A stretch of 64,000 nucleotides of DNA from Acidimicrobiia bacterium (lineage in GTDB: Bacteria; Actinomycetota; Acidimicrobiia; UBA2766). The position numbers were made by a program, and so were the translations under genes. Positions 1-64,000 of the stretch are shown here, one piece after another. The stretch lies in contig JAXLRM010000004.1 in NCBI GenBank assembly GCA_046331095.1, positions 68,316 to 132,315 of the forward strand, in the 5' to 3' direction. The notes beneath the pieces are model-generated. The model saw only the letters and a list, made by a program, of their open reading frames with translations. It had not been told where the DNA came from and did not search any database. The first letter of the stretch is position 1, and every line of letters begins with the position of its first letter.

Positions 1-98
1 TGGCGGAATTGCTGGAAGCCCCGCTGGCGACCCTGGACCGCCGCCTCGCCGCGGCGGCAGGGCCGACCTGCGAGTTCCGCACACCGGCAGGCCCCTGA
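1..98 (+). CDS. 3' end of an unidentified CDS entering from the left edge (partial)
   Basis: Frame 3 is open from nt 3 to TGA 96-98 (AELLEAPLATLDRRLAAAAGPTCEFRTPAGP*). Third codon positions are G/C-rich like the neighbouring genes. Too short to assign a family. Confidence 0.3.
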   Translation, partial: AELLEAPLATLDRRLAAAAGPTCEFRTPAGP

Positions 99-124
99 GG
101 CGCTCCCGGCGCGGCGGCCGTGAG

Positions 125-1216
125 TCAGGGCGAGAAGCGGACTATGTCACCGCCGCCGGGGACGAAGATGTTCGTGGTGGCGAAGAGCCGACCGCCGCAC
201 CACTCGAGCGCAGCCGGCATCTCGAGATCCGCGACGGGCGCCGGCCCGCCGTGGACGACCTTGGACACGCGCCCGGCGAAGAGCTCGGCGACGTAGATCG
301 AGCCGTCGCCCGCGACGGCCAGGTTCGTGGCCCCGCCGAAGCCCTTGGCGATCATGTTCGGTCGCCCACCCCAGGGGTTCACCTCGAAGACCGATCCGTT
401 GTAGCCGAGGCTGTCGTCCTCGACCCCGCCGGGCAGGGACGTGACGAGCACCTTGCCCGCGCGGCTGAGCTCGACGTCGGTCGGGACCGGCTCGAAGCGC
501 ATGACGCGCCCCGCCACGCACGGAGGCAGGCCGTTGGCAGCGGCACCAGCGGCGGTCACCGTCACCGGGATCGGCGGCAGGACGGCCGTAGTCCTGATGC
601 GGCCGAACCAGTCGACGAAGAGGATGTCGTTGCCGCCGGCCTCGGCGACGAATACCCCGAGCGGTGTCGCGGCCAGGGCGTAGGGGTGGGAGTCGACGAG
701 ACCCTTGTAGGGCAACACGAACGGCTTGAGCTCGTCGGGGATCTGGTCGGCACATCCGGCGGGGAGGCTCTTGAACCCGTACGTGTTCACCTGGTCGGGG
801 TTCTTGGCCTTCTCGTAGGCGCCGAGGTCCGCGAGTGTGCGGACGTTGCCGTGGACGTCGCGCACCTTCAACAAGTGCTCACCGGCATCGAAGTCCGACG
901 TCGTGAAGAGGACGCCGCCGAAGGGCGCGAACGCCACACCTCCTGGACCCGCCGGGGCGGTGTCGACCAGGTCCGACACGTTGCCGTGCGCGTCCACGAC
1001 GCTGACCTTGGTGGCCTGGGTCACGAGGATCCGACCCTGGGCGCCGACGTCCATCTGCAGCGGCATGTCGAGGCCGCCCGCGACCACCACCGGGCCGGGC
1101 GTGGGGGTCGTCGCCCGTGCCTGCTGTGCGAGCACCGGCGCTACCGCGACAGCGAGCGCGGCACCGAGCGTCACCAACTTCCGTCTGGTCTTCTGCGCGC
1201 GTCGTCGTTCTCGCAT
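125..1216 (-). CDS. secreted beta-propeller-like protein (ScyD/ScyE-like)
   Basis: 363-aa ORF. N-terminus MRERRRAQKTRRKLVTLGAALAVAVAPVLAQQARA looks like a Sec/Tat signal peptide. Repeated blade-like segments (GVFVAEAGGNDILFVD, GSIYVAELFAGRVSKV) resemble ScyD/ScyE or NHL-type propellers from memory. Confidence 0.7.
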   Translation of the reverse strand: MRERRRAQKTRRKLVTLGAALAVAVAPVLAQQARATTPTPGPVVVAGGLDMPLQMDVGAQGRILVTQATKVSVVDAHGNVSDLVDTAPAGPGGVAFAPFGGVLFTTSDFDAGEHLLKVRDVHGNVRTLADLGAYEKAKNPDQVNTYGFKSLPAGCADQIPDELKPFVLPYKGLVDSHPYALAATPLGVFVAEAGGNDILFVDWFGRIRTTAVLPPIPVTVTAAGAAANGLPPCVAGRVMRFEPVPTDVELSRAGKVLVTSLPGGVEDDSLGYNGSVFEVNPWGGRPNMIAKGFGGATNLAVAGDGSIYVAELFAGRVSKVVHGGPAPVADLEMPAALEWCGGRLFATTNIFVPGGGDIVRFSP

Positions 1217-1344
1217 CGGCTTCTCCTTGCTGTGCGGCTGGCGGCACCTGGCACGTTGAACCCGCGGTACCGCGTTGTCAAGCGCGTGCCCGATCCTCGC
1301 GGCATCGAGAAAGTCCCGGCGTCGACCTGCTCTACTACCGATTC

Positions 1345-3003
1345 ATGCAGGATGCCGAGGGGACCCGGACAGAGAGTCGTCGAGGGGCAGCGGGCGGCGT
1401 GCTGATGATCCTGGCCGCGGGCCAGTTCGTCATGACGCTCGACAGCTCGGTGATGAACGTGTCGATGGCCACCGTCGCCAACGACGTCGGCACGTCGATC
1501 ACCGGCATCCAGACCGCCATCACCATGTACACGCTCGTGATGGCGTCGCTGATGCTGACCGGCGGCAAGATCGGGTCGATCATCGGCCGCAAGCGGGCGT
1601 TCCTGATCGGCTGCTGTATCTACGCGGCGGGGTCGTTCACCACCGGCATCGCGCAGAACCTGGCGACGCTGCTCTTCGGCTGGTCGCTGCTGGAGGGCAT
1701 GGGCGCCGCGTTGATCCTCCCGGCGATCGTGGCGCTCGTGGCAGCCAACTTCGAGCCGGCAGCGAGGCCACGCGCGTACGGGCTCGTGGCGGCGGCCGGT
1801 GCCATCGCGGTGGCGGCAGGCCCGCTCATCGGCGGGCTCGCGACCACGTACGCGTCGTGGCGCTACGTGTTCTTCGGCGAGGTGGTCATCGTCGCGGTCA
1901 TCCTCGTGTTGTCCAGGGTGGTCGCCGACGTCGAGGTGACCGACAAGCCCAAGCTCGACCTCGTCGGCACCGTGTTGTCGGTCGTCGGGCTCGGCATGGC
2001 GGTCTACGGCGTGTTGCGCTCGAGCGAATGGGGCTGGGTCACGCCCAAGCCGGGAGGCACCGCGTGGCTCGGCGTGTCCCCGACGTTCTGGCTGATCCTC
2101 GCGGGTGGCGCGGTGATCTGGCTGTTCCTCATGTGGGAGCGGCGCCTCGTACGCCTCGGCAAGGAACCGCTGCTGCGACCGGAGATGCTCGCCGTCCCGC
2201 AGTTGAGCGGCGGACTGGTGATGTTCTTCTTCCAGTTCCTGTTGCAAGCAGGCGTGTTCTTCATCGTCCCGCTGTTCCTGTCCGTGGTGCTGGCGTTGAG
2301 CGCGATCGAGACGGGTATGCGGATCATGCCGCTGTCGATAGCGCTGCTGATCGGAGCGGTAGGGGTTCCCAAGGTCGCGCCCCACGGCTCGCCGCGGCGT
2401 CTCGTGCGCATCGGGATCCTGCTCATGCTCGTCGGCATCGTCGTGCTCATGGGCGGCATCGACGTCGACGCCAACGCGGGAGTCGTCGCGATCCCGATGC
2501 TCGCGATCGGGCTCGGCATCGGGTTCCTGGCGTCCCAGCTCGGCGCGGTCACGGTGTCCGCGGTGCCCACCTCCGAGAGCGGCGAGGTCGGCGGGCTCCA
2601 GAACACCGCCACCAACCTGGGCGCCTCTCTCGGAACCGCGCTGGCCGGCTCGATCATGATCGCCGTCCTCACCGCCTCCCTCATCACCGGCATCGAGCAC
2701 AACCCCGACGTCCCGGATTCGGTCAAGTCCCAGGCATCGGTGCAGCTCGCCTCCGGTGTCCCGTTCGTGTCCGACACGGACCTCGAGGCCGCCATGGAGG
2801 GGGCCGGAGCTCAACAGCACGTCACCGACGCGGTCGTCGAGGAGAACCGCAAAGCCCGCATCGAGGGCCTCGACGCCGGCCTCGCCGTGCTCGCACTGCT
2901 CGCCGTGCTCTCGCTCTTCTTCACGGGGCGGATCCCCACGACACCGATCGGTGACTCCACCGAGGACGACGACGCCGCCGACGAGTCGATCGAAACCGCC
3001 TGA
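1345..3003 (+). CDS. MFS transporter, DHA2 (EmrB/QacA-like) drug:H+ antiporter family
   Basis: 552 aa from ATG 1345; the upstream part of the 628-aa ORF is R/P-rich and not membrane-like. Many hydrophobic spans. Motifs LDSSVMNVSMATV and GGKIGSIIGRKRAFL are typical of 14-TMS MFS exporters. Confidence 0.9.
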   Translation: MQDAEGTRTESRRGAAGGVLMILAAGQFVMTLDSSVMNVSMATVANDVGTSITGIQTAITMYTLVMASLMLTGGKIGSIIGRKRAFLIGCCIYAAGSFTTGIAQNLATLLFGWSLLEGMGAALILPAIVALVAANFEPAARPRAYGLVAAAGAIAVAAGPLIGGLATTYASWRYVFFGEVVIVAVILVLSRVVADVEVTDKPKLDLVGTVLSVVGLGMAVYGVLRSSEWGWVTPKPGGTAWLGVSPTFWLILAGGAVIWLFLMWERRLVRLGKEPLLRPEMLAVPQLSGGLVMFFFQFLLQAGVFFIVPLFLSVVLALSAIETGMRIMPLSIALLIGAVGVPKVAPHGSPRRLVRIGILLMLVGIVVLMGGIDVDANAGVVAIPMLAIGLGIGFLASQLGAVTVSAVPTSESGEVGGLQNTATNLGASLGTALAGSIMIAVLTASLITGIEHNPDVPDSVKSQASVQLASGVPFVSDTDLEAAMEGAGAQQHVTDAVVEENRKARIEGLDAGLAVLALLAVLSLFFTGRIPTTPIGDSTEDDDAADESIETA

Positions 3004-3009
3004 GCGGCC
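2878..3009 (+). repeat. direct repeat copy A (MFS gene 3' end)
   Basis: 132 nt covering the last 41 codons of the MFS gene, its TGA and 6 nt beyond. It recurs at 5873-6001 with 2 substitutions and one short divergent patch (3-nt length difference). Confidence 0.9.
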
Positions 3010-3026
3010 ACGGAGGCACCTGCGGT

Positions 3027-3797
3027 TCAGCGAGTGGAGTGCCGGGCGGCGACGCCGCGCAGGTCGCCGTCCGCGTCGAACCACGCCTCGACGGGCCCGA
3101 AGCCGCCCGCCGCGAGCGCCGCTGCGAGCACACGATCCTGGCTGCCGCCGACCTCGGTTAGGAGCCACCCGCCGTGGCGCAGGACCCGCGCCGCGGACTC
3201 GACGACGCGCCGCACCACGTCGAGGCCGTCCGCGCCGCCGTCGAGGCCGAGCGGGGGCTCGTGATCCCTGACGTCGGAGGGCAACAACGCGAGGTCCGGC
3301 GTCGGCACGTAGGGCGCCACCGCGGTGACGACGTCGAAGGCGTCCGAGCCGAGGGGCCGGCCGAGATCGCCGACGACGACCGGCACACCGTTGCTGCGGG
3401 CACAGGCGGCAGCACGTGTGCTCGCGTCGACGCCGACGACCGACGCCGTGGTCACGGCCGCCATGAGGTGGACAGCGACGGCACCGGAACCCGTGCAGAG
3501 ATCCGCCGCCCGCGGTCGGTTCCCGCACGCCGCCAGGAGCGCGGCTGCCCGACGGGCGAGGTCCTCGCTCTGGGGGCGTGGTACGTACACCCCCGGGTGG
3601 ACGCGGACGGTGTGGCCGCAGAACCGTGTCGTGCCGGTGATCCAGGCGAGGGGCTCACCGCGCTCGCGGCGGGAGACGAGTGCCTCGAGCACCGTGTCGT
3701 CGCGGGTGGCCGACGTCAGCGCGACCGCCTCTGCACGTGCGGCGACACAGCCCGCGGCGGCCAGCCGCGCCGCGACGAGGTCGAGGGTGAGCCTCAT
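3027..3797 (-). CDS. putative protein N5-glutamine methyltransferase (HemK/PrmC-like SAM methyltransferase)
   Basis: 256 aa from ATG 3797 (MRLTLDLVAARL..). SAM-binding motif DLCTGSGAVA. HemK-like core with VAPYVP in the position of NPPY. Confidence 0.8.
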   Translation of the reverse strand: MRLTLDLVAARLAAAGCVAARAEAVALTSATRDDTVLEALVSRRERGEPLAWITGTTRFCGHTVRVHPGVYVPRPQSEDLARRAAALLAACGNRPRAADLCTGSGAVAVHLMAAVTTASVVGVDASTRAAACARSNGVPVVVGDLGRPLGSDAFDVVTAVAPYVPTPDLALLPSDVRDHEPPLGLDGGADGLDVVRRVVESAARVLRHGGWLLTEVGGSQDRVLAAALAAGGFGPVEAWFDADGDLRGVAARHSTR

Positions 3798-3912
3798 CGT
3801 CGCGGCAACTCGGCGTCCACGGTGCCATCTTAGGAACCGACCCCCCCGGGCAGGACCCGGACGGCGCGGCGTGGCACAATCGCCGTCCGCCGTCATACGG
3901 AGCCGCCGCGAT

Positions 3913-3961
3913 CGCTCGACCCTCACCGGCGAGTACCTGGCCGCTTACGTCGGCGCCTGAG
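3913..3961 (+). repeat. orphan 49-bp copy of the uvrA2-like gene 3' end
   Basis: cgctcgaccctcaccggcgagtacctggccgcttacgtcggcgcctgag is identical to 9931-9979 (last 15 codons [18 protein letters not shown] and 1 nt beyond). Here it lies in an intergenic gap with no ABC ATPase sequence upstream. Confidence 0.9.
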
Positions 3962-4004
3962 CGACGAGTGCTCTAGTGGTGGGGGTGGCCGTGGTGGTGC
4001 TGCG

Positions 4005-4991
4005 TCAGCGCAGCAGCGACGGTGGCCGGGAGCGGAGGATCTTCTCGGCGTTGCCGCAGATGCGCTCCATGACCTCGGCCGCGGGCCGGATCGCGTCGAC
4101 CAACCCCGCTGCCGACCCGTACGGAAGATGGTCGGTTTCAGGGTCGGGGTTCTCGGTGGCGTAGGCGTGGTCTGCGGCAACCCGCCCGCGCTGGTTGCGC
4201 AGCTCGTCCTCGCGCCCGTCCCAGGTGTCGCTGAAGCGGTTGCGGTGGACCCGCTCGCCGATCGACTCGGGCCACGGCAGCCCACCGAGCACGTCCCAAG
4301 CTTTGGTGAAGACGGTGTCAGTGCCGTCGGAGCCGACGATGAGGTCCTTGAAGACGTCATGGATCTCCACCAGTTCGGGGGTGGCCATGAACGCTGTGCC
4401 GACGAGCGCACCGTCGGCGCCCGCGACGAGCGCGGCCGCCATGGTTGGCCCGTCGGCTATGCCCCCTGCTGCCAGTAGCGGCACGTCAGGGTGGCGCGTA
4501 GCCACCGCTGACAGGAACGGGAACAGAGCCATGTGGCCGGTGTGGCCCCCGGCTTCGTTGCCCTGGACCACGAGGACGTCGGCGCCGGCTTCGACAGCGA
4601 GGTCCGCGTCGGCCAGGGCCTGGACCTGGCAGATCGTGTGCGCCCCGGCCTCGGCGGCTCGTTCGATCCACGGCCTCGGGTCGCTGAAGGAGAACATGAC
4701 CACCGGCGCGCCGGCGGCGAGAGCCGTGTCGAACAGCGGGGCCGTGAAGTCAAGGAACGGGGTGATGAACCCGATCGCGAACGGGCGATCGGTGCGAGCA
4801 CGGACCGTCTCGACCTCGGCTTCGATCCAGCCCGGGCCCTTCAGGGTCATCCCCCCGAACGAACCGAGCCCGCCTGCGGCCGAGACGCCACCCGCGATCG
4901 TCCCGCCGCTGTGCAGGGCCATCGGCGCCGACATGATCGGGTAGTCCAGCCCGAACATCTCGGTGAAGCGTGTGCTCAGCATCCAGCTCAC
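4005..4991 (-). CDS. nitronate monooxygenase family FMN oxidoreductase
   Basis: 328 aa. Family-typical motifs IMSAPMA, VVQGNEAGGHTG and LLAAGGIADG. Confidence 0.9.
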   Translation of the reverse strand: MSWMLSTRFTEMFGLDYPIMSAPMALHSGGTIAGGVSAAGGLGSFGGMTLKGPGWIEAEVETVRARTDRPFAIGFITPFLDFTAPLFDTALAAGAPVVMFSFSDPRPWIERAAEAGAHTICQVQALADADLAVEAGADVLVVQGNEAGGHTGHMALFPFLSAVATRHPDVPLLAAGGIADGPTMAAALVAGADGALVGTAFMATPELVEIHDVFKDLIVGSDGTDTVFTKAWDVLGGLPWPESIGERVHRNRFSDTWDGREDELRNQRGRVAADHAYATENPDPETDHLPYGSAAGLVDAIRPAAEVMERICGNAEKILRSRPPSLLR

Positions 4992-5491
4992 CCCTCGTGG
5001 TCGTGGTCGTGGTCATGGTCGTGTGTGTGGTTGTGGTCCCGCGTGGCGTCCGATTCCCCGAAGACCGTCTCGACGGCACGATGGGCGAGCTCGATCTCGT
5101 CCCAGTCCTCGGGATCGAGAGCGTGGAACACATGCGGGAACAGGTCGTACTCCTCGTCGTCGATGTGGGTCGCCGGCAGCTTCAGCGCTGCTGTCACATC
5201 GGGGCCCGAGGTGCCGTCCCTGAGCTGGCTGTGCAGCTGGTCGTGCTCGGCGATCAACTGGGAGATCTGGTCGTCCATGACCCCGAGGTCGAGCACCTTC
5301 GGGAAGAGGCCGACCTCTTCCTTGGCGGCGTGGATGTCGAGGAGGGCCGTGAACTCCGCGAACACCGCGGAGGCATCGCTGTGGGCCGCGATCGCGCCGG
5401 CCAGACGGCGGCTGAGAGCTTGGAGCCTGACGTGTTCGGCGGCGAGCTCGGCGGTCGGCCCCGATTCACGGCAGCCGCAGTAGTCACACAT
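4988..5491 (-). CDS. hemerythrin-domain protein with His/Asp-rich tail
   Basis: 167 aa from ATG 5491 (MCDYCGC.., an N-terminus common in actinobacterial hemerythrin-domain proteins). HxxxE/H-rich helices. C-terminus DHNHTHDHDHDHDHEG. Its stop overlaps the NMO start by 4 nt (ATGA). Confidence 0.85.
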   Translation of the reverse strand: MCDYCGCRESGPTAELAAEHVRLQALSRRLAGAIAAHSDASAVFAEFTALLDIHAAKEEVGLFPKVLDLGVMDDQISQLIAEHDQLHSQLRDGTSGPDVTAALKLPATHIDDEEYDLFPHVFHALDPEDWDEIELAHRAVETVFGESDATRDHNHTHDHDHDHDHEG

Positions 5492-5638
5492 GGCCGCTGA
5501 GTCTAAGCACCCCCTCGGACGCGGCTCCTGGGGCCGCTCCGACGCCCCGGCTCCGGTCGCCACCAAGGCGGAGCCTCCGCCGAGGTGGGCGGTACGGTTG
5601 AGGGGTCGAAGGGAACCCCGGGGACGAAGGAGCACGCG

Positions 5639-5995
5639 ATGGCCGACGAGCAGCGCATGGACATCCACGAGGTCGAGCCGGGGGCTCGCAGGGCCGTTCT
5701 CCACCTCAACGCGTATGCCGGCGAAGGCGGCCTCGGCGCGGGCCTGCTCGCCCTCGTCGACATCCGGGCATCACAGATCAACCACTGCGCCTGGTGCCTC
5801 GACATGCACACCGAGGAGGCTCGCCAGGCCGGCATCGAGCAGCGTCAGATCGACCTCGTGGCTGCGTGGCACGGCCTCGCCGTGCTCGCACTGCTCGCCG
5901 TGGTCTCGCTCTTCTTCACCGGGCGGATCCCCACGACACCGATCGGTGACTCCACCGAGGACGACGACGCCGCCGACGCCGCCGAAACCGCCTGA
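5639..5995 (+). pseudogene. truncated carboxymuconolactone decarboxylase/AhpD-like gene fused in frame to a duplicated MFS tail
   Basis: Residues 1-78 carry the CMD/AhpD core motif (SQINHCAWCLDMH) but stop after ..LVAAWH. From 5873 the ORF continues into the repeat copy encoding GLAVLALLAVVSLFFTGRIPTTPIGDSTEDDDAADAAETA*. Confidence 0.7.
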
Positions 5996-6001
5996 GCGGC
6001 C
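5873..6001 (+). repeat. direct repeat copy A' (displaced MFS 3' end)
   Basis: 129 nt nearly identical to 2878-3009, in the same orientation. Flanks differ on both sides. Confidence 0.9.
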
Positions 6002-6197
6002 GCACACTGGAGCCGTGTTTCAGCTCGTCGGCGTCGCAGAGCATGCGGCCCACCAACCGCAGGCGCGTCGCCCTCGAGCGTGTCCGTGCCCCCGAGTGAT
6101 GCACGACCGCCTCAATGCCGGCGCCCGTATCCTCGACGACGCCGTGTGCCCCGGCGGGCAACAGGGCATGGCCCTCGGTCGTGGGGTGAGCGCGCAA

Positions 6198-6233
6198 TAG
6201 GGGAGGGCGCTTCCGCGGAAGCGCCCTCCCCTA
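6198..6233. terminator. perfect 36-bp GC-rich palindrome, candidate bidirectional intrinsic terminator
   Basis: taggggagggcgcttccg|cggaagcgccctccccta is its own reverse complement. It lies 18 nt past the stop of the 6251-6997 minus-strand gene. No clear U-tract. Confidence 0.5.
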
Positions 6234-6250
6234 CTGCTTGCGGCCACGGG

Positions 6251-6997
6251 CTATCCCTTCCGTCCCATCTGGAACCAGCCGTTGTCGGCGTCGGCGGGTG
6301 TGAGGTAGGTGGTGCTGTGTTGGCCGGTTTGGTATCCGGATCCTGCGGTTGCTGAGTGCACTTCGACGCGGCCGGATCCGGTGTCCTTTGTCTTGACGAA
6401 ATAGAGGTCGCTTGGTCCAGGCCCCGGAGGAGGAGGAGATCCGACGTTACCGAAGCGCCAGACATACGCGGCCGCTCCCCGAGCTACAGCGTAGGAGGCC
6501 GGTGCCCAGGAGTGCTCGGATACCTTCTCATCCAGATTCCAGTTGGAATCCCGCACTACGTAGGTGCCCTGGGTCGAAGTCCGGGCAACGATGATGGCGG
6601 TGTGGAGCCCGTTCCATGTTGGATAGTCCGAGTTCCTCTGTGCGGGATTGATTGTCTGGATCAGGTCCCCAGGCTGGCCATCATTGGTGCCGATGAGAGT
6701 GCCACCAGCATTCTGGTAGGCGCCGAAGTACGCTCCGCCAGGTGATCCGTATCCGCCAACCCGAGCAGAGATACCATTGGCGACCAATACTGAGTTGACG
6801 ACGTTCTGCGCGAACACTTTGCATTGGCCTTCGCGTGTTCCGATGCCATATGAACGTGCTCGTTCGGCTATTTGTTGCGCGGGGAAGGCCCACGCCCTCG
6901 CCGCGGTACCCTGGATTGCGAAAGTTGCGCCAGCGAAGGCGAATACAAGCAGCAACGACATCAGAATTCGTTGCCGACGCATGACGAGCGATCTCAT
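6251..6997 (-). CDS. secreted papain-fold amidase (CHAP/NlpC-P60-like) with C-terminal lectin-like repeat
   Basis: 248 aa. Signal peptide MRRQRILMSLLLVFAFAGATFAIQG. Candidate Cys-His-polar triad (GQCKVFAQN, GLHTAIIV, VRDSNW). Pro-rich linker PPPPGPGP, then a LYFVKTKDTGSGRVEVHS..NGWFQM unit. Region has visibly lower GC than its flanks. Confidence 0.7.
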   Translation of the reverse strand: MRSLVMRRQRILMSLLLVFAFAGATFAIQGTAARAWAFPAQQIAERARSYGIGTREGQCKVFAQNVVNSVLVANGISARVGGYGSPGGAYFGAYQNAGGTLIGTNDGQPGDLIQTINPAQRNSDYPTWNGLHTAIIVARTSTQGTYVVRDSNWNLDEKVSEHSWAPASYAVARGAAAYVWRFGNVGSPPPPGPGPSDLYFVKTKDTGSGRVEVHSATAGSGYQTGQHSTTYLTPADADNGWFQMGRKG

Positions 6998-7379
6998 GAC
7001 AGGCTCCCATTCTGCCGGTGGGTACCTAAGGGAGCGCCACGCTCCCTTGCGAATGCCGCGACAATCGCGATGGGACGCCGTTTCCGACGCGAATCGTGCG
7101 CTGGAGCCGTGCCTTGCATGTTGTGCCTCCGTGTCTTACGCCATTGACAGGAGGCTGACAGCACATCCTGTCCCGCTGCTGTCCGAGCGACCGGTCCCGT
7201 CGACAGACCTGGCCACCCGCCGTACGCCTTGGACGGATCGGATCGCCTCCCTTATTCCAGGAAAGTCAGATCAGGCTCGCCCAGAACGGCGCGGCCATGG
7301 GGTCGTGGCATGATCGCCCACGTGACCGTCGAGCCTGCGAAGCGCCCGCGCCGCGAGGCACGTAGCGTGCCCCGTGAAC

Positions 7380-7532
7380 ATGACGATCCATACCAACTTC
7401 CTCCCGCGCGACGACCCCGACGCCTCGCTGGCCTTCTACCAGGACACCCTCGGCTTCGAGGTCCGCAACGACGTCGGCAAGGGCAACGAGAAGAGCGCCA
7501 AGAAGGACTTGGCGGCGCTCCCCGAGGACTGA
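7380..7532 (+). pseudogene. N-terminal fragment of a VOC (glyoxalase/bleomycin-resistance fold) gene
   Basis: The 50-codon ORF MTIHTNFLPRDDPDASLAFYQDTLGFEVRNDVGKGNEKSAKKDLAALPED* starts like VOC-family proteins (..SLAFYxDxLGFEV) but ends after about 35 family-like residues. Confidence 0.5.
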
Positions 7533-7593
7533 GCGGGCTGATCAGGTAGACAAGGGCCGCCGCCCACCCGCTCCCGCCGAGGACACCACTGCC

Positions 7594-9978
<2,385 letters not shown>

Positions 9979-9990
9979 GTGACGGGTGCT

Positions 9991-11220
9991 TCAGAGGGGC
10001 AGGTCGCCGGTGGCCGTGCGCGTGCTGCCCGTGTCGCTGTAGGCCGCGATCGTGCGCTGGGCGATGCGCATCTGGTGCACCTCGTCGGCGCCGTCGGCGA
10101 AGCGCGCCCAGCGGGCGTGCTGGAACATGTCCGCCAGCGGGATGTCCTTGGAGTAGCCGAGCGCGCCGTGCACCTGGATCGAACGGTCGACGATCCGGTT
10201 CAGCGCGTTCGCGACGAAGTGCTTCGCCATCGAGACCTCCGACTTGAAGTCGAGACCCTTGTCGATCTTGTAGGCCGCGTGCAGCACCATGAGCTTGGAC
10301 TGGTACAGCTCCATCGCCGAGTCGGCGATCATCCACTGGATCCCCTGCTTCTCGGCGAGCAGCGATCCGTGCGCGAAGCGGTTCAGCGAGCGGTCGACCA
10401 TCATGTCGAGCGCGACCTCGGCCTGGGCGATCCAGCGCATGCAGTGCGCCAGGCGCGCGGGGCCGAGGCGGAACTGGCCGAGGCGGTGGCCCTGGCCCCG
10501 CTCCCCGAGCATGTTCGCGGCCGGGACGCGCAGGTCCTCGATCACGATCTCGGAGTGGCCCGTGGAGCCGTGCATCGTCTCGATCTCGCGCACGTCGTGC
10601 CAGCCCTCCGCGGGCAGGTCGACGAGGAATCCCGTCGTGGCGGCCCGGGGCTGGTCGGGGGTTTCCTCGGTCCGGGCGATCAGGATCGCGAAGCGCGAGC
10701 GCCGCGCGCTCGAGATGAACCACTTGTGCCCGTTGATCACCCACTCGTCGCCGTCCTGGTAGGCGTGGGTGCGGATCAGGGTCGGGTCCGACCCGGCGAC
10801 CTCGGGCTCGGTCATCGCGAAGCAGCTCATCGCGTGGCCCAGGCACAGCGGCCGCAGGTACTTCTCCTTCTGCTCGTCGGTGGCCCAGTGCAACAGCGTG
10901 TTCATGTTGCCTTCGTCGGGGGCCTGGCAGTTGAGCACCCACGGCCCGAAGTACGACTTCGCCGCCTCGGCCTGGACCATCGCCAGCTCGGTGTGGGAGA
11001 GGCCCATGCCGCCCCACTCCTCGGGCATGTGCGGCAGCCACAGGCCCGCCGCCTTGGCCTGTTCGCGCATCTCGAACAGGATCTGGAGGTACTTGCCCCG
11101 GTCGACGTCCTCACGGTTGCCGATGCGTGACTCGCCGAGCAGCACCGTGCCCTGGATGAAGTCGCGGACCTTCAGCCGCAGATCCTCGAGCTCGGGTGAG
11201 AGTGTGAAGTCGATTGCCAT
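9991..11220 (-). CDS. acyl-CoA dehydrogenase family protein
   Basis: 409 aa from ATG 11220 (MAIDFTLSPELEDLR..). ACAD motif FAMTEPEVAGSDP. C-terminal helical domain ending ..EVHQMRIAQRTIAAY. Confidence 0.9.
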   Translation of the reverse strand: MAIDFTLSPELEDLRLKVRDFIQGTVLLGESRIGNREDVDRGKYLQILFEMREQAKAAGLWLPHMPEEWGGMGLSHTELAMVQAEAAKSYFGPWVLNCQAPDEGNMNTLLHWATDEQKEKYLRPLCLGHAMSCFAMTEPEVAGSDPTLIRTHAYQDGDEWVINGHKWFISSARRSRFAILIARTEETPDQPRAATTGFLVDLPAEGWHDVREIETMHGSTGHSEIVIEDLRVPAANMLGERGQGHRLGQFRLGPARLAHCMRWIAQAEVALDMMVDRSLNRFAHGSLLAEKQGIQWMIADSAMELYQSKLMVLHAAYKIDKGLDFKSEVSMAKHFVANALNRIVDRSIQVHGALGYSKDIPLADMFQHARWARFADGADEVHQMRIAQRTIAAYSDTGSTRTATGDLPL

Positions 11221-11374
11221 GGCGGTGTCCGGGGCGAGGGGGTTCCGGCAGTTCGCGCTCTGCGAACTGGACAAGTGTCCCACACGCGTCCCGGCGCCTC
11301 CCTCATCGCCCGGGGGATCCGACGAGGTCGACGCGGCTCGGGTGCTCGCCCGAGCCGGTCGCGGGGTTGCGCGG

Positions 11375-14300
11375 CTACTGCGGTGGCGCGAAGAGCTGGA
11401 TGCGGTAGACGATGCCGGCGATGACGAGGCGCAGCACGCCGTTGCGGTTGATCGAACCGCCTACGACGTCGATGCAGACTCCGGCGCACGCCTGGCCGGT
11501 GAAGCTGCCGGTCAATCTGTCGGTGCGGAATCTCACGGTGGCGGTGCCCTTGAGACCCACGGTGAAGAGGGTGAGGTCGACTGCTGCGGTGCCGTCGAAG
11601 GAGAAGGTGCCGTCGGAGTAGACCGACCCGCTGACGCTGCCGTCGACGGGGCCGAGGTCGACGGTCACCGGATCCGAGGCCGGGATGGCCATCCGCACCA
11701 CGCCGTTGTCGAGGCTGACGTCGTAGGTTGCCTGCGCGAACACGTAACCCAAGGCCGCGAGGCGGCCTCGCACCGATCCCTCGAACCTCCCGTCCGAGGC
11801 GACGGTGAGGGTGCGCAGCGACATCCCGATGCTGCCGGCGAGAACGTCGATGCCGATGGGCGAGTTCAGCGAGAGCCCGAGGACGCCGCCGGAGAGCGAC
11901 AGCGTGAACGACGGGTCGTTCGTGGTTTGCAGCGCCGGGCCGAGGTTGATGCCGGTCGCGGTGAAGGTGTAGCTCCATTCGGCGTCGCCGTCGATCGTGA
12001 AGTTCGGCAGGTCGATCGGGTCGCCGACCGGCAGGTACAGGCGGCCGCCGTTCACTCTCACCCCGAGTGTGCTGAGCGAGGCACCGGTCTTGCGGACCCG
12101 GATCGAGGCGTTGCGGATGCTGAGAGCGTCGGGCCCGATCCGTGTGGTCGAGGCGGCGACGTCGAAGGTGCCGTCCGAGGAGATGGTGAACGCGTCGACC
12201 GTGAGGGTCGCGAGGCCGGGGATGGCAACCGTCGGCTTGTTGAACCGCGTCGTGCCGGTGACGCGCAGGCGGAACACGCCGCCCTGGCGCTCGAAGATGA
12301 GCCTGCCGTCGAGGTCGAGCGCCCTCAGGTCGAGGTGGGTCGACGCCAGCGTGAGGCTGAACTCGCCGGTCGTGTCGATGTTGACACCGGGCACGGTGAG
12401 CGTGCCCAGGTTCGTGATCGTCAGCGACGACGGGCCGACCTGGAGCTGTATGCCGGTGCCGTTGGCCCCGACGTGGAGGTTGAACGACGGCAGCGCCAGC
12501 GAGAACTGCGACACGGTCACGGTCTTCGCAGTCACCGATGCGTCGAAGTGGCCGTCGGTGCCGATCGAGAAGGTGTTGACGCTGAAGGACGTGACGCCCG
12601 CCCAGGCGAGAGTGACGTCGGTTGCCGTGAACGAGATCACGGCGGGGGAGCCGAGGCGGCTCAGCGTGAACGTGCCGCTGATCGAGAGCGCCGAGCCCGG
12701 CGGGCCGAGGCGGAGCGAGCCGGCGCTGACCGTGAGCGAGCCGCGCAGGGTCGTGTCGAGGCTGCCGCTGAGTGCGAGGTTGTCTGCGATGCCGGGGACG
12801 TCGACGCGGGAGTTCACGGCGATGGCGGCTGTCGTGGGTGTGAACGCCATCGTCACCCCGCCTTCGAAGCGCCAGCCGCCGAAGGGGATGTTCGGTGAAC
12901 CGTTCAAGGTGAGGGCGAGCGATCCCGTCGGCCCCGCGGCGGCGAGCACGAGAGCGCCGTCGACGTCGAGCGAGGACCCGAGGAAGTTGAAGCGGGCGTC
13001 CACGGTCATCGAGGTGGCGAGGACCGTGCGGGTGATCGTGGCGAGAGGCGGTCTCGGGTTGCCCGTCGTCAGGCGGGTCACGTTGAAGCCCTTGATGCCG
13101 AGCGACGACGCCGTCAGGGCGAGGTTCCCGGTGCCGGCGCTGCTGATCGAGCCCGAGATCCCGACGCCGGTGGCGACGCCGGGGATGTCCGCGGCCCCAG
13201 TGGCTGCCAAGCTGGCCGATGTCGTGCCGACCACGAGTGAGAGGCTGCCCCGCACCGCCACCGGCCCGAACGCCAGGGACCGGCCCGACTGCAGGGCCAC
13301 CGTCAGCGTGCCGGTCGGACCGCCGCTGCCGATGGCAAGGTTGCCGTCCACGTCGAGGTTCGCGCCGAGGAAGGACATCCCGGTGTCGACGACCATGCGG
13401 ACCGCGCCGGCGTTGCCGACGACCCGGAACGTGCCGTCGCGCAGAGTGAAGCCGAACAGCGACAGCGAGCTGATGTCGAGGGAGATGTCGATCGTGCCGT
13501 CGGAGGCGATCGTGCCGGTGGCGTGCGCGCTCCCCTTGCCCGTCGCGGCCGACAGCCATGACGGGAAGCCGACGGTGCCGTCGAACGACAGCGTCGCCAC
13601 GAGGGTGCCGCCGCTGCGGGTCAGGCCGAGGACGAATCCCGTCGAGATGTCGAAGCCGGCGAGGGTCGGCCCGCCGCCGTCGAAAGTGACTGCGAGCGAT
13701 CCGGTCAGGTCGGGGTTCAGCGTCCCGTGCACCCGCGCCGCTGCGCCCAGGATGTCGGCCCTGCCGTCGACGCCGACGCCGAGGTGGCCGTCGGTCTGGA
13801 CGACGTCGATCGAGGCGTCGCTGATCGTGACACCGCCGAGCGGTCCGATCTGGGCGACCTCGGCGTGTCCGACGAGGTCGGGCAGTCCGCCGCCCGACGG
13901 CGGAGTCACGGCGATGCGGAAGGCCGCGTCGTCCACGAGGCCTTCGATGTCGAGGCGTGTGCCGAGCTCGATGCCTCCCTTGCGCAGCAGCGGGTCGGCC
14001 GAGGACGGGTCGTAGCCGGGCGAAACCGCACGGAACGTGGCGTCGGCACCGGCGACGCCTCCGATGATGGGCGGCAGGCCCAAGCGGGCCAGCACGTCGT
14101 CGACATCGGCTGCGTCGATGCTCGTCGTCGCCGTGGCGCGGGGCAGGTCGACGGTGCCGTCACGGCCCAGGGTCGGCTCCACGTCGAGGTCGAAGCGGGT
14201 GCTGAGCCCGATCAGGGGCAGCTCGCCACGGACCTGGGTCTTCTGGTCGCTGCTTGTGACGACGGCCCTGCCGAAGGGCACGCTCAGGAGCGTGCCGTCG

Positions 14301-17300
14301 AAGACGCCTTCGAGGTAGGCCGCGGCGGAGATGTCGTTGAAGGCGTCGGCGAGGGCGTTGCCGACCCCGATCGGCGAGATCCGCTCGACCGCGCCGAAGT
14401 CGTAACGGAAGACGTCGCCGAAGCCGGGGACGAAGAGCTGTACCGAGGTGGGCGAGGTTGTCCGACCGAGGTGGTCCGCAATGGCGCTCACCCAGTCGGG
14501 CATGTCGGCGATGTCCGCGGGGACCTGAAGGTTCAGCGTCGACAGCAGCCCGAGGGGATCGGTCAGCAGCTCGGGCAGGAGCAGTCGGCCGGTGAGCAGG
14601 ATCCCGCCGTGGCCGACGATGTCGAGGTAGTGCTGCTCGGTCCGGATCGGGATCCGGTTCGGGTCGACGGACGCATTCGGGTCCTCCCAGAGCTTCTGGA
14701 CGTGTGCGTCGACGAGGGCAGGGTTGTCGGCTGCGATGACGAGACCGGTCATCTGGCCGACCTCGAAGTCGAGCCAACGCAGGCCTCCGCGCAGCTCGAT
14801 CGCCCACGCGCCACTCCACGGGTCGATCGTCGGCACACCCGAGCCGCCGAAGAGTCCCTCGATGACCCCGCCGATGGGCAGCTCGAAGGTCATGCCGAGA
14901 TGGTCCTCGAAGCCGAGCGACATGAGCTCGCAGGCCGCCCCTCCGATGACGGGGATGACCATGCCGCATAGCTGCGTGCCGATGTCGGCGATGCTCGTGT
15001 CGAAGCCGAAACCGAGCCCGTCCTTGGTGATGATCGCCTCGACCTCGTGCTGGGGCTCTCCGAAGGGGATGCCGAGGATGACCGGCTGCAGCATGCCGCG
15101 CAGGTGGAACGACGGGTCGAACTGGGACCAGAACCCCGCTCCCGCCTCGCGGACCGCGTCACGCACGACGCCGAACAGCGCCGCGATCGCCTCGCCGCCG
15201 GCGCCGAGCTGTTGGGCGAAGGCGACGTAGTCGGCGTGGGTGAACACGGCCGAGAGGTCGAAGTCGTCGACCAGATCACTCCCGGTGTTGAGCAGGTCGG
15301 CGACGAACATCCGCGCCGCGCGGCCTGCAGCGGCCGGGTCGGCGGGCAGGGCACCGCCGCCCATGAGAGCGATGGCACGCGAGGTCAGGAACTCGCGTGT
15401 GACGACCTGGCCGTCCTCCGCCCCCGAAACGAGACCGTCTCCGTTGGTGTCGAGCAGCAGGCGGGCGAGCGGCCGCTCGTGGTCGCCTTGGAGGCCGGTC
15501 GCGAGGGCGCCGAGGCTGGCGTCGAAGAAGTCCTGGCCGACTTCGAGGCTGCCCGAGGCGGCCCTTTGTACGAACGTGGCGACGCCGAGGCCGAAGCCGG
15601 GGAGGATGCCTTTGGTGTCCAGGCTCGCCTCGAGCGTCGCGTGGGCGGGCAGGAGGAAGCCGAGCGGGTTCCCCGGCTGGGGGGTCTCGAACGCGAAGTC
15701 GAACTTCGGCTCGAGCGGTTCGCTGAGGTCCATGAGCAGGGCGGCGCCCGCGAAGTCCATGCCCCAAGCGGCGATGTTTCCGCTGCCGATGAACTTGACG
15801 CCCTGGCGACCGGGGATCAGCCCGACGTTCATCCCGAGTGTGACGTCGCCGGTGACGATGCCGGGCGCCATGGCGTGGGTGAGCTTGCCCGAGAGCGCCA
15901 TCGTGAACCCGTCGTCCCAGGTGAACGACCCGGTCTGCACCGCGGGTTCCACCTTCTCCCGGATCGTGTCGTCGTTGATCGGGAAGTCCGTTTCGAAGGC
16001 GGGGTCGTGGAGGATCTCCATCGGGCGCTGCGGGTCGGGGAATGCCGGCCCACCGAAGGCCAGGCCGCCCTCCACTCCTGAGAGCATGACGCCGCCGAGG
16101 AGGCCGCCGTCGAGTGGGATCGCGAGAGGAACGAGCACCTGGGCGAGGATCGGCCCGTACTGGGTGACCACGAGGTCGATCCCGGCACCCATGCCTTCGT
16201 ACTCGAACTGGCCGAAGACACGGCCGTAGAAGACCGTCTCGGGCTGTTCGCCCGGGGCGGGGTCGCCGTCGACGCTGATCGTCTTCAACTCGAGCCCGCC
16301 GCCGACCTCGAAGCCGGGCACGAGCTCGAACGGCTCGACACCCATCTTGGCGCCGGTGAGGTTCGTGATCGGGAACTCGCCCCGCGCCAGCTTGCCGAGG
16401 TCGACCTCGAGCCCGTCGACCGATGCCGAGATCGGCCACGTGTCGTTCGCCTCGATCCCGCCGGAGAATGTGATCACGAACCCGGCGAGGTCGGTGAGCG
16501 GGATGCCTTCTGGCGGGATGTCGGTGAGGTCGACGTTCGGGAAGCGGATCCCGAAGTCGTCGATGCGTAGAGGCAACCAGTCGGGCAGGCCGAAGTGCTC
16601 GTCGTCGGGGACGTCGAGGTTGAAGAAGAAGCCGGGCAGGACCCGCGGCACGAGGTCGGCGCCGATAGCGAAGTTGCCGACCTCGCCTCCCCAGCCGGCG
16701 AGGGCGTCGAAGTCCTCGTCGAACTCGACTCTCGCGGATCCGTCACAGGGTGGATCCTCGTCGGCTTCGCACGGCCGCCCGCCGAAGGTGACCAGCGGTT
16801 GTCCGGGCGCAGGGGCGAAGTTGATCCCGACGTTGGTGCCGACGACGCGCATGAACTCGCCGAAGGCGATCTCGACGCGGTCGACGCCGGCACCGGTGAA
16901 GGTCGGGCCCGTGATCGTGAACCGCCACTGCCCGTCGACGGCGATCCCGAGGCCGAAGTCGAGCTCGGCGCCCTCGAAGGACACGTTGTCGCCGAGGGAA
17001 GCCGAGAGCGAGAAGGTGCCGTCCAGGTCGAGGCTCGCGCCGGCGGGTGTGATGCCGAGGGAGCCGCACACGTCGATCGCGGCCTCGCCCCGTATGTCGT
17101 CGAGGCCACCGAGGACCGACAGCGATCCGCAGGCGTCGTTGACCCAAGCGCCGTTCTGGTAGGCGCCGAGGGTGAGCTGCGCGCCCAGTGTCACGTCGCC
17201 CACCCTGAGGTCGTCGAAGCCGAGGGTGATCGGGCCCAGGTCCCACGGGCGGACCTTGCCCTCGCTCAGCGAGTCGACCGCGATCGAGAACGTGAAGGTG

Positions 17301-20300
17301 TTGTCCTCAGTCGGGCTCGACGGTGTGACCGCCGCGCCGCCGATGCCGAGGACAGGCGTGAAGGGGAGCCCGGCCATCGCCGTGAAGTCGACGCTGCCGG
17401 TGACGGTGACCTCGAAGGTGTCGAGGTTCCCCCAGTCGGGGAAGTTCAGGGACACGCCGGTCACGTCGAACGGGACGATGCCGCCGAGGCCGATCGTCTG
17501 CAGGAGACCTGCCGAGGTGACTTCGACCCCGGAGGCGCCGAAGGTGCCGTCGCGTTCGAGTGCCAGATCGGTGAAGGTCACGCCGAGTCCGTCGAGGCCC
17601 CGCAGGGCCCCCGTCGCGGTTGCGGCGGTGAAGACCGGCCCTGTCGCTGCAGGACCGAGGTGCAGGTCGACGTCGGAGATGGTGAAGTCGATGGCGCCGG
17701 CGATGCTGCCTGTGACGGTGCCTGCGTGCAGGGACAGGTTTCCGGTTGAGTCGAGCGTGCCCGTCACGGCGTCGGCGCGGGCGCTGCCTGCGGGCACGGT
17801 TCCCGGTGGCGCCGTTTCGGGGAAGAGAACGACCGTGGCGGCGTTAACGGCGACCGAGCCTGTGGCGGTGCCGGTCGCGACGTCGCCGTCGACGGTGGCG
17901 TCGAGAGTGACGCCGCCGAGGTAGGCGATCGGCAGGGTCAGCTCGTCGACGGCGACATGGCCGGTGGTCTGCACCCGGGTGTGGTCGAAGGAGCCTGCGA
18001 GCCCGACCGTGACGGCGCCTCCGGCGGCACCGAGATCGGCATCGAGGTTGGCCGTGGCCGAGCCGTCGAAGCGGTCCGGCGCGAGGGTGGCGCCGAAGGC
18101 GAGATCGGCGACGCCGAAGCCTGCCCAGGCGTAGTCGTGGCCGGCCTCGCCTGTGCCGCTCAGGGTCCAGACGCCGTTGTCGTAGGCGCCGACCATGTCG
18201 ATGAGGGCCGTGTTCGCGGCGTCGGTGAGGCCCGGCAGGGTGAGGGTGCCTTCGAGTGATGCCGCGATGTCGATGTCGGTCTGGAACTGCGGATCGACGC
18301 TGAGCGTGAACGTGCTGTCCCATCCGAGCGCGAGCGGGTCGAGCGTGGCGTCGAGGTGGGCATCCACGGTGCCCTCGGCCGCGGGACGCAGGTACGACGC
18401 CGGCGCGGCGGCGAGGTCGGCCGCACGCAGTCGCGCCGGACCGCCGTTCGCGGCGAGGATCACCGACACGTCGACCGCCACGGGTCCCGTCACGTCGAGT
18501 CCTGCAACCCCTGCGACACTGCCGGTGCCGCCGACGGTCGTCGTCGCGTCCACGTCGAGGCGCAGCCCGCTCTCGTCGGCGACATAGAAGCCGGTGGTGT
18601 CGACACCGACGACGAGCGTGACGACGAGGTCTGCGCTCGAGTCGAAGTCGGCGTCGAGACCGAGGTTCGACGCGAGGCCGTCGAGGAAGCCGGTGGCGTC
18701 GTCGTTGAACTCGTCGCCGGTGAAGCCCAGGGACTCGGCGAGGTCGGCGAGTGTCGCCGTGTAGCGGACCTGGATGATGTCCGCGGCGGTGGGCGGCGCC
18801 GGGTGCCCGCAGGCGCCTCCCGCGACCCAGTCGATCGTGACGCCCTGTGCCTCCAGTTGGCCGCACAGGACGTCGAGGTCGTCGTCGAGGCCGGAGAACG
18901 GGCTGTCGAGGCGGTCGAGGTCGTCCTGGGGCTCGTACAACCCGGCGAGCTCGTCGGTGAGGCCGGGCAGCTCGAACGGGGAAGTCGTGTTGCGGTCGAG
19001 GTCGTACTCGGCGCCCCAGTCGTCGAGGACGTCGAAGAGTTGGCTGCCGCCGGTTTCGAGCTGCTCGGCCACGGTTCCCGACCCGCTCGGGCCGTCGTCG
19101 TCGACGATCGTGACCGTGGCGGACTCGCCCTCGGGCACCGTCACGTTCCCGGCGGCCGTGATCGTCGCGCTGAACTGCTCGTCGTCCTCGTCGATCTCGT
19201 CGCCGACGATCGGGACGGCGAAGATCTTCGTCGTCTCACCGGGGGCGAACACGACGTCGCCGGCGGCCTCGACGTAGTCGGGACCCGCCAGAGCGGTCCC
19301 GTCGTGGGTGCTCGCGGCGACCGTCACGACCTTGGCCGATTCCTGGGGCAGGAGCCCGAGGACAGGATCGACGAGACGCACGGCGAGGGCGGCGTCGACA
19401 GTCCCGCCGTCGCCCTCGGTGATCGAGATGCCGTCGATCACGGCCATGGGAGCGGCGTCGTCGTCGACGATCGTCATCGCCGCGGTCGCCTCGCCTGCCG
19501 TGACGGTGAAGGTTTCGTCGTCCTCGTCGATCGTGTCGGCGGTGATCGTCACGGCCACGAACGCGCTCGAGTCCGGGTTCACGGTCACGGTCGCGGGGGT
19601 GGACGCCGTCGAGTAGTCGAGCGTTGCCTGTGCCGTGCCCGCCGTCACCTGGAACGGGACCGTGACGGGAACGGTGCCGCCGATTCCCTGCACCTGGACC
19701 TGGAACGTGCCGACGGCCTCGGGGGTCGACTGGGGGGAGATCGTGACGGTCGGCGGAACGGGCGGGACGCCCGCGCGAAGCGTGACCGTGCCGTTGGGCG
19801 GGTCGTAGACGGCGCTGAGCGTGCCCTCCACCGAGGCGAAGGTGCCCGACAGCGTGGCGGCGTCGATGACCACGAACTCGTCGGCAGCGCCCGGCGTGTA
19901 CCCGTCGGCGAGTGTCGCCGCGAGGGTCCCGTCGATGGTGGCAGCGCCCGAGACGTCGAGGCGGCCATGGGTCGTTCCGGGGTCGGTGCCTGCGATCGTG
20001 AATTCCAGACGGCCCGTTCCGCTCTGGGTGAAGGGACCGCCGACCTGCAGTCGGGATGCCGACCCGATCGCGAGGGTGCCGCCCGAGATGGTGAGTGCTG
20101 CGGTGGTGTTCCCGCCGACGGGGGTGTTGTCGAGGTCGAGGGTGCCGCCCTGCACGGTGATGTGCGCGGGGGTGAACGCGCTGGAGCCGGTGACTCCTAC
20201 GGTGGCGCCGGTCACGAACATCGTTCCCGCACCGGTGACGGGGCCTGTGAGGTCCAGGGTGCCTTGGGAGAAGTCGAGGTTGGCGTCGGCGATCCATGCG

Positions 20301-23300
20301 CCGGAGCCGCCGCTGCCGGCAGCGCCACCGACGATCAGGAGGCCGGCGTTTGCGTGCACGGTGCCGTCGTTGACGAAGACGGCGCCGTTGGCGGCCAGGC
20401 TCGACACGCCTGCGGTGGTCTTGGTGATGGTGGCGCCGGGTCGGTTCGTGATCCGTGGTGCCGACGAGCCCGAGGCCGAGTAGGCGGTCTCGCCGGTCCC
20501 GATGTCGAAGGTGGCGAGGTTGTCGAGGTGGCCGGTGGCGTCTGCGGTCTCGACGAGGCGGATCTCGCCGCTGGTGGCGCCGCTGTCCCAGGTGAGCGTC
20601 CCCTCGTTGACGAGGTGGCGTCCCAACGTCACGTCGTTGGTGATCGAGCCCGTCGCCGACGACCCGAGACGCAGGTCGCCGCTGCCCGCAAGCGCGCCGC
20701 CCGACCACGCGAACTGGTCCTGCACCGCAACCGCACCGCTGCCGTCCAACGTCCCGCCTGAAACAGCGAGCTGCGCGATCGTGGAGTCCCCGGCGATCGA
20801 GAGCGTCCCGCCGGAGACGGTTACGGCTCCTTCGGCGGTCACGGCACCGACGGACGAGGTGCCGGTCGAGTGCTCGACCGCGGAGCCCTCGGGGATGCAC
20901 ACAGCGTCGCTCGGTCCCGGCAAGTTATCCGTGCTCCAGTTGGCGGCGGTGTCCCAGCGGCCGTCGCCGGCAGAGCCGTCCCAGGAGACCGTGCAACTGC
21001 TGAGGGCCGTGCCGAGGATCACGTCGCCGTTGGCCACGTCGTAGTCGACATCCAGGTCGCCTTCCACAGCGGCGAAGGTGCCGCTGAGGCTGGACGCGTC
21101 GATGACGGTGAAGGAATCCGCGGGACCGGGTGTGTAGCCGTTGGCGAGCGTGGAGACGATCCTGCCGTCGACGGTCGCGGCGCCGGAGGCGACGATGCGA
21201 CCGAACCCGACCCCCGGCACGGGGCCCGACACCTCGATCTCGAGCAGGCCCGCGTCACCCGCCAACGGAGCTCCGGTTTGGGTGAAATCGCCAGCGAGGG
21301 CGATCTGCGCGGACTTCAGTGTGAGGGCACCGCTGTTGGTCAGGTTGCCACCGAGGCTCAGGTTCTTTCCCGCCAACAGGAGTTCCCCGTCGTTCACCGC
21401 AAGGTTGCGCAGTGCATCGGCACCGTTGTGGTCGAGGAAGTTGGCGCCGGGGCCCAGCAGCGAGATGTCGGCGGCGTTGGTGACGACGTTCGCGTTCCTG
21501 AGGCGAAGGGTCGCGCCGTCGGCGACGCTCCAGGTCCCGCCGTCCAGCGTGGTCCCCGACACGTTGGTGACGTCACTCTCGAGCTTGAGGGTGCCTTCGG
21601 CCGCTGTGATGGTGCCGTTGTTGGTGAATTCGACGCCGCTGCTGCCGAGGGTGGCGGTGGTGGTGGCGGTCTTGGTGATGGTGGCGCCGGGTTGGTTGGT
21701 GATCTTGGGTGCGGTGCCGCCGTCGAACCACTGGGCCCCGTAGCCGCTGGTGATCGTGAACGTGGCGGCGTTGTCGAGGTGGCCGCCGCTGTGGAGGATG
21801 AGGTTGCCGTCGGACCAGGCGAGTGAGCCCGTATTGAGGAGGTGGCGTTCGAGGTATTTGGTGTTGCCGGTCGAGATCGACGCTGTCGCGGCCGGGCCGA
21901 CCGTGAGCGTGCCCGCGCCCGAGACGGTCCCGTTCGTCCAGTTGAACTGGCCGCCGACGGTCACGTTCCCGGCACCACCGAGCACACCCCCCGAGACGTT
22001 CAGAACGGCGATCGTGGACTCCCCGGCGATCGCCAGCGTCCCACCGGAGACGGTCAGCGTCCCCCGTACGTTGACTCCACCGACCGTGGAGTCGCCGGAG
22101 GCGTGGTTGACGGTCGCCCCTTCGGGGATGCAGGCCACGTCGGAGGCGCTCGGCAGGGCGTCCGTGCTCCAGTTGGCAGCGGTGTCCCACCGACCGTTGC
22201 CGCCACCGCCGTCCCAGGTGACGGTGCAGGCGGGTCCGCCGCCGGTCAGCGAGAGGACGACGTCGCCGTTCGCGCTGTCGTAGCTCGGGACGAGAGTCCC
22301 CTCGGCAGTGAACGTGCCGGCAATGCCGGCGGCGTCGATGACGGTGAAGGCATCGGTCGCACCGGGCGTGAAGCCGCCGACGAGGGTGGACGACAGCGTT
22401 CCGGCGAGGTTGGCGCTGCCATTGACGACGAGGCGGCCGTACCCGTGGCCGCCGACGTTGCCGTACAGCTCCACCTCGAGCCGCCCCGACGGCGCCTGGG
22501 TGTAGTCGCCGTGGATGTCGATCTCGGAGTCCCCGCCGAGGTGGATCGTGCCGCTGTTGGACGACGCCCCCCAGATCGTGAGGGTGCCGCCCTGCATGAC
22601 GAGGGTGCCGTCAACTCGGAGGGCGTTGACGCCGGAACTGCCCGAGTAGTGGTTCACCGTCACGCCCGCGGGGATGCAGGCGCTGTCGTCGCCGCTCGGG
22701 ATCTCCCCGCCGCTCCAGTTGGCGGCGTCGTGCCAGTTCGACGTCGCACCGATGTACACCGTCGTGCAGCCGGCGAACGGGTCGGTGGCGCCGAGCACGG
22801 CGTTTCCGGCGGCGGCGTCGTAGTGGACGAACAGGCCGCCCTCGATGGATGCGAACGGTCCCGAGAGCGCTGCTGCGTCCACGATCGTGAACTCGTCCGA
22901 CGGCGCAGGCACGAACGGTGCCACGACGTTGGCAGCGAGGGTTCCGCCGAGGTATGCGGTGCCGGACACGGTGAGCGAGCCGTGACCCTGACCCGGCGTC
23001 GTGGCGGCCACGTCGACCTCGAGACGTCCGTTGCCGGCGTAGAAGTCGCCGGGGACGGTGACGACGGAGCCCGCGCCGAGCTTCAGGGTGGCGTTGTTCC
23101 CGAGGTCGCCCGGCACCGCCAGGTCCCGGCCGCCCGCGAGGGTGAGCGTGCCCGAGTTGGTGGCGAAGTGACGCAAAGCGTCCGCACCGTCCTGATCCAG
23201 GAACCTGGCGTTCGGTCCCAGCAGGGAGATGTCGGCGCTGTTGGTGACGATGTCGGCGGCGAGGAGCTTCAGCGTGGCGTTGTCGGCGACCCGCCACGTG

Positions 23301-24121
23301 CCCACGGTGAGGTCGGATCCGCCGAAGCCGGTCAGCCACGCGTCGATCCAGAGGGTCCCGCCCGCGGCCTCGACCGTGCCGTCGTTGCCGAACTGGCTGC
23401 CCGTGTCGCCCAGTTTCGCGGCGCCGGCGCCGGTCTTGCGGATCGTGGCACCGGCCCGGTTGGTGATCTCGGGGATCGTGCTGCCCGGGCCACGGTACGC
23501 GGTGTCGTCGCCGGAGATCGTGAAGGTGCCGGCGTTGTCGAGGTGTGGATGGCGGTCGCCGTCGGAGCGCATGACGATGTCGCCGTCGCTCCAGGTGAGC
23601 GAACCGGCGTTCCTCAGGTGGCGCCCGAGGGTCTTGGCCGCCGGTTGGGAGATCGATGCCGTAACCGTCGACGTGAGGTCCAGGGTTCCAGATCCTGCGA
23701 GTTCTCCTCCCTTCCAGGTGAAGCCGCCGGTCACCGTGAGGGTTCCGGCGCCCGTGAGCGTGCCGCCGTCGATGGTGAGGTCAGTGAAGAGCGAGTCGTC
23801 CTCGATGGCGGCGCCGATCGCGAGCGACCCTCCGCCGATGTAGAGCTTGCCGTTCACCTCAGCGGCCGAGATCGACGTCGTGCCGGTGGTGAACATCACC
23901 GTGTCGCCGCCGCCGATGCACACCACGTCGCCGGTGCCGGGCACCGTGTCGTCGGACCAGTTGAGGGCGTCGTGCCACGAGTCGGTGCCGGCACCCCTGT
24001 CCCACCACGTGTTGCAGTCGTCCACCGGACCCGCTGCGGCAGGCGTCGGGACCGGAAGACCGACAAGTGCCAAGGCGGCCGCCGCAATCAGAGCGACGGC
24101 TGTGAGCGCGCGTCTACCCAT
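11375..24121 (-). CDS. giant secreted repeat protein (4,248 aa): signal peptide, four beta-helix-like modules, two Calx-beta domains, long unassigned C-terminal region
   Basis: Uninterrupted frame from ATG 24121 (MGRRALTAVALIAAAALALVGLPVPTPAAAG, n-h-c signal peptide) to TAG 11375-11377. G/T/A/V/D-rich beta-type composition throughout. Internal repeats and Calx-beta motifs are readable. Confidence 0.9.
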   Translation of the reverse strand: MGRRALTAVALIAAAALALVGLPVPTPAAAGPVDDCNTWWDRGAGTDSWHDALNWSDDTVPGTGDVVCIGGGDTVMFTTGTTSISAAEVNGKLYIGGGSLAIGAAIEDDSLFTDLTIDGGTLTGAGTLTVTGGFTWKGGELAGSGTLDLTSTVTASISQPAAKTLGRHLRNAGSLTWSDGDIVMRSDGDRHPHLDNAGTFTISGDDTAYRGPGSTIPEITNRAGATIRKTGAGAAKLGDTGSQFGNDGTVEAAGGTLWIDAWLTGFGGSDLTVGTWRVADNATLKLLAADIVTNSADISLLGPNARFLDQDGADALRHFATNSGTLTLAGGRDLAVPGDLGNNATLKLGAGSVVTVPGDFYAGNGRLEVDVAATTPGQGHGSLTVSGTAYLGGTLAANVVAPFVPAPSDEFTIVDAAALSGPFASIEGGLFVHYDAAAGNAVLGATDPFAGCTTVYIGATSNWHDAANWSGGEIPSGDDSACIPAGVTVNHYSGSSGVNALRVDGTLVMQGGTLTIWGASSNSGTIHLGGDSEIDIHGDYTQAPSGRLEVELYGNVGGHGYGRLVVNGSANLAGTLSSTLVGGFTPGATDAFTVIDAAGIAGTFTAEGTLVPSYDSANGDVVLSLTGGGPACTVTWDGGGGNGRWDTAANWSTDALPSASDVACIPEGATVNHASGDSTVGGVNVRGTLTVSGGTLAIAGESTIAVLNVSGGVLGGAGNVTVGGQFNWTNGTVSGAGTLTVGPAATASISTGNTKYLERHLLNTGSLAWSDGNLILHSGGHLDNAATFTITSGYGAQWFDGGTAPKITNQPGATITKTATTTATLGSSGVEFTNNGTITAAEGTLKLESDVTNVSGTTLDGGTWSVADGATLRLRNANVVTNAADISLLGPGANFLDHNGADALRNLAVNDGELLLAGKNLSLGGNLTNSGALTLKSAQIALAGDFTQTGAPLAGDAGLLEIEVSGPVPGVGFGRIVASGAATVDGRIVSTLANGYTPGPADSFTVIDASSLSGTFAAVEGDLDVDYDVANGDVILGTALSSCTVSWDGSAGDGRWDTAANWSTDNLPGPSDAVCIPEGSAVEHSTGTSSVGAVTAEGAVTVSGGTLSIAGDSTIAQLAVSGGTLDGSGAVAVQDQFAWSGGALAGSGDLRLGSSATGSITNDVTLGRHLVNEGTLTWDSGATSGEIRLVETADATGHLDNLATFDIGTGETAYSASGSSAPRITNRPGATITKTTAGVSSLAANGAVFVNDGTVHANAGLLIVGGAAGSGGSGAWIADANLDFSQGTLDLTGPVTGAGTMFVTGATVGVTGSSAFTPAHITVQGGTLDLDNTPVGGNTTAALTISGGTLAIGSASRLQVGGPFTQSGTGRLEFTIAGTDPGTTHGRLDVSGAATIDGTLAATLADGYTPGAADEFVVIDAATLSGTFASVEGTLSAVYDPPNGTVTLRAGVPPVPPTVTISPQSTPEAVGTFQVQVQGIGGTVPVTVPFQVTAGTAQATLDYSTASTPATVTVNPDSSAFVAVTITADTIDEDDETFTVTAGEATAAMTIVDDDAAPMAVIDGISITEGDGGTVDAALAVRLVDPVLGLLPQESAKVVTVAASTHDGTALAGPDYVEAAGDVVFAPGETTKIFAVPIVGDEIDEDDEQFSATITAAGNVTVPEGESATVTIVDDDGPSGSGTVAEQLETGGSQLFDVLDDWGAEYDLDRNTTSPFELPGLTDELAGLYEPQDDLDRLDSPFSGLDDDLDVLCGQLEAQGVTIDWVAGGACGHPAPPTAADIIQVRYTATLADLAESLGFTGDEFNDDATGFLDGLASNLGLDADFDSSADLVVTLVVGVDTTGFYVADESGLRLDVDATTTVGGTGSVAGVAGLDVTGPVAVDVSVILAANGGPARLRAADLAAAPASYLRPAAEGTVDAHLDATLDPLALGWDSTFTLSVDPQFQTDIDIAASLEGTLTLPGLTDAANTALIDMVGAYDNGVWTLSGTGEAGHDYAWAGFGVADLAFGATLAPDRFDGSATANLDADLGAAGGAVTVGLAGSFDHTRVQTTGHVAVDELTLPIAYLGGVTLDATVDGDVATGTATGSVAVNAATVVLFPETAPPGTVPAGSARADAVTGTLDSTGNLSLHAGTVTGSIAGAIDFTISDVDLHLGPAATGPVFTAATATGALRGLDGLGVTFTDLALERDGTFGASGVEVTSAGLLQTIGLGGIVPFDVTGVSLNFPDWGNLDTFEVTVTGSVDFTAMAGLPFTPVLGIGGAAVTPSSPTEDNTFTFSIAVDSLSEGKVRPWDLGPITLGFDDLRVGDVTLGAQLTLGAYQNGAWVNDACGSLSVLGGLDDIRGEAAIDVCGSLGITPAGASLDLDGTFSLSASLGDNVSFEGAELDFGLGIAVDGQWRFTITGPTFTGAGVDRVEIAFGEFMRVVGTNVGINFAPAPGQPLVTFGGRPCEADEDPPCDGSARVEFDEDFDALAGWGGEVGNFAIGADLVPRVLPGFFFNLDVPDDEHFGLPDWLPLRIDDFGIRFPNVDLTDIPPEGIPLTDLAGFVITFSGGIEANDTWPISASVDGLEVDLGKLARGEFPITNLTGAKMGVEPFELVPGFEVGGGLELKTISVDGDPAPGEQPETVFYGRVFGQFEYEGMGAGIDLVVTQYGPILAQVLVPLAIPLDGGLLGGVMLSGVEGGLAFGGPAFPDPQRPMEILHDPAFETDFPINDDTIREKVEPAVQTGSFTWDDGFTMALSGKLTHAMAPGIVTGDVTLGMNVGLIPGRQGVKFIGSGNIAAWGMDFAGAALLMDLSEPLEPKFDFAFETPQPGNPLGFLLPAHATLEASLDTKGILPGFGLGVATFVQRAASGSLEVGQDFFDASLGALATGLQGDHERPLARLLLDTNGDGLVSGAEDGQVVTREFLTSRAIALMGGGALPADPAAAGRAARMFVADLLNTGSDLVDDFDLSAVFTHADYVAFAQQLGAGGEAIAALFGVVRDAVREAGAGFWSQFDPSFHLRGMLQPVILGIPFGEPQHEVEAIITKDGLGFGFDTSIADIGTQLCGMVIPVIGGAACELMSLGFEDHLGMTFELPIGGVIEGLFGGSGVPTIDPWSGAWAIELRGGLRWLDFEVGQMTGLVIAADNPALVDAHVQKLWEDPNASVDPNRIPIRTEQHYLDIVGHGGILLTGRLLLPELLTDPLGLLSTLNLQVPADIADMPDWVSAIADHLGRTTSPTSVQLFVPGFGDVFRYDFGAVERISPIGVGNALADAFNDISAAAYLEGVFDGTLLSVPFGRAVVTSSDQKTQVRGELPLIGLSTRFDLDVEPTLGRDGTVDLPRATATTSIDAADVDDVLARLGLPPIIGGVAGADATFRAVSPGYDPSSADPLLRKGGIELGTRLDIEGLVDDAAFRIAVTPPSGGGLPDLVGHAEVAQIGPLGGVTISDASIDVVQTDGHLGVGVDGRADILGAAARVHGTLNPDLTGSLAVTFDGGGPTLAGFDISTGFVLGLTRSGGTLVATLSFDGTVGFPSWLSAATGKGSAHATGTIASDGTIDISLDISSLSLFGFTLRDGTFRVVGNAGAVRMVVDTGMSFLGANLDVDGNLAIGSGGPTGTLTVALQSGRSLAFGPVAVRGSLSLVVGTTSASLAATGAADIPGVATGVGISGSISSAGTGNLALTASSLGIKGFNVTRLTTGNPRPPLATITRTVLATSMTVDARFNFLGSSLDVDGALVLAAAGPTGSLALTLNGSPNIPFGGWRFEGGVTMAFTPTTAAIAVNSRVDVPGIADNLALSGSLDTTLRGSLTVSAGSLRLGPPGSALSISGTFTLSRLGSPAVISFTATDVTLAWAGVTSFSVNTFSIGTDGHFDASVTAKTVTVSQFSLALPSFNLHVGANGTGIQLQVGPSSLTITNLGTLTVPGVNIDTTGEFSLTLASTHLDLRALDLDGRLIFERQGGVFRLRVTGTTRFNKPTVAIPGLATLTVDAFTISSDGTFDVAASTTRIGPDALSIRNASIRVRKTGASLSTLGVRVNGGRLYLPVGDPIDLPNFTIDGDAEWSYTFTATGINLGPALQTTNDPSFTLSLSGGVLGLSLNSPIGIDVLAGSIGMSLRTLTVASDGRFEGSVRGRLAALGYVFAQATYDVSLDNGVVRMAIPASDPVTVDLGPVDGSVSGSVYSDGTFSFDGTAAVDLTLFTVGLKGTATVRFRTDRLTGSFTGQACAGVCIDVVGGSINRNGVLRLVIAGIVYRIQLFAPPQ
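19085..19775 (-). other. two tandem Calx-beta domains inside the giant CDS
   Basis: Motifs ..TAGTAQATLDYS..VTVNPDSS..ITADTIDEDDETFTV..TIVDDD and ..HDGTALAGPDYVEAAGDVVFAPGETTKIFAVPIVGDEIDEDDEQFSA..TIVDDD match the Calx-beta pattern (G.A..G.DY..F.PGE..K...V..D...E..E.F). Confidence 0.75.
19776..24016 (-). repeat. four tandem protein-level modules inside the giant CDS
   Basis: Modules start at Cys codons 24016, 22768, 22226 and 20995 (CNTWWDRG.., CTTVYIGATSNWHDAANWS.., CTVTWDGGGGNGRWDTAANWS.., CTVSWDGSAGDGRWDTAANWS..). Each ends ..G(H/F)G(R/S)L.V.G.A...G.L...L..G(Y/F)(T/V)P...D.F.VIDA..L.G.F..(V/I)EG. Confidence 0.75.
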
Positions 24122-24290
24122 GACGATCCTCCGGGGCAGGAAGGGAACCGGCGTCGGCCTGTGAGTCGGGCTCGGGCAGTGAGGGGTCGGCCGTGCCGTC
24201 GAAGAGGCGCGCCAGCGCGCTTTGTTCGGATTGTGGTTCCTCGGCCCCTGTGTCCCCGTGCGTCCCCATGGAACCGACTCTGCACCACGC

Positions 24291-24309
24291 CACTTGCGGT
24301 TCACTTGCG
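24291..24309 (+). promoter_or_regulatory. direct repeat CACTTGCG x2 with 11-nt phasing upstream of the SARP gene (candidate SARP box)
   Basis: cacttgcg at 24291-24298 and 24302-24309. TCGACGC/TTGACGC follow at 24311 and 24323. SARPs are known to bind short direct repeats spaced about one helical turn apart. The assignment here is inference only. Confidence 0.25.
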
Positions 24310-24351
24310 ATCGACGCGATGATTGACGCTCCGACGCTGGGACCAGCTCCG

Positions 24352-27300
24352 ATGGACGTGCGGATCCTCGGGTCGCTCGAGGCGACCGTGAACGGCCGGA
24401 CGGTCGACCTCGGCTTGCGGCAGGCCCGGGTCCTCGTAGCGGCCCTCGCCCTGCAACCCAACACCCCTGTACACAACGCACGGCTGGCCGAGGCGTTGTG
24501 GCCCGCCGGCCCACCTGCGCGTTGGGAAGCCACCGTGCAGAGCCACGTGTCGCGACTGCGGCGCGCCCTGGAGCCGGACCGGCCGCCGCGGACGCCGTCG
24601 CGGCGGATCCGCACCCACGGCGACGCGTACTCCCTCCAGGTCGCCGAGGACGAGCTCGACTCTCTCCGCTTCGAGCGCCTCGCCACCGAGGGCCGCGCGG
24701 CTCTCGCCCGCGAGGACCACGCGCGCGCCGACGAGCTCCTCGGTCGGGCTCTGCACGAATGGCGCGGGCCCGTACTCGCCGACCTCGGTGACCCCAGCAT
24801 CCTCGGACCCGCCGTGGTCCGGCTCGAGGAGATGCGGCTGCTCGCAGCCGAGGAGTGTGCCGAGGCGGCGATCGCGTTGGGCGAGCATCGCCGTGCCGTA
24901 CTCGAGCTCGAGACGCTGATCGCCGCCGACCCGCTGCGAGAGCGGAGCTGGGAGCTGCTCCTGCTGTCCTTGTATCGCAGCGGCCGCCAATCCGAGGCGC
25001 TGCGCAGGTACCGGGAGGTGCGGACACTCCTGGTCGAGGAGCTGGGGGTGGAGCCCGGGCCGGCGCTGTCGGCGATCGAGGGCGCGATCCTGCGCCAGGC
25101 CGAGGAGCTGGCACCCAAGCCGGAGCTCGCGACGGCTGCCGCGGTGACGGTCGACGTGGCGCCTCCGGTGTGGCTGCAGGCGCCCGCCGACACATTCGTG
25201 GGCCGCGGAGACGAGCTCGCCTCGATCCGACGGGCCTACGAGTCGGCCGTGGGCGGTGACCGGCGGTTCGCCCTAGTGGAGGGCGAACCAGGTATCGGCA
25301 AGACCCGCCTCTTGCGCGAAGCGTGTCGCGATCTGCGCGACCGCGGGGTCCTGGTCGTGGGCGGGAGATGCGCCGAGGAACCCTTGCACGTCCTGGAGCC
25401 GTTCGCAGAGGCGGTCGAGCGCGTGGCGCTGGCACAGAGCGACCGGCTGGCACGGGATGCTCCCGGGGACGTGGCGGCGCTCGCGGGTCTGGTCCCGGAG
25501 CTCTCACGCCACGCGCCGCCGCCGCCCGCCGCAGACGCCGATGCCCACCGGTACATGCTGTTCCGGGCAGTCAGCAAACTGCTCGACTCCGGGGTACGCG
25601 AGCGACCCGTCGTGCTCGTCCTCGACGATCTGCACTGGGCGGCAGGCCCCGCGTTGAGACTGCTCTCGCATGTCGTGCGCGACGACGACAGGGGGTCCCT
25701 CCTCGTGCTCGGTGCCGCGCGTGACACCGAACCGAACCCGGGCTTGGCCGCGCTCTTGGCGGACCTCAACAGCGAGCGGCGACTCGACCGGATCAAGCTC
25801 GCCGGTCTCGGCCCCGACGAGGTCCGCACGCTGGCGTCGGCACGTGGTGCCGACGTCGCTGCCGCGAACCTGTTCTCGATGACCGAGGGCAACCCGTTCT
25901 ACGTCGAGGAGCTCGTCCGTCACGTGGCCGAGAGTGGCGGCGTGCTCGACGCGGGGACGCTGCCGGATTCGGTGCGCGACACGATCGCGCGGCGGCTGCT
26001 GCGGCTGCCCGAGAACGTGCGCCGCATCCTGGGGTTCGCGGCCGTCGCGGTCGGCGAGTTCCGCCTCGACGTCGTCGCGCTCGCAGCCGGGGTCGGAATC
26101 GAGGAAGCCGACGACGCCCTGGCGGTGGCGGTGCGCGCGGGGGCGGTTCGCGAACTGCCCGCGCGCGCGGGTGCCTACCGCTTCGCCCATGCGCTCATCC
26201 GTGCGGTACTACGCGAGGCACTCGGCGCCGCCCGCCGGGCGCGGGCGCACCGCCGCCTCGGCGAGGTCCTCGCCGACCTGGGTGGGGGCGAGAGCGAGGT
26301 CGCCCACCACCTTCTGGCGGCGGCCGAGGACAACAGCGACGTGGGTCCGGGCGTGTACGCCTCCCTCGGTGCCGCAGCGACGGCAGTCCAGCGTTTCGCG
26401 TACGACGATGCGGTCACGGTGCTGCAGACGGCTTGGGACACCTTGGGTTCCCAGACGTCGCCGGATGCGCACCTCGTGTGCCGGGTCGCGGTCGCGCTCG
26501 CAGACGCCCTGCGACGATCCGGTACCTACGAGGAGCGGGCAACGCTGCTCGAGGACGCCTGGCGTCATGCGGCAGTCACCGGCGACGCGGAGCTCGCAGC
26601 CGAGGTCGTGATCGAAGGCTGCGCCGGCACCGTCGATCCCGCCGCCGCGTGGATCACCCGTGCCGAGGCGACGGTCGACCGCCTCGATGAGACGTCACCG
26701 CGGCGCGTGCTGCTCACGGCGCTGTTGAGCTACGCGTGGTCCTCCGAGCCGGGCGACCGAGCCCGGCGCATGGCCGAGTGGGCGCTTGCCCGGGCTCCCG
26801 CGCTGGAGCCGTCCGAACGGCGAGCGGTGATGGAGTTCGCGTTCCTGGCCGTGCTGGCGTCGAGCCCGATCGAGCGCGTCGTCGACCTTGCGCGCACCGG
26901 TCTGGCCGCGGCCCGAGTCGGCGGCAGCGTGTTCGAGCTGATCGAGGCGCTCAGCGTCGTGCGCATCGCCTACTTGGCCTCCGGGGACATCGCCGCGTCC
27001 GATGAGGTCGCCCGCGAGTACGAGGACCGGGTGCGGATGGTGCGGGCGCCGCGGTTCATGGCTGGTGTCGAGCAGCGCCGCGGGATGCGGGCGTTGCTCG
27101 CCGGCAGATTCGTGGAGGCCGAAGCCCACGGCGCCGAGGCAGTCTCGCTGCAGCCGCTCCCGGAGTTCGTCGAGGGATACGCCGCCCAGATCTTCGCGCT
27201 GCGCCTCGAGCAGGGCCGCCTCGGCGAGGTACGGGATGCGGTCGAGTCATTCGCCGCCGCTGATCAGAGGCCGGCTTGGACCATCGGGTACAGCACCCTG

Positions 27301-27843
27301 CTCGCCGAGCTGGGGGAGCTCGACGCGGCCGCGGAGGTACTGCGCCCCTTCGTCGAGAGCGGCTTCGACAACGTTTCGCACGACGAGCTCTTCTTCCTCG
27401 GCCTGACCGTCGCGGCGAACACCGCGGTGCGCGTCGGCGACCGCGACGCCGCCCTGGTCCTGTACGACCTGCTCGCACCTCACGGGTCGCGGGTCGTCGT
27501 GGCGGCGCAGGGGGCGCTCTGTTGGGGTTCGATACAGCGCTTCCTCGGGCCGTTGAGCGCGCTCCTCGGGGACAGCGAGCGTGCTTCGATGCACTTCGAG
27601 GCGGCGATGTCGGTGCACGAACGACTCGGCGCGCGGCCCTTCCTGGCGCGCGACCGTCTCGCGTACGCCGACCTGCTCGGGTCGGTCGGCGGGGACCCGG
27701 TGCGCATCGGGGAGCTCACGCGGACGGGCCTTGCGCTCGCCTCCCAGCTCGGGATGAACGCGGTCCTGGAGCGGCACGCGCGGCTCGGCGGCGACGCCGC
27801 GCCTCTCGCAGAGACCGTCGCGAGTGCCGTCCTCGAGCGCTGA
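24352..27843 (+). CDS. large SARP/AfsR-family regulator (winged-helix + BTAD + P-loop NTPase + TPR-like C-terminus)
   Basis: 1,163 aa from ATG 24352 (MDVRILGSLEATVNGRTVDLG.., the usual SARP start; ATG 24319 is an alternative). BTAD segment ..LRERSWELLLLSLYRSGRQSEALRRYREVRTLLVEELGVEPGPAL. Walker A GEPGIGKTRL. Long helical-repeat tail. Confidence 0.88.
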   Translation: MDVRILGSLEATVNGRTVDLGLRQARVLVAALALQPNTPVHNARLAEALWPAGPPARWEATVQSHVSRLRRALEPDRPPRTPSRRIRTHGDAYSLQVAEDELDSLRFERLATEGRAALAREDHARADELLGRALHEWRGPVLADLGDPSILGPAVVRLEEMRLLAAEECAEAAIALGEHRRAVLELETLIAADPLRERSWELLLLSLYRSGRQSEALRRYREVRTLLVEELGVEPGPALSAIEGAILRQAEELAPKPELATAAAVTVDVAPPVWLQAPADTFVGRGDELASIRRAYESAVGGDRRFALVEGEPGIGKTRLLREACRDLRDRGVLVVGGRCAEEPLHVLEPFAEAVERVALAQSDRLARDAPGDVAALAGLVPELSRHAPPPPAADADAHRYMLFRAVSKLLDSGVRERPVVLVLDDLHWAAGPALRLLSHVVRDDDRGSLLVLGAARDTEPNPGLAALLADLNSERRLDRIKLAGLGPDEVRTLASARGADVAAANLFSMTEGNPFYVEELVRHVAESGGVLDAGTLPDSVRDTIARRLLRLPENVRRILGFAAVAVGEFRLDVVALAAGVGIEEADDALAVAVRAGAVRELPARAGAYRFAHALIRAVLREALGAARRARAHRRLGEVLADLGGGESEVAHHLLAAAEDNSDVGPGVYASLGAAATAVQRFAYDDAVTVLQTAWDTLGSQTSPDAHLVCRVAVALADALRRSGTYEERATLLEDAWRHAAVTGDAELAAEVVIEGCAGTVDPAAAWITRAEATVDRLDETSPRRVLLTALLSYAWSSEPGDRARRMAEWALARAPALEPSERRAVMEFAFLAVLASSPIERVVDLARTGLAAARVGGSVFELIEALSVVRIAYLASGDIAASDEVAREYEDRVRMVRAPRFMAGVEQRRGMRALLAGRFVEAEAHGAEAVSLQPLPEFVEGYAAQIFALRLEQGRLGEVRDAVESFAAADQRPAWTIGYSTLLAELGELDAAAEVLRPFVESGFDNVSHDELFFLGLTVAANTAVRVGDRDAALVLYDLLAPHGSRVVVAAQGALCWGSIQRFLGPLSALLGDSERASMHFEAAMSVHERLGARPFLARDRLAYADLLGSVGGDPVRIGELTRTGLALASQLGMNAVLERHARLGGDAAPLAETVASAVLER

Positions 27844-27851
27844 CGGGCCGA

Positions 27852-29534
27852 TCACGACGGGGCGGATGCCTCGGCTACACGCGATGCGCGGCGTTCGGCG
27901 AGCACGGCGCCGATCGCGGGGACGAGCACCACGGTCACGGCGAGGGCCGACGCCCACGTGATGATCAGGATCGGGGTGCCGATCGGGCCCAAGAGGTTCT
28001 CGTACCAGGTCAGCCACGTGCCGAGCGCGTAGCCGGTCGCCATCGAGACGCCGAGGAACAGCACGGTGCCGATGGCGACGGCGCCAAGGCGGGCACGCAT
28101 CCGCGGACCCCGCAGCGTGAGGAGCCACGACGTGAAGAACATGAAGAGGAACACACGTAGCGACAGGGGCACGATCTTGAACAGTCCGCCGCGTCCGGAG
28201 ACGAGGGGGAGCAACGTGACGACGAGAAGAACGCCGCTGACCAGCACCCAGACGGTGCCCTTGCGGGCGTTGTAGACGTCCTCCTGTTCCGGTGCCCAGG
28301 GCCGGTTGAAGGCCCGTTGCGCCACGACCATCAGGAGGGGCAGGAACGGCACGATCGTGAGCAACGCCAGCCCCCACCAGTTGGCGCTGTGCTGGCCCGG
28401 CGCCACCGTCTTGTTCAGCATCGCCGCCGCCGTATCGTCCCCACGTAGGAACAACAGGTTGGTCAGGACCCCGGAGAAGCTGGTCTGGGCCCGACGCAGG
28501 GGTGCCAAGAGTGCGACGAGGGTCACCGACGCGGGCAGGAGAACCATGAACGCGGTCAGGGCGAGTGCCGCGGCGAGGTTGCCGCCGTCGACGTCGCGGT
28601 AGCGCTGGTACACCTTCCAACCCAGGGTGCGCGACATCCGCGGGAACCCGGAACCGGCCGCCCACTTGAAGGCGGCCTGCACCACACCCGGGCTGAAGCG
28701 CACCCAGTGCTCGGCCCGTCGTTGTGGCACCTGCCCCGGCCGGCGGTCGCGGCGGCGCAGTATCGGTTCGTGACCGCGACGCTCCATCCAAGCGGCCGTC
28801 ATGCACGGCGCCGCCATGGTCACCAGCGCGAAGACGTAGAAGAGGACACCGAGCATCAGGGCGACCCCGAACGCACCGAACGCGAAGTGGAGTGCTCCCA
28901 GGAGCGGAGCGAAGGTGAGCCGAGCGGACACGACCACGAGCGCGGTGCAGCCTCCGGCGAACACCGCTCCCGCGAGGGCAGCGCTCCATCTCGGCCTCCG
29001 CCTCGGGAGCCAGAGGGCCGTGACGAAGTAGAACACGGTCGCCTGCCCGAACGCCGAGAGCGCGGCCAGAGGCGGTGGCGGCTGGAAGCGAACCGTCGTC
29101 GACGCCGGCAGGAAGGCGACCAACACGAACCCGCCGGCGAAGACGAACCACGCCAGGCCGCGCCAGATCGACGCCCGCGGGGCGTCGGGGTGGTGGCCCG
29201 AGATCGCGCGGTCGTAGGCGACCATCACGACCGAGATCGTGCTGCCACCCCCGAAGAGGAACGTCACAGCTCCGAGCAGAGCGCCGGCGGTTGCGGTGTC
29301 CGCGGTCGGTGTGAGCGCCTCGGCGAGGATCGCGGCACTCGGCCTGCCGAGCGACATGCGCTTCACGAAGAACGTCGCCAGCGACCCGTTCTCGCCGAGG
29401 AGACGCTGCAGGGCGGCGAACGCGACGATCAGGACGGGCAGCACGACGATCAGGAGGCCCACCGCGAGGATCAATGCAGACACGAAGCCGTCGGCGCTGC
29501 GGAAACGGCGCCAGGACGCGCCCACGAGCTGCAT
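27852..29534 (-). CDS. polytopic membrane protein, apparent tandem fusion of two YihY/BrkB-like modules
   Basis: 560 aa with many hydrophobic spans. Both halves open with a YihY-like head (SWRRFRSADGFVSALILAVGLLIVVLP and VYQRYRDVDGGNLAAALALTAFMVLLP). Confidence 0.7.
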   Translation of the reverse strand: MQLVGASWRRFRSADGFVSALILAVGLLIVVLPVLIVAFAALQRLLGENGSLATFFVKRMSLGRPSAAILAEALTPTADTATAGALLGAVTFLFGGGSTISVVMVAYDRAISGHHPDAPRASIWRGLAWFVFAGGFVLVAFLPASTTVRFQPPPPLAALSAFGQATVFYFVTALWLPRRRPRWSAALAGAVFAGGCTALVVVSARLTFAPLLGALHFAFGAFGVALMLGVLFYVFALVTMAAPCMTAAWMERRGHEPILRRRDRRPGQVPQRRAEHWVRFSPGVVQAAFKWAAGSGFPRMSRTLGWKVYQRYRDVDGGNLAAALALTAFMVLLPASVTLVALLAPLRRAQTSFSGVLTNLLFLRGDDTAAAMLNKTVAPGQHSANWWGLALLTIVPFLPLLMVVAQRAFNRPWAPEQEDVYNARKGTVWVLVSGVLLVVTLLPLVSGRGGLFKIVPLSLRVFLFMFFTSWLLTLRGPRMRARLGAVAIGTVLFLGVSMATGYALGTWLTWYENLLGPIGTPILIITWASALAVTVVLVPAIGAVLAERRASRVAEASAPS

Positions 29535-29613
29535 GGCATGGTTCTACTCGCTCGGCGAGGCGCCCCTCGTGAGCGATGAACCCCGGCGCCCCGACGCGGA
29601 GTTGGGGCTCGAG

Positions 29614-30069
29614 TCAGCCGGCCTCGAGCTCGGCCTTCATCCGCTCGAGCGTGGCCTGCATGCCCCTCTGGTTCGTCTTGGCCCGCGCCCACCCGGCGAG
29701 GCGCCAGTACAGGCGCAGCACGAACGTGTCGGCCAGCTCGAACGACTCGGTCACATCGGTGCCGTCACCGGAGGGCTCGAGCAGGTAACGCCAGGTGTTG
29801 ACGGGCTTGCCCGAGACGCCCACGTCGAAGGCGAACTCGCGATCGGGCTCGCAGGTCACCACCTCACACGCCGTCCAGTAGGTCGGCCCACGACCGTTGC
29901 GCTTCACGTGGCCGCGGAAGCGGGCGCCGACGGCGGGGCCGGTCGCGCCGCCGAGCCACTCGGCCTCGAAGGTCTCCGGGCTGTACTCGCCGATGCGGGT
30001 CACGTCGCTGACGAGATCCCAGACCGCGGTCGGCGCGGCGTCGATGTGGACGGTCACGGATCCTTGCAT
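29614..30069 (-). CDS. SRPBCC (polyketide cyclase/START-like) family protein
   Basis: 151 aa from ATG 30069 (MQGSVTVHIDAAPTAVWDLVSDVTRIGEYSPE..), the typical SRPBCC opening. The remaining 250 aa of the 401-aa track ORF are R/P-rich shadow sequence. Confidence 0.85.
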   Translation of the reverse strand: MQGSVTVHIDAAPTAVWDLVSDVTRIGEYSPETFEAEWLGGATGPAVGARFRGHVKRNGRGPTYWTACEVVTCEPDREFAFDVGVSGKPVNTWRYLLEPSGDGTDVTESFELADTFVLRLYWRLAGWARAKTNQRGMQATLERMKAELEAG

Positions 30070-30113
30070 CGCGGCAGGATAGGCAAGGCGCGTCGGCGCC
30101 GCTGGGCCGGCCT

Positions 30114-30884
30114 TCAGCCCGGCCGTGCCGCGTCGACGATGACGCTCGCTGTCAGTCCTGGATCGTCGAACATCGGCACGTGGCCGACGCCCGGCAGCAC
30201 GCGGTAGCGGGCACCGGGAAACAGGGCGCGGGCGCGGGCTCCGTGGCCTGTTTCGGGGAGGATGCGGTCGCGTTCGGCCCACGCGATGACCACGGGGCAG
30301 GGGAGCTGGTCGAGCGGCTCGAGTTGCTCGTCGGTGCCGAGCAGGTCGCCGAGCACGGTGCAGGCCAACAGGTCGTCGGCGAGCGTGAGGAGCTCGGCGG
30401 CGCTCACGCGCTCGCCGTGGACGGCGTTGTCCCGAAGCGCCAGCTTGCGCACCGCGGGGACGCGGGCGAGAAGTGGCAGCAGCGGGCGCGTGAGCTTCGT
30501 CGCCGTCGCGATCATCTCGAGTCGCGAGGTTCCCCGGGTCTGTTCCCGGGTTCCCGCGTGCCAGCAGCCCGCAGGCGACAGAGCGCAGACCGACAAGGCG
30601 CGGCCGCGCCGCGCGAGCTCCAGCGCGACCCAGCCGCCGAGGGAGTTGCCCGCCAGATGGGCCTTGTCGAGGCCGAGGTCGTCGAGGTGTCGCTCCGCGT
30701 CGTCGACGACGTCCGCGACGCGGGTCCCCGAACCCGCAGGAGTGCCGCCACGGTGCCCGAGCTCGGTGAACGCGATCACGTCGTGATCGGGTGCCAGCAG
30801 CGGCACGACGCGCCGCCACATGGTCTCGCTGCCGGTGATTCCGTGCAACAGCACGAGCGGTTCGCCCTCACCTCGTCTGATCAT
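30114..30884 (-). CDS. alpha/beta hydrolase
   Basis: 256 aa. HG oxyanion motif (LVLLHGITGS) and nucleophile elbow GNSLGG. Confidence 0.88.
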   Translation of the reverse strand: MIRRGEGEPLVLLHGITGSETMWRRVVPLLAPDHDVIAFTELGHRGGTPAGSGTRVADVVDDAERHLDDLGLDKAHLAGNSLGGWVALELARRGRALSVCALSPAGCWHAGTREQTRGTSRLEMIATATKLTRPLLPLLARVPAVRKLALRDNAVHGERVSAAELLTLADDLLACTVLGDLLGTDEQLEPLDQLPCPVVIAWAERDRILPETGHGARARALFPGARYRVLPGVGHVPMFDDPGLTASVIVDAARPG

Positions 30885-30929
30885 CCGGTTCCCGTCCGGG
30901 TGGCCCGCGTGCGTGCCCCGGCAACGGCC

Positions 30930-31490
30930 TCAGCCGTCGACGCGGTGCAGTGTGTTCGTATCGGTGTGCTGCATGTCGCCGCCGGTTGCGGCCAGTGTGA
31001 GCGTGAGGTCCGACTTGTAGGTGAGCGATCCGTCCTCGCCGAAGCCGAACGTCGTCTCGAACGCACCGCATGTGGCCTGCTCGAGCAGGTGCGGGTTCTG
31101 GACGAGTCCGAAGGTGGGCGCGCCCGCCTCGGCCCGGAAGTGGATCTCGTCCGCGTCGGGCGTTGCGGTCGCGCCCATCAGGACGGCGATCCCGCGTGGC
31201 ACCGCGAAGCACCGCATGACCGTCCCGGTCGACTCCTCCCACAGCATGTAGCCGACCTCGTCGTGGAACGGGTCCGCGGCCTCCTCGCCGTGGCGCCACG
31301 CGGTCATCTGGTAGTTGAGGCCGTGCATGGTCTGAGAGCCGTTGTGGACAACCGGGATCCGGCTGAACCGGGCCCTTTCGAAATACGTGGTCTCGCCGAT
31401 GACGCGGTCGCCGTAAGCGAAGGAGACGTCGACGCCGACGTTGCCTTCCCAGGTGCCTTCGAATGCCGCCAGTGGTCCGAGGTCGCTCAT
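30930..31490 (-). CDS. heme-binding beta-barrel (nitrobindin/THAP4-like) domain protein
   Basis: 186 aa. N-terminal LAAFEGTWEGNVG motif and overall beta-barrel pattern typical of the nitrobindin-type family (recognised from memory). Confidence 0.75.
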   Translation of the reverse strand: MSDLGPLAAFEGTWEGNVGVDVSFAYGDRVIGETTYFERARFSRIPVVHNGSQTMHGLNYQMTAWRHGEEAADPFHDEVGYMLWEESTGTVMRCFAVPRGIAVLMGATATPDADEIHFRAEAGAPTFGLVQNPHLLEQATCGAFETTFGFGEDGSLTYKSDLTLTLAATGGDMQHTDTNTLHRVDG

Positions 31491-31571
31491 GGCCCGCCAC
31501 TCTTGCAGGGAATCGTGTGGCTCGCCAGGACAGGACCGGCCGATCCGACGGCGGGGCCGGAGTGACGTCGG

Positions 31572-32015
31572 CTATTCGGGAGTCGTCGGCCAAGTCCACG
31601 CCTTCCACGCCACCGCGAGGAGAAGGGCGACCTCGGTGATGCTGCCGACGACGTAGTACGCCCACGATTCACCGGGGATCGTGAGGGCGATCGTCACGAC
31701 GTAGATCGCGGCGACGACGACGTTCACCACGCGGTTGCCTCGTGCAGGGAGCAGCAGCGACGCGACGACCATCACGATGGGAACGACGACGTAGATCGTG
31801 CTGAGAGCGAGGAAGGTCTGGTTGATCGCGAAGCCGGTCCCGGGGACCTCGCCGCGGAGTGCTCCCTCGACGACGTCGCGGCGCCAGAAGGCGAAGATGT
31901 CCACATAGGCGAACACGAACAGCATCGCGATCCACAGCGCAGCGAGAACGGTCTTGGTGTTCGTCGGCGGGTCGTGCAGGGTGCGTGCCGGCCTGTTCGG
32001 GTTTGGTGTCGCCAT
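31572..32015 (-). CDS. small 4-TM membrane protein (DUF6326-like)
   Basis: 147 aa from ATG 32015 (MATPNPNRPARTLHDPP..). Hydrophobic spans LAALWIAMLFVFAYVDIF, LALSTIYVVVPIVMVVASLLL, VVNVVVAAIYVVTIALTI, YVVGSITEVALLLAVAW. Divergent from the sensor kinase gene. Confidence 0.7.
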   Translation of the reverse strand: MATPNPNRPARTLHDPPTNTKTVLAALWIAMLFVFAYVDIFAFWRRDVVEGALRGEVPGTGFAINQTFLALSTIYVVVPIVMVVASLLLPARGNRVVNVVVAAIYVVTIALTIPGESWAYYVVGSITEVALLLAVAWKAWTWPTTPE

Positions 32016-32103
32016 GGGTGCATCTTGGGCGACGGGTGTGCGCTGGCGCATCGGCATCGTGGCTGTTCTCGACCGGCTGATCGGCCGGGACGGGCTCGGC
32101 CAC

Positions 32104-33288
32104 ATGGCCGATGTCGGCGCAGCGCCGGGCCCGTACGATCTGGTTGTGTTCGACGGGATCAGGTCGCTCGTCTCGGATCCGAGGGTTCCGGACGCTCCCG
32201 GTCCCTTGCCGCGCGACGTGTTGCTGGTCGCGGCTGCGGTCGTGTGCGTCACGGTCGAGGCCGTCGTCCGGCCCGACGTGCAGTGGCGCTGGCCCGCGTT
32301 CGTGGTTGCGGTCGGCGTGATCGTGTTGCTTCCGTGGCGGCGCCAACGGCCACTTGCCGTCGTCACGGCCGGCTTCGTGGCGATCGGCGTGTTCGACCTC
32401 GCCCGAGTCATCGGTGGGACGGCGGCGTCGACGGGTTATCACTCGATGGCTGTGGTCATGGTGGCGGTCTACGCGTTGTGCCGATGGGCCTCCGGTCGCG
32501 ATCGCGCCGTCGGTCTCGGGATCGTGTTCGTCGTGGCGACGGTCGGGGTTGCGCTCGGCTCGCGGAACTGGTCCGACGTCGTCGGCGGGTATGCCGTCGT
32601 AGCCGCAGTCGTGGCGGCCGGGATCGCCGTCCGGGTGTCGTCGAACGCCCGGCTGCGGACGCTCGAACAGGCCCGCTCGCTCGAGCGGGAACGCCTCGCC
32701 CGAGACCTGCACGACACGGTTGCACATCACGTCTCCGCGATCGTGATCAGCGCGCAGGCCGGGCTCTCGGTCGCAGCGACGCATCCGGGCCGTGCCGTCG
32801 ACTCCCTGCGGACGATCGAACGCGAAGGCTCGCGTGCTCTCTCGGAGATGCGGTCGATCGTCGGCACGCTCCGGGAAGCAGAGCGCGTTCGGGCTCCCAC
32901 CGCGACGCTCGAGGACCTGGACACGCTCGCCGGGGCTTCGGACCGGGCGCCGCGGGTCACCGTCGAGCTCGACGTGGAGCCCGACACCGTCAACAGCGTG
33001 GTGTCCGCCGCCCTGTTCCGGGTCGCTCAGGAGTCCGTCACCAACGCCCGCCGGCATGCCCGTCACGCAACCCGGGTGAGCGTCGACGTCAGTGCGCGCG
33101 ACGGCATCGCCGAGTTGCGAGTCAGCGACGACGGTGACCACGTCGACGGCCACCCTGGGGCCGGTTTCGGTCTCGTCGGCATGAGCGAACGAGTCAGTGC
33201 GCTCGGTGGCACGTTCCGCTACGGGCCCCGACCCGGACGCGGCTGGGTCGTCGTGGCACGGGTACCGGTCAAAGGCGCGGCCCGATGA
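32104..33288 (+). CDS. two-component sensor histidine kinase (HisKA_3/NarL-partner type)
   Basis: H-box RLARDLHDTVAHHVS. HATPase boxes QESVTNARRHA and DDGDH..GFGLVGMSERV. N-terminal TM segments. Start chosen at ATG 32104 to avoid overlap with the divergent gene. Confidence 0.88.
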   Translation: MADVGAAPGPYDLVVFDGIRSLVSDPRVPDAPGPLPRDVLLVAAAVVCVTVEAVVRPDVQWRWPAFVVAVGVIVLLPWRRQRPLAVVTAGFVAIGVFDLARVIGGTAASTGYHSMAVVMVAVYALCRWASGRDRAVGLGIVFVVATVGVALGSRNWSDVVGGYAVVAAVVAAGIAVRVSSNARLRTLEQARSLERERLARDLHDTVAHHVSAIVISAQAGLSVAATHPGRAVDSLRTIEREGSRALSEMRSIVGTLREAERVRAPTATLEDLDTLAGASDRAPRVTVELDVEPDTVNSVVSAALFRVAQESVTNARRHARHATRVSVDVSARDGIAELRVSDDGDHVDGHPGAGFGLVGMSERVSALGGTFRYGPRPGRGWVVVARVPVKGAAR

Positions 33289-33953
33289 ACACCGGCGCGG
33301 TGCGGGTCGTGATCGCCGACGACCAGGAGATCGTGCGCACGGGGCTCGCGATGATCATCGACGCGCAACCAGGCTGCACCGTGGTCGGGCAAGCATCCGA
33401 CGGACACCAGGCCGTCGACCTCGCGCGGCGGTTGCGACCGGACGTCTGCCTGTTCGACATCCGGATGCCCGGCCTTGACGGCATCGAGGCAACCCGTCTG
33501 GTCGCGGGTCCGGACGTCGTCGACCCCGTCGCCGTTGTCGTCATCACCACCTTCGACCTCGACGAGTACGTCCACGACGCGCTGCGCGCCGGGGCCCGCG
33601 GCTTCCTGCTCAAGGACGCGGGGCCGCAGATGCTCGCACAGGCAATACAGGCGGCAGCCAACGGCGAAGCACTCATCGCGCCGAGCGTCACGGTCCGCCT
33701 CTTGAAAGCCTTCGCCGGCCGGCCGAGCGGCGCCGCACGCCAACCCGCCGAGCCGTTGACCGACCGCGAGGAGGAGGTCCTCATCGCGGTCGCGCAAGGC
33801 CTCACCAACACCGAGATCTGCGCTGCTCTGCACATCAGCCTCGGCACCGTCAAGACCCACATCACCAACCTCATGCTCAAACTCGCCCTCCGTAACCGAG
33901 TCGAGCTCGCCATCTGGGCCCACGAAACCGGGCGTGTGCGCTCGACGACGTAG
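33285..33953 (+). CDS. response regulator, NarL/LuxR family
   Basis: 222 aa. Receiver residues (VIADDQ, LFDIRMPGLDG). C-terminal LuxR HTH (LTNTEICAALHISLGTVKTHI). ATGA overlap with the kinase gene. Confidence 0.93.
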   Translation: MNTGAVRVVIADDQEIVRTGLAMIIDAQPGCTVVGQASDGHQAVDLARRLRPDVCLFDIRMPGLDGIEATRLVAGPDVVDPVAVVVITTFDLDEYVHDALRAGARGFLLKDAGPQMLAQAIQAAANGEALIAPSVTVRLLKAFAGRPSGAARQPAEPLTDREEEVLIAVAQGLTNTEICAALHISLGTVKTHITNLMLKLALRNRVELAIWAHETGRVRSTT

Positions 33954-34020
33954 CTCGTCCGAGCGTCGAACTAGCGTGGCGACCGGGCGTCGCAGCGACG
34001 CCGTGAGCTGAGATCGGCGT

Positions 34021-34437
34021 GTGATCGTGAGCCGAACCCGACCCGAAGTCCTCTTCGTCTGCGTCCACAACGCAGGCCGGTCCCAGATGGCCGCGGCACT
34101 GTTGGCCCGTCACGGCGGCGACGCGGTGGTGGTCCGCTCGGCGGGCTCGGCGCCCGCAGCAGAAGTCAACCCTGTCGTCGTCGCGGCGATGGCCGAGCTC
34201 GGCGTCGACCTGCGGGCCGGCGACGCGCGCCCCAAGAGGCTCGACGAGGCGGCGGTCGCGGCATCCGACGTCGTGATCACCATGGGCTGTGGCGACGCGT
34301 GCCCGTTCTACCCCGGCAAGCGCTACGAGGACTGGGACGCCGACGACCCCGCCGGACAGGGCATCGAGGCGGTCCGTGCGATCCGCGACGAGATCGAGCG
34401 CCGCATCGTCGACCTCGTGGCGTCACTGGGGATCTGA
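34021..34437 (+). CDS. arsC: arsenate reductase, LMW-PTP type
   Basis: 138 aa. CX5R P-loop in VLFVCVHNAGRSQMA. Downstream GCGDACP motif. Adjacent to arsR, an arsI/cadI-like gene and acr3. Confidence 0.9.
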   Translation: MIVSRTRPEVLFVCVHNAGRSQMAAALLARHGGDAVVVRSAGSAPAAEVNPVVVAAMAELGVDLRAGDARPKRLDEAAVAASDVVITMGCGDACPFYPGKRYEDWDADDPAGQGIEAVRAIRDEIERRIVDLVASLGI

Positions 34438-34442
34438 CGCGC

Positions 34443-34790
34443 TCACCGTCGGCGGGCCGCGTCGGGGGCGAGTGCCTCGCGCACGGCGACGAGCCGTTCG
34501 GGCACCACTCGGTACCACGCCCACTTGCCTCGCTTCTCGCGTGCGAGCAGGCCTGCGTCGACGAGCATCGACAGGTGGTGCGAGACGGTCGGTTGCGACC
34601 GCCCGACGGGCTCGACGAGGTCGCATGCGCAGGCCTCGCCGCCCTGGGCCGCTGCCACCATCGACAGCAGTCGCAGCCGGGCGGGGTCGGCGAGCACCTT
34701 CAGCACCGCGGCGAGCTCGACGGCATCTGCTTCGCCGAGCACGCCGGACGTCAACGGGGTGCAGCAGGCGGCGATCTCTTGTGTCTTCAC
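34443..34790 (-). CDS. arsR: ArsR/SmtB-family metalloregulator
   Basis: HTH RSQPTVSHHLSMLVDAGLL and metal-site-like GEACACDL. Start taken at GTG 34790 (VKTQEIAACC..), because ATG 34838 would bury the promoter-like low-GC segment inside the CDS. Confidence 0.85.
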   Translation of the reverse strand: MKTQEIAACCTPLTSGVLGEADAVELAAVLKVLADPARLRLLSMVAAAQGGEACACDLVEPVGRSQPTVSHHLSMLVDAGLLAREKRGKWAWYRVVPERLVAVREALAPDAARRR

Positions 34791-34824
34791 GGACACGCCT
34801 CCCGGGACGCACCAGAACAATGCA

Positions 34825-34856
34825 TTGACACCAATCAATATGTGGCTAGAGTGTCA
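34825..34856 (+). promoter_or_regulatory. candidate promoter of the arsI-like/acr3 operon overlapped by an inverted repeat (candidate ArsR operator)
   Basis: TTGACA (34825-34830), 16 nt, then TAGAGT (34847-34852). Inverted repeat TGACAC (34826-31) / GTGTCA (34851-56). SD GAGGAG lies 7 nt before ATG 34896. Locally low GC. Confidence 0.45.
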
Positions 34857-34895
34857 TATCGACAGGCGTAGATCAATCTAGTCGAGGAGATCCAG

Positions 34896-35378
34896 ATGTC
34901 CCGTGTGCAGCTCGCCCTCAACGTCACCGACATCGACGAGGCCGTGGACTTCTACTCGAAGCTCTTCGACGCCGAGCCGCTCAAGCGCAAGCCCGGCTAC
35001 GCCAACTTCGCGATCGCCGACCCGCCCCTGAAGCTCGTGCTCTTCGAGGGCCCCGAGGGCGCCACCCTCAACCACCTCGGGGTGGAGACCGACAGCGCCG
35101 CCGAAGTCGAGGCCGCCGAGGGCCGCCTCGCAGGAACCGGCCTCGAGACGACCGGCGTCGACGACACGGTGTGCTGCTACGCGACCAAGGTCGAGACGTG
35201 GGTGAGCGACCCCGACGGCGCCCGCTGGGAGTGGTACGTCAAGACCGGCGACTCCGACCAGCTCGCCTACGCGACCGCCGGCGAGGCGGAGTCGGCTCGG
35301 TGCTGCGCCCCCGAGGTCGGCGCGGCACCCACCACGCAGGCACGGACCGCAGCGTCCGCCGGGCCGTCCTGCTGCTGA
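34896..35378 (+). CDS. ArsI/CadI-family VOC-fold metalloenzyme (possible C-As lyase)
   Basis: 160 aa. Glyoxalase-fold N-terminus (VQLALNVTDIDEAVDFYSKLF). Vicinal Cys pair in DTVCCYA as in ArsI/CadI. Two more CC pairs in the tail (RCCAP, SCC-end). Confidence 0.82.
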   Translation: MSRVQLALNVTDIDEAVDFYSKLFDAEPLKRKPGYANFAIADPPLKLVLFEGPEGATLNHLGVETDSAAEVEAAEGRLAGTGLETTGVDDTVCCYATKVETWVSDPDGARWEWYVKTGDSDQLAYATAGEAESARCCAPEVGAAPTTQARTAASAGPSCC

Positions 35379-35384
35379 ACACCC

Positions 35385-36434
35385 GTGCAGGCAGCCACCT
35401 CGGTCACGCGGCGCCTCCCCACGCTCGACCGGTTCCTGCCGGTGTGGATCGGCCTCGCAATGGCCGCGGGGCTGGCACTGGGTCGGGCCGTACCCGACCT
35501 CGACGTCGCCCTCGAAGCCATCAAGGTTGACACGGTGTCGCTCCCGATCGCGATCGGGTTGCTGGCGATGATGTACCCCGTCCTCGCCAAGGTCCGCTAC
35601 ACCCACGTCGGCGACGAGCTCGCCGACCGCCGCGTCCTCGCGCTCTCGCTCCTGTTGAACTGGGTCGTGGGCCCGCTGCTCATGTTCACCCTTGCCTGGG
35701 TCTTCCTGGCCGGCCTGCCCGAGCTCCGCACCGGCCTCGTCATCGTCGGTCTCGCCCGCTGCATCGCCATGGTCCTGGTCTGGAACGACCTGGCGTGCGG
35801 CAGCCGCGAGCTCGCCGCCGTGCTCGTCGCGGTGAACTCGGTGTTCCAGATCGTGATGTACTCGGTGCTCGGCTGGTTCTACCTGGCGGTGCTGCCCGGC
35901 TGGCTCGGCCTCGACACCGCTGCGCTCGACGTCTCGCTGTGGGCGATCGCCAAGTCCGTCCTCGTCTTCTTGGGCATCCCGCTGCTGGCCGGTTTCCTGA
36001 CACGCACACTGCTCGAGGCCCGCCGCGGCACCGACTGGTACGAGAACCGGTTCCTGCCCCGCATCGGACCGGTGGCCCTGTACGGGCTGTTGTTCACGAT
36101 CGTCGTGCTCTTCGCCTTGCAGGGACGCCAGATCACCGAGCACCCCTTCGACGTCGCCCGCGTCGCGCTACCGCTGCTCGTGTACTTCGGGCTCATGTGG
36201 GGCGGCTCGTTCGTGCTCGGCCACCGGCTCGGCCTGCCTTACGAACGCAACGCGTCGGTGGCCTTCACGGCGGCGGGCAACAACTTCGAGCTCGCGATCG
36301 CCGTGTCTATCGCGGTTTTCGGGGTCACGTCGGGACAGGCCCTGGCCGGCACCATCGGGCCCCTCGTCGAGGTGCCCGCGCTCGTCGCGCTCGTCTACGT
36401 CTCGTTGTGGGCGAAGCGGCGCTTCTACCCGTGA
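35385..36434 (+). CDS. acr3: ACR3-family arsenite efflux permease
   Basis: 349 aa from GTG 35385. Signature region LDRFLPVWIGLAMAAG..SLPIAIGLLAMMYPVLAKVRY. Confidence 0.93.
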   Translation: MQAATSVTRRLPTLDRFLPVWIGLAMAAGLALGRAVPDLDVALEAIKVDTVSLPIAIGLLAMMYPVLAKVRYTHVGDELADRRVLALSLLLNWVVGPLLMFTLAWVFLAGLPELRTGLVIVGLARCIAMVLVWNDLACGSRELAAVLVAVNSVFQIVMYSVLGWFYLAVLPGWLGLDTAALDVSLWAIAKSVLVFLGIPLLAGFLTRTLLEARRGTDWYENRFLPRIGPVALYGLLFTIVVLFALQGRQITEHPFDVARVALPLLVYFGLMWGGSFVLGHRLGLPYERNASVAFTAAGNNFELAIAVSIAVFGVTSGQALAGTIGPLVEVPALVALVYVSLWAKRRFYP

Positions 36435-36440
36435 CGCCCG

Positions 36441-36496
36441 TCGGCTTCTGGGCGCGCACACCCCACGTGGATAGGGTCGGCGCGCCCAGAAGCCGA
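36441..36496. repeat. dispersed palindromic element, copy 1 (17-bp stem hairpin after acr3)
   Basis: ggcttctgggcgcgc (36443-57) and gcgcgcccagaagcc (36480-94) are exact reverse complements. Pairing extends to 36441/36496 with a 22-nt loop. It is followed by gatttcgccggg, as in the 53304-53363 units. Confidence 0.8.
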
Positions 36497-36521
36497 TTTC
36501 GCCGGGTCGCCGACCGTTACC

Positions 36522-37583
36522 GTGGGCACCGTGAAGGAAGTCCCAGCGGCGCGCGCCGCAACAGTCACCGCCCTGGTGGCAACGCTGCGCGAGGCCACTG
36601 GCCGCGTGGACCTCGAGCTCGCGGCACCGCCGGTCCCGCTCACCGGCGGCTTCTACGCCGAGATGCTGCGCTTCCGCCTCGCCGACGCGCCCCCCGGGCT
36701 CGAAGGCGACCTCGTGGCCCGCATCGTCCCCGACCCGATTGCAGGCGAGTGGGAGGCGACGGTCCAGCGTGCCGTCGCCGGGCAGGGCTTCCCGACACCT
36801 GCGGTGCGCCTCAGTGCCGGGGCGGCGGGACCCCTGGGCCGCTATCTCATCGTGATGGACGCACTCGACGGCCGGTCGCCGATGTCGGGGCTCGGCATCG
36901 GAGCCGTGGCCACCGAGATCCCCCACCTGCTCCGTCGACTCCCCGACCAGCTCGCCCGTCTCGCTGCCGACCTCCACGCCCTCGACCCCGCGCCGCTCGC
37001 CGAGGCGCTCGACGCGCTCGACACAACGGTCCCGACGACGACCGCCGGCTTCGTCGAGCAACAGGCCGGTGTTGCCGCCGCGCTCGGCCATCGTGACATC
37101 GCCGCGGCCGGGGAGCGGCTCCTCGCCACCGAACCCCGATCCCGTGCACTCGTGATCACACACGGCGACCTGCACCCGTTCAACGTGATCGCGACCGACG
37201 CCGGACCCGCCCTCGTCGACTGGACCGTCGCCCGCGTCGCGCATCCCGGCTTCACCCTCGGCTTCGCCGACCTGATGCTCGCGAACCCGCCGATCCGGCT
37301 TCCCGCGGCCGGGGCAGCGGTGATGCGCCGACTCGGCCGCAACGTCGCCGGGCGGTTCCTCTCCACCTACGGCAGGCTCGCCGACGGCACCTGCAGCGCC
37401 GTCGACGCGGACAACCTCGACTGGCATCGCAAGGTCCACGCTCTGCGGATCCTCGTCGAGCTCGCCGGCTGGGACGCGGCGGGCACCCACCCCGCGGCCC
37501 ACCATCCCTGGCTCGTGCTCGAACCCGTTGCCTGCCGTCTCCTGGGCCTCGGGCTTCTGGGCGCGCACACCCCACGTGGATAG
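36522..37583 (+). CDS. phosphotransferase (APH/choline-kinase-like) family protein
   Basis: 353 aa. Catalytic motif ITHGDLHPFNV followed by LVDWT. The last ~10 codons and the TAG lie inside repeat copy 2. Confidence 0.8.
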   Translation: MGTVKEVPAARAATVTALVATLREATGRVDLELAAPPVPLTGGFYAEMLRFRLADAPPGLEGDLVARIVPDPIAGEWEATVQRAVAGQGFPTPAVRLSAGAAGPLGRYLIVMDALDGRSPMSGLGIGAVATEIPHLLRRLPDQLARLAADLHALDPAPLAEALDALDTTVPTTTAGFVEQQAGVAAALGHRDIAAAGERLLATEPRSRALVITHGDLHPFNVIATDAGPALVDWTVARVAHPGFTLGFADLMLANPPIRLPAAGAAVMRRLGRNVAGRFLSTYGRLADGTCSAVDADNLDWHRKVHALRILVELAGWDAAGTHPAAHHPWLVLEPVACRLLGLGLLGAHTPRG

Positions 37584-37584
37584 G
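37552..37584 (+). repeat. dispersed palindromic element, copy 2 (left arm and loop only)
   Basis: ggcttctgggcgcgcacaccccacgtggatagg is identical to 36443-36475, in the same orientation. Confidence 0.88.
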
Positions 37585-37600
37585 TAGCTTCGGGCGCACC

Positions 37601-38929
37601 ATGGCGGGGCGCCCCCGGTTCCACTTCACGGCGCCGTCGGGGTGGATGAACGACCCCAACGGCACGCTCGTGCACGACGGCGTGTACCACCTCTTCTATC
37701 AGCACAACCCCTACCGGCCGCGCTGGGGCCGGATCCACTGGGGCCACGCGACCAGCACCGATCTCGTGCACTGGGACCACCAACCCGTCGCGCTGGCCCC
37801 CGGTGGCGGTCTGCGCGAGCGGCATTGCTTCTCGGGATGCTGCGCGATCGCGCCCGACGGCACACCGACGATCCTCTACACGCGCATCGGCGTGGCCGGC
37901 CTCGCGACGCTGGCGCGTGCCGGCGCCGACCAGTGCGCAGCCCACGGCAGCGACGATCTGCTGAGCTGGCACCGGTACCGGCACAACCCGGTCCTGACCC
38001 AGTCCGTCCACGACGGAGCACGGGTGCGCCACTGGCGCGACCCCTACGTGTTCCGTCACGACGGCTGGTGGTGGATGCTGCTGGCAGGGCGCGAGCGCGG
38101 GCTTCCGGGCGGGAGTGTCCTCCTGTACCGGGGCGAGAACCTGTTGGACTGGGAGTACCGCGGCCGCCTGTGCCGAGGCGACACGTCGGTGCGCCGCGGC
38201 CTCGAGTGTCCCAACTACTTCGGCGTCGCCGACCGCTGGGTGCTGCTGATCTCTCCGTACGGTCCCGTGCGTTACAGCGTCGGCGAGTTCCGCGGCGAAC
38301 GCCACGTCGGGGACGCGTGGCGCACCTTCGACCACGGACGCGCCTTCTACGCGACGAACACCTTCGACGACGGCGCCCGCAGCGTCGTCGTCGGCTGGAT
38401 CCGCGGCCCCCGCGGCCCCGACTGGGCGGGCTGTCTCAGCCTCCCGCGTGAAGTCGGTATCGCTGCCGACGGGGCGCTCGAGATCGCACCCGTCGCCGAG
38501 CTCGCCACGTTGCGGCAGGAGCACCGCCGTGCCGAGGCGGTCTTCGGTCCCGACGCGGGACCGGTCACGGGGATAGTGCTCGAGGAGCGGGCAGCGGAGC
38601 TCGCGGCGAGCTTCCGTCTCGACCGTCCGGCGGTCTGCGGCTTCGAGGTCCGCTCGCGCGCGGGGACCCACCGGTTCGCACCGGACCTTGCCCACGCCAC
38701 GGTGACGAGCGGAGCAGAGTCCGCCGCGATGTCGTCTGCTCCGCAGCCCACTCGCGTCGACGTGCGCGCGTTCCTCGACGAGTCGGTGCTGGAGGTCTTC
38801 GTAGGCGGCCGCGACGCGTTCACGTCCGTGGTCGACCTCGGCGACGCCACTCGGCAGGAAGTCGTGCCGTTCGTGTCCGGCGCCGCGGGCACGGCTCGGC
38901 TCGACGTCTGGCAGCTCGCCGGAATCTGA
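37601..38929 (+). CDS. glycoside hydrolase family 32 (beta-fructofuranosidase/invertase-like)
   Basis: 442 aa with the GH32 catalytic motifs WMNDPNG, RDPYVF and ECPNYF. Confidence 0.9.
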   Translation: MAGRPRFHFTAPSGWMNDPNGTLVHDGVYHLFYQHNPYRPRWGRIHWGHATSTDLVHWDHQPVALAPGGGLRERHCFSGCCAIAPDGTPTILYTRIGVAGLATLARAGADQCAAHGSDDLLSWHRYRHNPVLTQSVHDGARVRHWRDPYVFRHDGWWWMLLAGRERGLPGGSVLLYRGENLLDWEYRGRLCRGDTSVRRGLECPNYFGVADRWVLLISPYGPVRYSVGEFRGERHVGDAWRTFDHGRAFYATNTFDDGARSVVVGWIRGPRGPDWAGCLSLPREVGIAADGALEIAPVAELATLRQEHRRAEAVFGPDAGPVTGIVLEERAAELAASFRLDRPAVCGFEVRSRAGTHRFAPDLAHATVTSGAESAAMSSAPQPTRVDVRAFLDESVLEVFVGGRDAFTSVVDLGDATRQEVVPFVSGAAGTARLDVWQLAGI

Positions 38930-38978
38930 TCGGCGCACGAGCGCCGGCGGCGTCCGTGGCTCTGTAGCATCACCGGCC

Positions 38979-39749
38979 GTGCAGTTCGAGACGATCGAAG
39001 TGGCGGTCGACGGCGAGCGCGGGTCGCTCACGCTGAACCGGCCCGAGAAGCTGAACCCGCTCTCGGTGGAGACGCTGGGCGAGATCGAGGCAGCGGCGCG
39101 CTGGTTCGACACCCACCCCGACCTGAAGGTGGTCGTGGTCTCGGGACGGGGCCGGGCGTTCTGCGCAGGCTTCGATCTCGTGTCGTTCGGCTCCGTCGAC
39201 ACCGAGCATCCTCGTGCTGCCGCCGACGCAGGTTGGCGCATGGGCCGCGCGCTCGAGGAGATGCAGGCCGTTACCGTGGCCCGCATCCAGGGGTGGTGCG
39301 TCGGCGGAGGCCTGGTCCTGGCTGCCGGATGCGACCTTCGCGTCGTTGCCGACGACGCCCGGTTCTCTATCCCCGAGGTGGAGCTCGGTATCCCGTTGGC
39401 CTGGGGAGGCATCCCGCGCCTCGTCCGCGAGATCGGCCCGGCCCGCACCAAGGAACTGGTCATGACCTGCCGCGAGTTCGGGCCCGCGGAGGCCCACGCT
39501 GCGGGCTTCGTCAACAGCGTGGTCCCCGCGGCGGGACTCGACGCTGCGGTCGACGAACTCGTCGCCACCTTGGTGCGGATGCCGAAGCTGGCGCTGGTGG
39601 CCACGAAGGTCCACACCAATGCCGTGACCGAGTCGATGGTGGGCGCCGGGCGGAGCTGGTCCGACGCCGACGTCCTCTCGAGTGCCCTCGCCGACCCAGA
39701 GTGCCGCGAGGCCGGTGTCCGCTACCTGTCACGCAAGCGCGGGCAGTGA
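38979..39749 (+). CDS. enoyl-CoA hydratase/isomerase (crotonase) family protein
   Basis: 256 aa. Oxyanion-hole segments AFCAGFDL and GWCVGGG. N-terminus typical of the family (..LNRPEKLNPL). Confidence 0.88.
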   Translation: MQFETIEVAVDGERGSLTLNRPEKLNPLSVETLGEIEAAARWFDTHPDLKVVVVSGRGRAFCAGFDLVSFGSVDTEHPRAAADAGWRMGRALEEMQAVTVARIQGWCVGGGLVLAAGCDLRVVADDARFSIPEVELGIPLAWGGIPRLVREIGPARTKELVMTCREFGPAEAHAAGFVNSVVPAAGLDAAVDELVATLVRMPKLALVATKVHTNAVTESMVGAGRSWSDADVLSSALADPECREAGVRYLSRKRGQ

Positions 39750-39792
39750 CCGGCGGGCGCTCCGGTGCGCGGGCGGCACCTGCGAGATCGGA

Positions 39793-40395
39793 TCAGGTGT
39801 AGCGGCCTGCCCAGCCACCGGTCCAGAACGTGACCTCCGGTGTGGAGACCACACCAGCCTCGGCCATGACCTCTTTCAGCTCGGCCATGTCGAGGAACTC
39901 GCGCAGGGTGTCGAAGGTCTCGGCCTGGTGGTACACGACGGCCAGGGACGGATCGTCGAGCGAGCGGTTCGCGGCCTGGCCGATGATGCCACCGGCCTTC
40001 TGAAGCGAAGCCGCCGCGTCGTAGCCCTCGAGCCAGCGGTCGAAGTCGGCGACGTGGTGCGAGAGCATGAAGGCGGGGACTTCGCGGTCCCAGACGATCG
40101 CTTCCCGCACGGGAGTGAGCCAGGTCAGTTGGGGCGGACCTGTGGCCCCGGCTTGCTTCATCCTCTCGCGCAGGTCGTCGGAAGCGGCGAACGCACGGGC
40201 AGTGTCGATGTCGGCGACGGCGAGGTACACGGTCACGAGGTTGGGGTCGTCCTCGCCCCGGTTGACGTGATGGCCGAGGATCCCCCCGGCACGGCGTGCT
40301 TGCTCGTTCTCGTCGAACACCGACTTCCACTTGTCGAAGTCCGAAACGGTCTGGGCGACGAGGACGGCGGCAGGGGGTAGCGCCCCGTTGGACAT
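39793..40395 (-). CDS. hypothetical protein made of two tandem ~95-aa homologous domains
   Basis: 200 aa. The halves align by eye (VSDFDKWKSVFDE..AGGILGHHVNRGEDDPNLVTVYL / VADFDRWLEGYDA..AGGIIGQAANRSLDDPSLAVVYH). G/C-rich third codon positions. Confidence 0.7.
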   Translation of the reverse strand: MSNGALPPAAVLVAQTVSDFDKWKSVFDENEQARRAGGILGHHVNRGEDDPNLVTVYLAVADIDTARAFAASDDLRERMKQAGATGPPQLTWLTPVREAIVWDREVPAFMLSHHVADFDRWLEGYDAAASLQKAGGIIGQAANRSLDDPSLAVVYHQAETFDTLREFLDMAELKEVMAEAGVVSTPEVTFWTGGWAGRYT

Positions 40396-40549
40396 TGTCG
40401 ACTCCTATCGTGCGGCGGCAGCACTGATCGGATTGACCGGTGACGCCGCCAATTCGACTACCGCGCAGGGTCGCTGTCAACGCTTGTGCAGGCGTGTGCC
40501 CGGATCCGCCGACGCGGCTCTCACGCGGGCCCCGCGGCAGTTGCGCTTG

Positions 40550-41284
40550 TCAGCCGAGCGAGGCCCAGAACTCGCCGAGCAGCCCGAGCGCGGCTTCGGG
40601 ATCCTGCGCGGCCCAGAAGTGACCCAGACCTTCGAGGCGGCCGGTACGTGCGCCGAGGATCTCGGCGACCTCTTCGCTGCGCCGGGCATCGTCGAAAGGG
40701 TCCTCGACGGCGTGGATGACCAGACCGGGAGCAGCGGTGGGGCCCATCTGCGCACCCCAGGTGGCGTAGGTGTTCGGAGTAGCCGACCGGTAGAGGTCGA
40801 GGATGCACGTGCCCATGGTCCGGTCCACCCGCCCGATCATCGCGGCCGCGTCGTCGCGGGGCAGCCCCATCGCCTCGAACATGGGAACCTGGTCCTCCAC
40901 GGCAGTGGCGAGCTGGGTTTCGACGAGAGCTTCGCCTTCTCCCGGGGTCTGCCAGATGCGCGCGAAGTCGTGCCAGACCTGGTCGGGGTGCACGATGGTG
41001 GCGACATCTGCGGCCCAGGAGCGGACCAGGTCCGGTCGCGTCGTGGCGATCCGGTAGGTGAGCCCGGCACCCCAGTCGTGGCCAACGAGATCCACCGGTT
41101 CCCCGACCGCCTCGAGCCGGCTCGCGAGCCAGTCGGCGTAGTCGTCCTTGGTTGCGCCGAAGCCGGCGGGGCGGGGGCAACCGAAGCCGGGAAGCGCCAA
41201 CGCGGTGACAGGCTCGCGGATCAGCGCCCGCAACGGATCCCAGTAGGAGTCGGTCTCGGGGACGCCGTGGACCAAGACGATCAT
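40550..41284 (-). CDS. alpha/beta hydrolase (epoxide-hydrolase/dehalogenase-like, Asp nucleophile)
   Basis: 244 aa. N-terminus IVLVHGVPETDSYW. Nucleophile elbow GHDWGAG. Confidence 0.85.
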   Translation of the reverse strand: MIVLVHGVPETDSYWDPLRALIREPVTALALPGFGCPRPAGFGATKDDYADWLASRLEAVGEPVDLVGHDWGAGLTYRIATTRPDLVRSWAADVATIVHPDQVWHDFARIWQTPGEGEALVETQLATAVEDQVPMFEAMGLPRDDAAAMIGRVDRTMGTCILDLYRSATPNTYATWGAQMGPTAAPGLVIHAVEDPFDDARRSEEVAEILGARTGRLEGLGHFWAAQDPEAALGLLGEFWASLG

Positions 41285-41375
41285 CGTGGGCTCCGGTGCG
41301 CGGGGTCACGGTCGCTCCGAGCCCGTGGCGGCGGATGGATCGCCCTCGGTCCCGCGTGCGACGCGCCCGGGCCCG

Positions 41376-44267
41376 TCACAGGCCGAGCAGTTCGCGTAGG
41401 CGTTCGGGGCGCATCGTCACGGCAGTCTGCATTGGGGGGTTCTCGAAGCTCGCTATCAGACGGACGAGCCGCTCGCGGGTGGTCGGGTCTGCCGCCGCCT
41501 CCCGCGGTGTGAGGCCGTCGAGCGCCGGCACCGATTCGTCGCACCAGCGCAGCTCGAAGCGGTCCCTGATCTCCGAGAGCGCCTCGGCGGCTTCCGGACC
41601 GTCGGCCCACGCAGGCTCCGCATCGGCGTGGGCGGCCGGGAAGAGGCTCTCTTCGAGCTCCTTGCGCCGCAGGATCGACGCCACGTCCATCGGCGTGCGT
41701 TCGTCGCTGACCACCACAGCCCCGGCGAGCGCGGCGCGGACGGCGCTCAGGATCCGCTCCGCACGTTCCTCGCTCGTGGTGCTCACCGTCAGACGCGTGC
41801 CGTCGAGACCGAGGCGGGCACGCAGGATCTCCTCGTCCTCGTTGAGAGCGAACATCTCCCGCCACGCGTCGGCGTCGGCGCCGGCGTCGGCGGTGTCGTC
41901 GTCCTCGTAGGTCGCGTCGAGGAACGCGCGGGCCGCGACCGCGTCGCCGACGTCGATGACGAGCTCGCATTCCACGAGGGATTCGCCCTCGCGCGTTTGC
42001 AGTGTCGGTGGGCGGTGCAGCTGGGAAACCCACGACGCGATCTCGAGGGGGTCGCCGCCGTCGAGGACGTCGAGCAGGTGCTCCTCGTTGCCGGGACGCA
42101 CCGGGAACAGCCCACCGATGAGCTGGTTCGTCTCGCCGTCGGGTACGGCCCGGGCACAGATCATGACCCCAGGGGACACCGAGCGGCTGAAAGTGCGCTC
42201 GCGCACCGAGAGCACATCCCCGCTGCGCAGGTCCCGAAGGTCGAGTCCGCTGCCGGGTCGGACCTCCAGGACCTCGTAGACGCTGCGGTCGACGAGCATC
42301 CACGACGCAGCGAGGAGCGCCTCGTCGTCGGGCAGCAGCGAGCCGCGCTCCTCGGTGAAGCGCTCGAACCAGCCTCCCTCGGTCAGGACGAGGTCCAGCA
42401 CGATCGGGTCCTCCAAAGCGGTACCGATGGCGCTGTCGTCTTCGGGATCGACCGCACGAGTCAGGGCCACGTCGACGACGTCGGTGCGCGCCTCCCAGCC
42501 GTAGCGTTCCACGAAGGCGGCGGCCTTGCGGCACAACCAGCCGACGCGGTCGGGCAACGGTGCCGCCTCGACGGAACCGAGATGGCACTGCTTGAACTTG
42601 CGGCCCGAACCGCACCAGCACGGCTGGTTGCGGCCCAGGTCGCTGTGCGCCGGCCTCGCGAACGCCTCGATCTCGGCGAGGTCGCGGGCGAAGGCGGGAG
42701 ACGGCTCCAATTGCCGCCACAGTCGAACCGCCTTGGCCGCGTCGCCCCGGTCGGACGCGTACCAGGCCAAGCGGTCGATCACGAGCCCGAGGTTCGGGTC
42801 GGCCTCGTGCGCGAGCTCGAGATGCTGCTCGGCGACGTCGAGCTCGCAGTCCTTCTCGGACCCGACGGCCGCCACGAGCCTCGCCCGCGCGACCTCGCCC
42901 CCCTTGGACGCGGCGGCGAGCAGACCCTCGACGAACGCTCGGGCGCGCAGCCGCCCTCCGGCATCGACGCTCTCGTAGAGCTCCTCGATCACCTCGAGGA
43001 GGACTTGTTCGTCGCGCAGGTCGGCGAGGACCTCGCGCAGCATCGCGGTGTCGACGGGCCCGGCGACGCCGGGGATCGCATCGGGGTCCACGCCCGCCGT
43101 CAAGTCGGCCACGTCGAGGACGTGCAGGACCTTCGAGGCTGCGTCGCGGTCGTCCCTCATGTGCTCGAACACCCGCCAGGTGCGGTGCAAGCGGACGTCG
43201 TTGTGCCACACGCTCTCGTCGTGGGCCACCGAGGCGCCCCGGCGTTCCAAGCCCGCTGCCGCGGCGAGCTCCGACAGCGGGGCGACCGGCTCGTCGAACG
43301 CGTGCGGATCCTCGAGGAGGACGGCGAGGACGAGGTCATCGGCCTCGACGGGGAGCCACGGCTCCTCGACGGTCCGGTCGTATCCGGCTCGCAGGAGGGC
43401 GACGAGATCGTCGTCGCACGCTGGCGCCGCGTCGAGCACGTCGATGTCGACCTCACCGTCGGGATCGACCCGCACGGCGAGCACGGTGCCCTCGGGGTAG
43501 TCGTCGAGCCAGCCGTCGGGTCCGAGCCAGCCGAACCCGCCGTCGTGGACGGCGGACGCGAAGTCGTCTTCGTCGGGGCCCGGTCGCGGCCGGTCGTGCC
43601 GGCCGAAGGCCGCCAGGTCGAATGCCGGGAGCAGGACTTCCTCCGCTGCGGTGAGACGGGTGGACGCGGTGACGACGTGGGTGAGCACGATCCCGGACGT
43701 GAGGTCGACGGCGTGAACCAGGTGATCCCCGGCGGCGTAGGCCAGCAAGCCGTGGCGGTCGACCAACTCGTCCATCGTCCTGTCGACGAGGGCACGAACC
43801 GCGGCGTTGCCTGCCGGGTAGCCGAGGCTCTCGACGGTGGCCCTCTCCGCCTCGTCAGCCGAGATCCCCGGCGACGTGCGCACGACCTCGGTCAGGGCAT
43901 CGGCGACCGCGGGGCCATCGGGGAGCGGCAACGCCGCCAGCGCCTCCCGGTAAGCGTCCGGGTCCGGTCGCTCCTCCCGATCGAGGGCGGCCATGATCAC
44001 GGGGGAGAACGCGAGCGCCATCTGGGAGAAGATCGAGTCCCTGTCGACGCCGAGCCCTTGCAGCCGCTGCACGGTCGCCCAGGCTTCGGGAGGTTCGTCG
44101 CCGAGGATCTGGGCGGCGATGATCTCGCGTCCTGCCAGCTGGATCTCGCTGATCCGGGCCTTGAAGGAGCGTTCCAACAACTTCGAGCGCACGTCGACGT
44201 CGTCGAGGTCGAAGTCGTCGGGATCGATACCGGGGCCGTACAGGAACTCGATGCGTTCGTCCGCCAT
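41376..44267 (-). CDS. large SEC-C motif-containing protein of unknown function
   Basis: 963 aa from ATG 44267 (MADERIEFLYGPGIDPDD..). Internal SEC-C Zn-binding motif CWCGSGRKFKQCH. Acidic, helical composition. The 1,467-aa track ORF reads through antisense to the next gene. Confidence 0.85.
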   Translation of the reverse strand: MADERIEFLYGPGIDPDDFDLDDVDVRSKLLERSFKARISEIQLAGREIIAAQILGDEPPEAWATVQRLQGLGVDRDSIFSQMALAFSPVIMAALDREERPDPDAYREALAALPLPDGPAVADALTEVVRTSPGISADEAERATVESLGYPAGNAAVRALVDRTMDELVDRHGLLAYAAGDHLVHAVDLTSGIVLTHVVTASTRLTAAEEVLLPAFDLAAFGRHDRPRPGPDEDDFASAVHDGGFGWLGPDGWLDDYPEGTVLAVRVDPDGEVDIDVLDAAPACDDDLVALLRAGYDRTVEEPWLPVEADDLVLAVLLEDPHAFDEPVAPLSELAAAAGLERRGASVAHDESVWHNDVRLHRTWRVFEHMRDDRDAASKVLHVLDVADLTAGVDPDAIPGVAGPVDTAMLREVLADLRDEQVLLEVIEELYESVDAGGRLRARAFVEGLLAAASKGGEVARARLVAAVGSEKDCELDVAEQHLELAHEADPNLGLVIDRLAWYASDRGDAAKAVRLWRQLEPSPAFARDLAEIEAFARPAHSDLGRNQPCWCGSGRKFKQCHLGSVEAAPLPDRVGWLCRKAAAFVERYGWEARTDVVDVALTRAVDPEDDSAIGTALEDPIVLDLVLTEGGWFERFTEERGSLLPDDEALLAASWMLVDRSVYEVLEVRPGSGLDLRDLRSGDVLSVRERTFSRSVSPGVMICARAVPDGETNQLIGGLFPVRPGNEEHLLDVLDGGDPLEIASWVSQLHRPPTLQTREGESLVECELVIDVGDAVAARAFLDATYEDDDTADAGADADAWREMFALNEDEEILRARLGLDGTRLTVSTTSEERAERILSAVRAALAGAVVVSDERTPMDVASILRRKELEESLFPAAHADAEPAWADGPEAAEALSEIRDRFELRWCDESVPALDGLTPREAAADPTTRERLVRLIASFENPPMQTAVTMRPERLRELLGL

Positions 44268-44372
44268 CGCGGCGACACTAACGCGAGCCCTGACGCGAGC
44301 CCGTGAGATCTCAGGTTCACGGGACCCGAGGCCGGTGCCTGCCAGAATCGGGCGGCGACCACGGGGGAGCTG

Positions 44373-45851
44373 ATGCGCGAGCGCTACGACGTAATCGTGA
44401 TAGGGGCCGGCCCCGGGGGCGCCACGATCGCCGCCCTCCTCGCCGAGGCGGGGCTCGCGGTGTGCCTCGCCGAGAAGAACGACCGCGCCGGCGGCAAGGC
44501 GATGACGCTGCACCGCCAGGGCTACGGCTACGAGATGTGGCCCGTCGTCGCCATCCCCGGCGGGCCGTCGCGCTACGACGAGTTGTTGAAGCGCCTCGGA
44601 CGCACCGACGACGTGCCCCTCGCGATCCCGCCGCCGGAGCAGCAGCAGAGCGGCGGGATCGTGTACCGCACCGACGACGGCCGCTGGCTGCGCATGGTCC
44701 CCAGCGACAGCGACAACCCCCTCGACGCGTTCGCGCAGACCTTCGACCTCACGGCCGAGCAGATGCAGCCCGTCGTCGAGATGGCGATGGCGGTATTCGC
44801 CCTCGGCGAGGACGACATCGACGCGCTCGCGGACGTCCCGATCCTGGACTGGCTGGACCGCTTCGACCTGCCCGCGGGACCGCTCGCCTACATCTGCGTG
44901 ATGTTGAACATGTTCTTCCTCGTCGGCCCCGACCGCATCCCGGCGCCGGAGGCGATCCGCATCTGCCTGCGCGGATTCATGCTCGCCGGCGGGGCGTTCC
45001 AGTACTGGCGCGGCGGCATCGGCCGCACGCTCGAGGTCGCGGCCGACTACGTGCGCGACCACGGCGGCACGTTCGCGACCAAGGCGCGGGTCGAGGCGAT
45101 CATCGTCGAGGACGGCCGAGCCGTCGGCATCGTCACGCCCCAGGGCGAGGTGCGGGCGCGGGCGGTGATCTCCAACGCCGGCATCCAGCCGACCGTGCTC
45201 GCGCTCGCCGGCGCGGAGCACTTCCCACCCGAGTACGTCGAGTACGTGGCCGACCTCGAGCCGTCGTGGGGCATCGCCGGGATCCGCTACTTCCTCGACG
45301 CGCCGGTGTTCCCGCCCGCGGGCCTCGCGTTCGGGAACCGCTCGTGGTGGACCACCGAGCGCTACGAGGCGGCGCGTGCGGGCGACTGGCCCGACATCGC
45401 CCAGCTCTACTGGTCGACACCGGCGCTGTGGGACCCCGGCCTCGCGCCCGGCGACGGCAGCCAGGTCGTGCTCATCGGCACCCTCGCCGACCCCGACCCC
45501 GACTCGCCCATGAGCGAGGACGCGATCGCGCGGATCCACGAGACCGCACTCGAGGCGTGGCCCACGCTGGCGGACCACATCGTGCGGCGTGAGTCCTACA
45601 CGACCCGCAGCGTCTCGAACCTCACCCGCGACGCCGTCGTACCCGGCGCGGGCGGCGAGTGCATCGGCATCGCCCAGACGATGGAGCAGGAAGGCAAGAA
45701 CAAGCCGAACCCGCGCACGCCGCTCGACGGGCTCTACATCGTCGGCTGCGACGCGGGCGGCAAGGGCGTCGCCACCCACCAGGCCGTCGACTCCGGTTTC
45801 CGCGTCGCCGACCTCGTCCTCGCGGACCTCGGGGTCGCCTCTGGCCGGTGA
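44373..45851 (+). CDS. FAD-dependent oxidoreductase, phytoene-desaturase (CrtI-like) family
   Basis: 492 aa. N-terminal Rossmann motif YDVIVIGAGPGGA..EKNDRAGGK. SD GGGGGAG lies before ATG 44373. Confidence 0.88.
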   Translation: MRERYDVIVIGAGPGGATIAALLAEAGLAVCLAEKNDRAGGKAMTLHRQGYGYEMWPVVAIPGGPSRYDELLKRLGRTDDVPLAIPPPEQQQSGGIVYRTDDGRWLRMVPSDSDNPLDAFAQTFDLTAEQMQPVVEMAMAVFALGEDDIDALADVPILDWLDRFDLPAGPLAYICVMLNMFFLVGPDRIPAPEAIRICLRGFMLAGGAFQYWRGGIGRTLEVAADYVRDHGGTFATKARVEAIIVEDGRAVGIVTPQGEVRARAVISNAGIQPTVLALAGAEHFPPEYVEYVADLEPSWGIAGIRYFLDAPVFPPAGLAFGNRSWWTTERYEAARAGDWPDIAQLYWSTPALWDPGLAPGDGSQVVLIGTLADPDPDSPMSEDAIARIHETALEAWPTLADHIVRRESYTTRSVSNLTRDAVVPGAGGECIGIAQTMEQEGKNKPNPRTPLDGLYIVGCDAGGKGVATHQAVDSGFRVADLVLADLGVASGR

Positions 45852-45885
45852 CGGATCCGGAGTGGCCGCCGGCCCGGCCCGGCGG

Positions 45886-46310
45886 TCAGTCCACCCAGGG
45901 GCCGACGCCGCCGACGCGCTCGGCGGAGATGTGGATGACGTGTCCCGGCGGCGGGTTGTCGAAGGGCGGGAACTTCACCCGGGACCGATGTAGACCTCGG
46001 CCAGGCGCTGGAGCAGCTCGGGTGCGCCGCCCTCGACGAGGCGGGCGGTGCCGTGCACGATCAGGTAGTTCGCCATGCCGACGGGGTTGGCGCCCTCGGC
46101 CTCGACGGTGAGCGCGACGCGAGGGTCGCGGGCGATGTTGGCGACCTTGCGGCCCCGGCCCATGTGCCCGGCGACGATGTCGTCGCCGTCGAGGCCGATC
46201 CACACCACACTGACTTGGGGGCTGCCGTCGGGATTGACCGTGGCCAGGTGGCCGAGGTGTCCTGCCGTGAGCGCGTCGCGTATGTCGGGGGTGAGTACCG
46301 CACTTGTCAT
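45886..46310 (-). pseudogene. PPOX-class (F420-dependent-type) oxidoreductase gene interrupted by a 1-nt frameshift
   Basis: Frame A (MTSAVLTPDIRDAL..GHLATVNPDGSPQVSVVW..EVYIGPG*) stops at 45975-45977. The family-typical end VKFPPFDNPPPGHVIHISAERVGGVGPWVD* continues in another frame down to 45886. One extra G in the ccc/ggg run at 45978-45983 would join them. Confidence 0.75.
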
Positions 46311-46346
46311 GGCGCCATGTTGGCATGCCAAGCGCGAGGGCGGGAC

Positions 46347-47492
46347 TCACAGCGCGCGGGAGATCAACTCCTTCATGATCTCGTTCGTGCCGCCGTAGAT
46401 CTTCTGGACGCGGGCGTCGGCCCACAGCCTCGCGATTGGGTACTCGACCATGTAGCCGTAGCCGCCGAAGAGCTGGAGGCAGCGGTCGGCGACGACGGTC
46501 TGCTGCTCGGTCGTCCACCACTTGACCTTGGCGGCGTCGGTGACGCCGAGGGCGCCTGCGAGGTGCTTGTCGACGCAGTCGTCGAGGAAGCTCTGGGACA
46601 CGCTCGCGAGCGTGTCGCACTCGGCGAGCTCGAAGCGGGTGTTCTGGAAGGCGAAGAGCGCCTTGCCGAAAGCCTGGCGTTCCTTGACGTACTTGACCGT
46701 CTCCTGCACGCTCAGGTGGGTCGCGGCGACCGCGCCGACGGACAGGATCAGGCGTTCCTGGGGGAGCTGTTCCATGAGCTGGACGAAGCCGCGCCCCTCG
46801 CTCTCGCCGAGCAGGTTCGTCGCCGGCACACGGACGTCGTCGAAGAAGAGCTCGCAGGTGTCGAGGCCGTGCTGGCCGACCTTTTCGAGGTTGCGGCCGC
46901 GGGAGAAGCCCGCACGGTCGGCCTCGACGAGGATCAGCGAGATGCCCCCCGCACCCTGGCTCGGGTCGGTCTTGGCGACCACGATGACGAGGTCGCAGTG
47001 GAACCCGTTCGTGATGAAGGTCTTGGAGCCGTCGATGACGTAGTCGTCGCCGTCGCGGCGGGCGGTCGTCGCGACGGCCTGCAGGTCCGACCCCGTGCCC
47101 GGCTCGGTCATCGCGACGGCGCCGACGACCTCGCCGGTGGCCATCTTCGGCAGCCAGGTCGACTTGTGGTCGTGGGACCCGTAGGCGTTGACGTAGTGCG
47201 CCACGATGCCGGAGTGGACGCCGTTGCCGAGGCTCGGGGCCATGGCCCGGATCTGTCCCGTGATGATCGCGGCCTCGTGCGCGAACGTGCCGCCGCCGCC
47301 GCCGAACTCCGCCGGGATCGAGGCGCAGAGCAGGCCGATCTCGCCGGCCTTGGTCCACAGCTCGCGGTCGACGTGCTGTTGGCGGCCGTAGCGCTCCTCG
47401 TTCGGCGTGGCTTCCTTGGTGAAGAAGTCGTAGGCGAGCTTCTCCAGCGCCTCGGTCTCGTCGTCCATCCAGCGCGGACGCGTCGTGGTCAT
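46347..47492 (-). CDS. acyl-CoA dehydrogenase
   Basis: 381 aa from ATG 47492 (MTTTRPRWMDDETEAL..). ACAD motif AMTEPGTGSDL. C-terminal ..IYGGTNEIMKELISRAL. Confidence 0.9.
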   Translation of the reverse strand: MTTTRPRWMDDETEALEKLAYDFFTKEATPNEERYGRQQHVDRELWTKAGEIGLLCASIPAEFGGGGGTFAHEAAIITGQIRAMAPSLGNGVHSGIVAHYVNAYGSHDHKSTWLPKMATGEVVGAVAMTEPGTGSDLQAVATTARRDGDDYVIDGSKTFITNGFHCDLVIVVAKTDPSQGAGGISLILVEADRAGFSRGRNLEKVGQHGLDTCELFFDDVRVPATNLLGESEGRGFVQLMEQLPQERLILSVGAVAATHLSVQETVKYVKERQAFGKALFAFQNTRFELAECDTLASVSQSFLDDCVDKHLAGALGVTDAAKVKWWTTEQQTVVADRCLQLFGGYGYMVEYPIARLWADARVQKIYGGTNEIMKELISRAL

Positions 47493-47634
47493 GGTGTGCT
47501 CCGTCCAGGTTCGCGGCGTCCCATTCAACGGTCCGCGCCGCCCGCTCACCAAGACGACGAGGGGCTGTCGTGTCGCGGTCCCGAGGCGTAGTTGCTGGCG
47601 GCAACACCTCGATCTCGGCGTTTGGCGAGCGTGC

Positions 47635-48327
47635 TCAGCCGTGTTCGAAGGCTTCGTCGCGGGTGTCGGATGCGGCGAGGACCGAGCGCGCGGGCGCTCC
47701 GTAGAACTCGGCGAAGCCCTCGACGATCTCCTCGAGAGGCAGGTCGGCGTAGCTGCCCCTGTCGCGGACGTACTCCATGTGCCTGTTGCCGTCGGTGTCG
47801 AAGGGGTGCAACAAGGCGTCGTGCTCGCCGTCGAAGTCGAGCACGCGGGTCCCGAAGCGCTCGCAGAGCTCCCGGTTGAAAGCCGAGCTCACCTTGAGCC
47901 AGTGGCCGCCGAGCCACAGCTCGCTGTAGCCGTGGAACGCGAACACGTCGGTGCCCATCGCCTCGCGCAGCTTGGCGCTCTGGAGGTGGTTGCGGACGTC
48001 GGCGAAGCCGAGGCGGGCGGGGATGCCGACCGCGCGGCACGCGGCGCTGAGGAGCACGGCCTTGGGGATGCAGAACGCGGCCTGCTGGTGGACGACGTTG
48101 CTCGCCCGGAACACCTCGGGGTCGGCGCTGACGGCGTAGGGGTCGTAGCGGATCCCGTCGCGCACGGCGAGGAACAGCGCCACGGCCTTGTCGCGCTCGG
48201 TCGTCGCGCCGGCCTCGCGACAGACCCGCTCCGCGAAGGCGGACACGTCGGGATGGGTCCAGTCGAGGTAGGGCGTCGGCGCGAGGCAGTCCTCGGGCCC
48301 GGGGTCGTCGGGGTCCATGTCGTTCAT
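47635..48327 (-). CDS. transglutaminase-like cysteine-peptidase-fold protein
   Basis: 230 aa from ATG 48327. Core motif QQAAFCIPKAVLLSAACRAVGIPARLGFADVRNH (Cys nucleophile, then His/Asp region FHGYSELW). Confidence 0.85.
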   Translation of the reverse strand: MNDMDPDDPGPEDCLAPTPYLDWTHPDVSAFAERVCREAGATTERDKAVALFLAVRDGIRYDPYAVSADPEVFRASNVVHQQAAFCIPKAVLLSAACRAVGIPARLGFADVRNHLQSAKLREAMGTDVFAFHGYSELWLGGHWLKVSSAFNRELCERFGTRVLDFDGEHDALLHPFDTDGNRHMEYVRDRGSYADLPLEEIVEGFAEFYGAPARSVLAASDTRDEAFEHG

Positions 48328-48450
48328 CTCGTGCCCGGGGACTCTATGCGCCACCCGGGGGCGGCACGCAGGTCGCGCCACCGGCGCCAACCGCTTCGTT
48401 CCCCTGAATCGTGCCCTGGCCCAAGGTGTCATACGTGTTATGGTCGCCGT

Positions 48451-48702
48451 ATGACGATGTTGAGCTTCCGGGTCGACGCCACCGACGCCGCGGCGGCGCA
48501 GCGGTGGGCCGAGCGACTGGGCGTGGATCGCTCCCATTTGCTGCGCGACGCACTGCGTAGGCACCTCGTGCGGCTCGCGAGCGAGGACGACGACGCGCGC
48601 TGGGAGGAGGCGCCCCTGACCGAGGCCGAGCGATCGCTCGCCGACATCGCGGACTGGGGCCCGGCGGAGGACTGGACGGACTGGGCAGATGCAACGCGGT
48701 GA
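48451..48702 (+). CDS. mazE: type II antitoxin (MazE-like)
   Basis: 83 aa (MTMLSFRVDATDAAAAQRWAERLGVDRSHLLRDALRRHL..). Acidic C-terminus. Overlaps the mazF start by 14 nt. Confidence 0.75.
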   Translation: MTMLSFRVDATDAAAAQRWAERLGVDRSHLLRDALRRHLVRLASEDDDARWEEAPLTEAERSLADIADWGPAEDWTDWADATR

Positions 48703-48997
48703 GGTCTGGTTCGCCGCGACGCCCGGCGGTGACCGCCCCGTCCTGGTCCTGACCCGCGACCCGGTCGCCGATCGGATCGCCTCGGTGGTGGTCGTGGCGC
48801 TCACGAGGACGCGACGCGGCCTCGTCTCCGAGCTCGAGCTCAGCGCCGAAGCCGACGGCCTGCCCACCGACTGCGTCGCGAACTTCGACAACATCCACAC
48901 CCTCGCGCGCGACCGCTTCCGCCGCCGGGTGAGTGCGCTCTCGCCGTCGCGTATGGCCGAGGCGTGCCGGACGCTGGAGGCCGCTACGGGCTGCTGA
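48689..48997 (+). CDS. mazF: type II toxin, PemK/MazF-family endoribonuclease
   Basis: 102 aa. N-terminus MQRGEVWFAATPGGDRPVLVLT and ..TDCVANFDNIHTL are typical of actinobacterial MazF. Confidence 0.88.
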   Translation: MQRGEVWFAATPGGDRPVLVLTRDPVADRIASVVVVALTRTRRGLVSELELSAEADGLPTDCVANFDNIHTLARDRFRRRVSALSPSRMAEACRTLEAATGC

Positions 48998-48999
48998 CG

Positions 49000-49092
49000 C
49001 GCAGCACTCGCAACGGTGCCCCGGCTGCCGTGATCCTCAGCCCCGAGGACCTCCAGGCCCTCGAGGACACGATCGATCTGCTGTCGGATCCT
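49000..49092 (+). pseudogene. internal fragment of a Phd/YefM-family antitoxin gene
   Basis: The reading frame gives ..TRSTRNGAPAAVILSPEDLQALEDTIDLLSDP, matching the middle of YefM-type antitoxins. There is no N-terminal beta-strand region, no start codon and no partner toxin. Confidence 0.5.
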
Positions 49093-49120
49093 TGCAACAT
49101 ACCCCAGGGGGGTATAGTAT
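49092..49120 (+). promoter_or_regulatory. copZ-copA promoter with embedded CsoR-type operator
   Basis: TTGCAA (49092-97) and TAGTAT (49115-20) flank the GC-core palindrome ATACCCC-agg-GGGGTAT (49099-49115), 45 nt before the copZ ATG. The same shape is known for CsoR operators. csoR closes the operon. Confidence 0.6.
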
Positions 49121-49159
49121 CGGGACGTCCGCGAGAGAACTCCCGATCGGAGCATCGAG

Positions 49160-49366
49160 ATGGCGACCACGACCTACCAGGTGAACGGCATGACCTGCGG
49201 CCACTGCGTGGCATCGGTGACCGAGGAGGTGTCGGCGCTCGCCGGCGTCACCGGCGTCGACGTCGACCTCGCGAGCGGCCGCGTCGAGGTGACCTCCGAT
49301 GCGCCGCTCGACGACGCGGCGGTCGTCGCGGCCGTGACGGAGGCGGGCTACGAGGTGCAGCGGTGA
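49160..49366 (+). CDS. copZ: copper chaperone CopZ (HMA domain)
   Basis: 68 aa with the MTCGHC metal-binding motif in a ferredoxin-like HMA fold. Confidence 0.92.
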
Positions 49367-49515
49367 ACGTCGCGGCCCGCCTCGGCGCCTTCGCGCTGAT
49401 CCTCGCGGTCACCTTCGGGGGCGGCTGGGCGCTCGGCGCCGCGACCGGCCCCGACGCACCGGCGCAGCCCGCCCCGCCGGTCCAGGACCAGCCCCACATG
49501 GGGGGCCACCCGTGA
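49363..49515 (+). CDS. small membrane-anchored protein with Pro-rich, HMGGH-ended tail (hypothetical)
   Basis: 50 codons from GTG 49363 (GTGA overlap with the copZ stop) to TGA 49513-15 (GTGA overlap with the copA start). One TM span ([21 protein letters not shown]). Supported only by coupling geometry. Confidence 0.4.
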
Positions 49516-51773
49516 GCGCCCCCGCGAGCCCCCAGAACGCGGCCGCCGTCGAGCACCGCTTCGTCGACCTCGACATCGAGGGCATGACCTGTGCTTCGTG
49601 TGCGACCCGCATCGAGCGCAAGCTCAACAAGCTCGACGGCGTGACGGCGACGGTGAACTACGCGACCGAGCAGGCCCGCGTCGACGTCGCCGCCGGAGTC
49701 GACGACGCCCGCCTCGTCGCCGAGGTCGAGGCCGCCGGGTACAAGGCCCATGTCCCCGAACCCCCGGGCAGCGCCGACCACGACGGCGGGGACGAGCGCG
49801 ACGACCCGACGCGTTCGCTGCGCGACCGCCTCGTCGTCTCGACGGTGCTGGCGGTCCCGGTCATCCTGATGGCGATGGTCCCCGTGCTGCAGTTCGACGA
49901 CTGGCAGTGGCTGTCGCTCACCCTCGCCGCGCCCGTGATCGTCTGGGGCGCGCTGCCGTTCCACCGTGCCGCCTGGACGAACCTGCGCCACGGCACCGCC
50001 ACGATGGACACCCTCATCTCGGTCGGCACCCTCGCCGCGTTCGGCTGGTCGCTCTACGCCCTGTTCTTCGGCCAGGCCGGCACGCCGGACATGCGCATGG
50101 GCTTCGACCTGAGCATGACCCGCGGTGGCGGCCAGCACGAGATCTACCTCGAGGTCGCCGCCGGGGTCACCGTGTTCATCCTCGCGGGCCGCTACTTCGA
50201 GGCCCGCGCCAAGCGCCGCTCCGGCGCGGCGCTGCGGGCGCTGCTCGAACTCGGCGCCAAGGACGTCGCCGTGCTGCGCGACGGCGTGGAGACGCGCATC
50301 GCCGTCGAGGACCTCGCCGTCGGCGACCGCTTCGTCGTGCGCCCCGGCGAGAAGGTCGCAACCGACGGCGTCGTCGAGGAAGGCACCTCGGCGATCGACG
50401 CGTCGCTGCTCACGGGCGAGAGCGTGCCCGTCGAGGTCGGCCCCGGCGACGCCGTCACCGGCGCCACAGTCAACGCGGGCGGCCGCCTCGTCGTGCGCGC
50501 GACCCGTGTCGGCGCCGACACGGCGCTGGCCCAGATCGCCCGTCTCGTGACCGATGCGCAGACCGGCAAGGCCCCCGTGCAGCGTCTCGCCGACCGGGTC
50601 TCGGCGGTCTTCGTCCCGACCGTCATCGCGCTCGCGGCCGGGACCCTCGGGTTCTGGCTCGGCTGGGGCGCCGGTTCGGCGGTGGCGTTCACGGCCGCGG
50701 TGGCGGTGCTGATCATCGCCTGCCCGTGCGCCCTCGGCCTCGCGACGCCGACGGCGCTCATGGTCGGCACCGGCCGCGGCGCTCAGCTCGGCATCCTGAT
50801 CAAGGGCCCCGAGATCCTCGAGTCGACGCGGGCGGTCGACACGATCGTCCTCGACAAGACCGGCACCGTCACGGACGGGCGCATGACCCTCGTCGACGTG
50901 GTCACCGACGCGGCCACCGAGGCCGAGGCGCTGCGCCTCGCCGGCAGCGTCGAGGACGCGAGCGAGCACCCCATCGCCGCCGCGATCGCGCAGGGCGCCC
51001 GCGACCGCGGCGTCGAGCTCGCGGCGGTGGACGCCTTCGCGAGCACCCACGGCCTCGGCGTCGCGGGGACCGTCGACGGCCATGACGTGGTCGCGGGCCG
51101 TCCGCGCTTCCTCGCCGACGCCGGCCTCGCGGCGTCGCCCGCCCTCGAAGCGGCCATGGCCGCCGCACAGGACGCAGGCCGCACCGCCGTCCTCGTCGGC
51201 TGGGACGGCTGCGTCCGCGCCGTCCTCGTCGTCGCCGACACCGTCAAGGACACGTCGCCGGAGGCGGTTCGCCGCTTGCGGGCCCTCGGGCTCACCCCGG
51301 TGCTGCTGACCGGCGACAACGAACGCGCCGCCCGCGCCGTCGCCGCCGAGGTCGGCATCGACGAGGTCCACGCCGAGGTCCTGCCGCGGGACAAGGTCGC
51401 GGAGATCCGCCGCCTCCAGGACGCCGGCCGCGTCGTCGCCATGGTCGGCGACGGCGTGAACGACGCCGCCGCCCTCGCACAGGCCGACCTCGGTCTCGCG
51501 ATGGGCACCGGCACCGACGTCGCGATCGAGGCATCCGACATCACCCTCGTGCGCGGCGACCTGCGGTCCGCGGCCGACGCGATCCGCCTGTCGCGGCGGA
51601 CGCTCGCCACGATCAAGGGCAACCTGTTCTGGGCGTTCGCCTACAACGTGGCGGCGATCCCCCTGGCCGCCGCGGGGTTGTTGAACCCGCTCATCGCCGG
51701 CGCCGCGATGGCGTTCTCGAGCGTGTTCGTCGTGACCAACAGCCTGCGGCTGCGCCGCTTCCGGCCTGCCTGA
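49512..51773 (+). CDS. copA: copper-translocating P1B-type ATPase
   Basis: 753 aa. HMA motif GMTCASC, CPC in a TM helix, DKTGT phosphorylation site and GDGVNDA hinge. Confidence 0.95.
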
Positions 51774-51803
51774 CCCGCCGCCCCCGATCCCGGAGGAGTG
51801 CCC

Positions 51804-52088
51804 ATGCGCGGCTACACGATCAGCAAGGACGACTACCAGAAGCGCTTGCGCCGCATCGAAGGCCAGGTCCGCGGCCTGCAGCGCATGATCGACGAGGACG
51901 CCTACTGCATCGACGTGCTGACCCAGATCGCGTCGGTCACCAAGGCCCTCCAGAGCGTCGCGCTGGGACTCCTCGACGAGCACGTGCGCCACTGCGTCGC
52001 CCACGCCGAGGGCCGCCACGGCTCGGAACCCCGAGAGGACATGGTCGACGAGGCCGTGCGCGCGATCGAACGGCTCCTGCGCGCTTGA
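51804..52088 (+). CDS. csoR: CsoR/RcnR-family copper-sensing repressor
   Basis: 94 aa from ATG 51804 (SD GGAGGAG at 51792-98). Family motifs RLRRIEGQVRGLQRMI and ..YCIDVLTQI..H.C (Cys-His-Cys ligand set). Confidence 0.9.
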   Translation: MRGYTISKDDYQKRLRRIEGQVRGLQRMIDEDAYCIDVLTQIASVTKALQSVALGLLDEHVRHCVAHAEGRHGSEPREDMVDEAVRAIERLLRA

Positions 52089-52167
52089 CGTGCACCGGCC
52101 CCGTAGGCGGCCGTGCGGGTACGGTCTCCTACGTCCATGCCGGGGCCGCAGCGGAGGGCCGGAAGCG

Positions 52168-53232
52168 ATGACCTTGCTCGCCGAGATGACCGAACGGGCC
52201 GCAGGTGCGGTGATGCGCTTCGGTGCCGCCTTGCCCGAACCGCTCCAGCACCTCCTCTCCACCGGTCAGCCGTACCGGATCGACGGGCAGGAGTTGGCGC
52301 CCGAGGTGCGCCTCGCCCTGGCGTTGATGAACCGCCTCGGTGGGGAATCCTTCGAGGACTTCCCGCCACCGCAGGCACGCAAGCGCCTCGACGCGGAGGC
52401 GCGCGTCTTCGCGGGCAAGCCGCTGCGCGTGGACGCGGTCGTGGAGCAGCGCATCCCCGGGCCTGCCGGCGACATCCCGGCGCGGCTGTACCGGGCACGA
52501 CCGCCGGCGAACTCGGACCGCCGGCCCCTCGTCGTGTACTTCCACGGCGGCGGCTGGGTCGTGGGCAGCCTCGACTCCCACGACCCCGTGGCCCGCCACC
52601 TCGCACGCGAGACCGGTGCGCTCGTGCTCGCGGTCGGCTACCGCCTCGCGCCGGAGGACCCGTTCCCGGCCGCGGTCGAGGACTGCCAGGCGGCGTTCGA
52701 GTGGGCGGTCGCGCAAGCCGCGTCCCTCGGTGCAGACGCCGACCGCGTCGCCGTCGCGGGCGACAGTGCCGGGGGCAACCTGGCCGCGGTCGTCGCCCAA
52801 CAAGCTGCCGTCAAGGGCGGACCGGCGCCGGCGCTGCAGGTCCTGATCTATCCCGTGACCGACCTGTCGTCCAAGCACGACTCCTACCGGCTCTTCCCCG
52901 ACGGGTTCTTCCTGACCGAGAAGCAGATGGACTGGTACCGCAACCACTACATCGGCGACGACCCCGGCACCGACCCCCGCATCTCGCCGCTGCTCGCCGA
53001 CGACGACGTCCTGCGCGAGGTGTGTCCCGCCTACGTGACGACGGCCGGCTTCGACGTGCTCCGCGACGAGGGCGAGGCCTACGCCGCCCGCCTCGACAAG
53101 GCCGGCGTGCCGACCGAGGTCGTGCGCCACAGCGGCCTCATCCACGGTTGGGTCAACGCCACCGGCCTCGGCCGCACACCCGCGTCCGCCGGCGCCGCCC
53201 TCGCCGCCGCCATCCGCGCCGGCCTCGCCTGA
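52168..53232 (+). CDS. alpha/beta hydrolase, hormone-sensitive-lipase-like esterase
   Basis: 354 aa from ATG 52168. HGGGW oxyanion motif and GDSAGG nucleophile elbow. Confidence 0.88.
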   Translation: MTLLAEMTERAAGAVMRFGAALPEPLQHLLSTGQPYRIDGQELAPEVRLALALMNRLGGESFEDFPPPQARKRLDAEARVFAGKPLRVDAVVEQRIPGPAGDIPARLYRARPPANSDRRPLVVYFHGGGWVVGSLDSHDPVARHLARETGALVLAVGYRLAPEDPFPAAVEDCQAAFEWAVAQAASLGADADRVAVAGDSAGGNLAAVVAQQAAVKGGPAPALQVLIYPVTDLSSKHDSYRLFPDGFFLTEKQMDWYRNHYIGDDPGTDPRISPLLADDDVLREVCPAYVTTAGFDVLRDEGEAYAARLDKAGVPTEVVRHSGLIHGWVNATGLGRTPASAGAALAAAIRAGLA

Positions 53233-53265
53233 ACCCGGTTCCCGGGCGCGCCCGCCGGACGAATC

Positions 53266-53393
53266 AGCCTTCTGGGCGCGCCCAGCCCATCCGGATGGGG
53301 TGAGCGCGCCCAGGTCGGGATTTCGCCGGGCGGGCGCGCCCAGGTCGGGATTTCGCCGGGCGGGCTCGCCCAGTACGGGGATTGCCGACGGTC
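53266..53393. repeat. dispersed palindromic element, copy 3, with its right half amplified as 30-bp tandem units
   Basis: gccttctgggcgcgcccag.. (includes the 14-bp palindrome ctgggcgcgcccag at 53271-84). Then gcgcgcccaggtcgggatttcgccgggcgg at 53304-33 and 53334-63 (identical), with degenerate copies at 53276-53303 and 53364-93. Confidence 0.85.
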
Positions 53394-53406
53394 CGGTCCG
53401 CACGAG

Positions 53407-53559
53407 TCCCGGGGGTTGGAGCACCACACGGCCAAAGTCCCGGGGTTGGAGCACCACACGGCCAAAGTCCCGGGGGTTGGAGCACCACACGGCCAAAGTC
53501 CCGGGGTTGGAGCACCACAGCGCCAAAGTCCCGGGGTCGGAGAACCACGAGCGCGATTT
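53407..53559. repeat. tandem array of a 30/31-bp unit (4 good copies plus 1 degenerate)
   Basis: tcccgggg(g)ttggagcaccacacggccaaag starts at 53407, 53438, 53468 and 53499; a degenerate copy starts at 53529. Unit length alternates 31/30, so no reading frame is preserved. No spacers. Confidence 0.9.
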
Positions 53560-53630
53560 CGCGCGCTCCAGTTCTCCAAGCCCCTCCGTTTGGCCGGATC
53601 CTTATCCAAGGGGGGTGCGACACCAGCCAC

Positions 53631-54269
53631 CTAGGAGCGGCGTGGCCCGGGTTCGGGGTCCGGCGGTGAGGGCCATGGTGTTGCCCCGAGGCGACGGTGC
53701 ATGGCCGTGAGCTCGTCACGGAGGACCCCGAGTTCGAGGTCGAGATCGCCGGCTTCGACCAGGTAGCGCTCGAAGATCCTCCACCCGAGTGCGGAGGCCA
53801 CGATCTGGGCGCCGCGCAGACGCGCCGAACGTTCGTTCTGGCCGTAGTTGTCGACGACGACCTGCGCGAGTGCGAGCATCGGGTTGAACGGCCCGCCGGT
53901 CGGGGGGCCGCCGGGATCGGTGATCGCGTAGTGGGTGAGCATGACCGTCCAACGCCCCATCACGGAGTCCCGCTCGAAGCTGATCTGTTCGAGGGGGCGC
54001 TCGACGACCTCACGGGCCAGCGCCTCGGTCAGGTCGTCGAAGACAGCCCGGATCAGTTCGTCACGATTGCCGATGTAGCGTGAGATGAGCCCGAGCTGGA
54101 CGTTCGCGCCGGCGGCGACGTCACGCAAGGTGACTTCGGTGACGCCGAAGCGGGCGAAGAGGTCCCCGGCCGCGTCGAGCACGGCGCGGCGCACCTCGGC
54201 GGGGCCGGCGGGCTCACCGTCTGCTCGCCGGGGTCCCGGCCGGGACCGTCGTGGATTCGCTTCGCTCAT
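53631..54269 (-). CDS. TetR/AcrR-family transcriptional regulator
   Basis: 212 aa with N-terminal HTH VTLRDVAAGANVQLGLISRYIGNRDEL. Confidence 0.9.
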   Translation of the reverse strand: MSEANPRRSRPGPRRADGEPAGPAEVRRAVLDAAGDLFARFGVTEVTLRDVAAGANVQLGLISRYIGNRDELIRAVFDDLTEALAREVVERPLEQISFERDSVMGRWTVMLTHYAITDPGGPPTGGPFNPMLALAQVVVDNYGQNERSARLRGAQIVASALGWRIFERYLVEAGDLDLELGVLRDELTAMHRRLGATPWPSPPDPEPGPRRS

Positions 54270-54454
54270 CGTGCTCGCCGTCCTCGCAGGTCATGGTATG
54301 CCCAGGGCCGTCGGTCGGTGTCCCGGCGGAGGGCGGGCAGCGTCGACGGGCTCGCCCGCGTCTCGTCGGAGGTGTTCGCCCGGGCGCACGGCAGGCGGCT
54401 AACGTCGCGATTGTGAACAGAAGTCCTCATGGTGGGGTCCGACTCGCAAGCCAG

Positions 54455-54655
54455 ATGACGCACCGAGACCAAGAGCGGGACGCACGCATGGTGGAGGAGT
54501 CCGCGGCCCGCCTCGAGGTCGAGTTTCCCAGCGTCAGCCCCGACGTGATTCGAGAGTTGCTCGAGTCGAGCCTCGCCAGGACGACGGACGCGCGCGTACA
54601 GCACTTCCGGTTGGTGCTGGCAGAGCGCGAGGTGCGCGAGCAGCTCGAGAGATGA
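54455..54655 (+). CDS. small three-helix-bundle-type protein (hypothetical)
   Basis: 66 aa from ATG 54455. ..LEVEFPSVSPDVIRELLESSLARTTDARVQHFRLVLAEREVREQL matches a small actinobacterial family recalled from memory. ATGA overlap with the next gene. Confidence 0.6.
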   Translation: MTHRDQERDARMVEESAARLEVEFPSVSPDVIRELLESSLARTTDARVQHFRLVLAEREVREQLER

Positions 54656-55260
54656 CAGAAGGAAGAGGCATGGAGTCGATGACCGAAGCCGAGTTGGCCG
54701 AAGCCGACCGCCAACTGACCAAGGCCTGGTGGTTGTTCCTCGTCACCGGTATCGCGTGGGTGATCGTCGCCTGCGTCGTGCTCGCGTGGAAGCCCGGTAG
54801 TGCGGCGCTCATCGGCTACATGACCGGCTTCGTGCTCATCCTCGCCGGAGTCAACGAGTTCGTGGCGATCGGGTTCGCAGCGTCGTGGAAGTGGCTCCAC
54901 GGTGTGCTCGGCGGCCTGTTCGTCGTTGCCGGGATCCTGGCGGTGCTGGCGCCGTTCCAGACCTTCGGCATCCTCGCGTTGCTGATCGGCTGGTACCTGC
55001 TGCTCAAGGGTTTCGCGGACGTCATCTTCAGCATCGTCGAGCGCGACGTGCTGAGCCTGTGGGGGCTGCTCCTCGCCGCGGGGATCGTCGAGATGGTGAT
55101 CGGGGTCTGGGCCATCGGGTATCCGGGCCGTTCCGCGTGGCTCCTCATCGTGTGGGTCGGCATCGGCGCCCTCATCCGAGGTGTCACCGAGATCATCCTG
55201 GCGTTCAAGCTGCGCGGCGGGCGCAACCGGCCGCCCTCCGCGCCGGTCGCGATCGCATGA
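54652..55260 (+). CDS. HdeD/DUF308-family membrane protein
   Basis: 202 aa. Six hydrophobic spans with a repeated GxxxxxxG pattern (WWLFLVTGIAWVIVACVVLAW, GFVLILAGVNEFV, LIGWYLLLKGFADVI, VWVGIGALIRGVTEIILAF). Confidence 0.85.
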   Translation: MTEGRGMESMTEAELAEADRQLTKAWWLFLVTGIAWVIVACVVLAWKPGSAALIGYMTGFVLILAGVNEFVAIGFAASWKWLHGVLGGLFVVAGILAVLAPFQTFGILALLIGWYLLLKGFADVIFSIVERDVLSLWGLLLAAGIVEMVIGVWAIGYPGRSAWLLIVWVGIGALIRGVTEIILAFKLRGGRNRPPSAPVAIA

Positions 55261-55288
55261 CCCGTCCCCTGACGAGCCAAGGACCACG

Positions 55289-55708
55289 ATGACCAGGAAC
55301 AAGCTCACGATCACGTCGATCGCGGCCGTCACGGCCCTCGCACTGGTGGTAGGCGGCTGCAGCCAGCGCTATTCCGCCGAAAGAGACGGCAAGAAGCTCG
55401 GCGAAGCGGTCTGCGACCTGCGCAAGGCCACCACCAAAGAAGACGCCCAGAAGGCGCTGGACGACATCGACAACCAGCTCGACGACCTCGGCAACAAGCA
55501 CGCCTTGTTCACCGCCGAGGACCGCCGCGACGTGCAGAACAACCTCGCCGATCTGCACGAACACGCCATCCAGGGCAACACAGCGCTGATGCAACAGGAC
55601 CTCGTGGTGCTCGAGCGCAGCATCAAGAACATCGCAAACGATTCCAACGAGGTTTCCCGGGCGGCGTGGGAAGGGGCGCTCGAAGGCATGGCCGACTGCA
55701 CCCAGTAG
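55289..55708 (+). CDS. lipoprotein, helical, unknown function
   Basis: 139 aa from ATG 55289. Lipobox LVVGGC after a hydrophobic signal (ITSIAAVTALA). Confidence 0.75.
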   Translation: MTRNKLTITSIAAVTALALVVGGCSQRYSAERDGKKLGEAVCDLRKATTKEDAQKALDDIDNQLDDLGNKHALFTAEDRRDVQNNLADLHEHAIQGNTALMQQDLVVLERSIKNIANDSNEVSRAAWEGALEGMADCTQ

Positions 55709-55860
55709 CACCTCCACGGCCCCGGACGGTTGACTGCCGTCCAGCCCCGCCGGCTGCGGCGGGAGCTACCTTCGAGCGGCGAGACCACGAGCGATGTCCG
55801 AACGCCTCGGTGACCGCCGTGCGGCGTGGCCCGCTCCGAGATCCAGAGGTGGTGACCGCA

Positions 55861-56172
55861 ATGGGGGACCAGCCTGATCCCGAGACCGACGATCAACCCG
55901 AGCAGGGCCCACACCCGAACGCGGCGCCGGCCGGTCCCTATCCAGGCCGACTCGACGAGCGGCTCCTCACCCCACGGGCACCGCTGCCACCGGGGGCGGG
56001 GGTGCGGGTGCTGCCGGTCGCGGTGGATCCCGTCCTGGGGTCGTCGGCTCCGCCCACTTGGGCACCGGACCCCACCGGCCGCCACCAGTGGCGCTGGTGG
56101 GGCGGACTCGCGTGGACCGAGCACGTGGCCGACGACGGCGTGGCGGCGCTGGATCCGCTCGAGCCGGGTTGA
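55861..56172 (+). CDS. DUF2510-domain protein
   Basis: 103 aa. Pro-rich N-terminus, then WAPDPTGRHQWRWWGGLAWTEHV, the DUF2510 signature (W.PDP.GRH..R(Y/W)WDG..WT). Confidence 0.7.
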   Translation: MGDQPDPETDDQPEQGPHPNAAPAGPYPGRLDERLLTPRAPLPPGAGVRVLPVAVDPVLGSSAPPTWAPDPTGRHQWRWWGGLAWTEHVADDGVAALDPLEPG

Positions 56173-56260
56173 CGCCCGAATCGGAGGCTTCGCTCCGGTT
56201 CGATGTGAACACGTGTGTTCGTTAGATTTCGGCTGCTGATCTCATGGAGAGGGAACAGGT

Positions 56261-56701
56261 ATGGACGTTGCCGACGTGACCGGACCGATCGACTTCCTGT
56301 TGTTGGAGTTCGATCCCGCCAAGACCGACGGTTCCGTTGCCGCGGCACTGGGAGACCTCGTCGATCGCGGCATCGTGGCCCTCTACGACTTCCTCGTCGT
56401 GGTCAAGGCCGAGGACGGCAGCGTCGCCGCGGTCGACATCGGCCCCGACGAGCTCGGGGGCTTCAGCGTCTTCGTAGGTGCACGCTCGGGGCTCATGGGC
56501 GACGACGACATCGCCGAGGCAGGCAAGGCGCTCGAGCCGGGGCGCGCCGCCGCACTGTTGGTGTACGAGAACACGTGGGCGATCCCGTTCATCGCCGCGG
56601 CCCGTGGCGCCGATGCCGAGGTCGTGGCGACCGCCCGCATCCCGTCCGATGTGGTGATGGCGGTCCTCGATGTCCTCGAGGCCGCCGACGAGACGAACTG
56701 A
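56261..56701 (+). CDS. DUF6325-family protein
   Basis: 146 aa. The opening GPIDFLLLEFDPAKTDGSVAAALGDLVDRGIVALYDFLVVVKAEDGSV matches the family pattern recalled from memory. Confidence 0.78.
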   Translation: MDVADVTGPIDFLLLEFDPAKTDGSVAAALGDLVDRGIVALYDFLVVVKAEDGSVAAVDIGPDELGGFSVFVGARSGLMGDDDIAEAGKALEPGRAAALLVYENTWAIPFIAAARGADAEVVATARIPSDVVMAVLDVLEAADETN

Positions 56702-56714
56702 CAGGAGGACGACC

Positions 56715-57026
56715 ATGCCCGGATTGCTCAGAGGAATTGCCCGCACTGCGGTCGTGGCCGGTACGGCATCGGCGGTCAGCGGGCGGGTGCAGCGCCGCCA
56801 AGCGGAGAAGTTCGCCGACCGGGACGCGCAGATCTATGCGGACCGCCAGCAGGCCTACGCGCAGCAGGCCGCCCCCGCGTACCCACCGCCTGCAGCAGCG
56901 CCGGCACCGGCCCCGGCGCCCCAGACGGACGTGATCGACCAACTCCAGAAGCTGGGCGAGCTCCACTCCCAGGGCATCCTCACGGACGAGGAGTTCGCGG
57001 CCCAGAAGGCCAAGCTCCTCGCCTAG
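56715..57026 (+). CDS. SHOCT-domain protein
   Basis: 103 aa from ATG 56715 (SD AGGAGG at 56703-08). C-terminal SHOCT motif IDQLQKLGELHSQGILTDEEFAAQKAKLL. Confidence 0.85.
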   Translation: MPGLLRGIARTAVVAGTASAVSGRVQRRQAEKFADRDAQIYADRQQAYAQQAAPAYPPPAAAPAPAPAPQTDVIDQLQKLGELHSQGILTDEEFAAQKAKLLA

Positions 57027-57049
57027 TCGCCGGCCGGCTGCCAGCCGGG

Positions 57050-58120
57050 TCAGGGCCTGGTGGTGGCGACCGGACGCGTCGTGGTCGTAGTCGTGGTCGT
57101 CGTCGTCGGCGCGCTGGTCGCCGCGGTCGTCTCCGGCGGCGTGCCGGCGGGCCGGTACAGCAGCGCCGCCAGCGTCGCCGGGTCGATCGTGCCCGTGGGC
57201 GGCAGGTTCTGGGCGTTCTGGTAGGCGACGACGGCGTCCTCGAGCGCGGGGCTCCACTTGCCGTCGATGGGGCCGCTGTAGAAGCCGGCGGCGGTCAGCG
57301 CGCCCTGGAGGGCCGCGACGTTCAACGCCTGCTGCTGCGCGTGCGCCCCGAGGGCGTCGGACAGAGCCCGTTCGGTGGCGGGATCGACGACGCCGGTCTC
57401 GGGTAGCCCCGCCGACGCCTGCAGCGACTTCACAGCAGTCACGGTGAGCGGGCCGTAGATCCCGTCGACCGCCCCCGTGTAGAAGCCGAGAGTCGCGAGA
57501 TCCTGTTGCAGCCCGGTCACGTAGTCGTTGACCGCCTTCTGGCCGGCGGCACTGCCGGGCAGGCAACCGGCGTCCACGAACAGCGCCACGTACGCCTGCT
57601 CGACGCCGAACGCGGCGCTCGCCAGTTCGGCGGTCGCAGCGCGCAAGGTCGTGCCGGGGGTGACGCCCGCCACCGCCGCCGTCCACGCCTGCTCGGCGCG
57701 GTCGATCGCGTCGAGGTGCGCCTGGGGCGACTTCGTCGCCAGCACGCTGGTCGTGGTCGGTTGTGCGGTCGTGGTCGGTTGTGCGGTCGTGGAGCTGGTG
57801 CCCGCCGGCGCGGTCGCAGGGGCGTTGGCCGCCGCTATCGCGTCCGCGAGTTCGTTGGCGGAGCTCCTCACGCGGACGCCCACGTCGGCGAGCGCGTTCG
57901 CGTCGTTCTGCACGTCGCCGACCGTGATCGGCTCCTCGGCGAAGATCCGCCCGTAGCGGTCGAGGATCGGGATCGCGTCGCCGAGGTCCGAGCAGAACTT
58001 GGCGCGGGCTTGTTCCACCGGGATCGTCGTCGTCCCGCTCGAGCCGGTGTTGCTGCTGCAGCCGCCGACGGCAAGTGCAGCTGCGACCGCCGCTGCCGTC
58101 CCGAGACCTCTCCACCCCAT
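57050..58120 (-). CDS. lipoprotein with two peptidoglycan-binding (PG_binding_1) domains
   Basis: 356 aa from ATG 58120 (MGWRGLGTAAAVAAALAVGGC lipobox). Two LGFYTG.VDGIYGP.T..A / AGFYSGPIDGKWSP units. Thr-rich linkers. Confidence 0.85.
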   Translation of the reverse strand: MGWRGLGTAAAVAAALAVGGCSSNTGSSGTTTIPVEQARAKFCSDLGDAIPILDRYGRIFAEEPITVGDVQNDANALADVGVRVRSSANELADAIAAANAPATAPAGTSSTTAQPTTTAQPTTTSVLATKSPQAHLDAIDRAEQAWTAAVAGVTPGTTLRAATAELASAAFGVEQAYVALFVDAGCLPGSAAGQKAVNDYVTGLQQDLATLGFYTGAVDGIYGPLTVTAVKSLQASAGLPETGVVDPATERALSDALGAHAQQQALNVAALQGALTAAGFYSGPIDGKWSPALEDAVVAYQNAQNLPPTGTIDPATLAALLYRPAGTPPETTAATSAPTTTTTTTTTTRPVATTRP

Positions 58121-58251
58121 GGTGCGCACGGCCGGTTCTCCTGGATGTAGACGAGCGTCCACATGCTAGCGCCGTGTCGACCATGTGTGTGCCGGCGCAG
58201 CTCGGCTCGTCGCTACCGCGCAGCACAGCTGCCGTGACGCCCCGACGGCCT

Positions 58252-59571
58252 TCAGGAGGTGCCGGAGCTCCTGCGGCTTGCCTCGTCGCGGTGCGCACGC
58301 ACGCTGGCCCAGATGAACTCGAGGACGATGGAGAGCACGAGGACGCCAACCATGGCCCAGAACGTCGCGGGGTTCGCGTGGATCGTCTCGATTGCATGGG
58401 AGACCACCGCGATGATGCTGACGACGATGGCGACGGCGATGACTGCTGAGTTGGACCCGGTTTCGCGGCGAAGCTTCATGCCGGCGACAGCGACCATCAC
58501 GAATATGGCCAGGGCGACCACGCTGCCGATGGAGGCGATGGCGCTGATGTCGGCCACGGTGGCCAGCACGAGCACGGCAACGGCGGTGATCCCGAGTCCC
58601 TTGGTGCCACCGATGATGCCCGGGCGGCCGAACACGGGTGGGAACTGCCGCTCGGCGGACAACATCGACGTCGCCCCGACGGCGCCGTAGAGGTTGGCGT
58701 TGATCGAAGACGACGTGGCCAGGAGGGCTGCCACGGCCATCAAGGCGTATCCGATGTCGCCGAGGATGGGACGGATGGCCTCGGCCAGCGCGGTACCGCC
58801 GCTCGCGACCACCTCGTCGACTGTGAGCGTGCCGAAGACCCCGATCGAGATCAGGACGTAGAGAGCCGCGGTGATCCCGAGAGAGAGATAGAGGGCCTTG
58901 GGCATGTCCTTGGCCGGATCGGCGAGGTCGCTTCCCGTGTAGGTGATGACGGCGAAGCCCAGATAGGCGAAGAACGTGAGCGCGACGCTGGCAAGGATGT
59001 CGCCTCGGGGCGGGTAGGTCGACGGTGACAGGAGTTGTGTGTCGATCCGGGCGACGGTCAAGACGATGAACACGGCGAACACGACGAGCAGGATGACCAC
59101 GATCGAGGACGCGATCCGGTCGACGAGCTTCGTGCCCACGATGTTGACGAGGGCGAGAACGGCGATGGCGCCGATCGTGAACAGCTTCGCGGCGGTGCCG
59201 GTGCCATCCGGTCCGAAGAACAGCGCGGCCGCGTAGTTGCCGAACGACAGCGACACCATGGCAGTGACGATGACGACGGAGAAGTACAGGAGCCAGGACA
59301 GGATTCCGGACAGGTGGCCCTTGCCGAAGCCCTCTTCCAAGAAGGTGAGAAGCCCGCCGGAGGACGGGTAGCGAGTACCGAGCTTGGCGACCACGTATCC
59401 GAGCAGACCCGCCACGACCCCGCCGAGCACGAACGACACCCACACTGCTGAGCCGGCGATCGCCCCTGCCTCGCCGAGGAGGGTGAAGATGCCGGCCCCG
59501 ACCATCGCGCCGATGCCGAGGGACACCGCTCCACGGACGGTCATCGCCTGACCGCCTCCGGCTTCACCCAC
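58252..59571 (-). CDS. APC-superfamily amino acid permease
   Basis: 439 aa, 12 hydrophobic spans. N-terminal motif SLGIGAMVGAGIFTLLGEA. Confidence 0.9.
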   Translation of the reverse strand: MGEAGGGQAMTVRGAVSLGIGAMVGAGIFTLLGEAGAIAGSAVWVSFVLGGVVAGLLGYVVAKLGTRYPSSGGLLTFLEEGFGKGHLSGILSWLLYFSVVIVTAMVSLSFGNYAAALFFGPDGTGTAAKLFTIGAIAVLALVNIVGTKLVDRIASSIVVILLVVFAVFIVLTVARIDTQLLSPSTYPPRGDILASVALTFFAYLGFAVITYTGSDLADPAKDMPKALYLSLGITAALYVLISIGVFGTLTVDEVVASGGTALAEAIRPILGDIGYALMAVAALLATSSSINANLYGAVGATSMLSAERQFPPVFGRPGIIGGTKGLGITAVAVLVLATVADISAIASIGSVVALAIFVMVAVAGMKLRRETGSNSAVIAVAIVVSIIAVVSHAIETIHANPATFWAMVGVLVLSIVLEFIWASVRAHRDEASRRSSGTS

Positions 59572-59583
59572 GTCGCATCACTC

Positions 59584-59949
59584 TCAGTCGTCGTCGGCGC
59601 CGGCCCACGCGATTGCCTCGGGCAACTCGGCGAGCGGGAACAGGCGGAACTTGCCCGGCATCATCCAGCCGAACATGCTGGCGAAGTGCTCGATCCACTC
59701 CACGTCGGACACGAGCGCGGTCCGCTTCCAGTCCTTCAGGTGCCCGAGGCCGAGCTTGGCGTCTTCCCAGGTGGCGCCGCTCGAGTAACCCTCGAAGCGG
59801 TCGCCCAGCACGTACACCAACCGCACCCCCGCCGTGCTCGCGGCCTCGACCGCAGGCCGCAGCGTCGTGTCGTAGTCGGCGGAGTGGATCTCCCCGACGG
59901 CTTCGAAGCCGATCACGCCGTCAGGCAGGTCCACCAACGGTTCGAGCAT
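59584..59949 (-). CDS. STAS/SpoIIAA-like (DUF3478-type) protein
   Basis: 121 aa. ..DGVIGFEAVGEIHSADY.. and ..DWKRTALVSDVEWIEH.. match the SpoIIAA-like family recalled from memory. 12 nt upstream of the permease gene. Confidence 0.78.
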   Translation of the reverse strand: MLEPLVDLPDGVIGFEAVGEIHSADYDTTLRPAVEAASTAGVRLVYVLGDRFEGYSSGATWEDAKLGLGHLKDWKRTALVSDVEWIEHFASMFGWMMPGKFRLFPLAELPEAIAWAGADDD

Positions 59950-60207
59950 CCGCGAGCCTCCCTCGTCATTCCGTCCGTCCCGGCGACCGCCACCACGACG
60001 TTGTCTACCGGAACCCGCCGACGTGTCGCCAGGCCCCGGGGCTCGCCAATCACCGACGCTCGTGCACGAACCGGCAACCGAGCTCGCCCTGGTGGTGATC
60101 CTCGGGCTCAGCGTCGTGGTCGACCTTGCCTGGACGGCACGGCGCGACCAGGCGGCGCCTCCTGTTCCGTAGGGTGGTGCATGCGCGACGGCGGGAGTCC
60201 GACGGCC

Positions 60208-61053
60208 TCAGTAGAGGTTGGGGACCCGGTGCCACTCGTGTGGCGGTTCGCGGTAGTCGCCGGGTTCCTGGCGCCTGGGCAGCTTCACGTCCTTGTGCGG
60301 TGTGCGCTCGTAGGGGATGTGGTCGAGGAGGTGGCTGATGATGTTGAGCCGCGCCCGCTTCTTGTCGTTGGAGTCTGCGACGAACCAGGGCGCCCACGCG
60401 GTGTCGGTCGCCGCGAACATGTCGTCACGGGCGCGGGAGTAGTCGTACCAGCGGCTGTAGGACTCGAGGTCCATCGGCGAGAGCTTCCAGGTCTTGCGGC
60501 CGTCGTCGATGCGGGCCTCCAGGCGGCGGGTCTGCTCGTCCTCGTCGACCTCCAGCCAGTACTTCAACAAGATGATGCCCGAGTCGACCATGGCCTGTTC
60601 CACCGCCGGCACCATCCTCAGGAACCGCTGCACCTGAGCGTCCGTGGCGAAGCCCATGACACGCTCGACGCCGGCGCGGTTGTACCAGGACCGGTCGAAG
60701 ACCACGACCTCGCCCGCTGCGGGGAAGTGCGCGATGTAGCGCTGGACGTACATCTGGCTCTTCTCGCGTTCGGTCGGCGCCGGGAGCGCGACGACGCGGA
60801 ACACCCGCGGGCTGACACGCTCGGTGATGCGCTTGATGACGCCGCCCTTGCCGGCGGTGTCGCGGCCCTCGAAGACGACGCAGACCTTCGCGCCGGCGGC
60901 GACCACCCAGTCCTGGAGGTGGACGAGCTCGACCTGCAGGCGGGCCAGCTCGCGCTCGTAGTCCTTGCGCGACAGCTTGGCCGCGGTGCCCGCGTCGGGC
61001 CCCCCACGATCAGGACCCGGGTGGTGCTCGGCCTCGTGCTTGTGCTTGGCCAT
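60208..61053 (-). CDS. ppk2: polyphosphate kinase 2
   Basis: 281 aa from ATG 61053. Walker A FEGRDTAGKGG. PPK2 motifs RSWYNRAGVERV and WKLSPMD. Confidence 0.92.
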   Translation of the reverse strand: MAKHKHEAEHHPGPDRGGPDAGTAAKLSRKDYERELARLQVELVHLQDWVVAAGAKVCVVFEGRDTAGKGGVIKRITERVSPRVFRVVALPAPTEREKSQMYVQRYIAHFPAAGEVVVFDRSWYNRAGVERVMGFATDAQVQRFLRMVPAVEQAMVDSGIILLKYWLEVDEDEQTRRLEARIDDGRKTWKLSPMDLESYSRWYDYSRARDDMFAATDTAWAPWFVADSNDKKRARLNIISHLLDHIPYERTPHKDVKLPRRQEPGDYREPPHEWHRVPNLY

Positions 61054-61187
61054 CGGGGATGCCTGCCTCCCTCGGGGGACGGTCGACCCTCGGATCGCCC
61101 CACGTCCTCTTCTGCTCGGGGCCGGCATCCCCCCGTTTCGCGGGCGCATCGTCTAGCAGGGGACCAGCCAGTGGAGCAGGGACGACG

Positions 61188-62897
61188 ATGAGCGTACCGG
61201 GGAAGGTCCCGCCGGCGGCCGCGAAGGGGCCCGCCGAGCGGTGGATGCCGGGCCTGATGACGTTGCGGCACTACGAGCGCGGTTGGCTGCGGCCCGACGT
61301 GGTCGCTGGTGTGGTCCTGGCCGCGATCCTCGTGCCCCAGGGCATGGCCTACGCCGAGCTCGCCGGCCTCCCTGCAGTCACCGGCCTCTACACGACGATC
61401 GCGTGCCTCGTGGCCTACGCGGTGTTCGGGCCTTCGAAGGTGCTGGTGCTCGGGCCCGATTCGTCGGTGTCGCCGCTGATCCTGGCGACGATCACGCCGC
61501 TGGTGGCGGCCGGCGATCCCGCCAAGGCGCTCGTGCTGGCCGCCATGCTCGCGGTGCTGGTCGGCTTGATCGAGATCGGGCTCGGTGTCGCCAAGCTCGG
61601 CTTCGTCGCCGACCTGCTCTCGAGCGAGGTGCGTGTCGGCTACCTCAACGGCCTCGCCGTCGTGATCATCGTGGGCCAGCTCCCCAAGCTGTTCGGGTTC
61701 TCCACCGACGCGAGCGGGTTCGTCGACGAGGTCCGCCAGTTCCTCGGGCACCTCGGCGAGACCGATCGTGCGACGTTGATCACGGGTGTGTGCGTGCTCG
61801 CCGTCCTGTTGGTCCTACCCCGCGTGACCAAGAAGGTGCCGGCGGTGCTCGTCGCCGTCGTCGGCGTCACGGTCCTCTCGGCGCTGCTCGACCTGTCGGG
61901 CGGCGGGGTCGCGACCGTGGGGGCGCTGCCCCAGGGCGTGCCCCGCCCGGCATTGCCGTGGACCGGTTGGTCCGACGTCCTCCCGCTGCTGGTGGGCGCG
62001 GTCGGCATCACGATGGTGTCGCTCACCGACACGATCGCGACGGCGTCGAGCTTCGCGGCGCGCCGCGGGGACGAGGTCGACGCGGACCAGGAGATGGTCG
62101 GCATCGGCACGGCCAACATCGCGGCCGGGCTCTTCCAGGGCTTCGCGGTCTCCGTGAGCGGCTCGCGCACCGCTGTCGCCGACCAGGCCGGTGCTCGCTC
62201 GCAGGCGACCGGGCTCGTCGGGGCAGGCCTCGTCGCCGTGCTCCTGTTGTTCCTGAACGGGCTCCTCGCCGACCTGCCCCAGACCGCGCTCGCCGCGGTC
62301 GTCATCGTCGCGGCCCTCTCGCTCATGGACCTGAATGCGTTGGCCAGGTACGCGTCCGTTCGCCCGTCCTCGCTCGCGATCAGCCTGGTCGCGTCGGCCG
62401 GGGTGATCTTCCTGGGGGTCCTCCAGGGCATCGTCGTCGCGATCGTCCTCGCAGTCCTCTTGTTCTTCCGGCGGAACTGGTGGCCCCACGGCGCCGTGTT
62501 GGGCCAGGTCCCCGAACTGGGCGGCTGGCACAGCGTCGCCGAGCACCCCGAGGCGCACCAGCTCGACGGCGTCGTCGTGTACAGGTGGGAAGCGCCGCTG
62601 TTCTTCGCCAACGCGGGCCAGTTCCGCGACCAGGTGCGCAAGCTGGTCCGCGACCACGAGCCCCGCTGGATCGTGCTCCAATGCGAGGCCGTCACCGACA
62701 TCGACGTCACCGCGGCCGAGATCGTGCGCGACCTCGACGAGGAGCTCAACGCCAAGGGCATCCACGTCGCCTTCGTGGAGCTGCGCGACCGCCTCCACGA
62801 CCTGATCCGGCGCTACGGCCTTCACACGACCCTCGACCAGGAGCACTTCTACCCGAGCCTCGACCGGGCCCTCGACGACATCGCACCCACGGACTGA
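61188..62897 (+). CDS. SulP-family anion transporter with C-terminal STAS domain
   Basis: 569 aa from ATG 61188. SulP N-terminus (LRPDVVAGVVLAAILVPQGMAYAELAGLP). C-terminal STAS (VVVYRWEAPLFFANAGQF..). Confidence 0.92.
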   Translation: MSVPGKVPPAAAKGPAERWMPGLMTLRHYERGWLRPDVVAGVVLAAILVPQGMAYAELAGLPAVTGLYTTIACLVAYAVFGPSKVLVLGPDSSVSPLILATITPLVAAGDPAKALVLAAMLAVLVGLIEIGLGVAKLGFVADLLSSEVRVGYLNGLAVVIIVGQLPKLFGFSTDASGFVDEVRQFLGHLGETDRATLITGVCVLAVLLVLPRVTKKVPAVLVAVVGVTVLSALLDLSGGGVATVGALPQGVPRPALPWTGWSDVLPLLVGAVGITMVSLTDTIATASSFAARRGDEVDADQEMVGIGTANIAAGLFQGFAVSVSGSRTAVADQAGARSQATGLVGAGLVAVLLLFLNGLLADLPQTALAAVVIVAALSLMDLNALARYASVRPSSLAISLVASAGVIFLGVLQGIVVAIVLAVLLFFRRNWWPHGAVLGQVPELGGWHSVAEHPEAHQLDGVVVYRWEAPLFFANAGQFRDQVRKLVRDHEPRWIVLQCEAVTDIDVTAAEIVRDLDEELNAKGIHVAFVELRDRLHDLIRRYGLHTTLDQEHFYPSLDRALDDIAPTD

Positions 62898-63019
62898 CCG
62901 GAGCCGAAGTCGGGAATAACCCGGTTGGTGTGATCTTGAGGCTTTGAAAGCGGATTGGGAACTGCTGTCCGGATAGGGTCGTGGTCCGCAAGAACCGACC
63001 ACTCCTCGAGGAGGCAGCC

Positions 63020-63088
63020 GTGGCGAAGAAGGCCAAGAAGGCCAAGAAGAAGGACAAGAAGAAGAAGGGCAACAAGAAGAAGAAGTAG
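63020..63088 (+). CDS. candidate 22-codon lysine-rich small ORF
   Basis: GTG 63020 lies 5 nt after SD GAGGAGG (63008-14). Encodes MAKKAKKAKKKDKKKKGNKKKK* (15 Lys, all AAG). No homology claim possible. Confidence 0.35.
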   Translation: MAKKAKKAKKKDKKKKGNKKKK

Positions 63089-63091
63089 CCC

Positions 63092-63391
63092 CTAGCCGCC
63101 CGACCCCTGGCCAGCCTGGCTGGAAGCGGCGAGCCGGGGGCGGCGGTCGCGGGTGAAGACGCCCTTCTTGTTGCCGTCGACGCGGATCACCGACGGGGCC
63201 GTGGCGAAGTCCGCGAAGTTCCACACGTGCTCGCCGACGACGGCGTCGACGCGGTCGAAGACGCGGTGGTAGCGCTCGAGCAGGTCGGCCTGGTACTCCT
63301 CGCTCCACGGCGACGACTCCGCCGTGTGCAGGCCCGCGATGGTGTCGGCGCCGTACTCGGTGACGAACGCCGCTGCGATCGCGACCGGCAC
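63092..63391 (-). pseudogene. 3' fragment of a GH2 beta-glucuronidase gene
   Basis: 99 codons. ..TEYGADTIAGLH..WSEEYQ..YHRVFDRVDAVVGEHVWNFADFAT..RVDGNKKGVFTRDRRPR align by eye to the last ~100 residues of E. coli UidA. The upstream ~500 codons are absent; a stop and a low-GC junction lie at 63392-63430. Confidence 0.75.
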
Positions 63392-63430
63392 CTCGATTCC
63401 GTCGAGGCGGACACGAGCTCCGGGCTAATG

Positions 63431-63458
63431 TATGTCGAGACATGCATGTTACGACATA
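63431..63458. promoter_or_regulatory. 28-bp near-palindrome upstream of the MBL-fold gene (candidate operator)
   Basis: TATGTCGagACATGCATGTtaCGACATA has 24 of 28 positions self-complementary. It ends 17 nt before ATG 63476, in a local low-GC patch. Confidence 0.4.
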
Positions 63459-63475
63459 TAAAGAGGGGGCCCCGG

Positions 63476-64000
63476 ATGACGAATGTCAGTTCGATCCGCC
63501 GGATGAGCGTCATCAGCACCGGCACCGTGCAGGTCCGGCCGGATCACGTTGCCGCCACGTGGAAGCCGATGATGTTGTGGATGGCCACCTCCCGGAAGTG
63601 GACCGCGCCGCTTCCCATCAACGCCTTCGTCATCGAGCATCGTGACGGGCTGGTGCTCTTCGACACCGGCCAGGACCGCGCTTCGGTGACCGATCCCGAC
63701 CACTACTTCCCCGGTGGGCTCACGGGCGCGATGTACCGCCGGACGGCGAGAGCGGACATCCCCGAGGACCAGACGCTCGTGGCGGGCCTGGAGCGGCTCG
63801 GTTACGCACCCGCGGACGTGACCGCGGTCGTCGTGTCCCACCTGCACCAGGATCACATCGGCGGGCTGGCCCAAGTCCCGGGTGCGACCATTCATGTCAG
63901 CGCACGTGAATGGGAAACCCTCGACGAGCGCGGCGCCCTCCTCAAGGGGCTGATGCGCCGCCACATCGACCTCCCCGGACTGACCTGGAACAAGATCACT
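63476..64000 (+). CDS. MBL-fold metallo-hydrolase (N-acyl-homoserine-lactonase-like), 5' part, runs off the right edge
   Basis: ATG 63476 after AAGAGGGGG. Open to the window end (175 codons). Motifs FVIEHRDGLVLFDTG and VVVSHLHQDHIGG (HxHxDH). Absent from the ORF track because it has no stop in the window. Confidence 0.85.
   Translation, partial: MTNVSSIRRMSVISTGTVQVRPDHVAATWKPMMLWMATSRKWTAPLPINAFVIEHRDGLVLFDTGQDRASVTDPDHYFPGGLTGAMYRRTARADIPEDQTLVAGLERLGYAPADVTAVVVSHLHQDHIGGLAQVPGATIHVSAREWETLDERGALLKGLMRRHIDLPGLTWNKIT

Follow-up and report, generated by a model that had tools for sequence, protein, structure and literature searches.

Giant adhesins of Gram-positive bacteria that are anchored through LPXTG signals and sortase (Ebh, SasG, and Rib type) are extracellular proteins with an N-terminal Sec signal, a distal binding region, and a very long β-rich body. 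Classical SARP promoters carry tandem heptamers with an 11-nt period just upstream of the −10 element, and S-layer proteins are as a rule produced constitutively and at very high levels. [quoted passage not shown] Here we analyze a 64,000-nt stretch of Acidimicrobiia DNA (the window), one gene of which encodes a protein of more than 4,000 residues (Table 1). We lean towards reading its product as an adhesin-type giant protein of the cell surface or matrix that is exported through Sec, binds calcium, and would be switched on by the neighboring SARP activator.

Table 1. Features of the giant gene and its surroundings (positions in the window; aa, residues of the giant protein; uORF, upstream open reading frame).
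Feature	Position	Strand	Remarks
Divergent SARP-family STAND regulator	24352..27843	+	OmpR-type wHTH, BTAD, and AAA_16; 1,163 aa from MDVRILGSLE
Candidate SARP box	24293..24310	−	TCGCAAG-tgaa-CCGCAAG; tandem heptamers, 11-nt period
−10-like hexamer	24277..24282	−	CAGAGT (CAGGGT in L002); 10 nt past the box, 7 nt before the uORF ATG
uORF	24114..24269	−	51 codons, MGTHGD...ALARLFDGTADP...PEDRHG; its TAG overlaps the giant-gene ATG (ATGGGTAG)
Shine-Dalgarno sequence	24127..24132	−	GGAGGA, 5 nt before ATG 24121; also kept in L002
Giant gene	11375..24121	−	4,248 codons plus TAG; ATG 24121 to TAG 11375; product identical to NCBI P0001
Sec-type signal peptide (predicted)	24032..24121	−	aa 1–30, MGRRALTAVALIAAAALALVGLPVPTPAAA, followed by GP; putative cleavage site from the AxA rule
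Four N-terminal head modules	19763..24016	−	aa 36–444, 445–631, 632–1042, and 1043–1453; from self-tiling BLAST
Two Calx-beta domains	19052..19762	−	about aa 1466–1556 and 1596–1677
Conserved family core	13802..19024	−	aa 1700–3440; small α/β domain, long amphipathic antiparallel β-meander, mixed α/β insert (about aa 2840–3270)
EF-hand-like Ca2+ loop	15416..15451	−	aa 2891–2902, DTNGDGLVSGAE; family-wide, consensus LxLDxxGxGxVSxxED
Tail	11378..13801	−	aa 3441–4248; ~six degenerate 125–130-aa β-meander repeats and a conserved C-terminal cap (CxxxC, ending in LRLVIAGIVYRIQLFAPPQ at the stop)
GC-rich hairpin	11334..11357	−	cGGCTCGGG-cgagca-CCCGAGCCg; 18 nt 3′ of the stop codon

A preliminary description of the window had reported an unbroken 12.7-kb gene from ATG 24121 with a product of ~0.4 MDa judged from length, and both statements held. 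The product has a mass of 427 kDa, a pI of 4.1, and 18 Cys arranged as 9 close pairs, and NCBI annotates the identical protein on a 1.34-Mb MAG contig. The start follows a GGAGGA sequence, GC3 stays at 0.85–0.95 in each 200-codon block from ATG 24121 onward, and homologues are collinear with the giant protein over >2,900 aa. We found no DNA tandem repeats with a period >15 nt in the gene, making repeat collapse unlikely; given this result, the uniform GC3, the identical NCBI product, and the collinear homologues, we discarded both an assembly collapse and an ORF artefact as explanations. On the minus strand, the frame stays open from 25507 to 11375, or 4,710 codons counted from a GTG. Its part upstream of 24121 is Arg/Pro-rich, has GC1/2/3 values of 0.79/0.84/0.55, and lies antisense to the SARP gene; composition and antisense position led us to reject a start at GTG 25507. 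The ratio dN/dS was ~0.37–0.65 in comparisons with three homologues. The giant gene is real, intact, and under purifying selection. Beyond its stop codon, the hairpin is terminator-like without a U-tract, and a terminator consensus scan left it unreported because it has no T-run.

The N-terminal order of a signal peptide, four Cys-containing modules, and two Calx-beta domains, also part of the preliminary description, held as well, the modules by self-tiling BLAST and the Calx-beta domains by Pfam. Residues 1–30 form the sole hydrophobic, TM-like segment of the protein (KD 2.42) and are followed by AAA/G. The n-region contains RR, and we judged Tat export unlikely given that RRALT fits the Tat motif poorly and that a protein of 427 kDa would have to be carried. 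Each head module opens with the pattern C..W..G...W....NWS....P...D..CI and has a Cys pair 30–32 residues apart; the second module is short (187 aa). The whole protein scored 34 bits against the G8 model (cutoff 22.9), and single modules scored 14–19 bits, below threshold and over only the first ~50 profile positions. These sub-threshold matches, together with names given by sources, hint weakly at a β-helix fold for the heads. The same module also occurs alone in 300–700-aa proteins, some of which JGI names 'fibronectin-binding autotransporter adhesin', and this recurrence in adhesin-annotated proteins would support an adhesin reading. The Calx-beta match is strong (E = 5e-22; 78.6 bits against a cutoff of 27; two copies), and these domains make up only ~5% of the protein, so the NCBI name covers a minor part of it.

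Pfam and NCBIfam scans of ~45 window ORFs detected no T1SS, TPS, autotransporter, ESX, or sortase genes, in agreement with the earlier account, and such partners were likewise absent from 8 homologous loci. Neither the giant protein nor the 64-kb window gave a Pfam match to a TPS domain, TpsB partner, or C-terminal β-barrel, and the sole ABC protein near the giant gene is a UvrA paralogue. The export route had been called untellable from the locus; that judgment falls, as the predicted classical Sec signal peptide suffices and makes dedicated locus-encoded secretion genes unnecessary. Sequence scans for an LPXTG motif, an RTX repeat (HemolysinCabind), or a C-terminal hydrophobic anchor were negative for the window protein, which ends in IAGIVYRIQLFAPPQ at its stop codon, as had been noted before. 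Many actinobacterial relatives end in HYR, LPXTG, a TM segment, and a basic tail, an arrangement indicating sortase anchoring with the heads distal, and the C-terminal LPXTG, TM, and basic tail are present in P0006, P0008, P0013, P0016, P0021, P0025, P0028, and P0058. The window protein and its relative P0002 stop right behind the module, without a sorting signal, and are therefore anchorless; P0002 has this end on two contigs, in a genomic context other than that of the window. Thus, retention, also called untellable in the preliminary description, is explained by LPXTG for many relatives, and the observation behind that verdict stands for the window protein and P0002, where the signal is truly absent.

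Residues 1700–4248 (~2,550 residues) had no match in Pfam, NCBIfam, or PDB sequences, nor had the equivalent region in 11 diverse relatives, bearing out the earlier statement that this part has no nameable motif. PDB sequence searches with the whole protein, one head module, or the core profile returned Calx-beta matches only, or none, and Pfam found no AsmA, DUF490, TamB, RHS_repeat, or Vitellogenin_N/LLTP domain in the giant protein at E ≤ 0.1. The core has the signature motifs LPFTPV, GWGG, FPIxNL, YGPxLA, FDPSFxLRGxLQPxILGIPFGEP, WAIELRGG, HGGILLTGRLLLPELLTDP, and SPGYDPSS, and aa 2250–3440 are single-copy, highly conserved, and free of internal repeats. The loop at aa 2891–2902 is one that we take to be EF-hand-like from comparison by eye with the PROSITE PS00018 pattern. 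In 11 diverse members, Gly and Pro make up most of the invariant columns, a few Asp, Phe, Thr, Trp, and Leu account for the others, and His, Cys, Ser, Glu, and Lys are never invariant; since the family thus has no invariant residue of a catalytic type, we propose that the body is non-enzymatic and structural.

An exhaustive HMMER search with a core profile of 1,170 positions (window aa 2250–3440, built from the window protein and five homologues) retrieved 352 cluster representatives at E ≤ 1e-3 and 185 at E ≤ 1e-30. Most matches span positions 1–1170, as does that of the window protein; a second, word-indexed search with the profile added one protein only, and further relatives came from the exhaustive search. 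All 352 representatives are giant 'hypothetical' proteins of 2–8 kaa from Acidimicrobiia and Planctomycetota MAGs, and family members are 30–78% identical to the window protein. Planctomycetal members are 4–8 kaa long, carry an N-terminal LExRxLL motif, and have dockerin or RTX ends. The heads are interchangeable among relatives (β-helix, HYR, cadherin, lipase, LCAT), hypervariable, and present in differing copy numbers. Accessory domains of the family comprise Calx-beta, HYR, Beta_helix, RTX, Big, dockerin, cadherin, laminin-G, FG-GAP, and lipase, which by domain match are exclusively extracellular or adhesive. The proposal of an undescribed surface system therefore survives in part: the region is undescribed, and our literature search found no description of the core domain or of the actinobacterial branch with its sortase signals and its pairing with a regulator. 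By profile match, however, the C-terminal region is not an orphan, and it places the protein in a family of giant extracellular proteins with at least 352 clusters.

The divergent regulator (BTAD, E = 2e-43) shares 64% identity across its entire length with the regulator adjoining the homologue P0003. A regulator is adjacent to the giant gene in 8/8 evaluable Acidimicrobiia loci and is of the STAND type in 7/8: SARP in the window, L002, L003/L004, L005, and L014, LuxR-STAND in L001 and L006, and an MmyB-like protein in L011 (P0010, not placed on a contig, was left out). The pattern TCGCAAG-N4-NCGCAAG occurs once in the window, against 0.04 chance matches expected, and L002 has TCGCAAG-tgaa-TCGCAAG at the equivalent place. 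The two LuxR-STAND loci, L001 and L006, share the palindrome TGAGTA-N6-TACTCA, and L005 has an 11-nt direct repeat upstream; across loci, these operator-like motifs match the regulator type. The position of the −10-like hexamer would, if we infer correctly, give a leaderless transcript. A uORF of equal length is found in the same arrangement in L002; a 77-aa ORF upstream of P0013 in L003 was rejected as its counterpart, being unrelated. The putative scheme of promoter, leaderless transcript, and uORF is drawn from two loci only. The adjacency in every evaluable locus and the conserved operator-like box bear out the earlier pairing of the giant gene with its SARP neighbor. The word 'system' was an overstatement: as judged from gene order, the conserved unit is a two-gene module of regulator and giant gene, possibly with a small uORF.

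For the body, AF2 predicted an almost continuous amphipathic antiparallel β-meander (model A, pLDDT 74; model B, aa 2975–4174, pLDDT 62), although the models were of no more than moderate confidence (pTM 0.34–0.37) and came from alignments of only 11–14 sequences. Strand amphipathicity in the models was 2.2–2.5 compared to 1.4 ± 0.16 in shuffled strands, and small Ala and Gly residues abound on the hydrophobic face (126 of ~470 positions). Such a body could be a β-belt resembling that of ApoB100, binding lipids or hydrophobic surfaces, with one hydrophobic face wrapping extracellular lipid, wax, hydrocarbon, or membrane material and with heads that dock or process this material (lipase and LCAT in relatives, glycan-binding β-helices here). 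The strong amphipathicity of the strands is consistent with this reading, as are the Lipase_3, thioesterase, or LCAT heads of P0010, P0011, and one further member. Moreover, in Foldseek, model B matched four ApoB100 entries best (E = 2.7e-8 to 1.3e-4, prob 0.77–1.0), and ApoB100 was also listed for model A, along with LptD. The ApoB100 matches, however, have TM-scores of 0.05–0.16, rmsd >50 Å, and ~8% sequence identity and thus say just 'long antiparallel meander', and the pLDDT of model B is 62. In addition, the Ala/Gly-rich face suits sheet-on-sheet packing better than lipid contact, Vitellogenin_N/LLTP, AsmA, and TamB domains are missing from the giant protein, and the family heads are mostly adhesive, not lipolytic. 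We consider a lipid-binding belt unlikely. Unlikely, too, is its extension to a bacterial counterpart of the apolipoprotein-B β-belt, in which the 2,500-residue module would be a secreted or wall-tethered single-layer amphipathic sheet wrapping lipid or further hydrophobic matter in the extracellular space. The sheet would be fed or targeted by fused heads (lipase/LCAT in relatives, glycan-binding here) and induced on demand by a ligand-sensing STAND activator. We did not accept a fold assignment from Foldseek for either model, as the matches are to generic large sheets or barrels with TM ≤ 0.16, and no match of either model supported an adhesin stalk.

Core-driven self-assembly into a cell-covering sheet would instead make the giant protein the unit of an envelope layer, S-layer-like or a sheath, attached non-covalently in the present case and, among relatives, by covalent LPXTG linkage. 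The conserved, single-copy, non-enzymatic core and the acidic protein with its apparent Ca2+-binding features are compatible with such a layer, and the weak Foldseek matches of model A include the Deinococcus SDBC S-layer complex at ranks 12–13. That match has a TM-score of only ~0.09, however, the hypervariable heads vary in copy number by member, dN/dS of ~0.4 better fits adhesins, and a giant gene under a dedicated STAND activator is unlike the usual S-layer genes, leaving this an improbable reading. Very unlikely is a role in delivery or attack, for example as a polymorphic toxin carrier or Rhs/teneurin-like shell whose meander would encapsulate or present an effector, with variable termini as payloads. 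In favor of it are variable termini around a constant core, a weak teneurin-2 match of model B (E = 1.5e-3, TM 0.07), and eCIS_core and Tse3-like toxin genes nearby in L005. Against it, the variable parts are N-terminal adhesive domains, the window protein lacks any C-terminal payload, neither this protein nor its neighbors contain RHS/YD repeats or domains for toxins, immunity, proteases, or cleavage, and a conserved small immunity-like gene is missing downstream.

For the giant surface adhesin that we favor, the following sequence of events is suggested by the features in Table 1. The SARP-STAND regulator would bind the tandem heptamers 10 nt upstream of the −10-like CAGAGT and turn transcription on, the transcript would probably begin at the ATG of the 51-codon uORF, and the overlap of the uORF stop with the giant-gene start would couple translation of the two. 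The 30-residue signal peptide would lead the chain through SecYEG, and the nine Cys pairs, two Calx-beta domains, EF-hand-like loop, and acidic pI point to oxidative, Ca2+-assisted folding outside the cell. The four passenger-like G8/β-helix modules would serve as distal binding heads and the conserved 2,550-residue amphipathic β-meander as a non-enzymatic structural body. In many relatives, fixation of the C-terminus to peptidoglycan through LPXTG and sortase would place the body proximally and the heads distally; the window protein and P0002, ending after the module, may be released or retained by non-covalent contacts within a matrix or envelope layer. A conserved, single-copy core is more than a passive stalk would require, and a more specific role of the core is likely.

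The newly defined shared core, ~1,750 aa long or ~2,500 aa if the tail is counted, lacks a database model, is present in hundreds of proteins of 2–8 kaa, and follows a modular logic of head, body, and anchor. Its tight pairing with a STAND activator and a recognizable operator-like box provides an experimental handle, and the predicted giant amphipathic β-meander is an attractive structural target. If the core binds lipids or self-assembles, it would represent a new kind of bacterial surface machinery, and if not, a new adhesin stalk architecture; were the β-belt reading true, Acidimicrobiia and Planctomycetota would have an extracellular 'lipoprotein-particle' system.

Compared to known systems, the giant protein resembles adhesins of the Ebh, SasG, and Rib type in its Sec signal, distal heads, and long β-rich body, and many relatives have the canonical LPXTG C-terminus. 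It differs from them in that a sorting signal is missing from the window protein, the body combines a ~1,750-aa single-copy core with 125-aa meander repeats, for which Pfam has no model, instead of stringing together Ig-like repeats, and the family extends to diderm Planctomycetota with dockerin or RTX ends. The head modules resemble autotransporter-passenger and G8 modules, as the N-cap W..G...W....NW.....P...D.V.I matches the start of the G8 model, but single modules fall below the G8 gathering threshold, there is no β-barrel translocator or TPS domain, the host is actinobacterial, and four copies in tandem are joined to a foreign body. Unlike RTX adhesins and other T1SS substrates, the protein has an N-terminal signal peptide and lacks RTX nonapeptides and T1SS genes. 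The modeled body shares with the ApoB100 β-belt and large lipid-transfer proteins a very long continuous amphipathic antiparallel β-sheet, and is set apart from ApoB100 by TM ≤ 0.16, ~8% identity, no LLTP N-terminal domain, and an inner face rich in small residues. The same core is present in planctomycetal 'giant gene' products of 4–8 kaa, whereas that literature, as far as PMC12673574 presents it, sets a size class and not this domain. Finally, the regulator matches SARP activators of the AfsR/ActII-ORF4/DnrI type in its OmpR-type wHTH, BTAD, and AAA_16 and in the 11-nt-period heptamers abutting a −10-like element, but, in contrast to cluster-situated SARPs, it would apparently control one giant surface-protein gene and not a secondary-metabolite cluster.

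The giant gene (11375-24121, minus strand) lies in a frame that an ORF scan found free of stops from 25507 to 11375. The portion 5′ of ATG 24121 is antisense to the adjoining SARP regulator gene and has an Arg/Pro-rich translation with GC1/2/3 of 0.79/0.84/0.55; from ATG 24121 on, every 200-codon block has a GC3 of 0.85-0.95 and a GC2 of 0.41-0.62, as is typical of coding sequence in this ~70% GC genome. GGAGGA lies 5 nt before this ATG, and a 4,248-aa NCBI MAG protein from a 1.34-Mb contig (P0001) is byte-identical to the window product. The unbroken 12.7-kb ORF of the preliminary description is thus borne out. Pairwise dN/dS against three homologues was ~0.37-0.65. Assembly collapse in the repeats, named there as a possible refutation, is unlikely: Tandem Repeats Finder detected no period >15 nt, which means that the repeat copies differ too much in DNA sequence for an assembler to merge them. 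The next gene begins only ~90 nt after the stop, and the hairpin in this gap (see table) suggests that the giant gene is transcribed separately from this downstream acyl-CoA dehydrogenase gene.

The protein has a mass of 427 kDa, close to the ~0.4 MDa first estimated, and a pI of 4.1. A signal peptide at aa 2-30 is its sole TM-like segment, and its 18 Cys make up nine close pairs, a pattern typical of proteins outside the cell. BLAST and Pfam reproduced the domain order initially read from the sequence: signal peptide, four Cys modules, and two Calx-beta domains. The four head modules are 35-53% identical to each other, each opens with a Cys pair (spacing 30-32 residues), and each weakly matches the first ~50 profile positions of Pfam G8; for the protein as a whole the score is 34 bits (gathering score 22.9), but single modules are sub-threshold. 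The head module also occurs by itself in many bacteria, in proteins of 300-700 aa, some carrying the JGI name "fibronectin-binding autotransporter adhesin" and some PEP-CTERM. The Calx-beta pair (E = 5e-22) assigns the protein to that family, yet over only 5% of its length. The long C-terminal region, in which no nameable motif had been seen at first, resembles no described domain: aa 1700-4248 had zero matches in Pfam, NCBIfam, or PDB sequences, with single-sequence and profile queries alike.

How such a protein is exported had been presented as a puzzle. The answer is ordinary: with a signal peptide of the classical Sec type, no machinery encoded at the locus is required. Among ~45 window ORFs scanned for partners, there are no T1SS, TPS, autotransporter, ESX, or sortase genes, in agreement with the earlier reading for the first four. 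These ORFs are metabolic or housekeeping (MFS, nitronate monooxygenase, hemerythrin, UvrA paralogue, acyl-CoA dehydrogenases, hydrolases, two-component system, P-type ATPase, PPK2, SulP). The UvrA paralogue (7594-9978, plus; 794 aa, shorter than canonical UvrA; 669 bits versus an equivalog cutoff of 730) may be of the class IIb/drug-resistance type. The window also holds a ScyD/ScyE-family gene (125-1342, minus), a 563-aa ORF without a family match that is convergent with the SARP gene (27852-29543, minus), and a 974-aa ORF whose sole match is a SEC-C metal-binding motif (41376-44300, minus).

Sequence comparison shows that the C-terminal 2,550 residues form a module conserved across a protein family. 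A word-indexed search returned only 13 relatives; apart from a single outlier, all derive from Acidimicrobiia or Ilumatobacter MAGs. When a profile of aa 2250-3440 was run through HMMER exhaustively, it retrieved 352 cluster representatives at E ≤ 1e-3 (185 at E ≤ 1e-30), almost all of 2,000-7,900 aa, the majority of which match the full 1,170-position profile once. Source names, where given, are "hypothetical protein" or derive from a minor domain (HYR or Calx-beta, for example). Among GTDB species genomes, a scan located members in Acidimicrobiia, Ilumatobacteraceae, and Acidimicrobiaceae, as well as in Pirellulaceae and Planctomycetaceae MAGs. BLAST mapping showed that the core (aa ~1715-3440) is present in all members and that a short conserved cap follows the tail. 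The tail (aa 3441-4248) comprises ~six degenerate 125-130-aa repeats; P0013 and P0010 have a shortened version, and P0003, P0004, P0005, and P0007 have helical repeats in its place. In this last subclade the tail is ~400 aa of Ala/Leu-rich repeats (..DALxAxGYTDxxDLAxALDxA.., ending ..EFLGG; for example, L002 ~20140-21364); P0004 bears a PF10098 tag in precomputed annotation. Sub-region aa ~1830-2390 is duplicated in P0012 and the meander repeats are multiplied in P0014, so copy number varies around a constant single-copy centre. The flanks are interchangeable and of extracellular type throughout: Calx-beta, HYR, Beta_helix, RTX, Big_9/13, dockerin, laminin-G, FG-GAP, cadherin, CARDB, and PPC, with Lipase_3, thioesterase, NHL, or LCAT domains in several members. 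No Pfam model touches the core in 11 diverse members, extending the result of the proposed Pfam scan of the giant protein, and we found no description of the core or its actinobacterial branch in the literature searched.

Many actinobacterial relatives (P0006, P0008, P0013, P0016, P0021, P0025, P0028, P0058) continue past the module through a HYR domain, an Ig-like domain, and a Pro-rich linker to LP[RAES]TG, a hydrophobic stretch, and an Arg-rich tail. Such ends mark them as sortase substrates, with the C-terminus wall-proximal and variable N-terminal heads facing outward. The window protein ends ..IAGIVYRIQLFAPPQ*, 5 residues past the last module strand, where P0006 reads ..VAGIRAPFQIWNPGTVP.. 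and runs on into its HYR domain. P0002 (67% identical; on two contigs with unrelated downstream context) also ends anchorless (..IAGLRYRVQIFDPPE*), as do, similarly, two planctomycetal members. The lack of LPXTG or a C-terminal anchor, noted at the outset, is therefore real rather than a truncation artefact. Planctomycetal members have an N-terminal LExRxLL motif and dockerin-like or RTX-like ends.

An AF2 model of aa 1700-2890 (14-sequence alignment; mean pLDDT 74, pTM 0.37) predicts a small alpha/beta domain, ~50 consecutive long beta-strands mostly linked by tight turns, and then helices; for aa 2975-4174 (11 sequences; pLDDT 62, pTM 0.34), it predicts an alpha/beta mix to ~aa 3270 followed by ~900 residues of unbroken beta-meander. 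The strands are amphipathic, with one L/V/A/G/F/I face and one T/D/G/S/A face (mean even/odd hydropathy difference 2.2-2.5, versus 1.4 ± 0.16 for within-strand shuffles). Foldseek against PDB matched the first model to SusC/RagA, FimD, LptD, ApoB100, the Deinococcus SDBC complex, and VDAC (all TM ≤ 0.11) and ranked four ApoB100 entries on top for the second (E = 2.7e-8 to 1.3e-4, prob up to 1.0; TM 0.12-0.16, rmsd >50 Å). An ApoB-like belt for lipid or a hydrophobic surface would account for this ranking, for the amphipathic strands, and for the lipase or LCAT heads of relatives. We consider it unlikely, as TM-scores are very low, the inner face is Ala/Gly-rich, and LLTP, AsmA, and TamB domains are absent. 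The matches obtained by this structural check, suggested in the preliminary description, are best read as generic large antiparallel sheets and are no evidence of membership in those families. Invariant columns among 11 members of both phyla are predominantly Gly and Pro; a few are Asp, Phe, Thr, Trp, or Leu, and none is His, Cys, Ser, Glu, or Lys, a composition that argues for a structural or binding role of the module over a catalytic one.

The conserved partner of the giant gene is a regulator. One adjoins it in 8/8 evaluable Acidimicrobiia loci (L010, cut by a contig end, was left out), bearing out the partnership first proposed for the SARP gene, and is STAND-type in 7/8; planctomycetal locus L007 has no such neighbour. 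Operator-like motifs in these loci fit the regulator type of each. The window heptamer box occurs once in 64 kb, against 0.04 expected by chance; the palindrome loci encode giant proteins 48% (L001) and 34% (L006) identical to the window protein. In the window and L002, a -10-like CAG(A/G)GT follows the box by 10 nt, and the ATG of a uORF lies 6-7 nt beyond, so the transcript may be leaderless. The uORF contains GGAGGA, and its TAG overlaps the giant-gene ATG (ATGGGTAG in the window, ATGCGTAG in L002). Both peptides share A[LI]xRLF[DE]GxADP, with block differences at third codon positions. These two loci suggest a SARP-activated, leaderless, translationally coupled leader ORF. In L005, a plausible signal peptide (METRVPRGLLLGIVVAVIV..) begins at ATG 9864; the P0011 start as called, at 10001, probably lies too far downstream, and the gene appears split (2,279 + 722 + 362 aa); eCIS_core-domain and T6SS Tse3-like proteins are encoded a few kb upstream (36-5391).

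Features of the giant gene, its protein, and related loci
Feature	Locus	Position	Strand	Description
N-terminal modules	window	aa 36-444; 445-631 (short); 632-1042; 1043-1453	minus	self-tiling BLAST
EF-hand-like loop DTNGDGLVSGAE	window	aa 2891-2902; 15416-15451	minus	near-canonical; in core; kept family-wide, Acidimicrobiia and Planctomycetota
GC-rich hairpin	window	11334-11357	minus	perfect 8-9 bp, 18 nt past stop, no U-tract
TCGCAAG-tgaa-CCGCAAG	window	24310-24293	minus	candidate SARP operator; tandem heptamers, 11-nt period, divergent intergenic region
TCGCAAG-tgaa-TCGCAAG	L002	9811-9832	plus	candidate SARP operator at equivalent position in divergent intergenic region, 11-nt period; nowhere else in L002
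TGAGTA-N6-TACTCA	L001; L006	9946-9967; ~3306-3327		palindrome between LuxR-type STAND gene and giant gene
CCTTGATCGAG-CCTTGATCGGG	L005	9822-9845		direct repeat, 11-nt period, just upstream of likely true start
51-codon uORF	window; L002	24114-24269; ~9848-10003	minus; plus	same length and arrangement
SARP	window	24352-27843	plus	divergent; wHTH + BTAD + AAA_16; true start ATG 24352; 1,163 aa
Regulator	L002 (P0003)			divergent orthologue of window SARP, 64% identical, full length
Regulators	L003/L004 (P0013)			BTAD-STAND directly downstream; 1,744-aa BTAD-kinase-STAND
Regulator	L005 (P0011)			BTAD + AAA_16
Regulator	L014			SARP-like ORFs directly downstream, frameshifted
Regulator	L001 (P0006)			AAA_16-TPR-GerE, LuxR-type STAND, directly upstream; 32% identical to L006 regulator
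Regulator	L006 (P0008)			AAA_16-GerE, LuxR-type STAND, directly upstream
Regulator	L011			divergent MmyB-like XRE

With moderate confidence, we interpret the giant protein as a Sec-exported, Ca2+-binding adhesin-type surface or matrix protein. Its passenger-like modules would act as binding heads and the amphipathic beta-meander as structural body, the dedicated SARP would switch production, and the protein may be shed or retained non-covalently, as it lacks the sortase signal seen in relatives. The main weakness of this reading is the strongly conserved, single-copy centre of 1,200 residues, for which a passive stalk would have no use and which makes a more specific role likely. An S-layer-like self-assembling sheet is quite improbable, as tight on/off regulation and hypervariable heads suit it poorly; a toxin-delivery or Rhs-like shell is very improbable, given no YD repeats, payload, or immunity gene.

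By each membership test, the giant protein falls outside RTX/T1SS, TPS/autotransporter, LLTP, AsmA/TamB, and Rhs systems. As judged from the family searches, its module is an undescribed, widely distributed body module of giant extracellular proteins, and its pairing with a regulator is conserved. It is not categorically new, but it supplies a domain family that is now defined, a regulatory switch that can be tested, and a predicted architecture that is unusual. The adhesin-type protein proposed here would work in the manner of giant Gram-positive LPXTG adhesins, yet without their defining C-terminal signal, and it belongs to the size class of the Planctomycetota "giant genes", for which the literature still gives no more than putative surface-related functions (PMC12673574).
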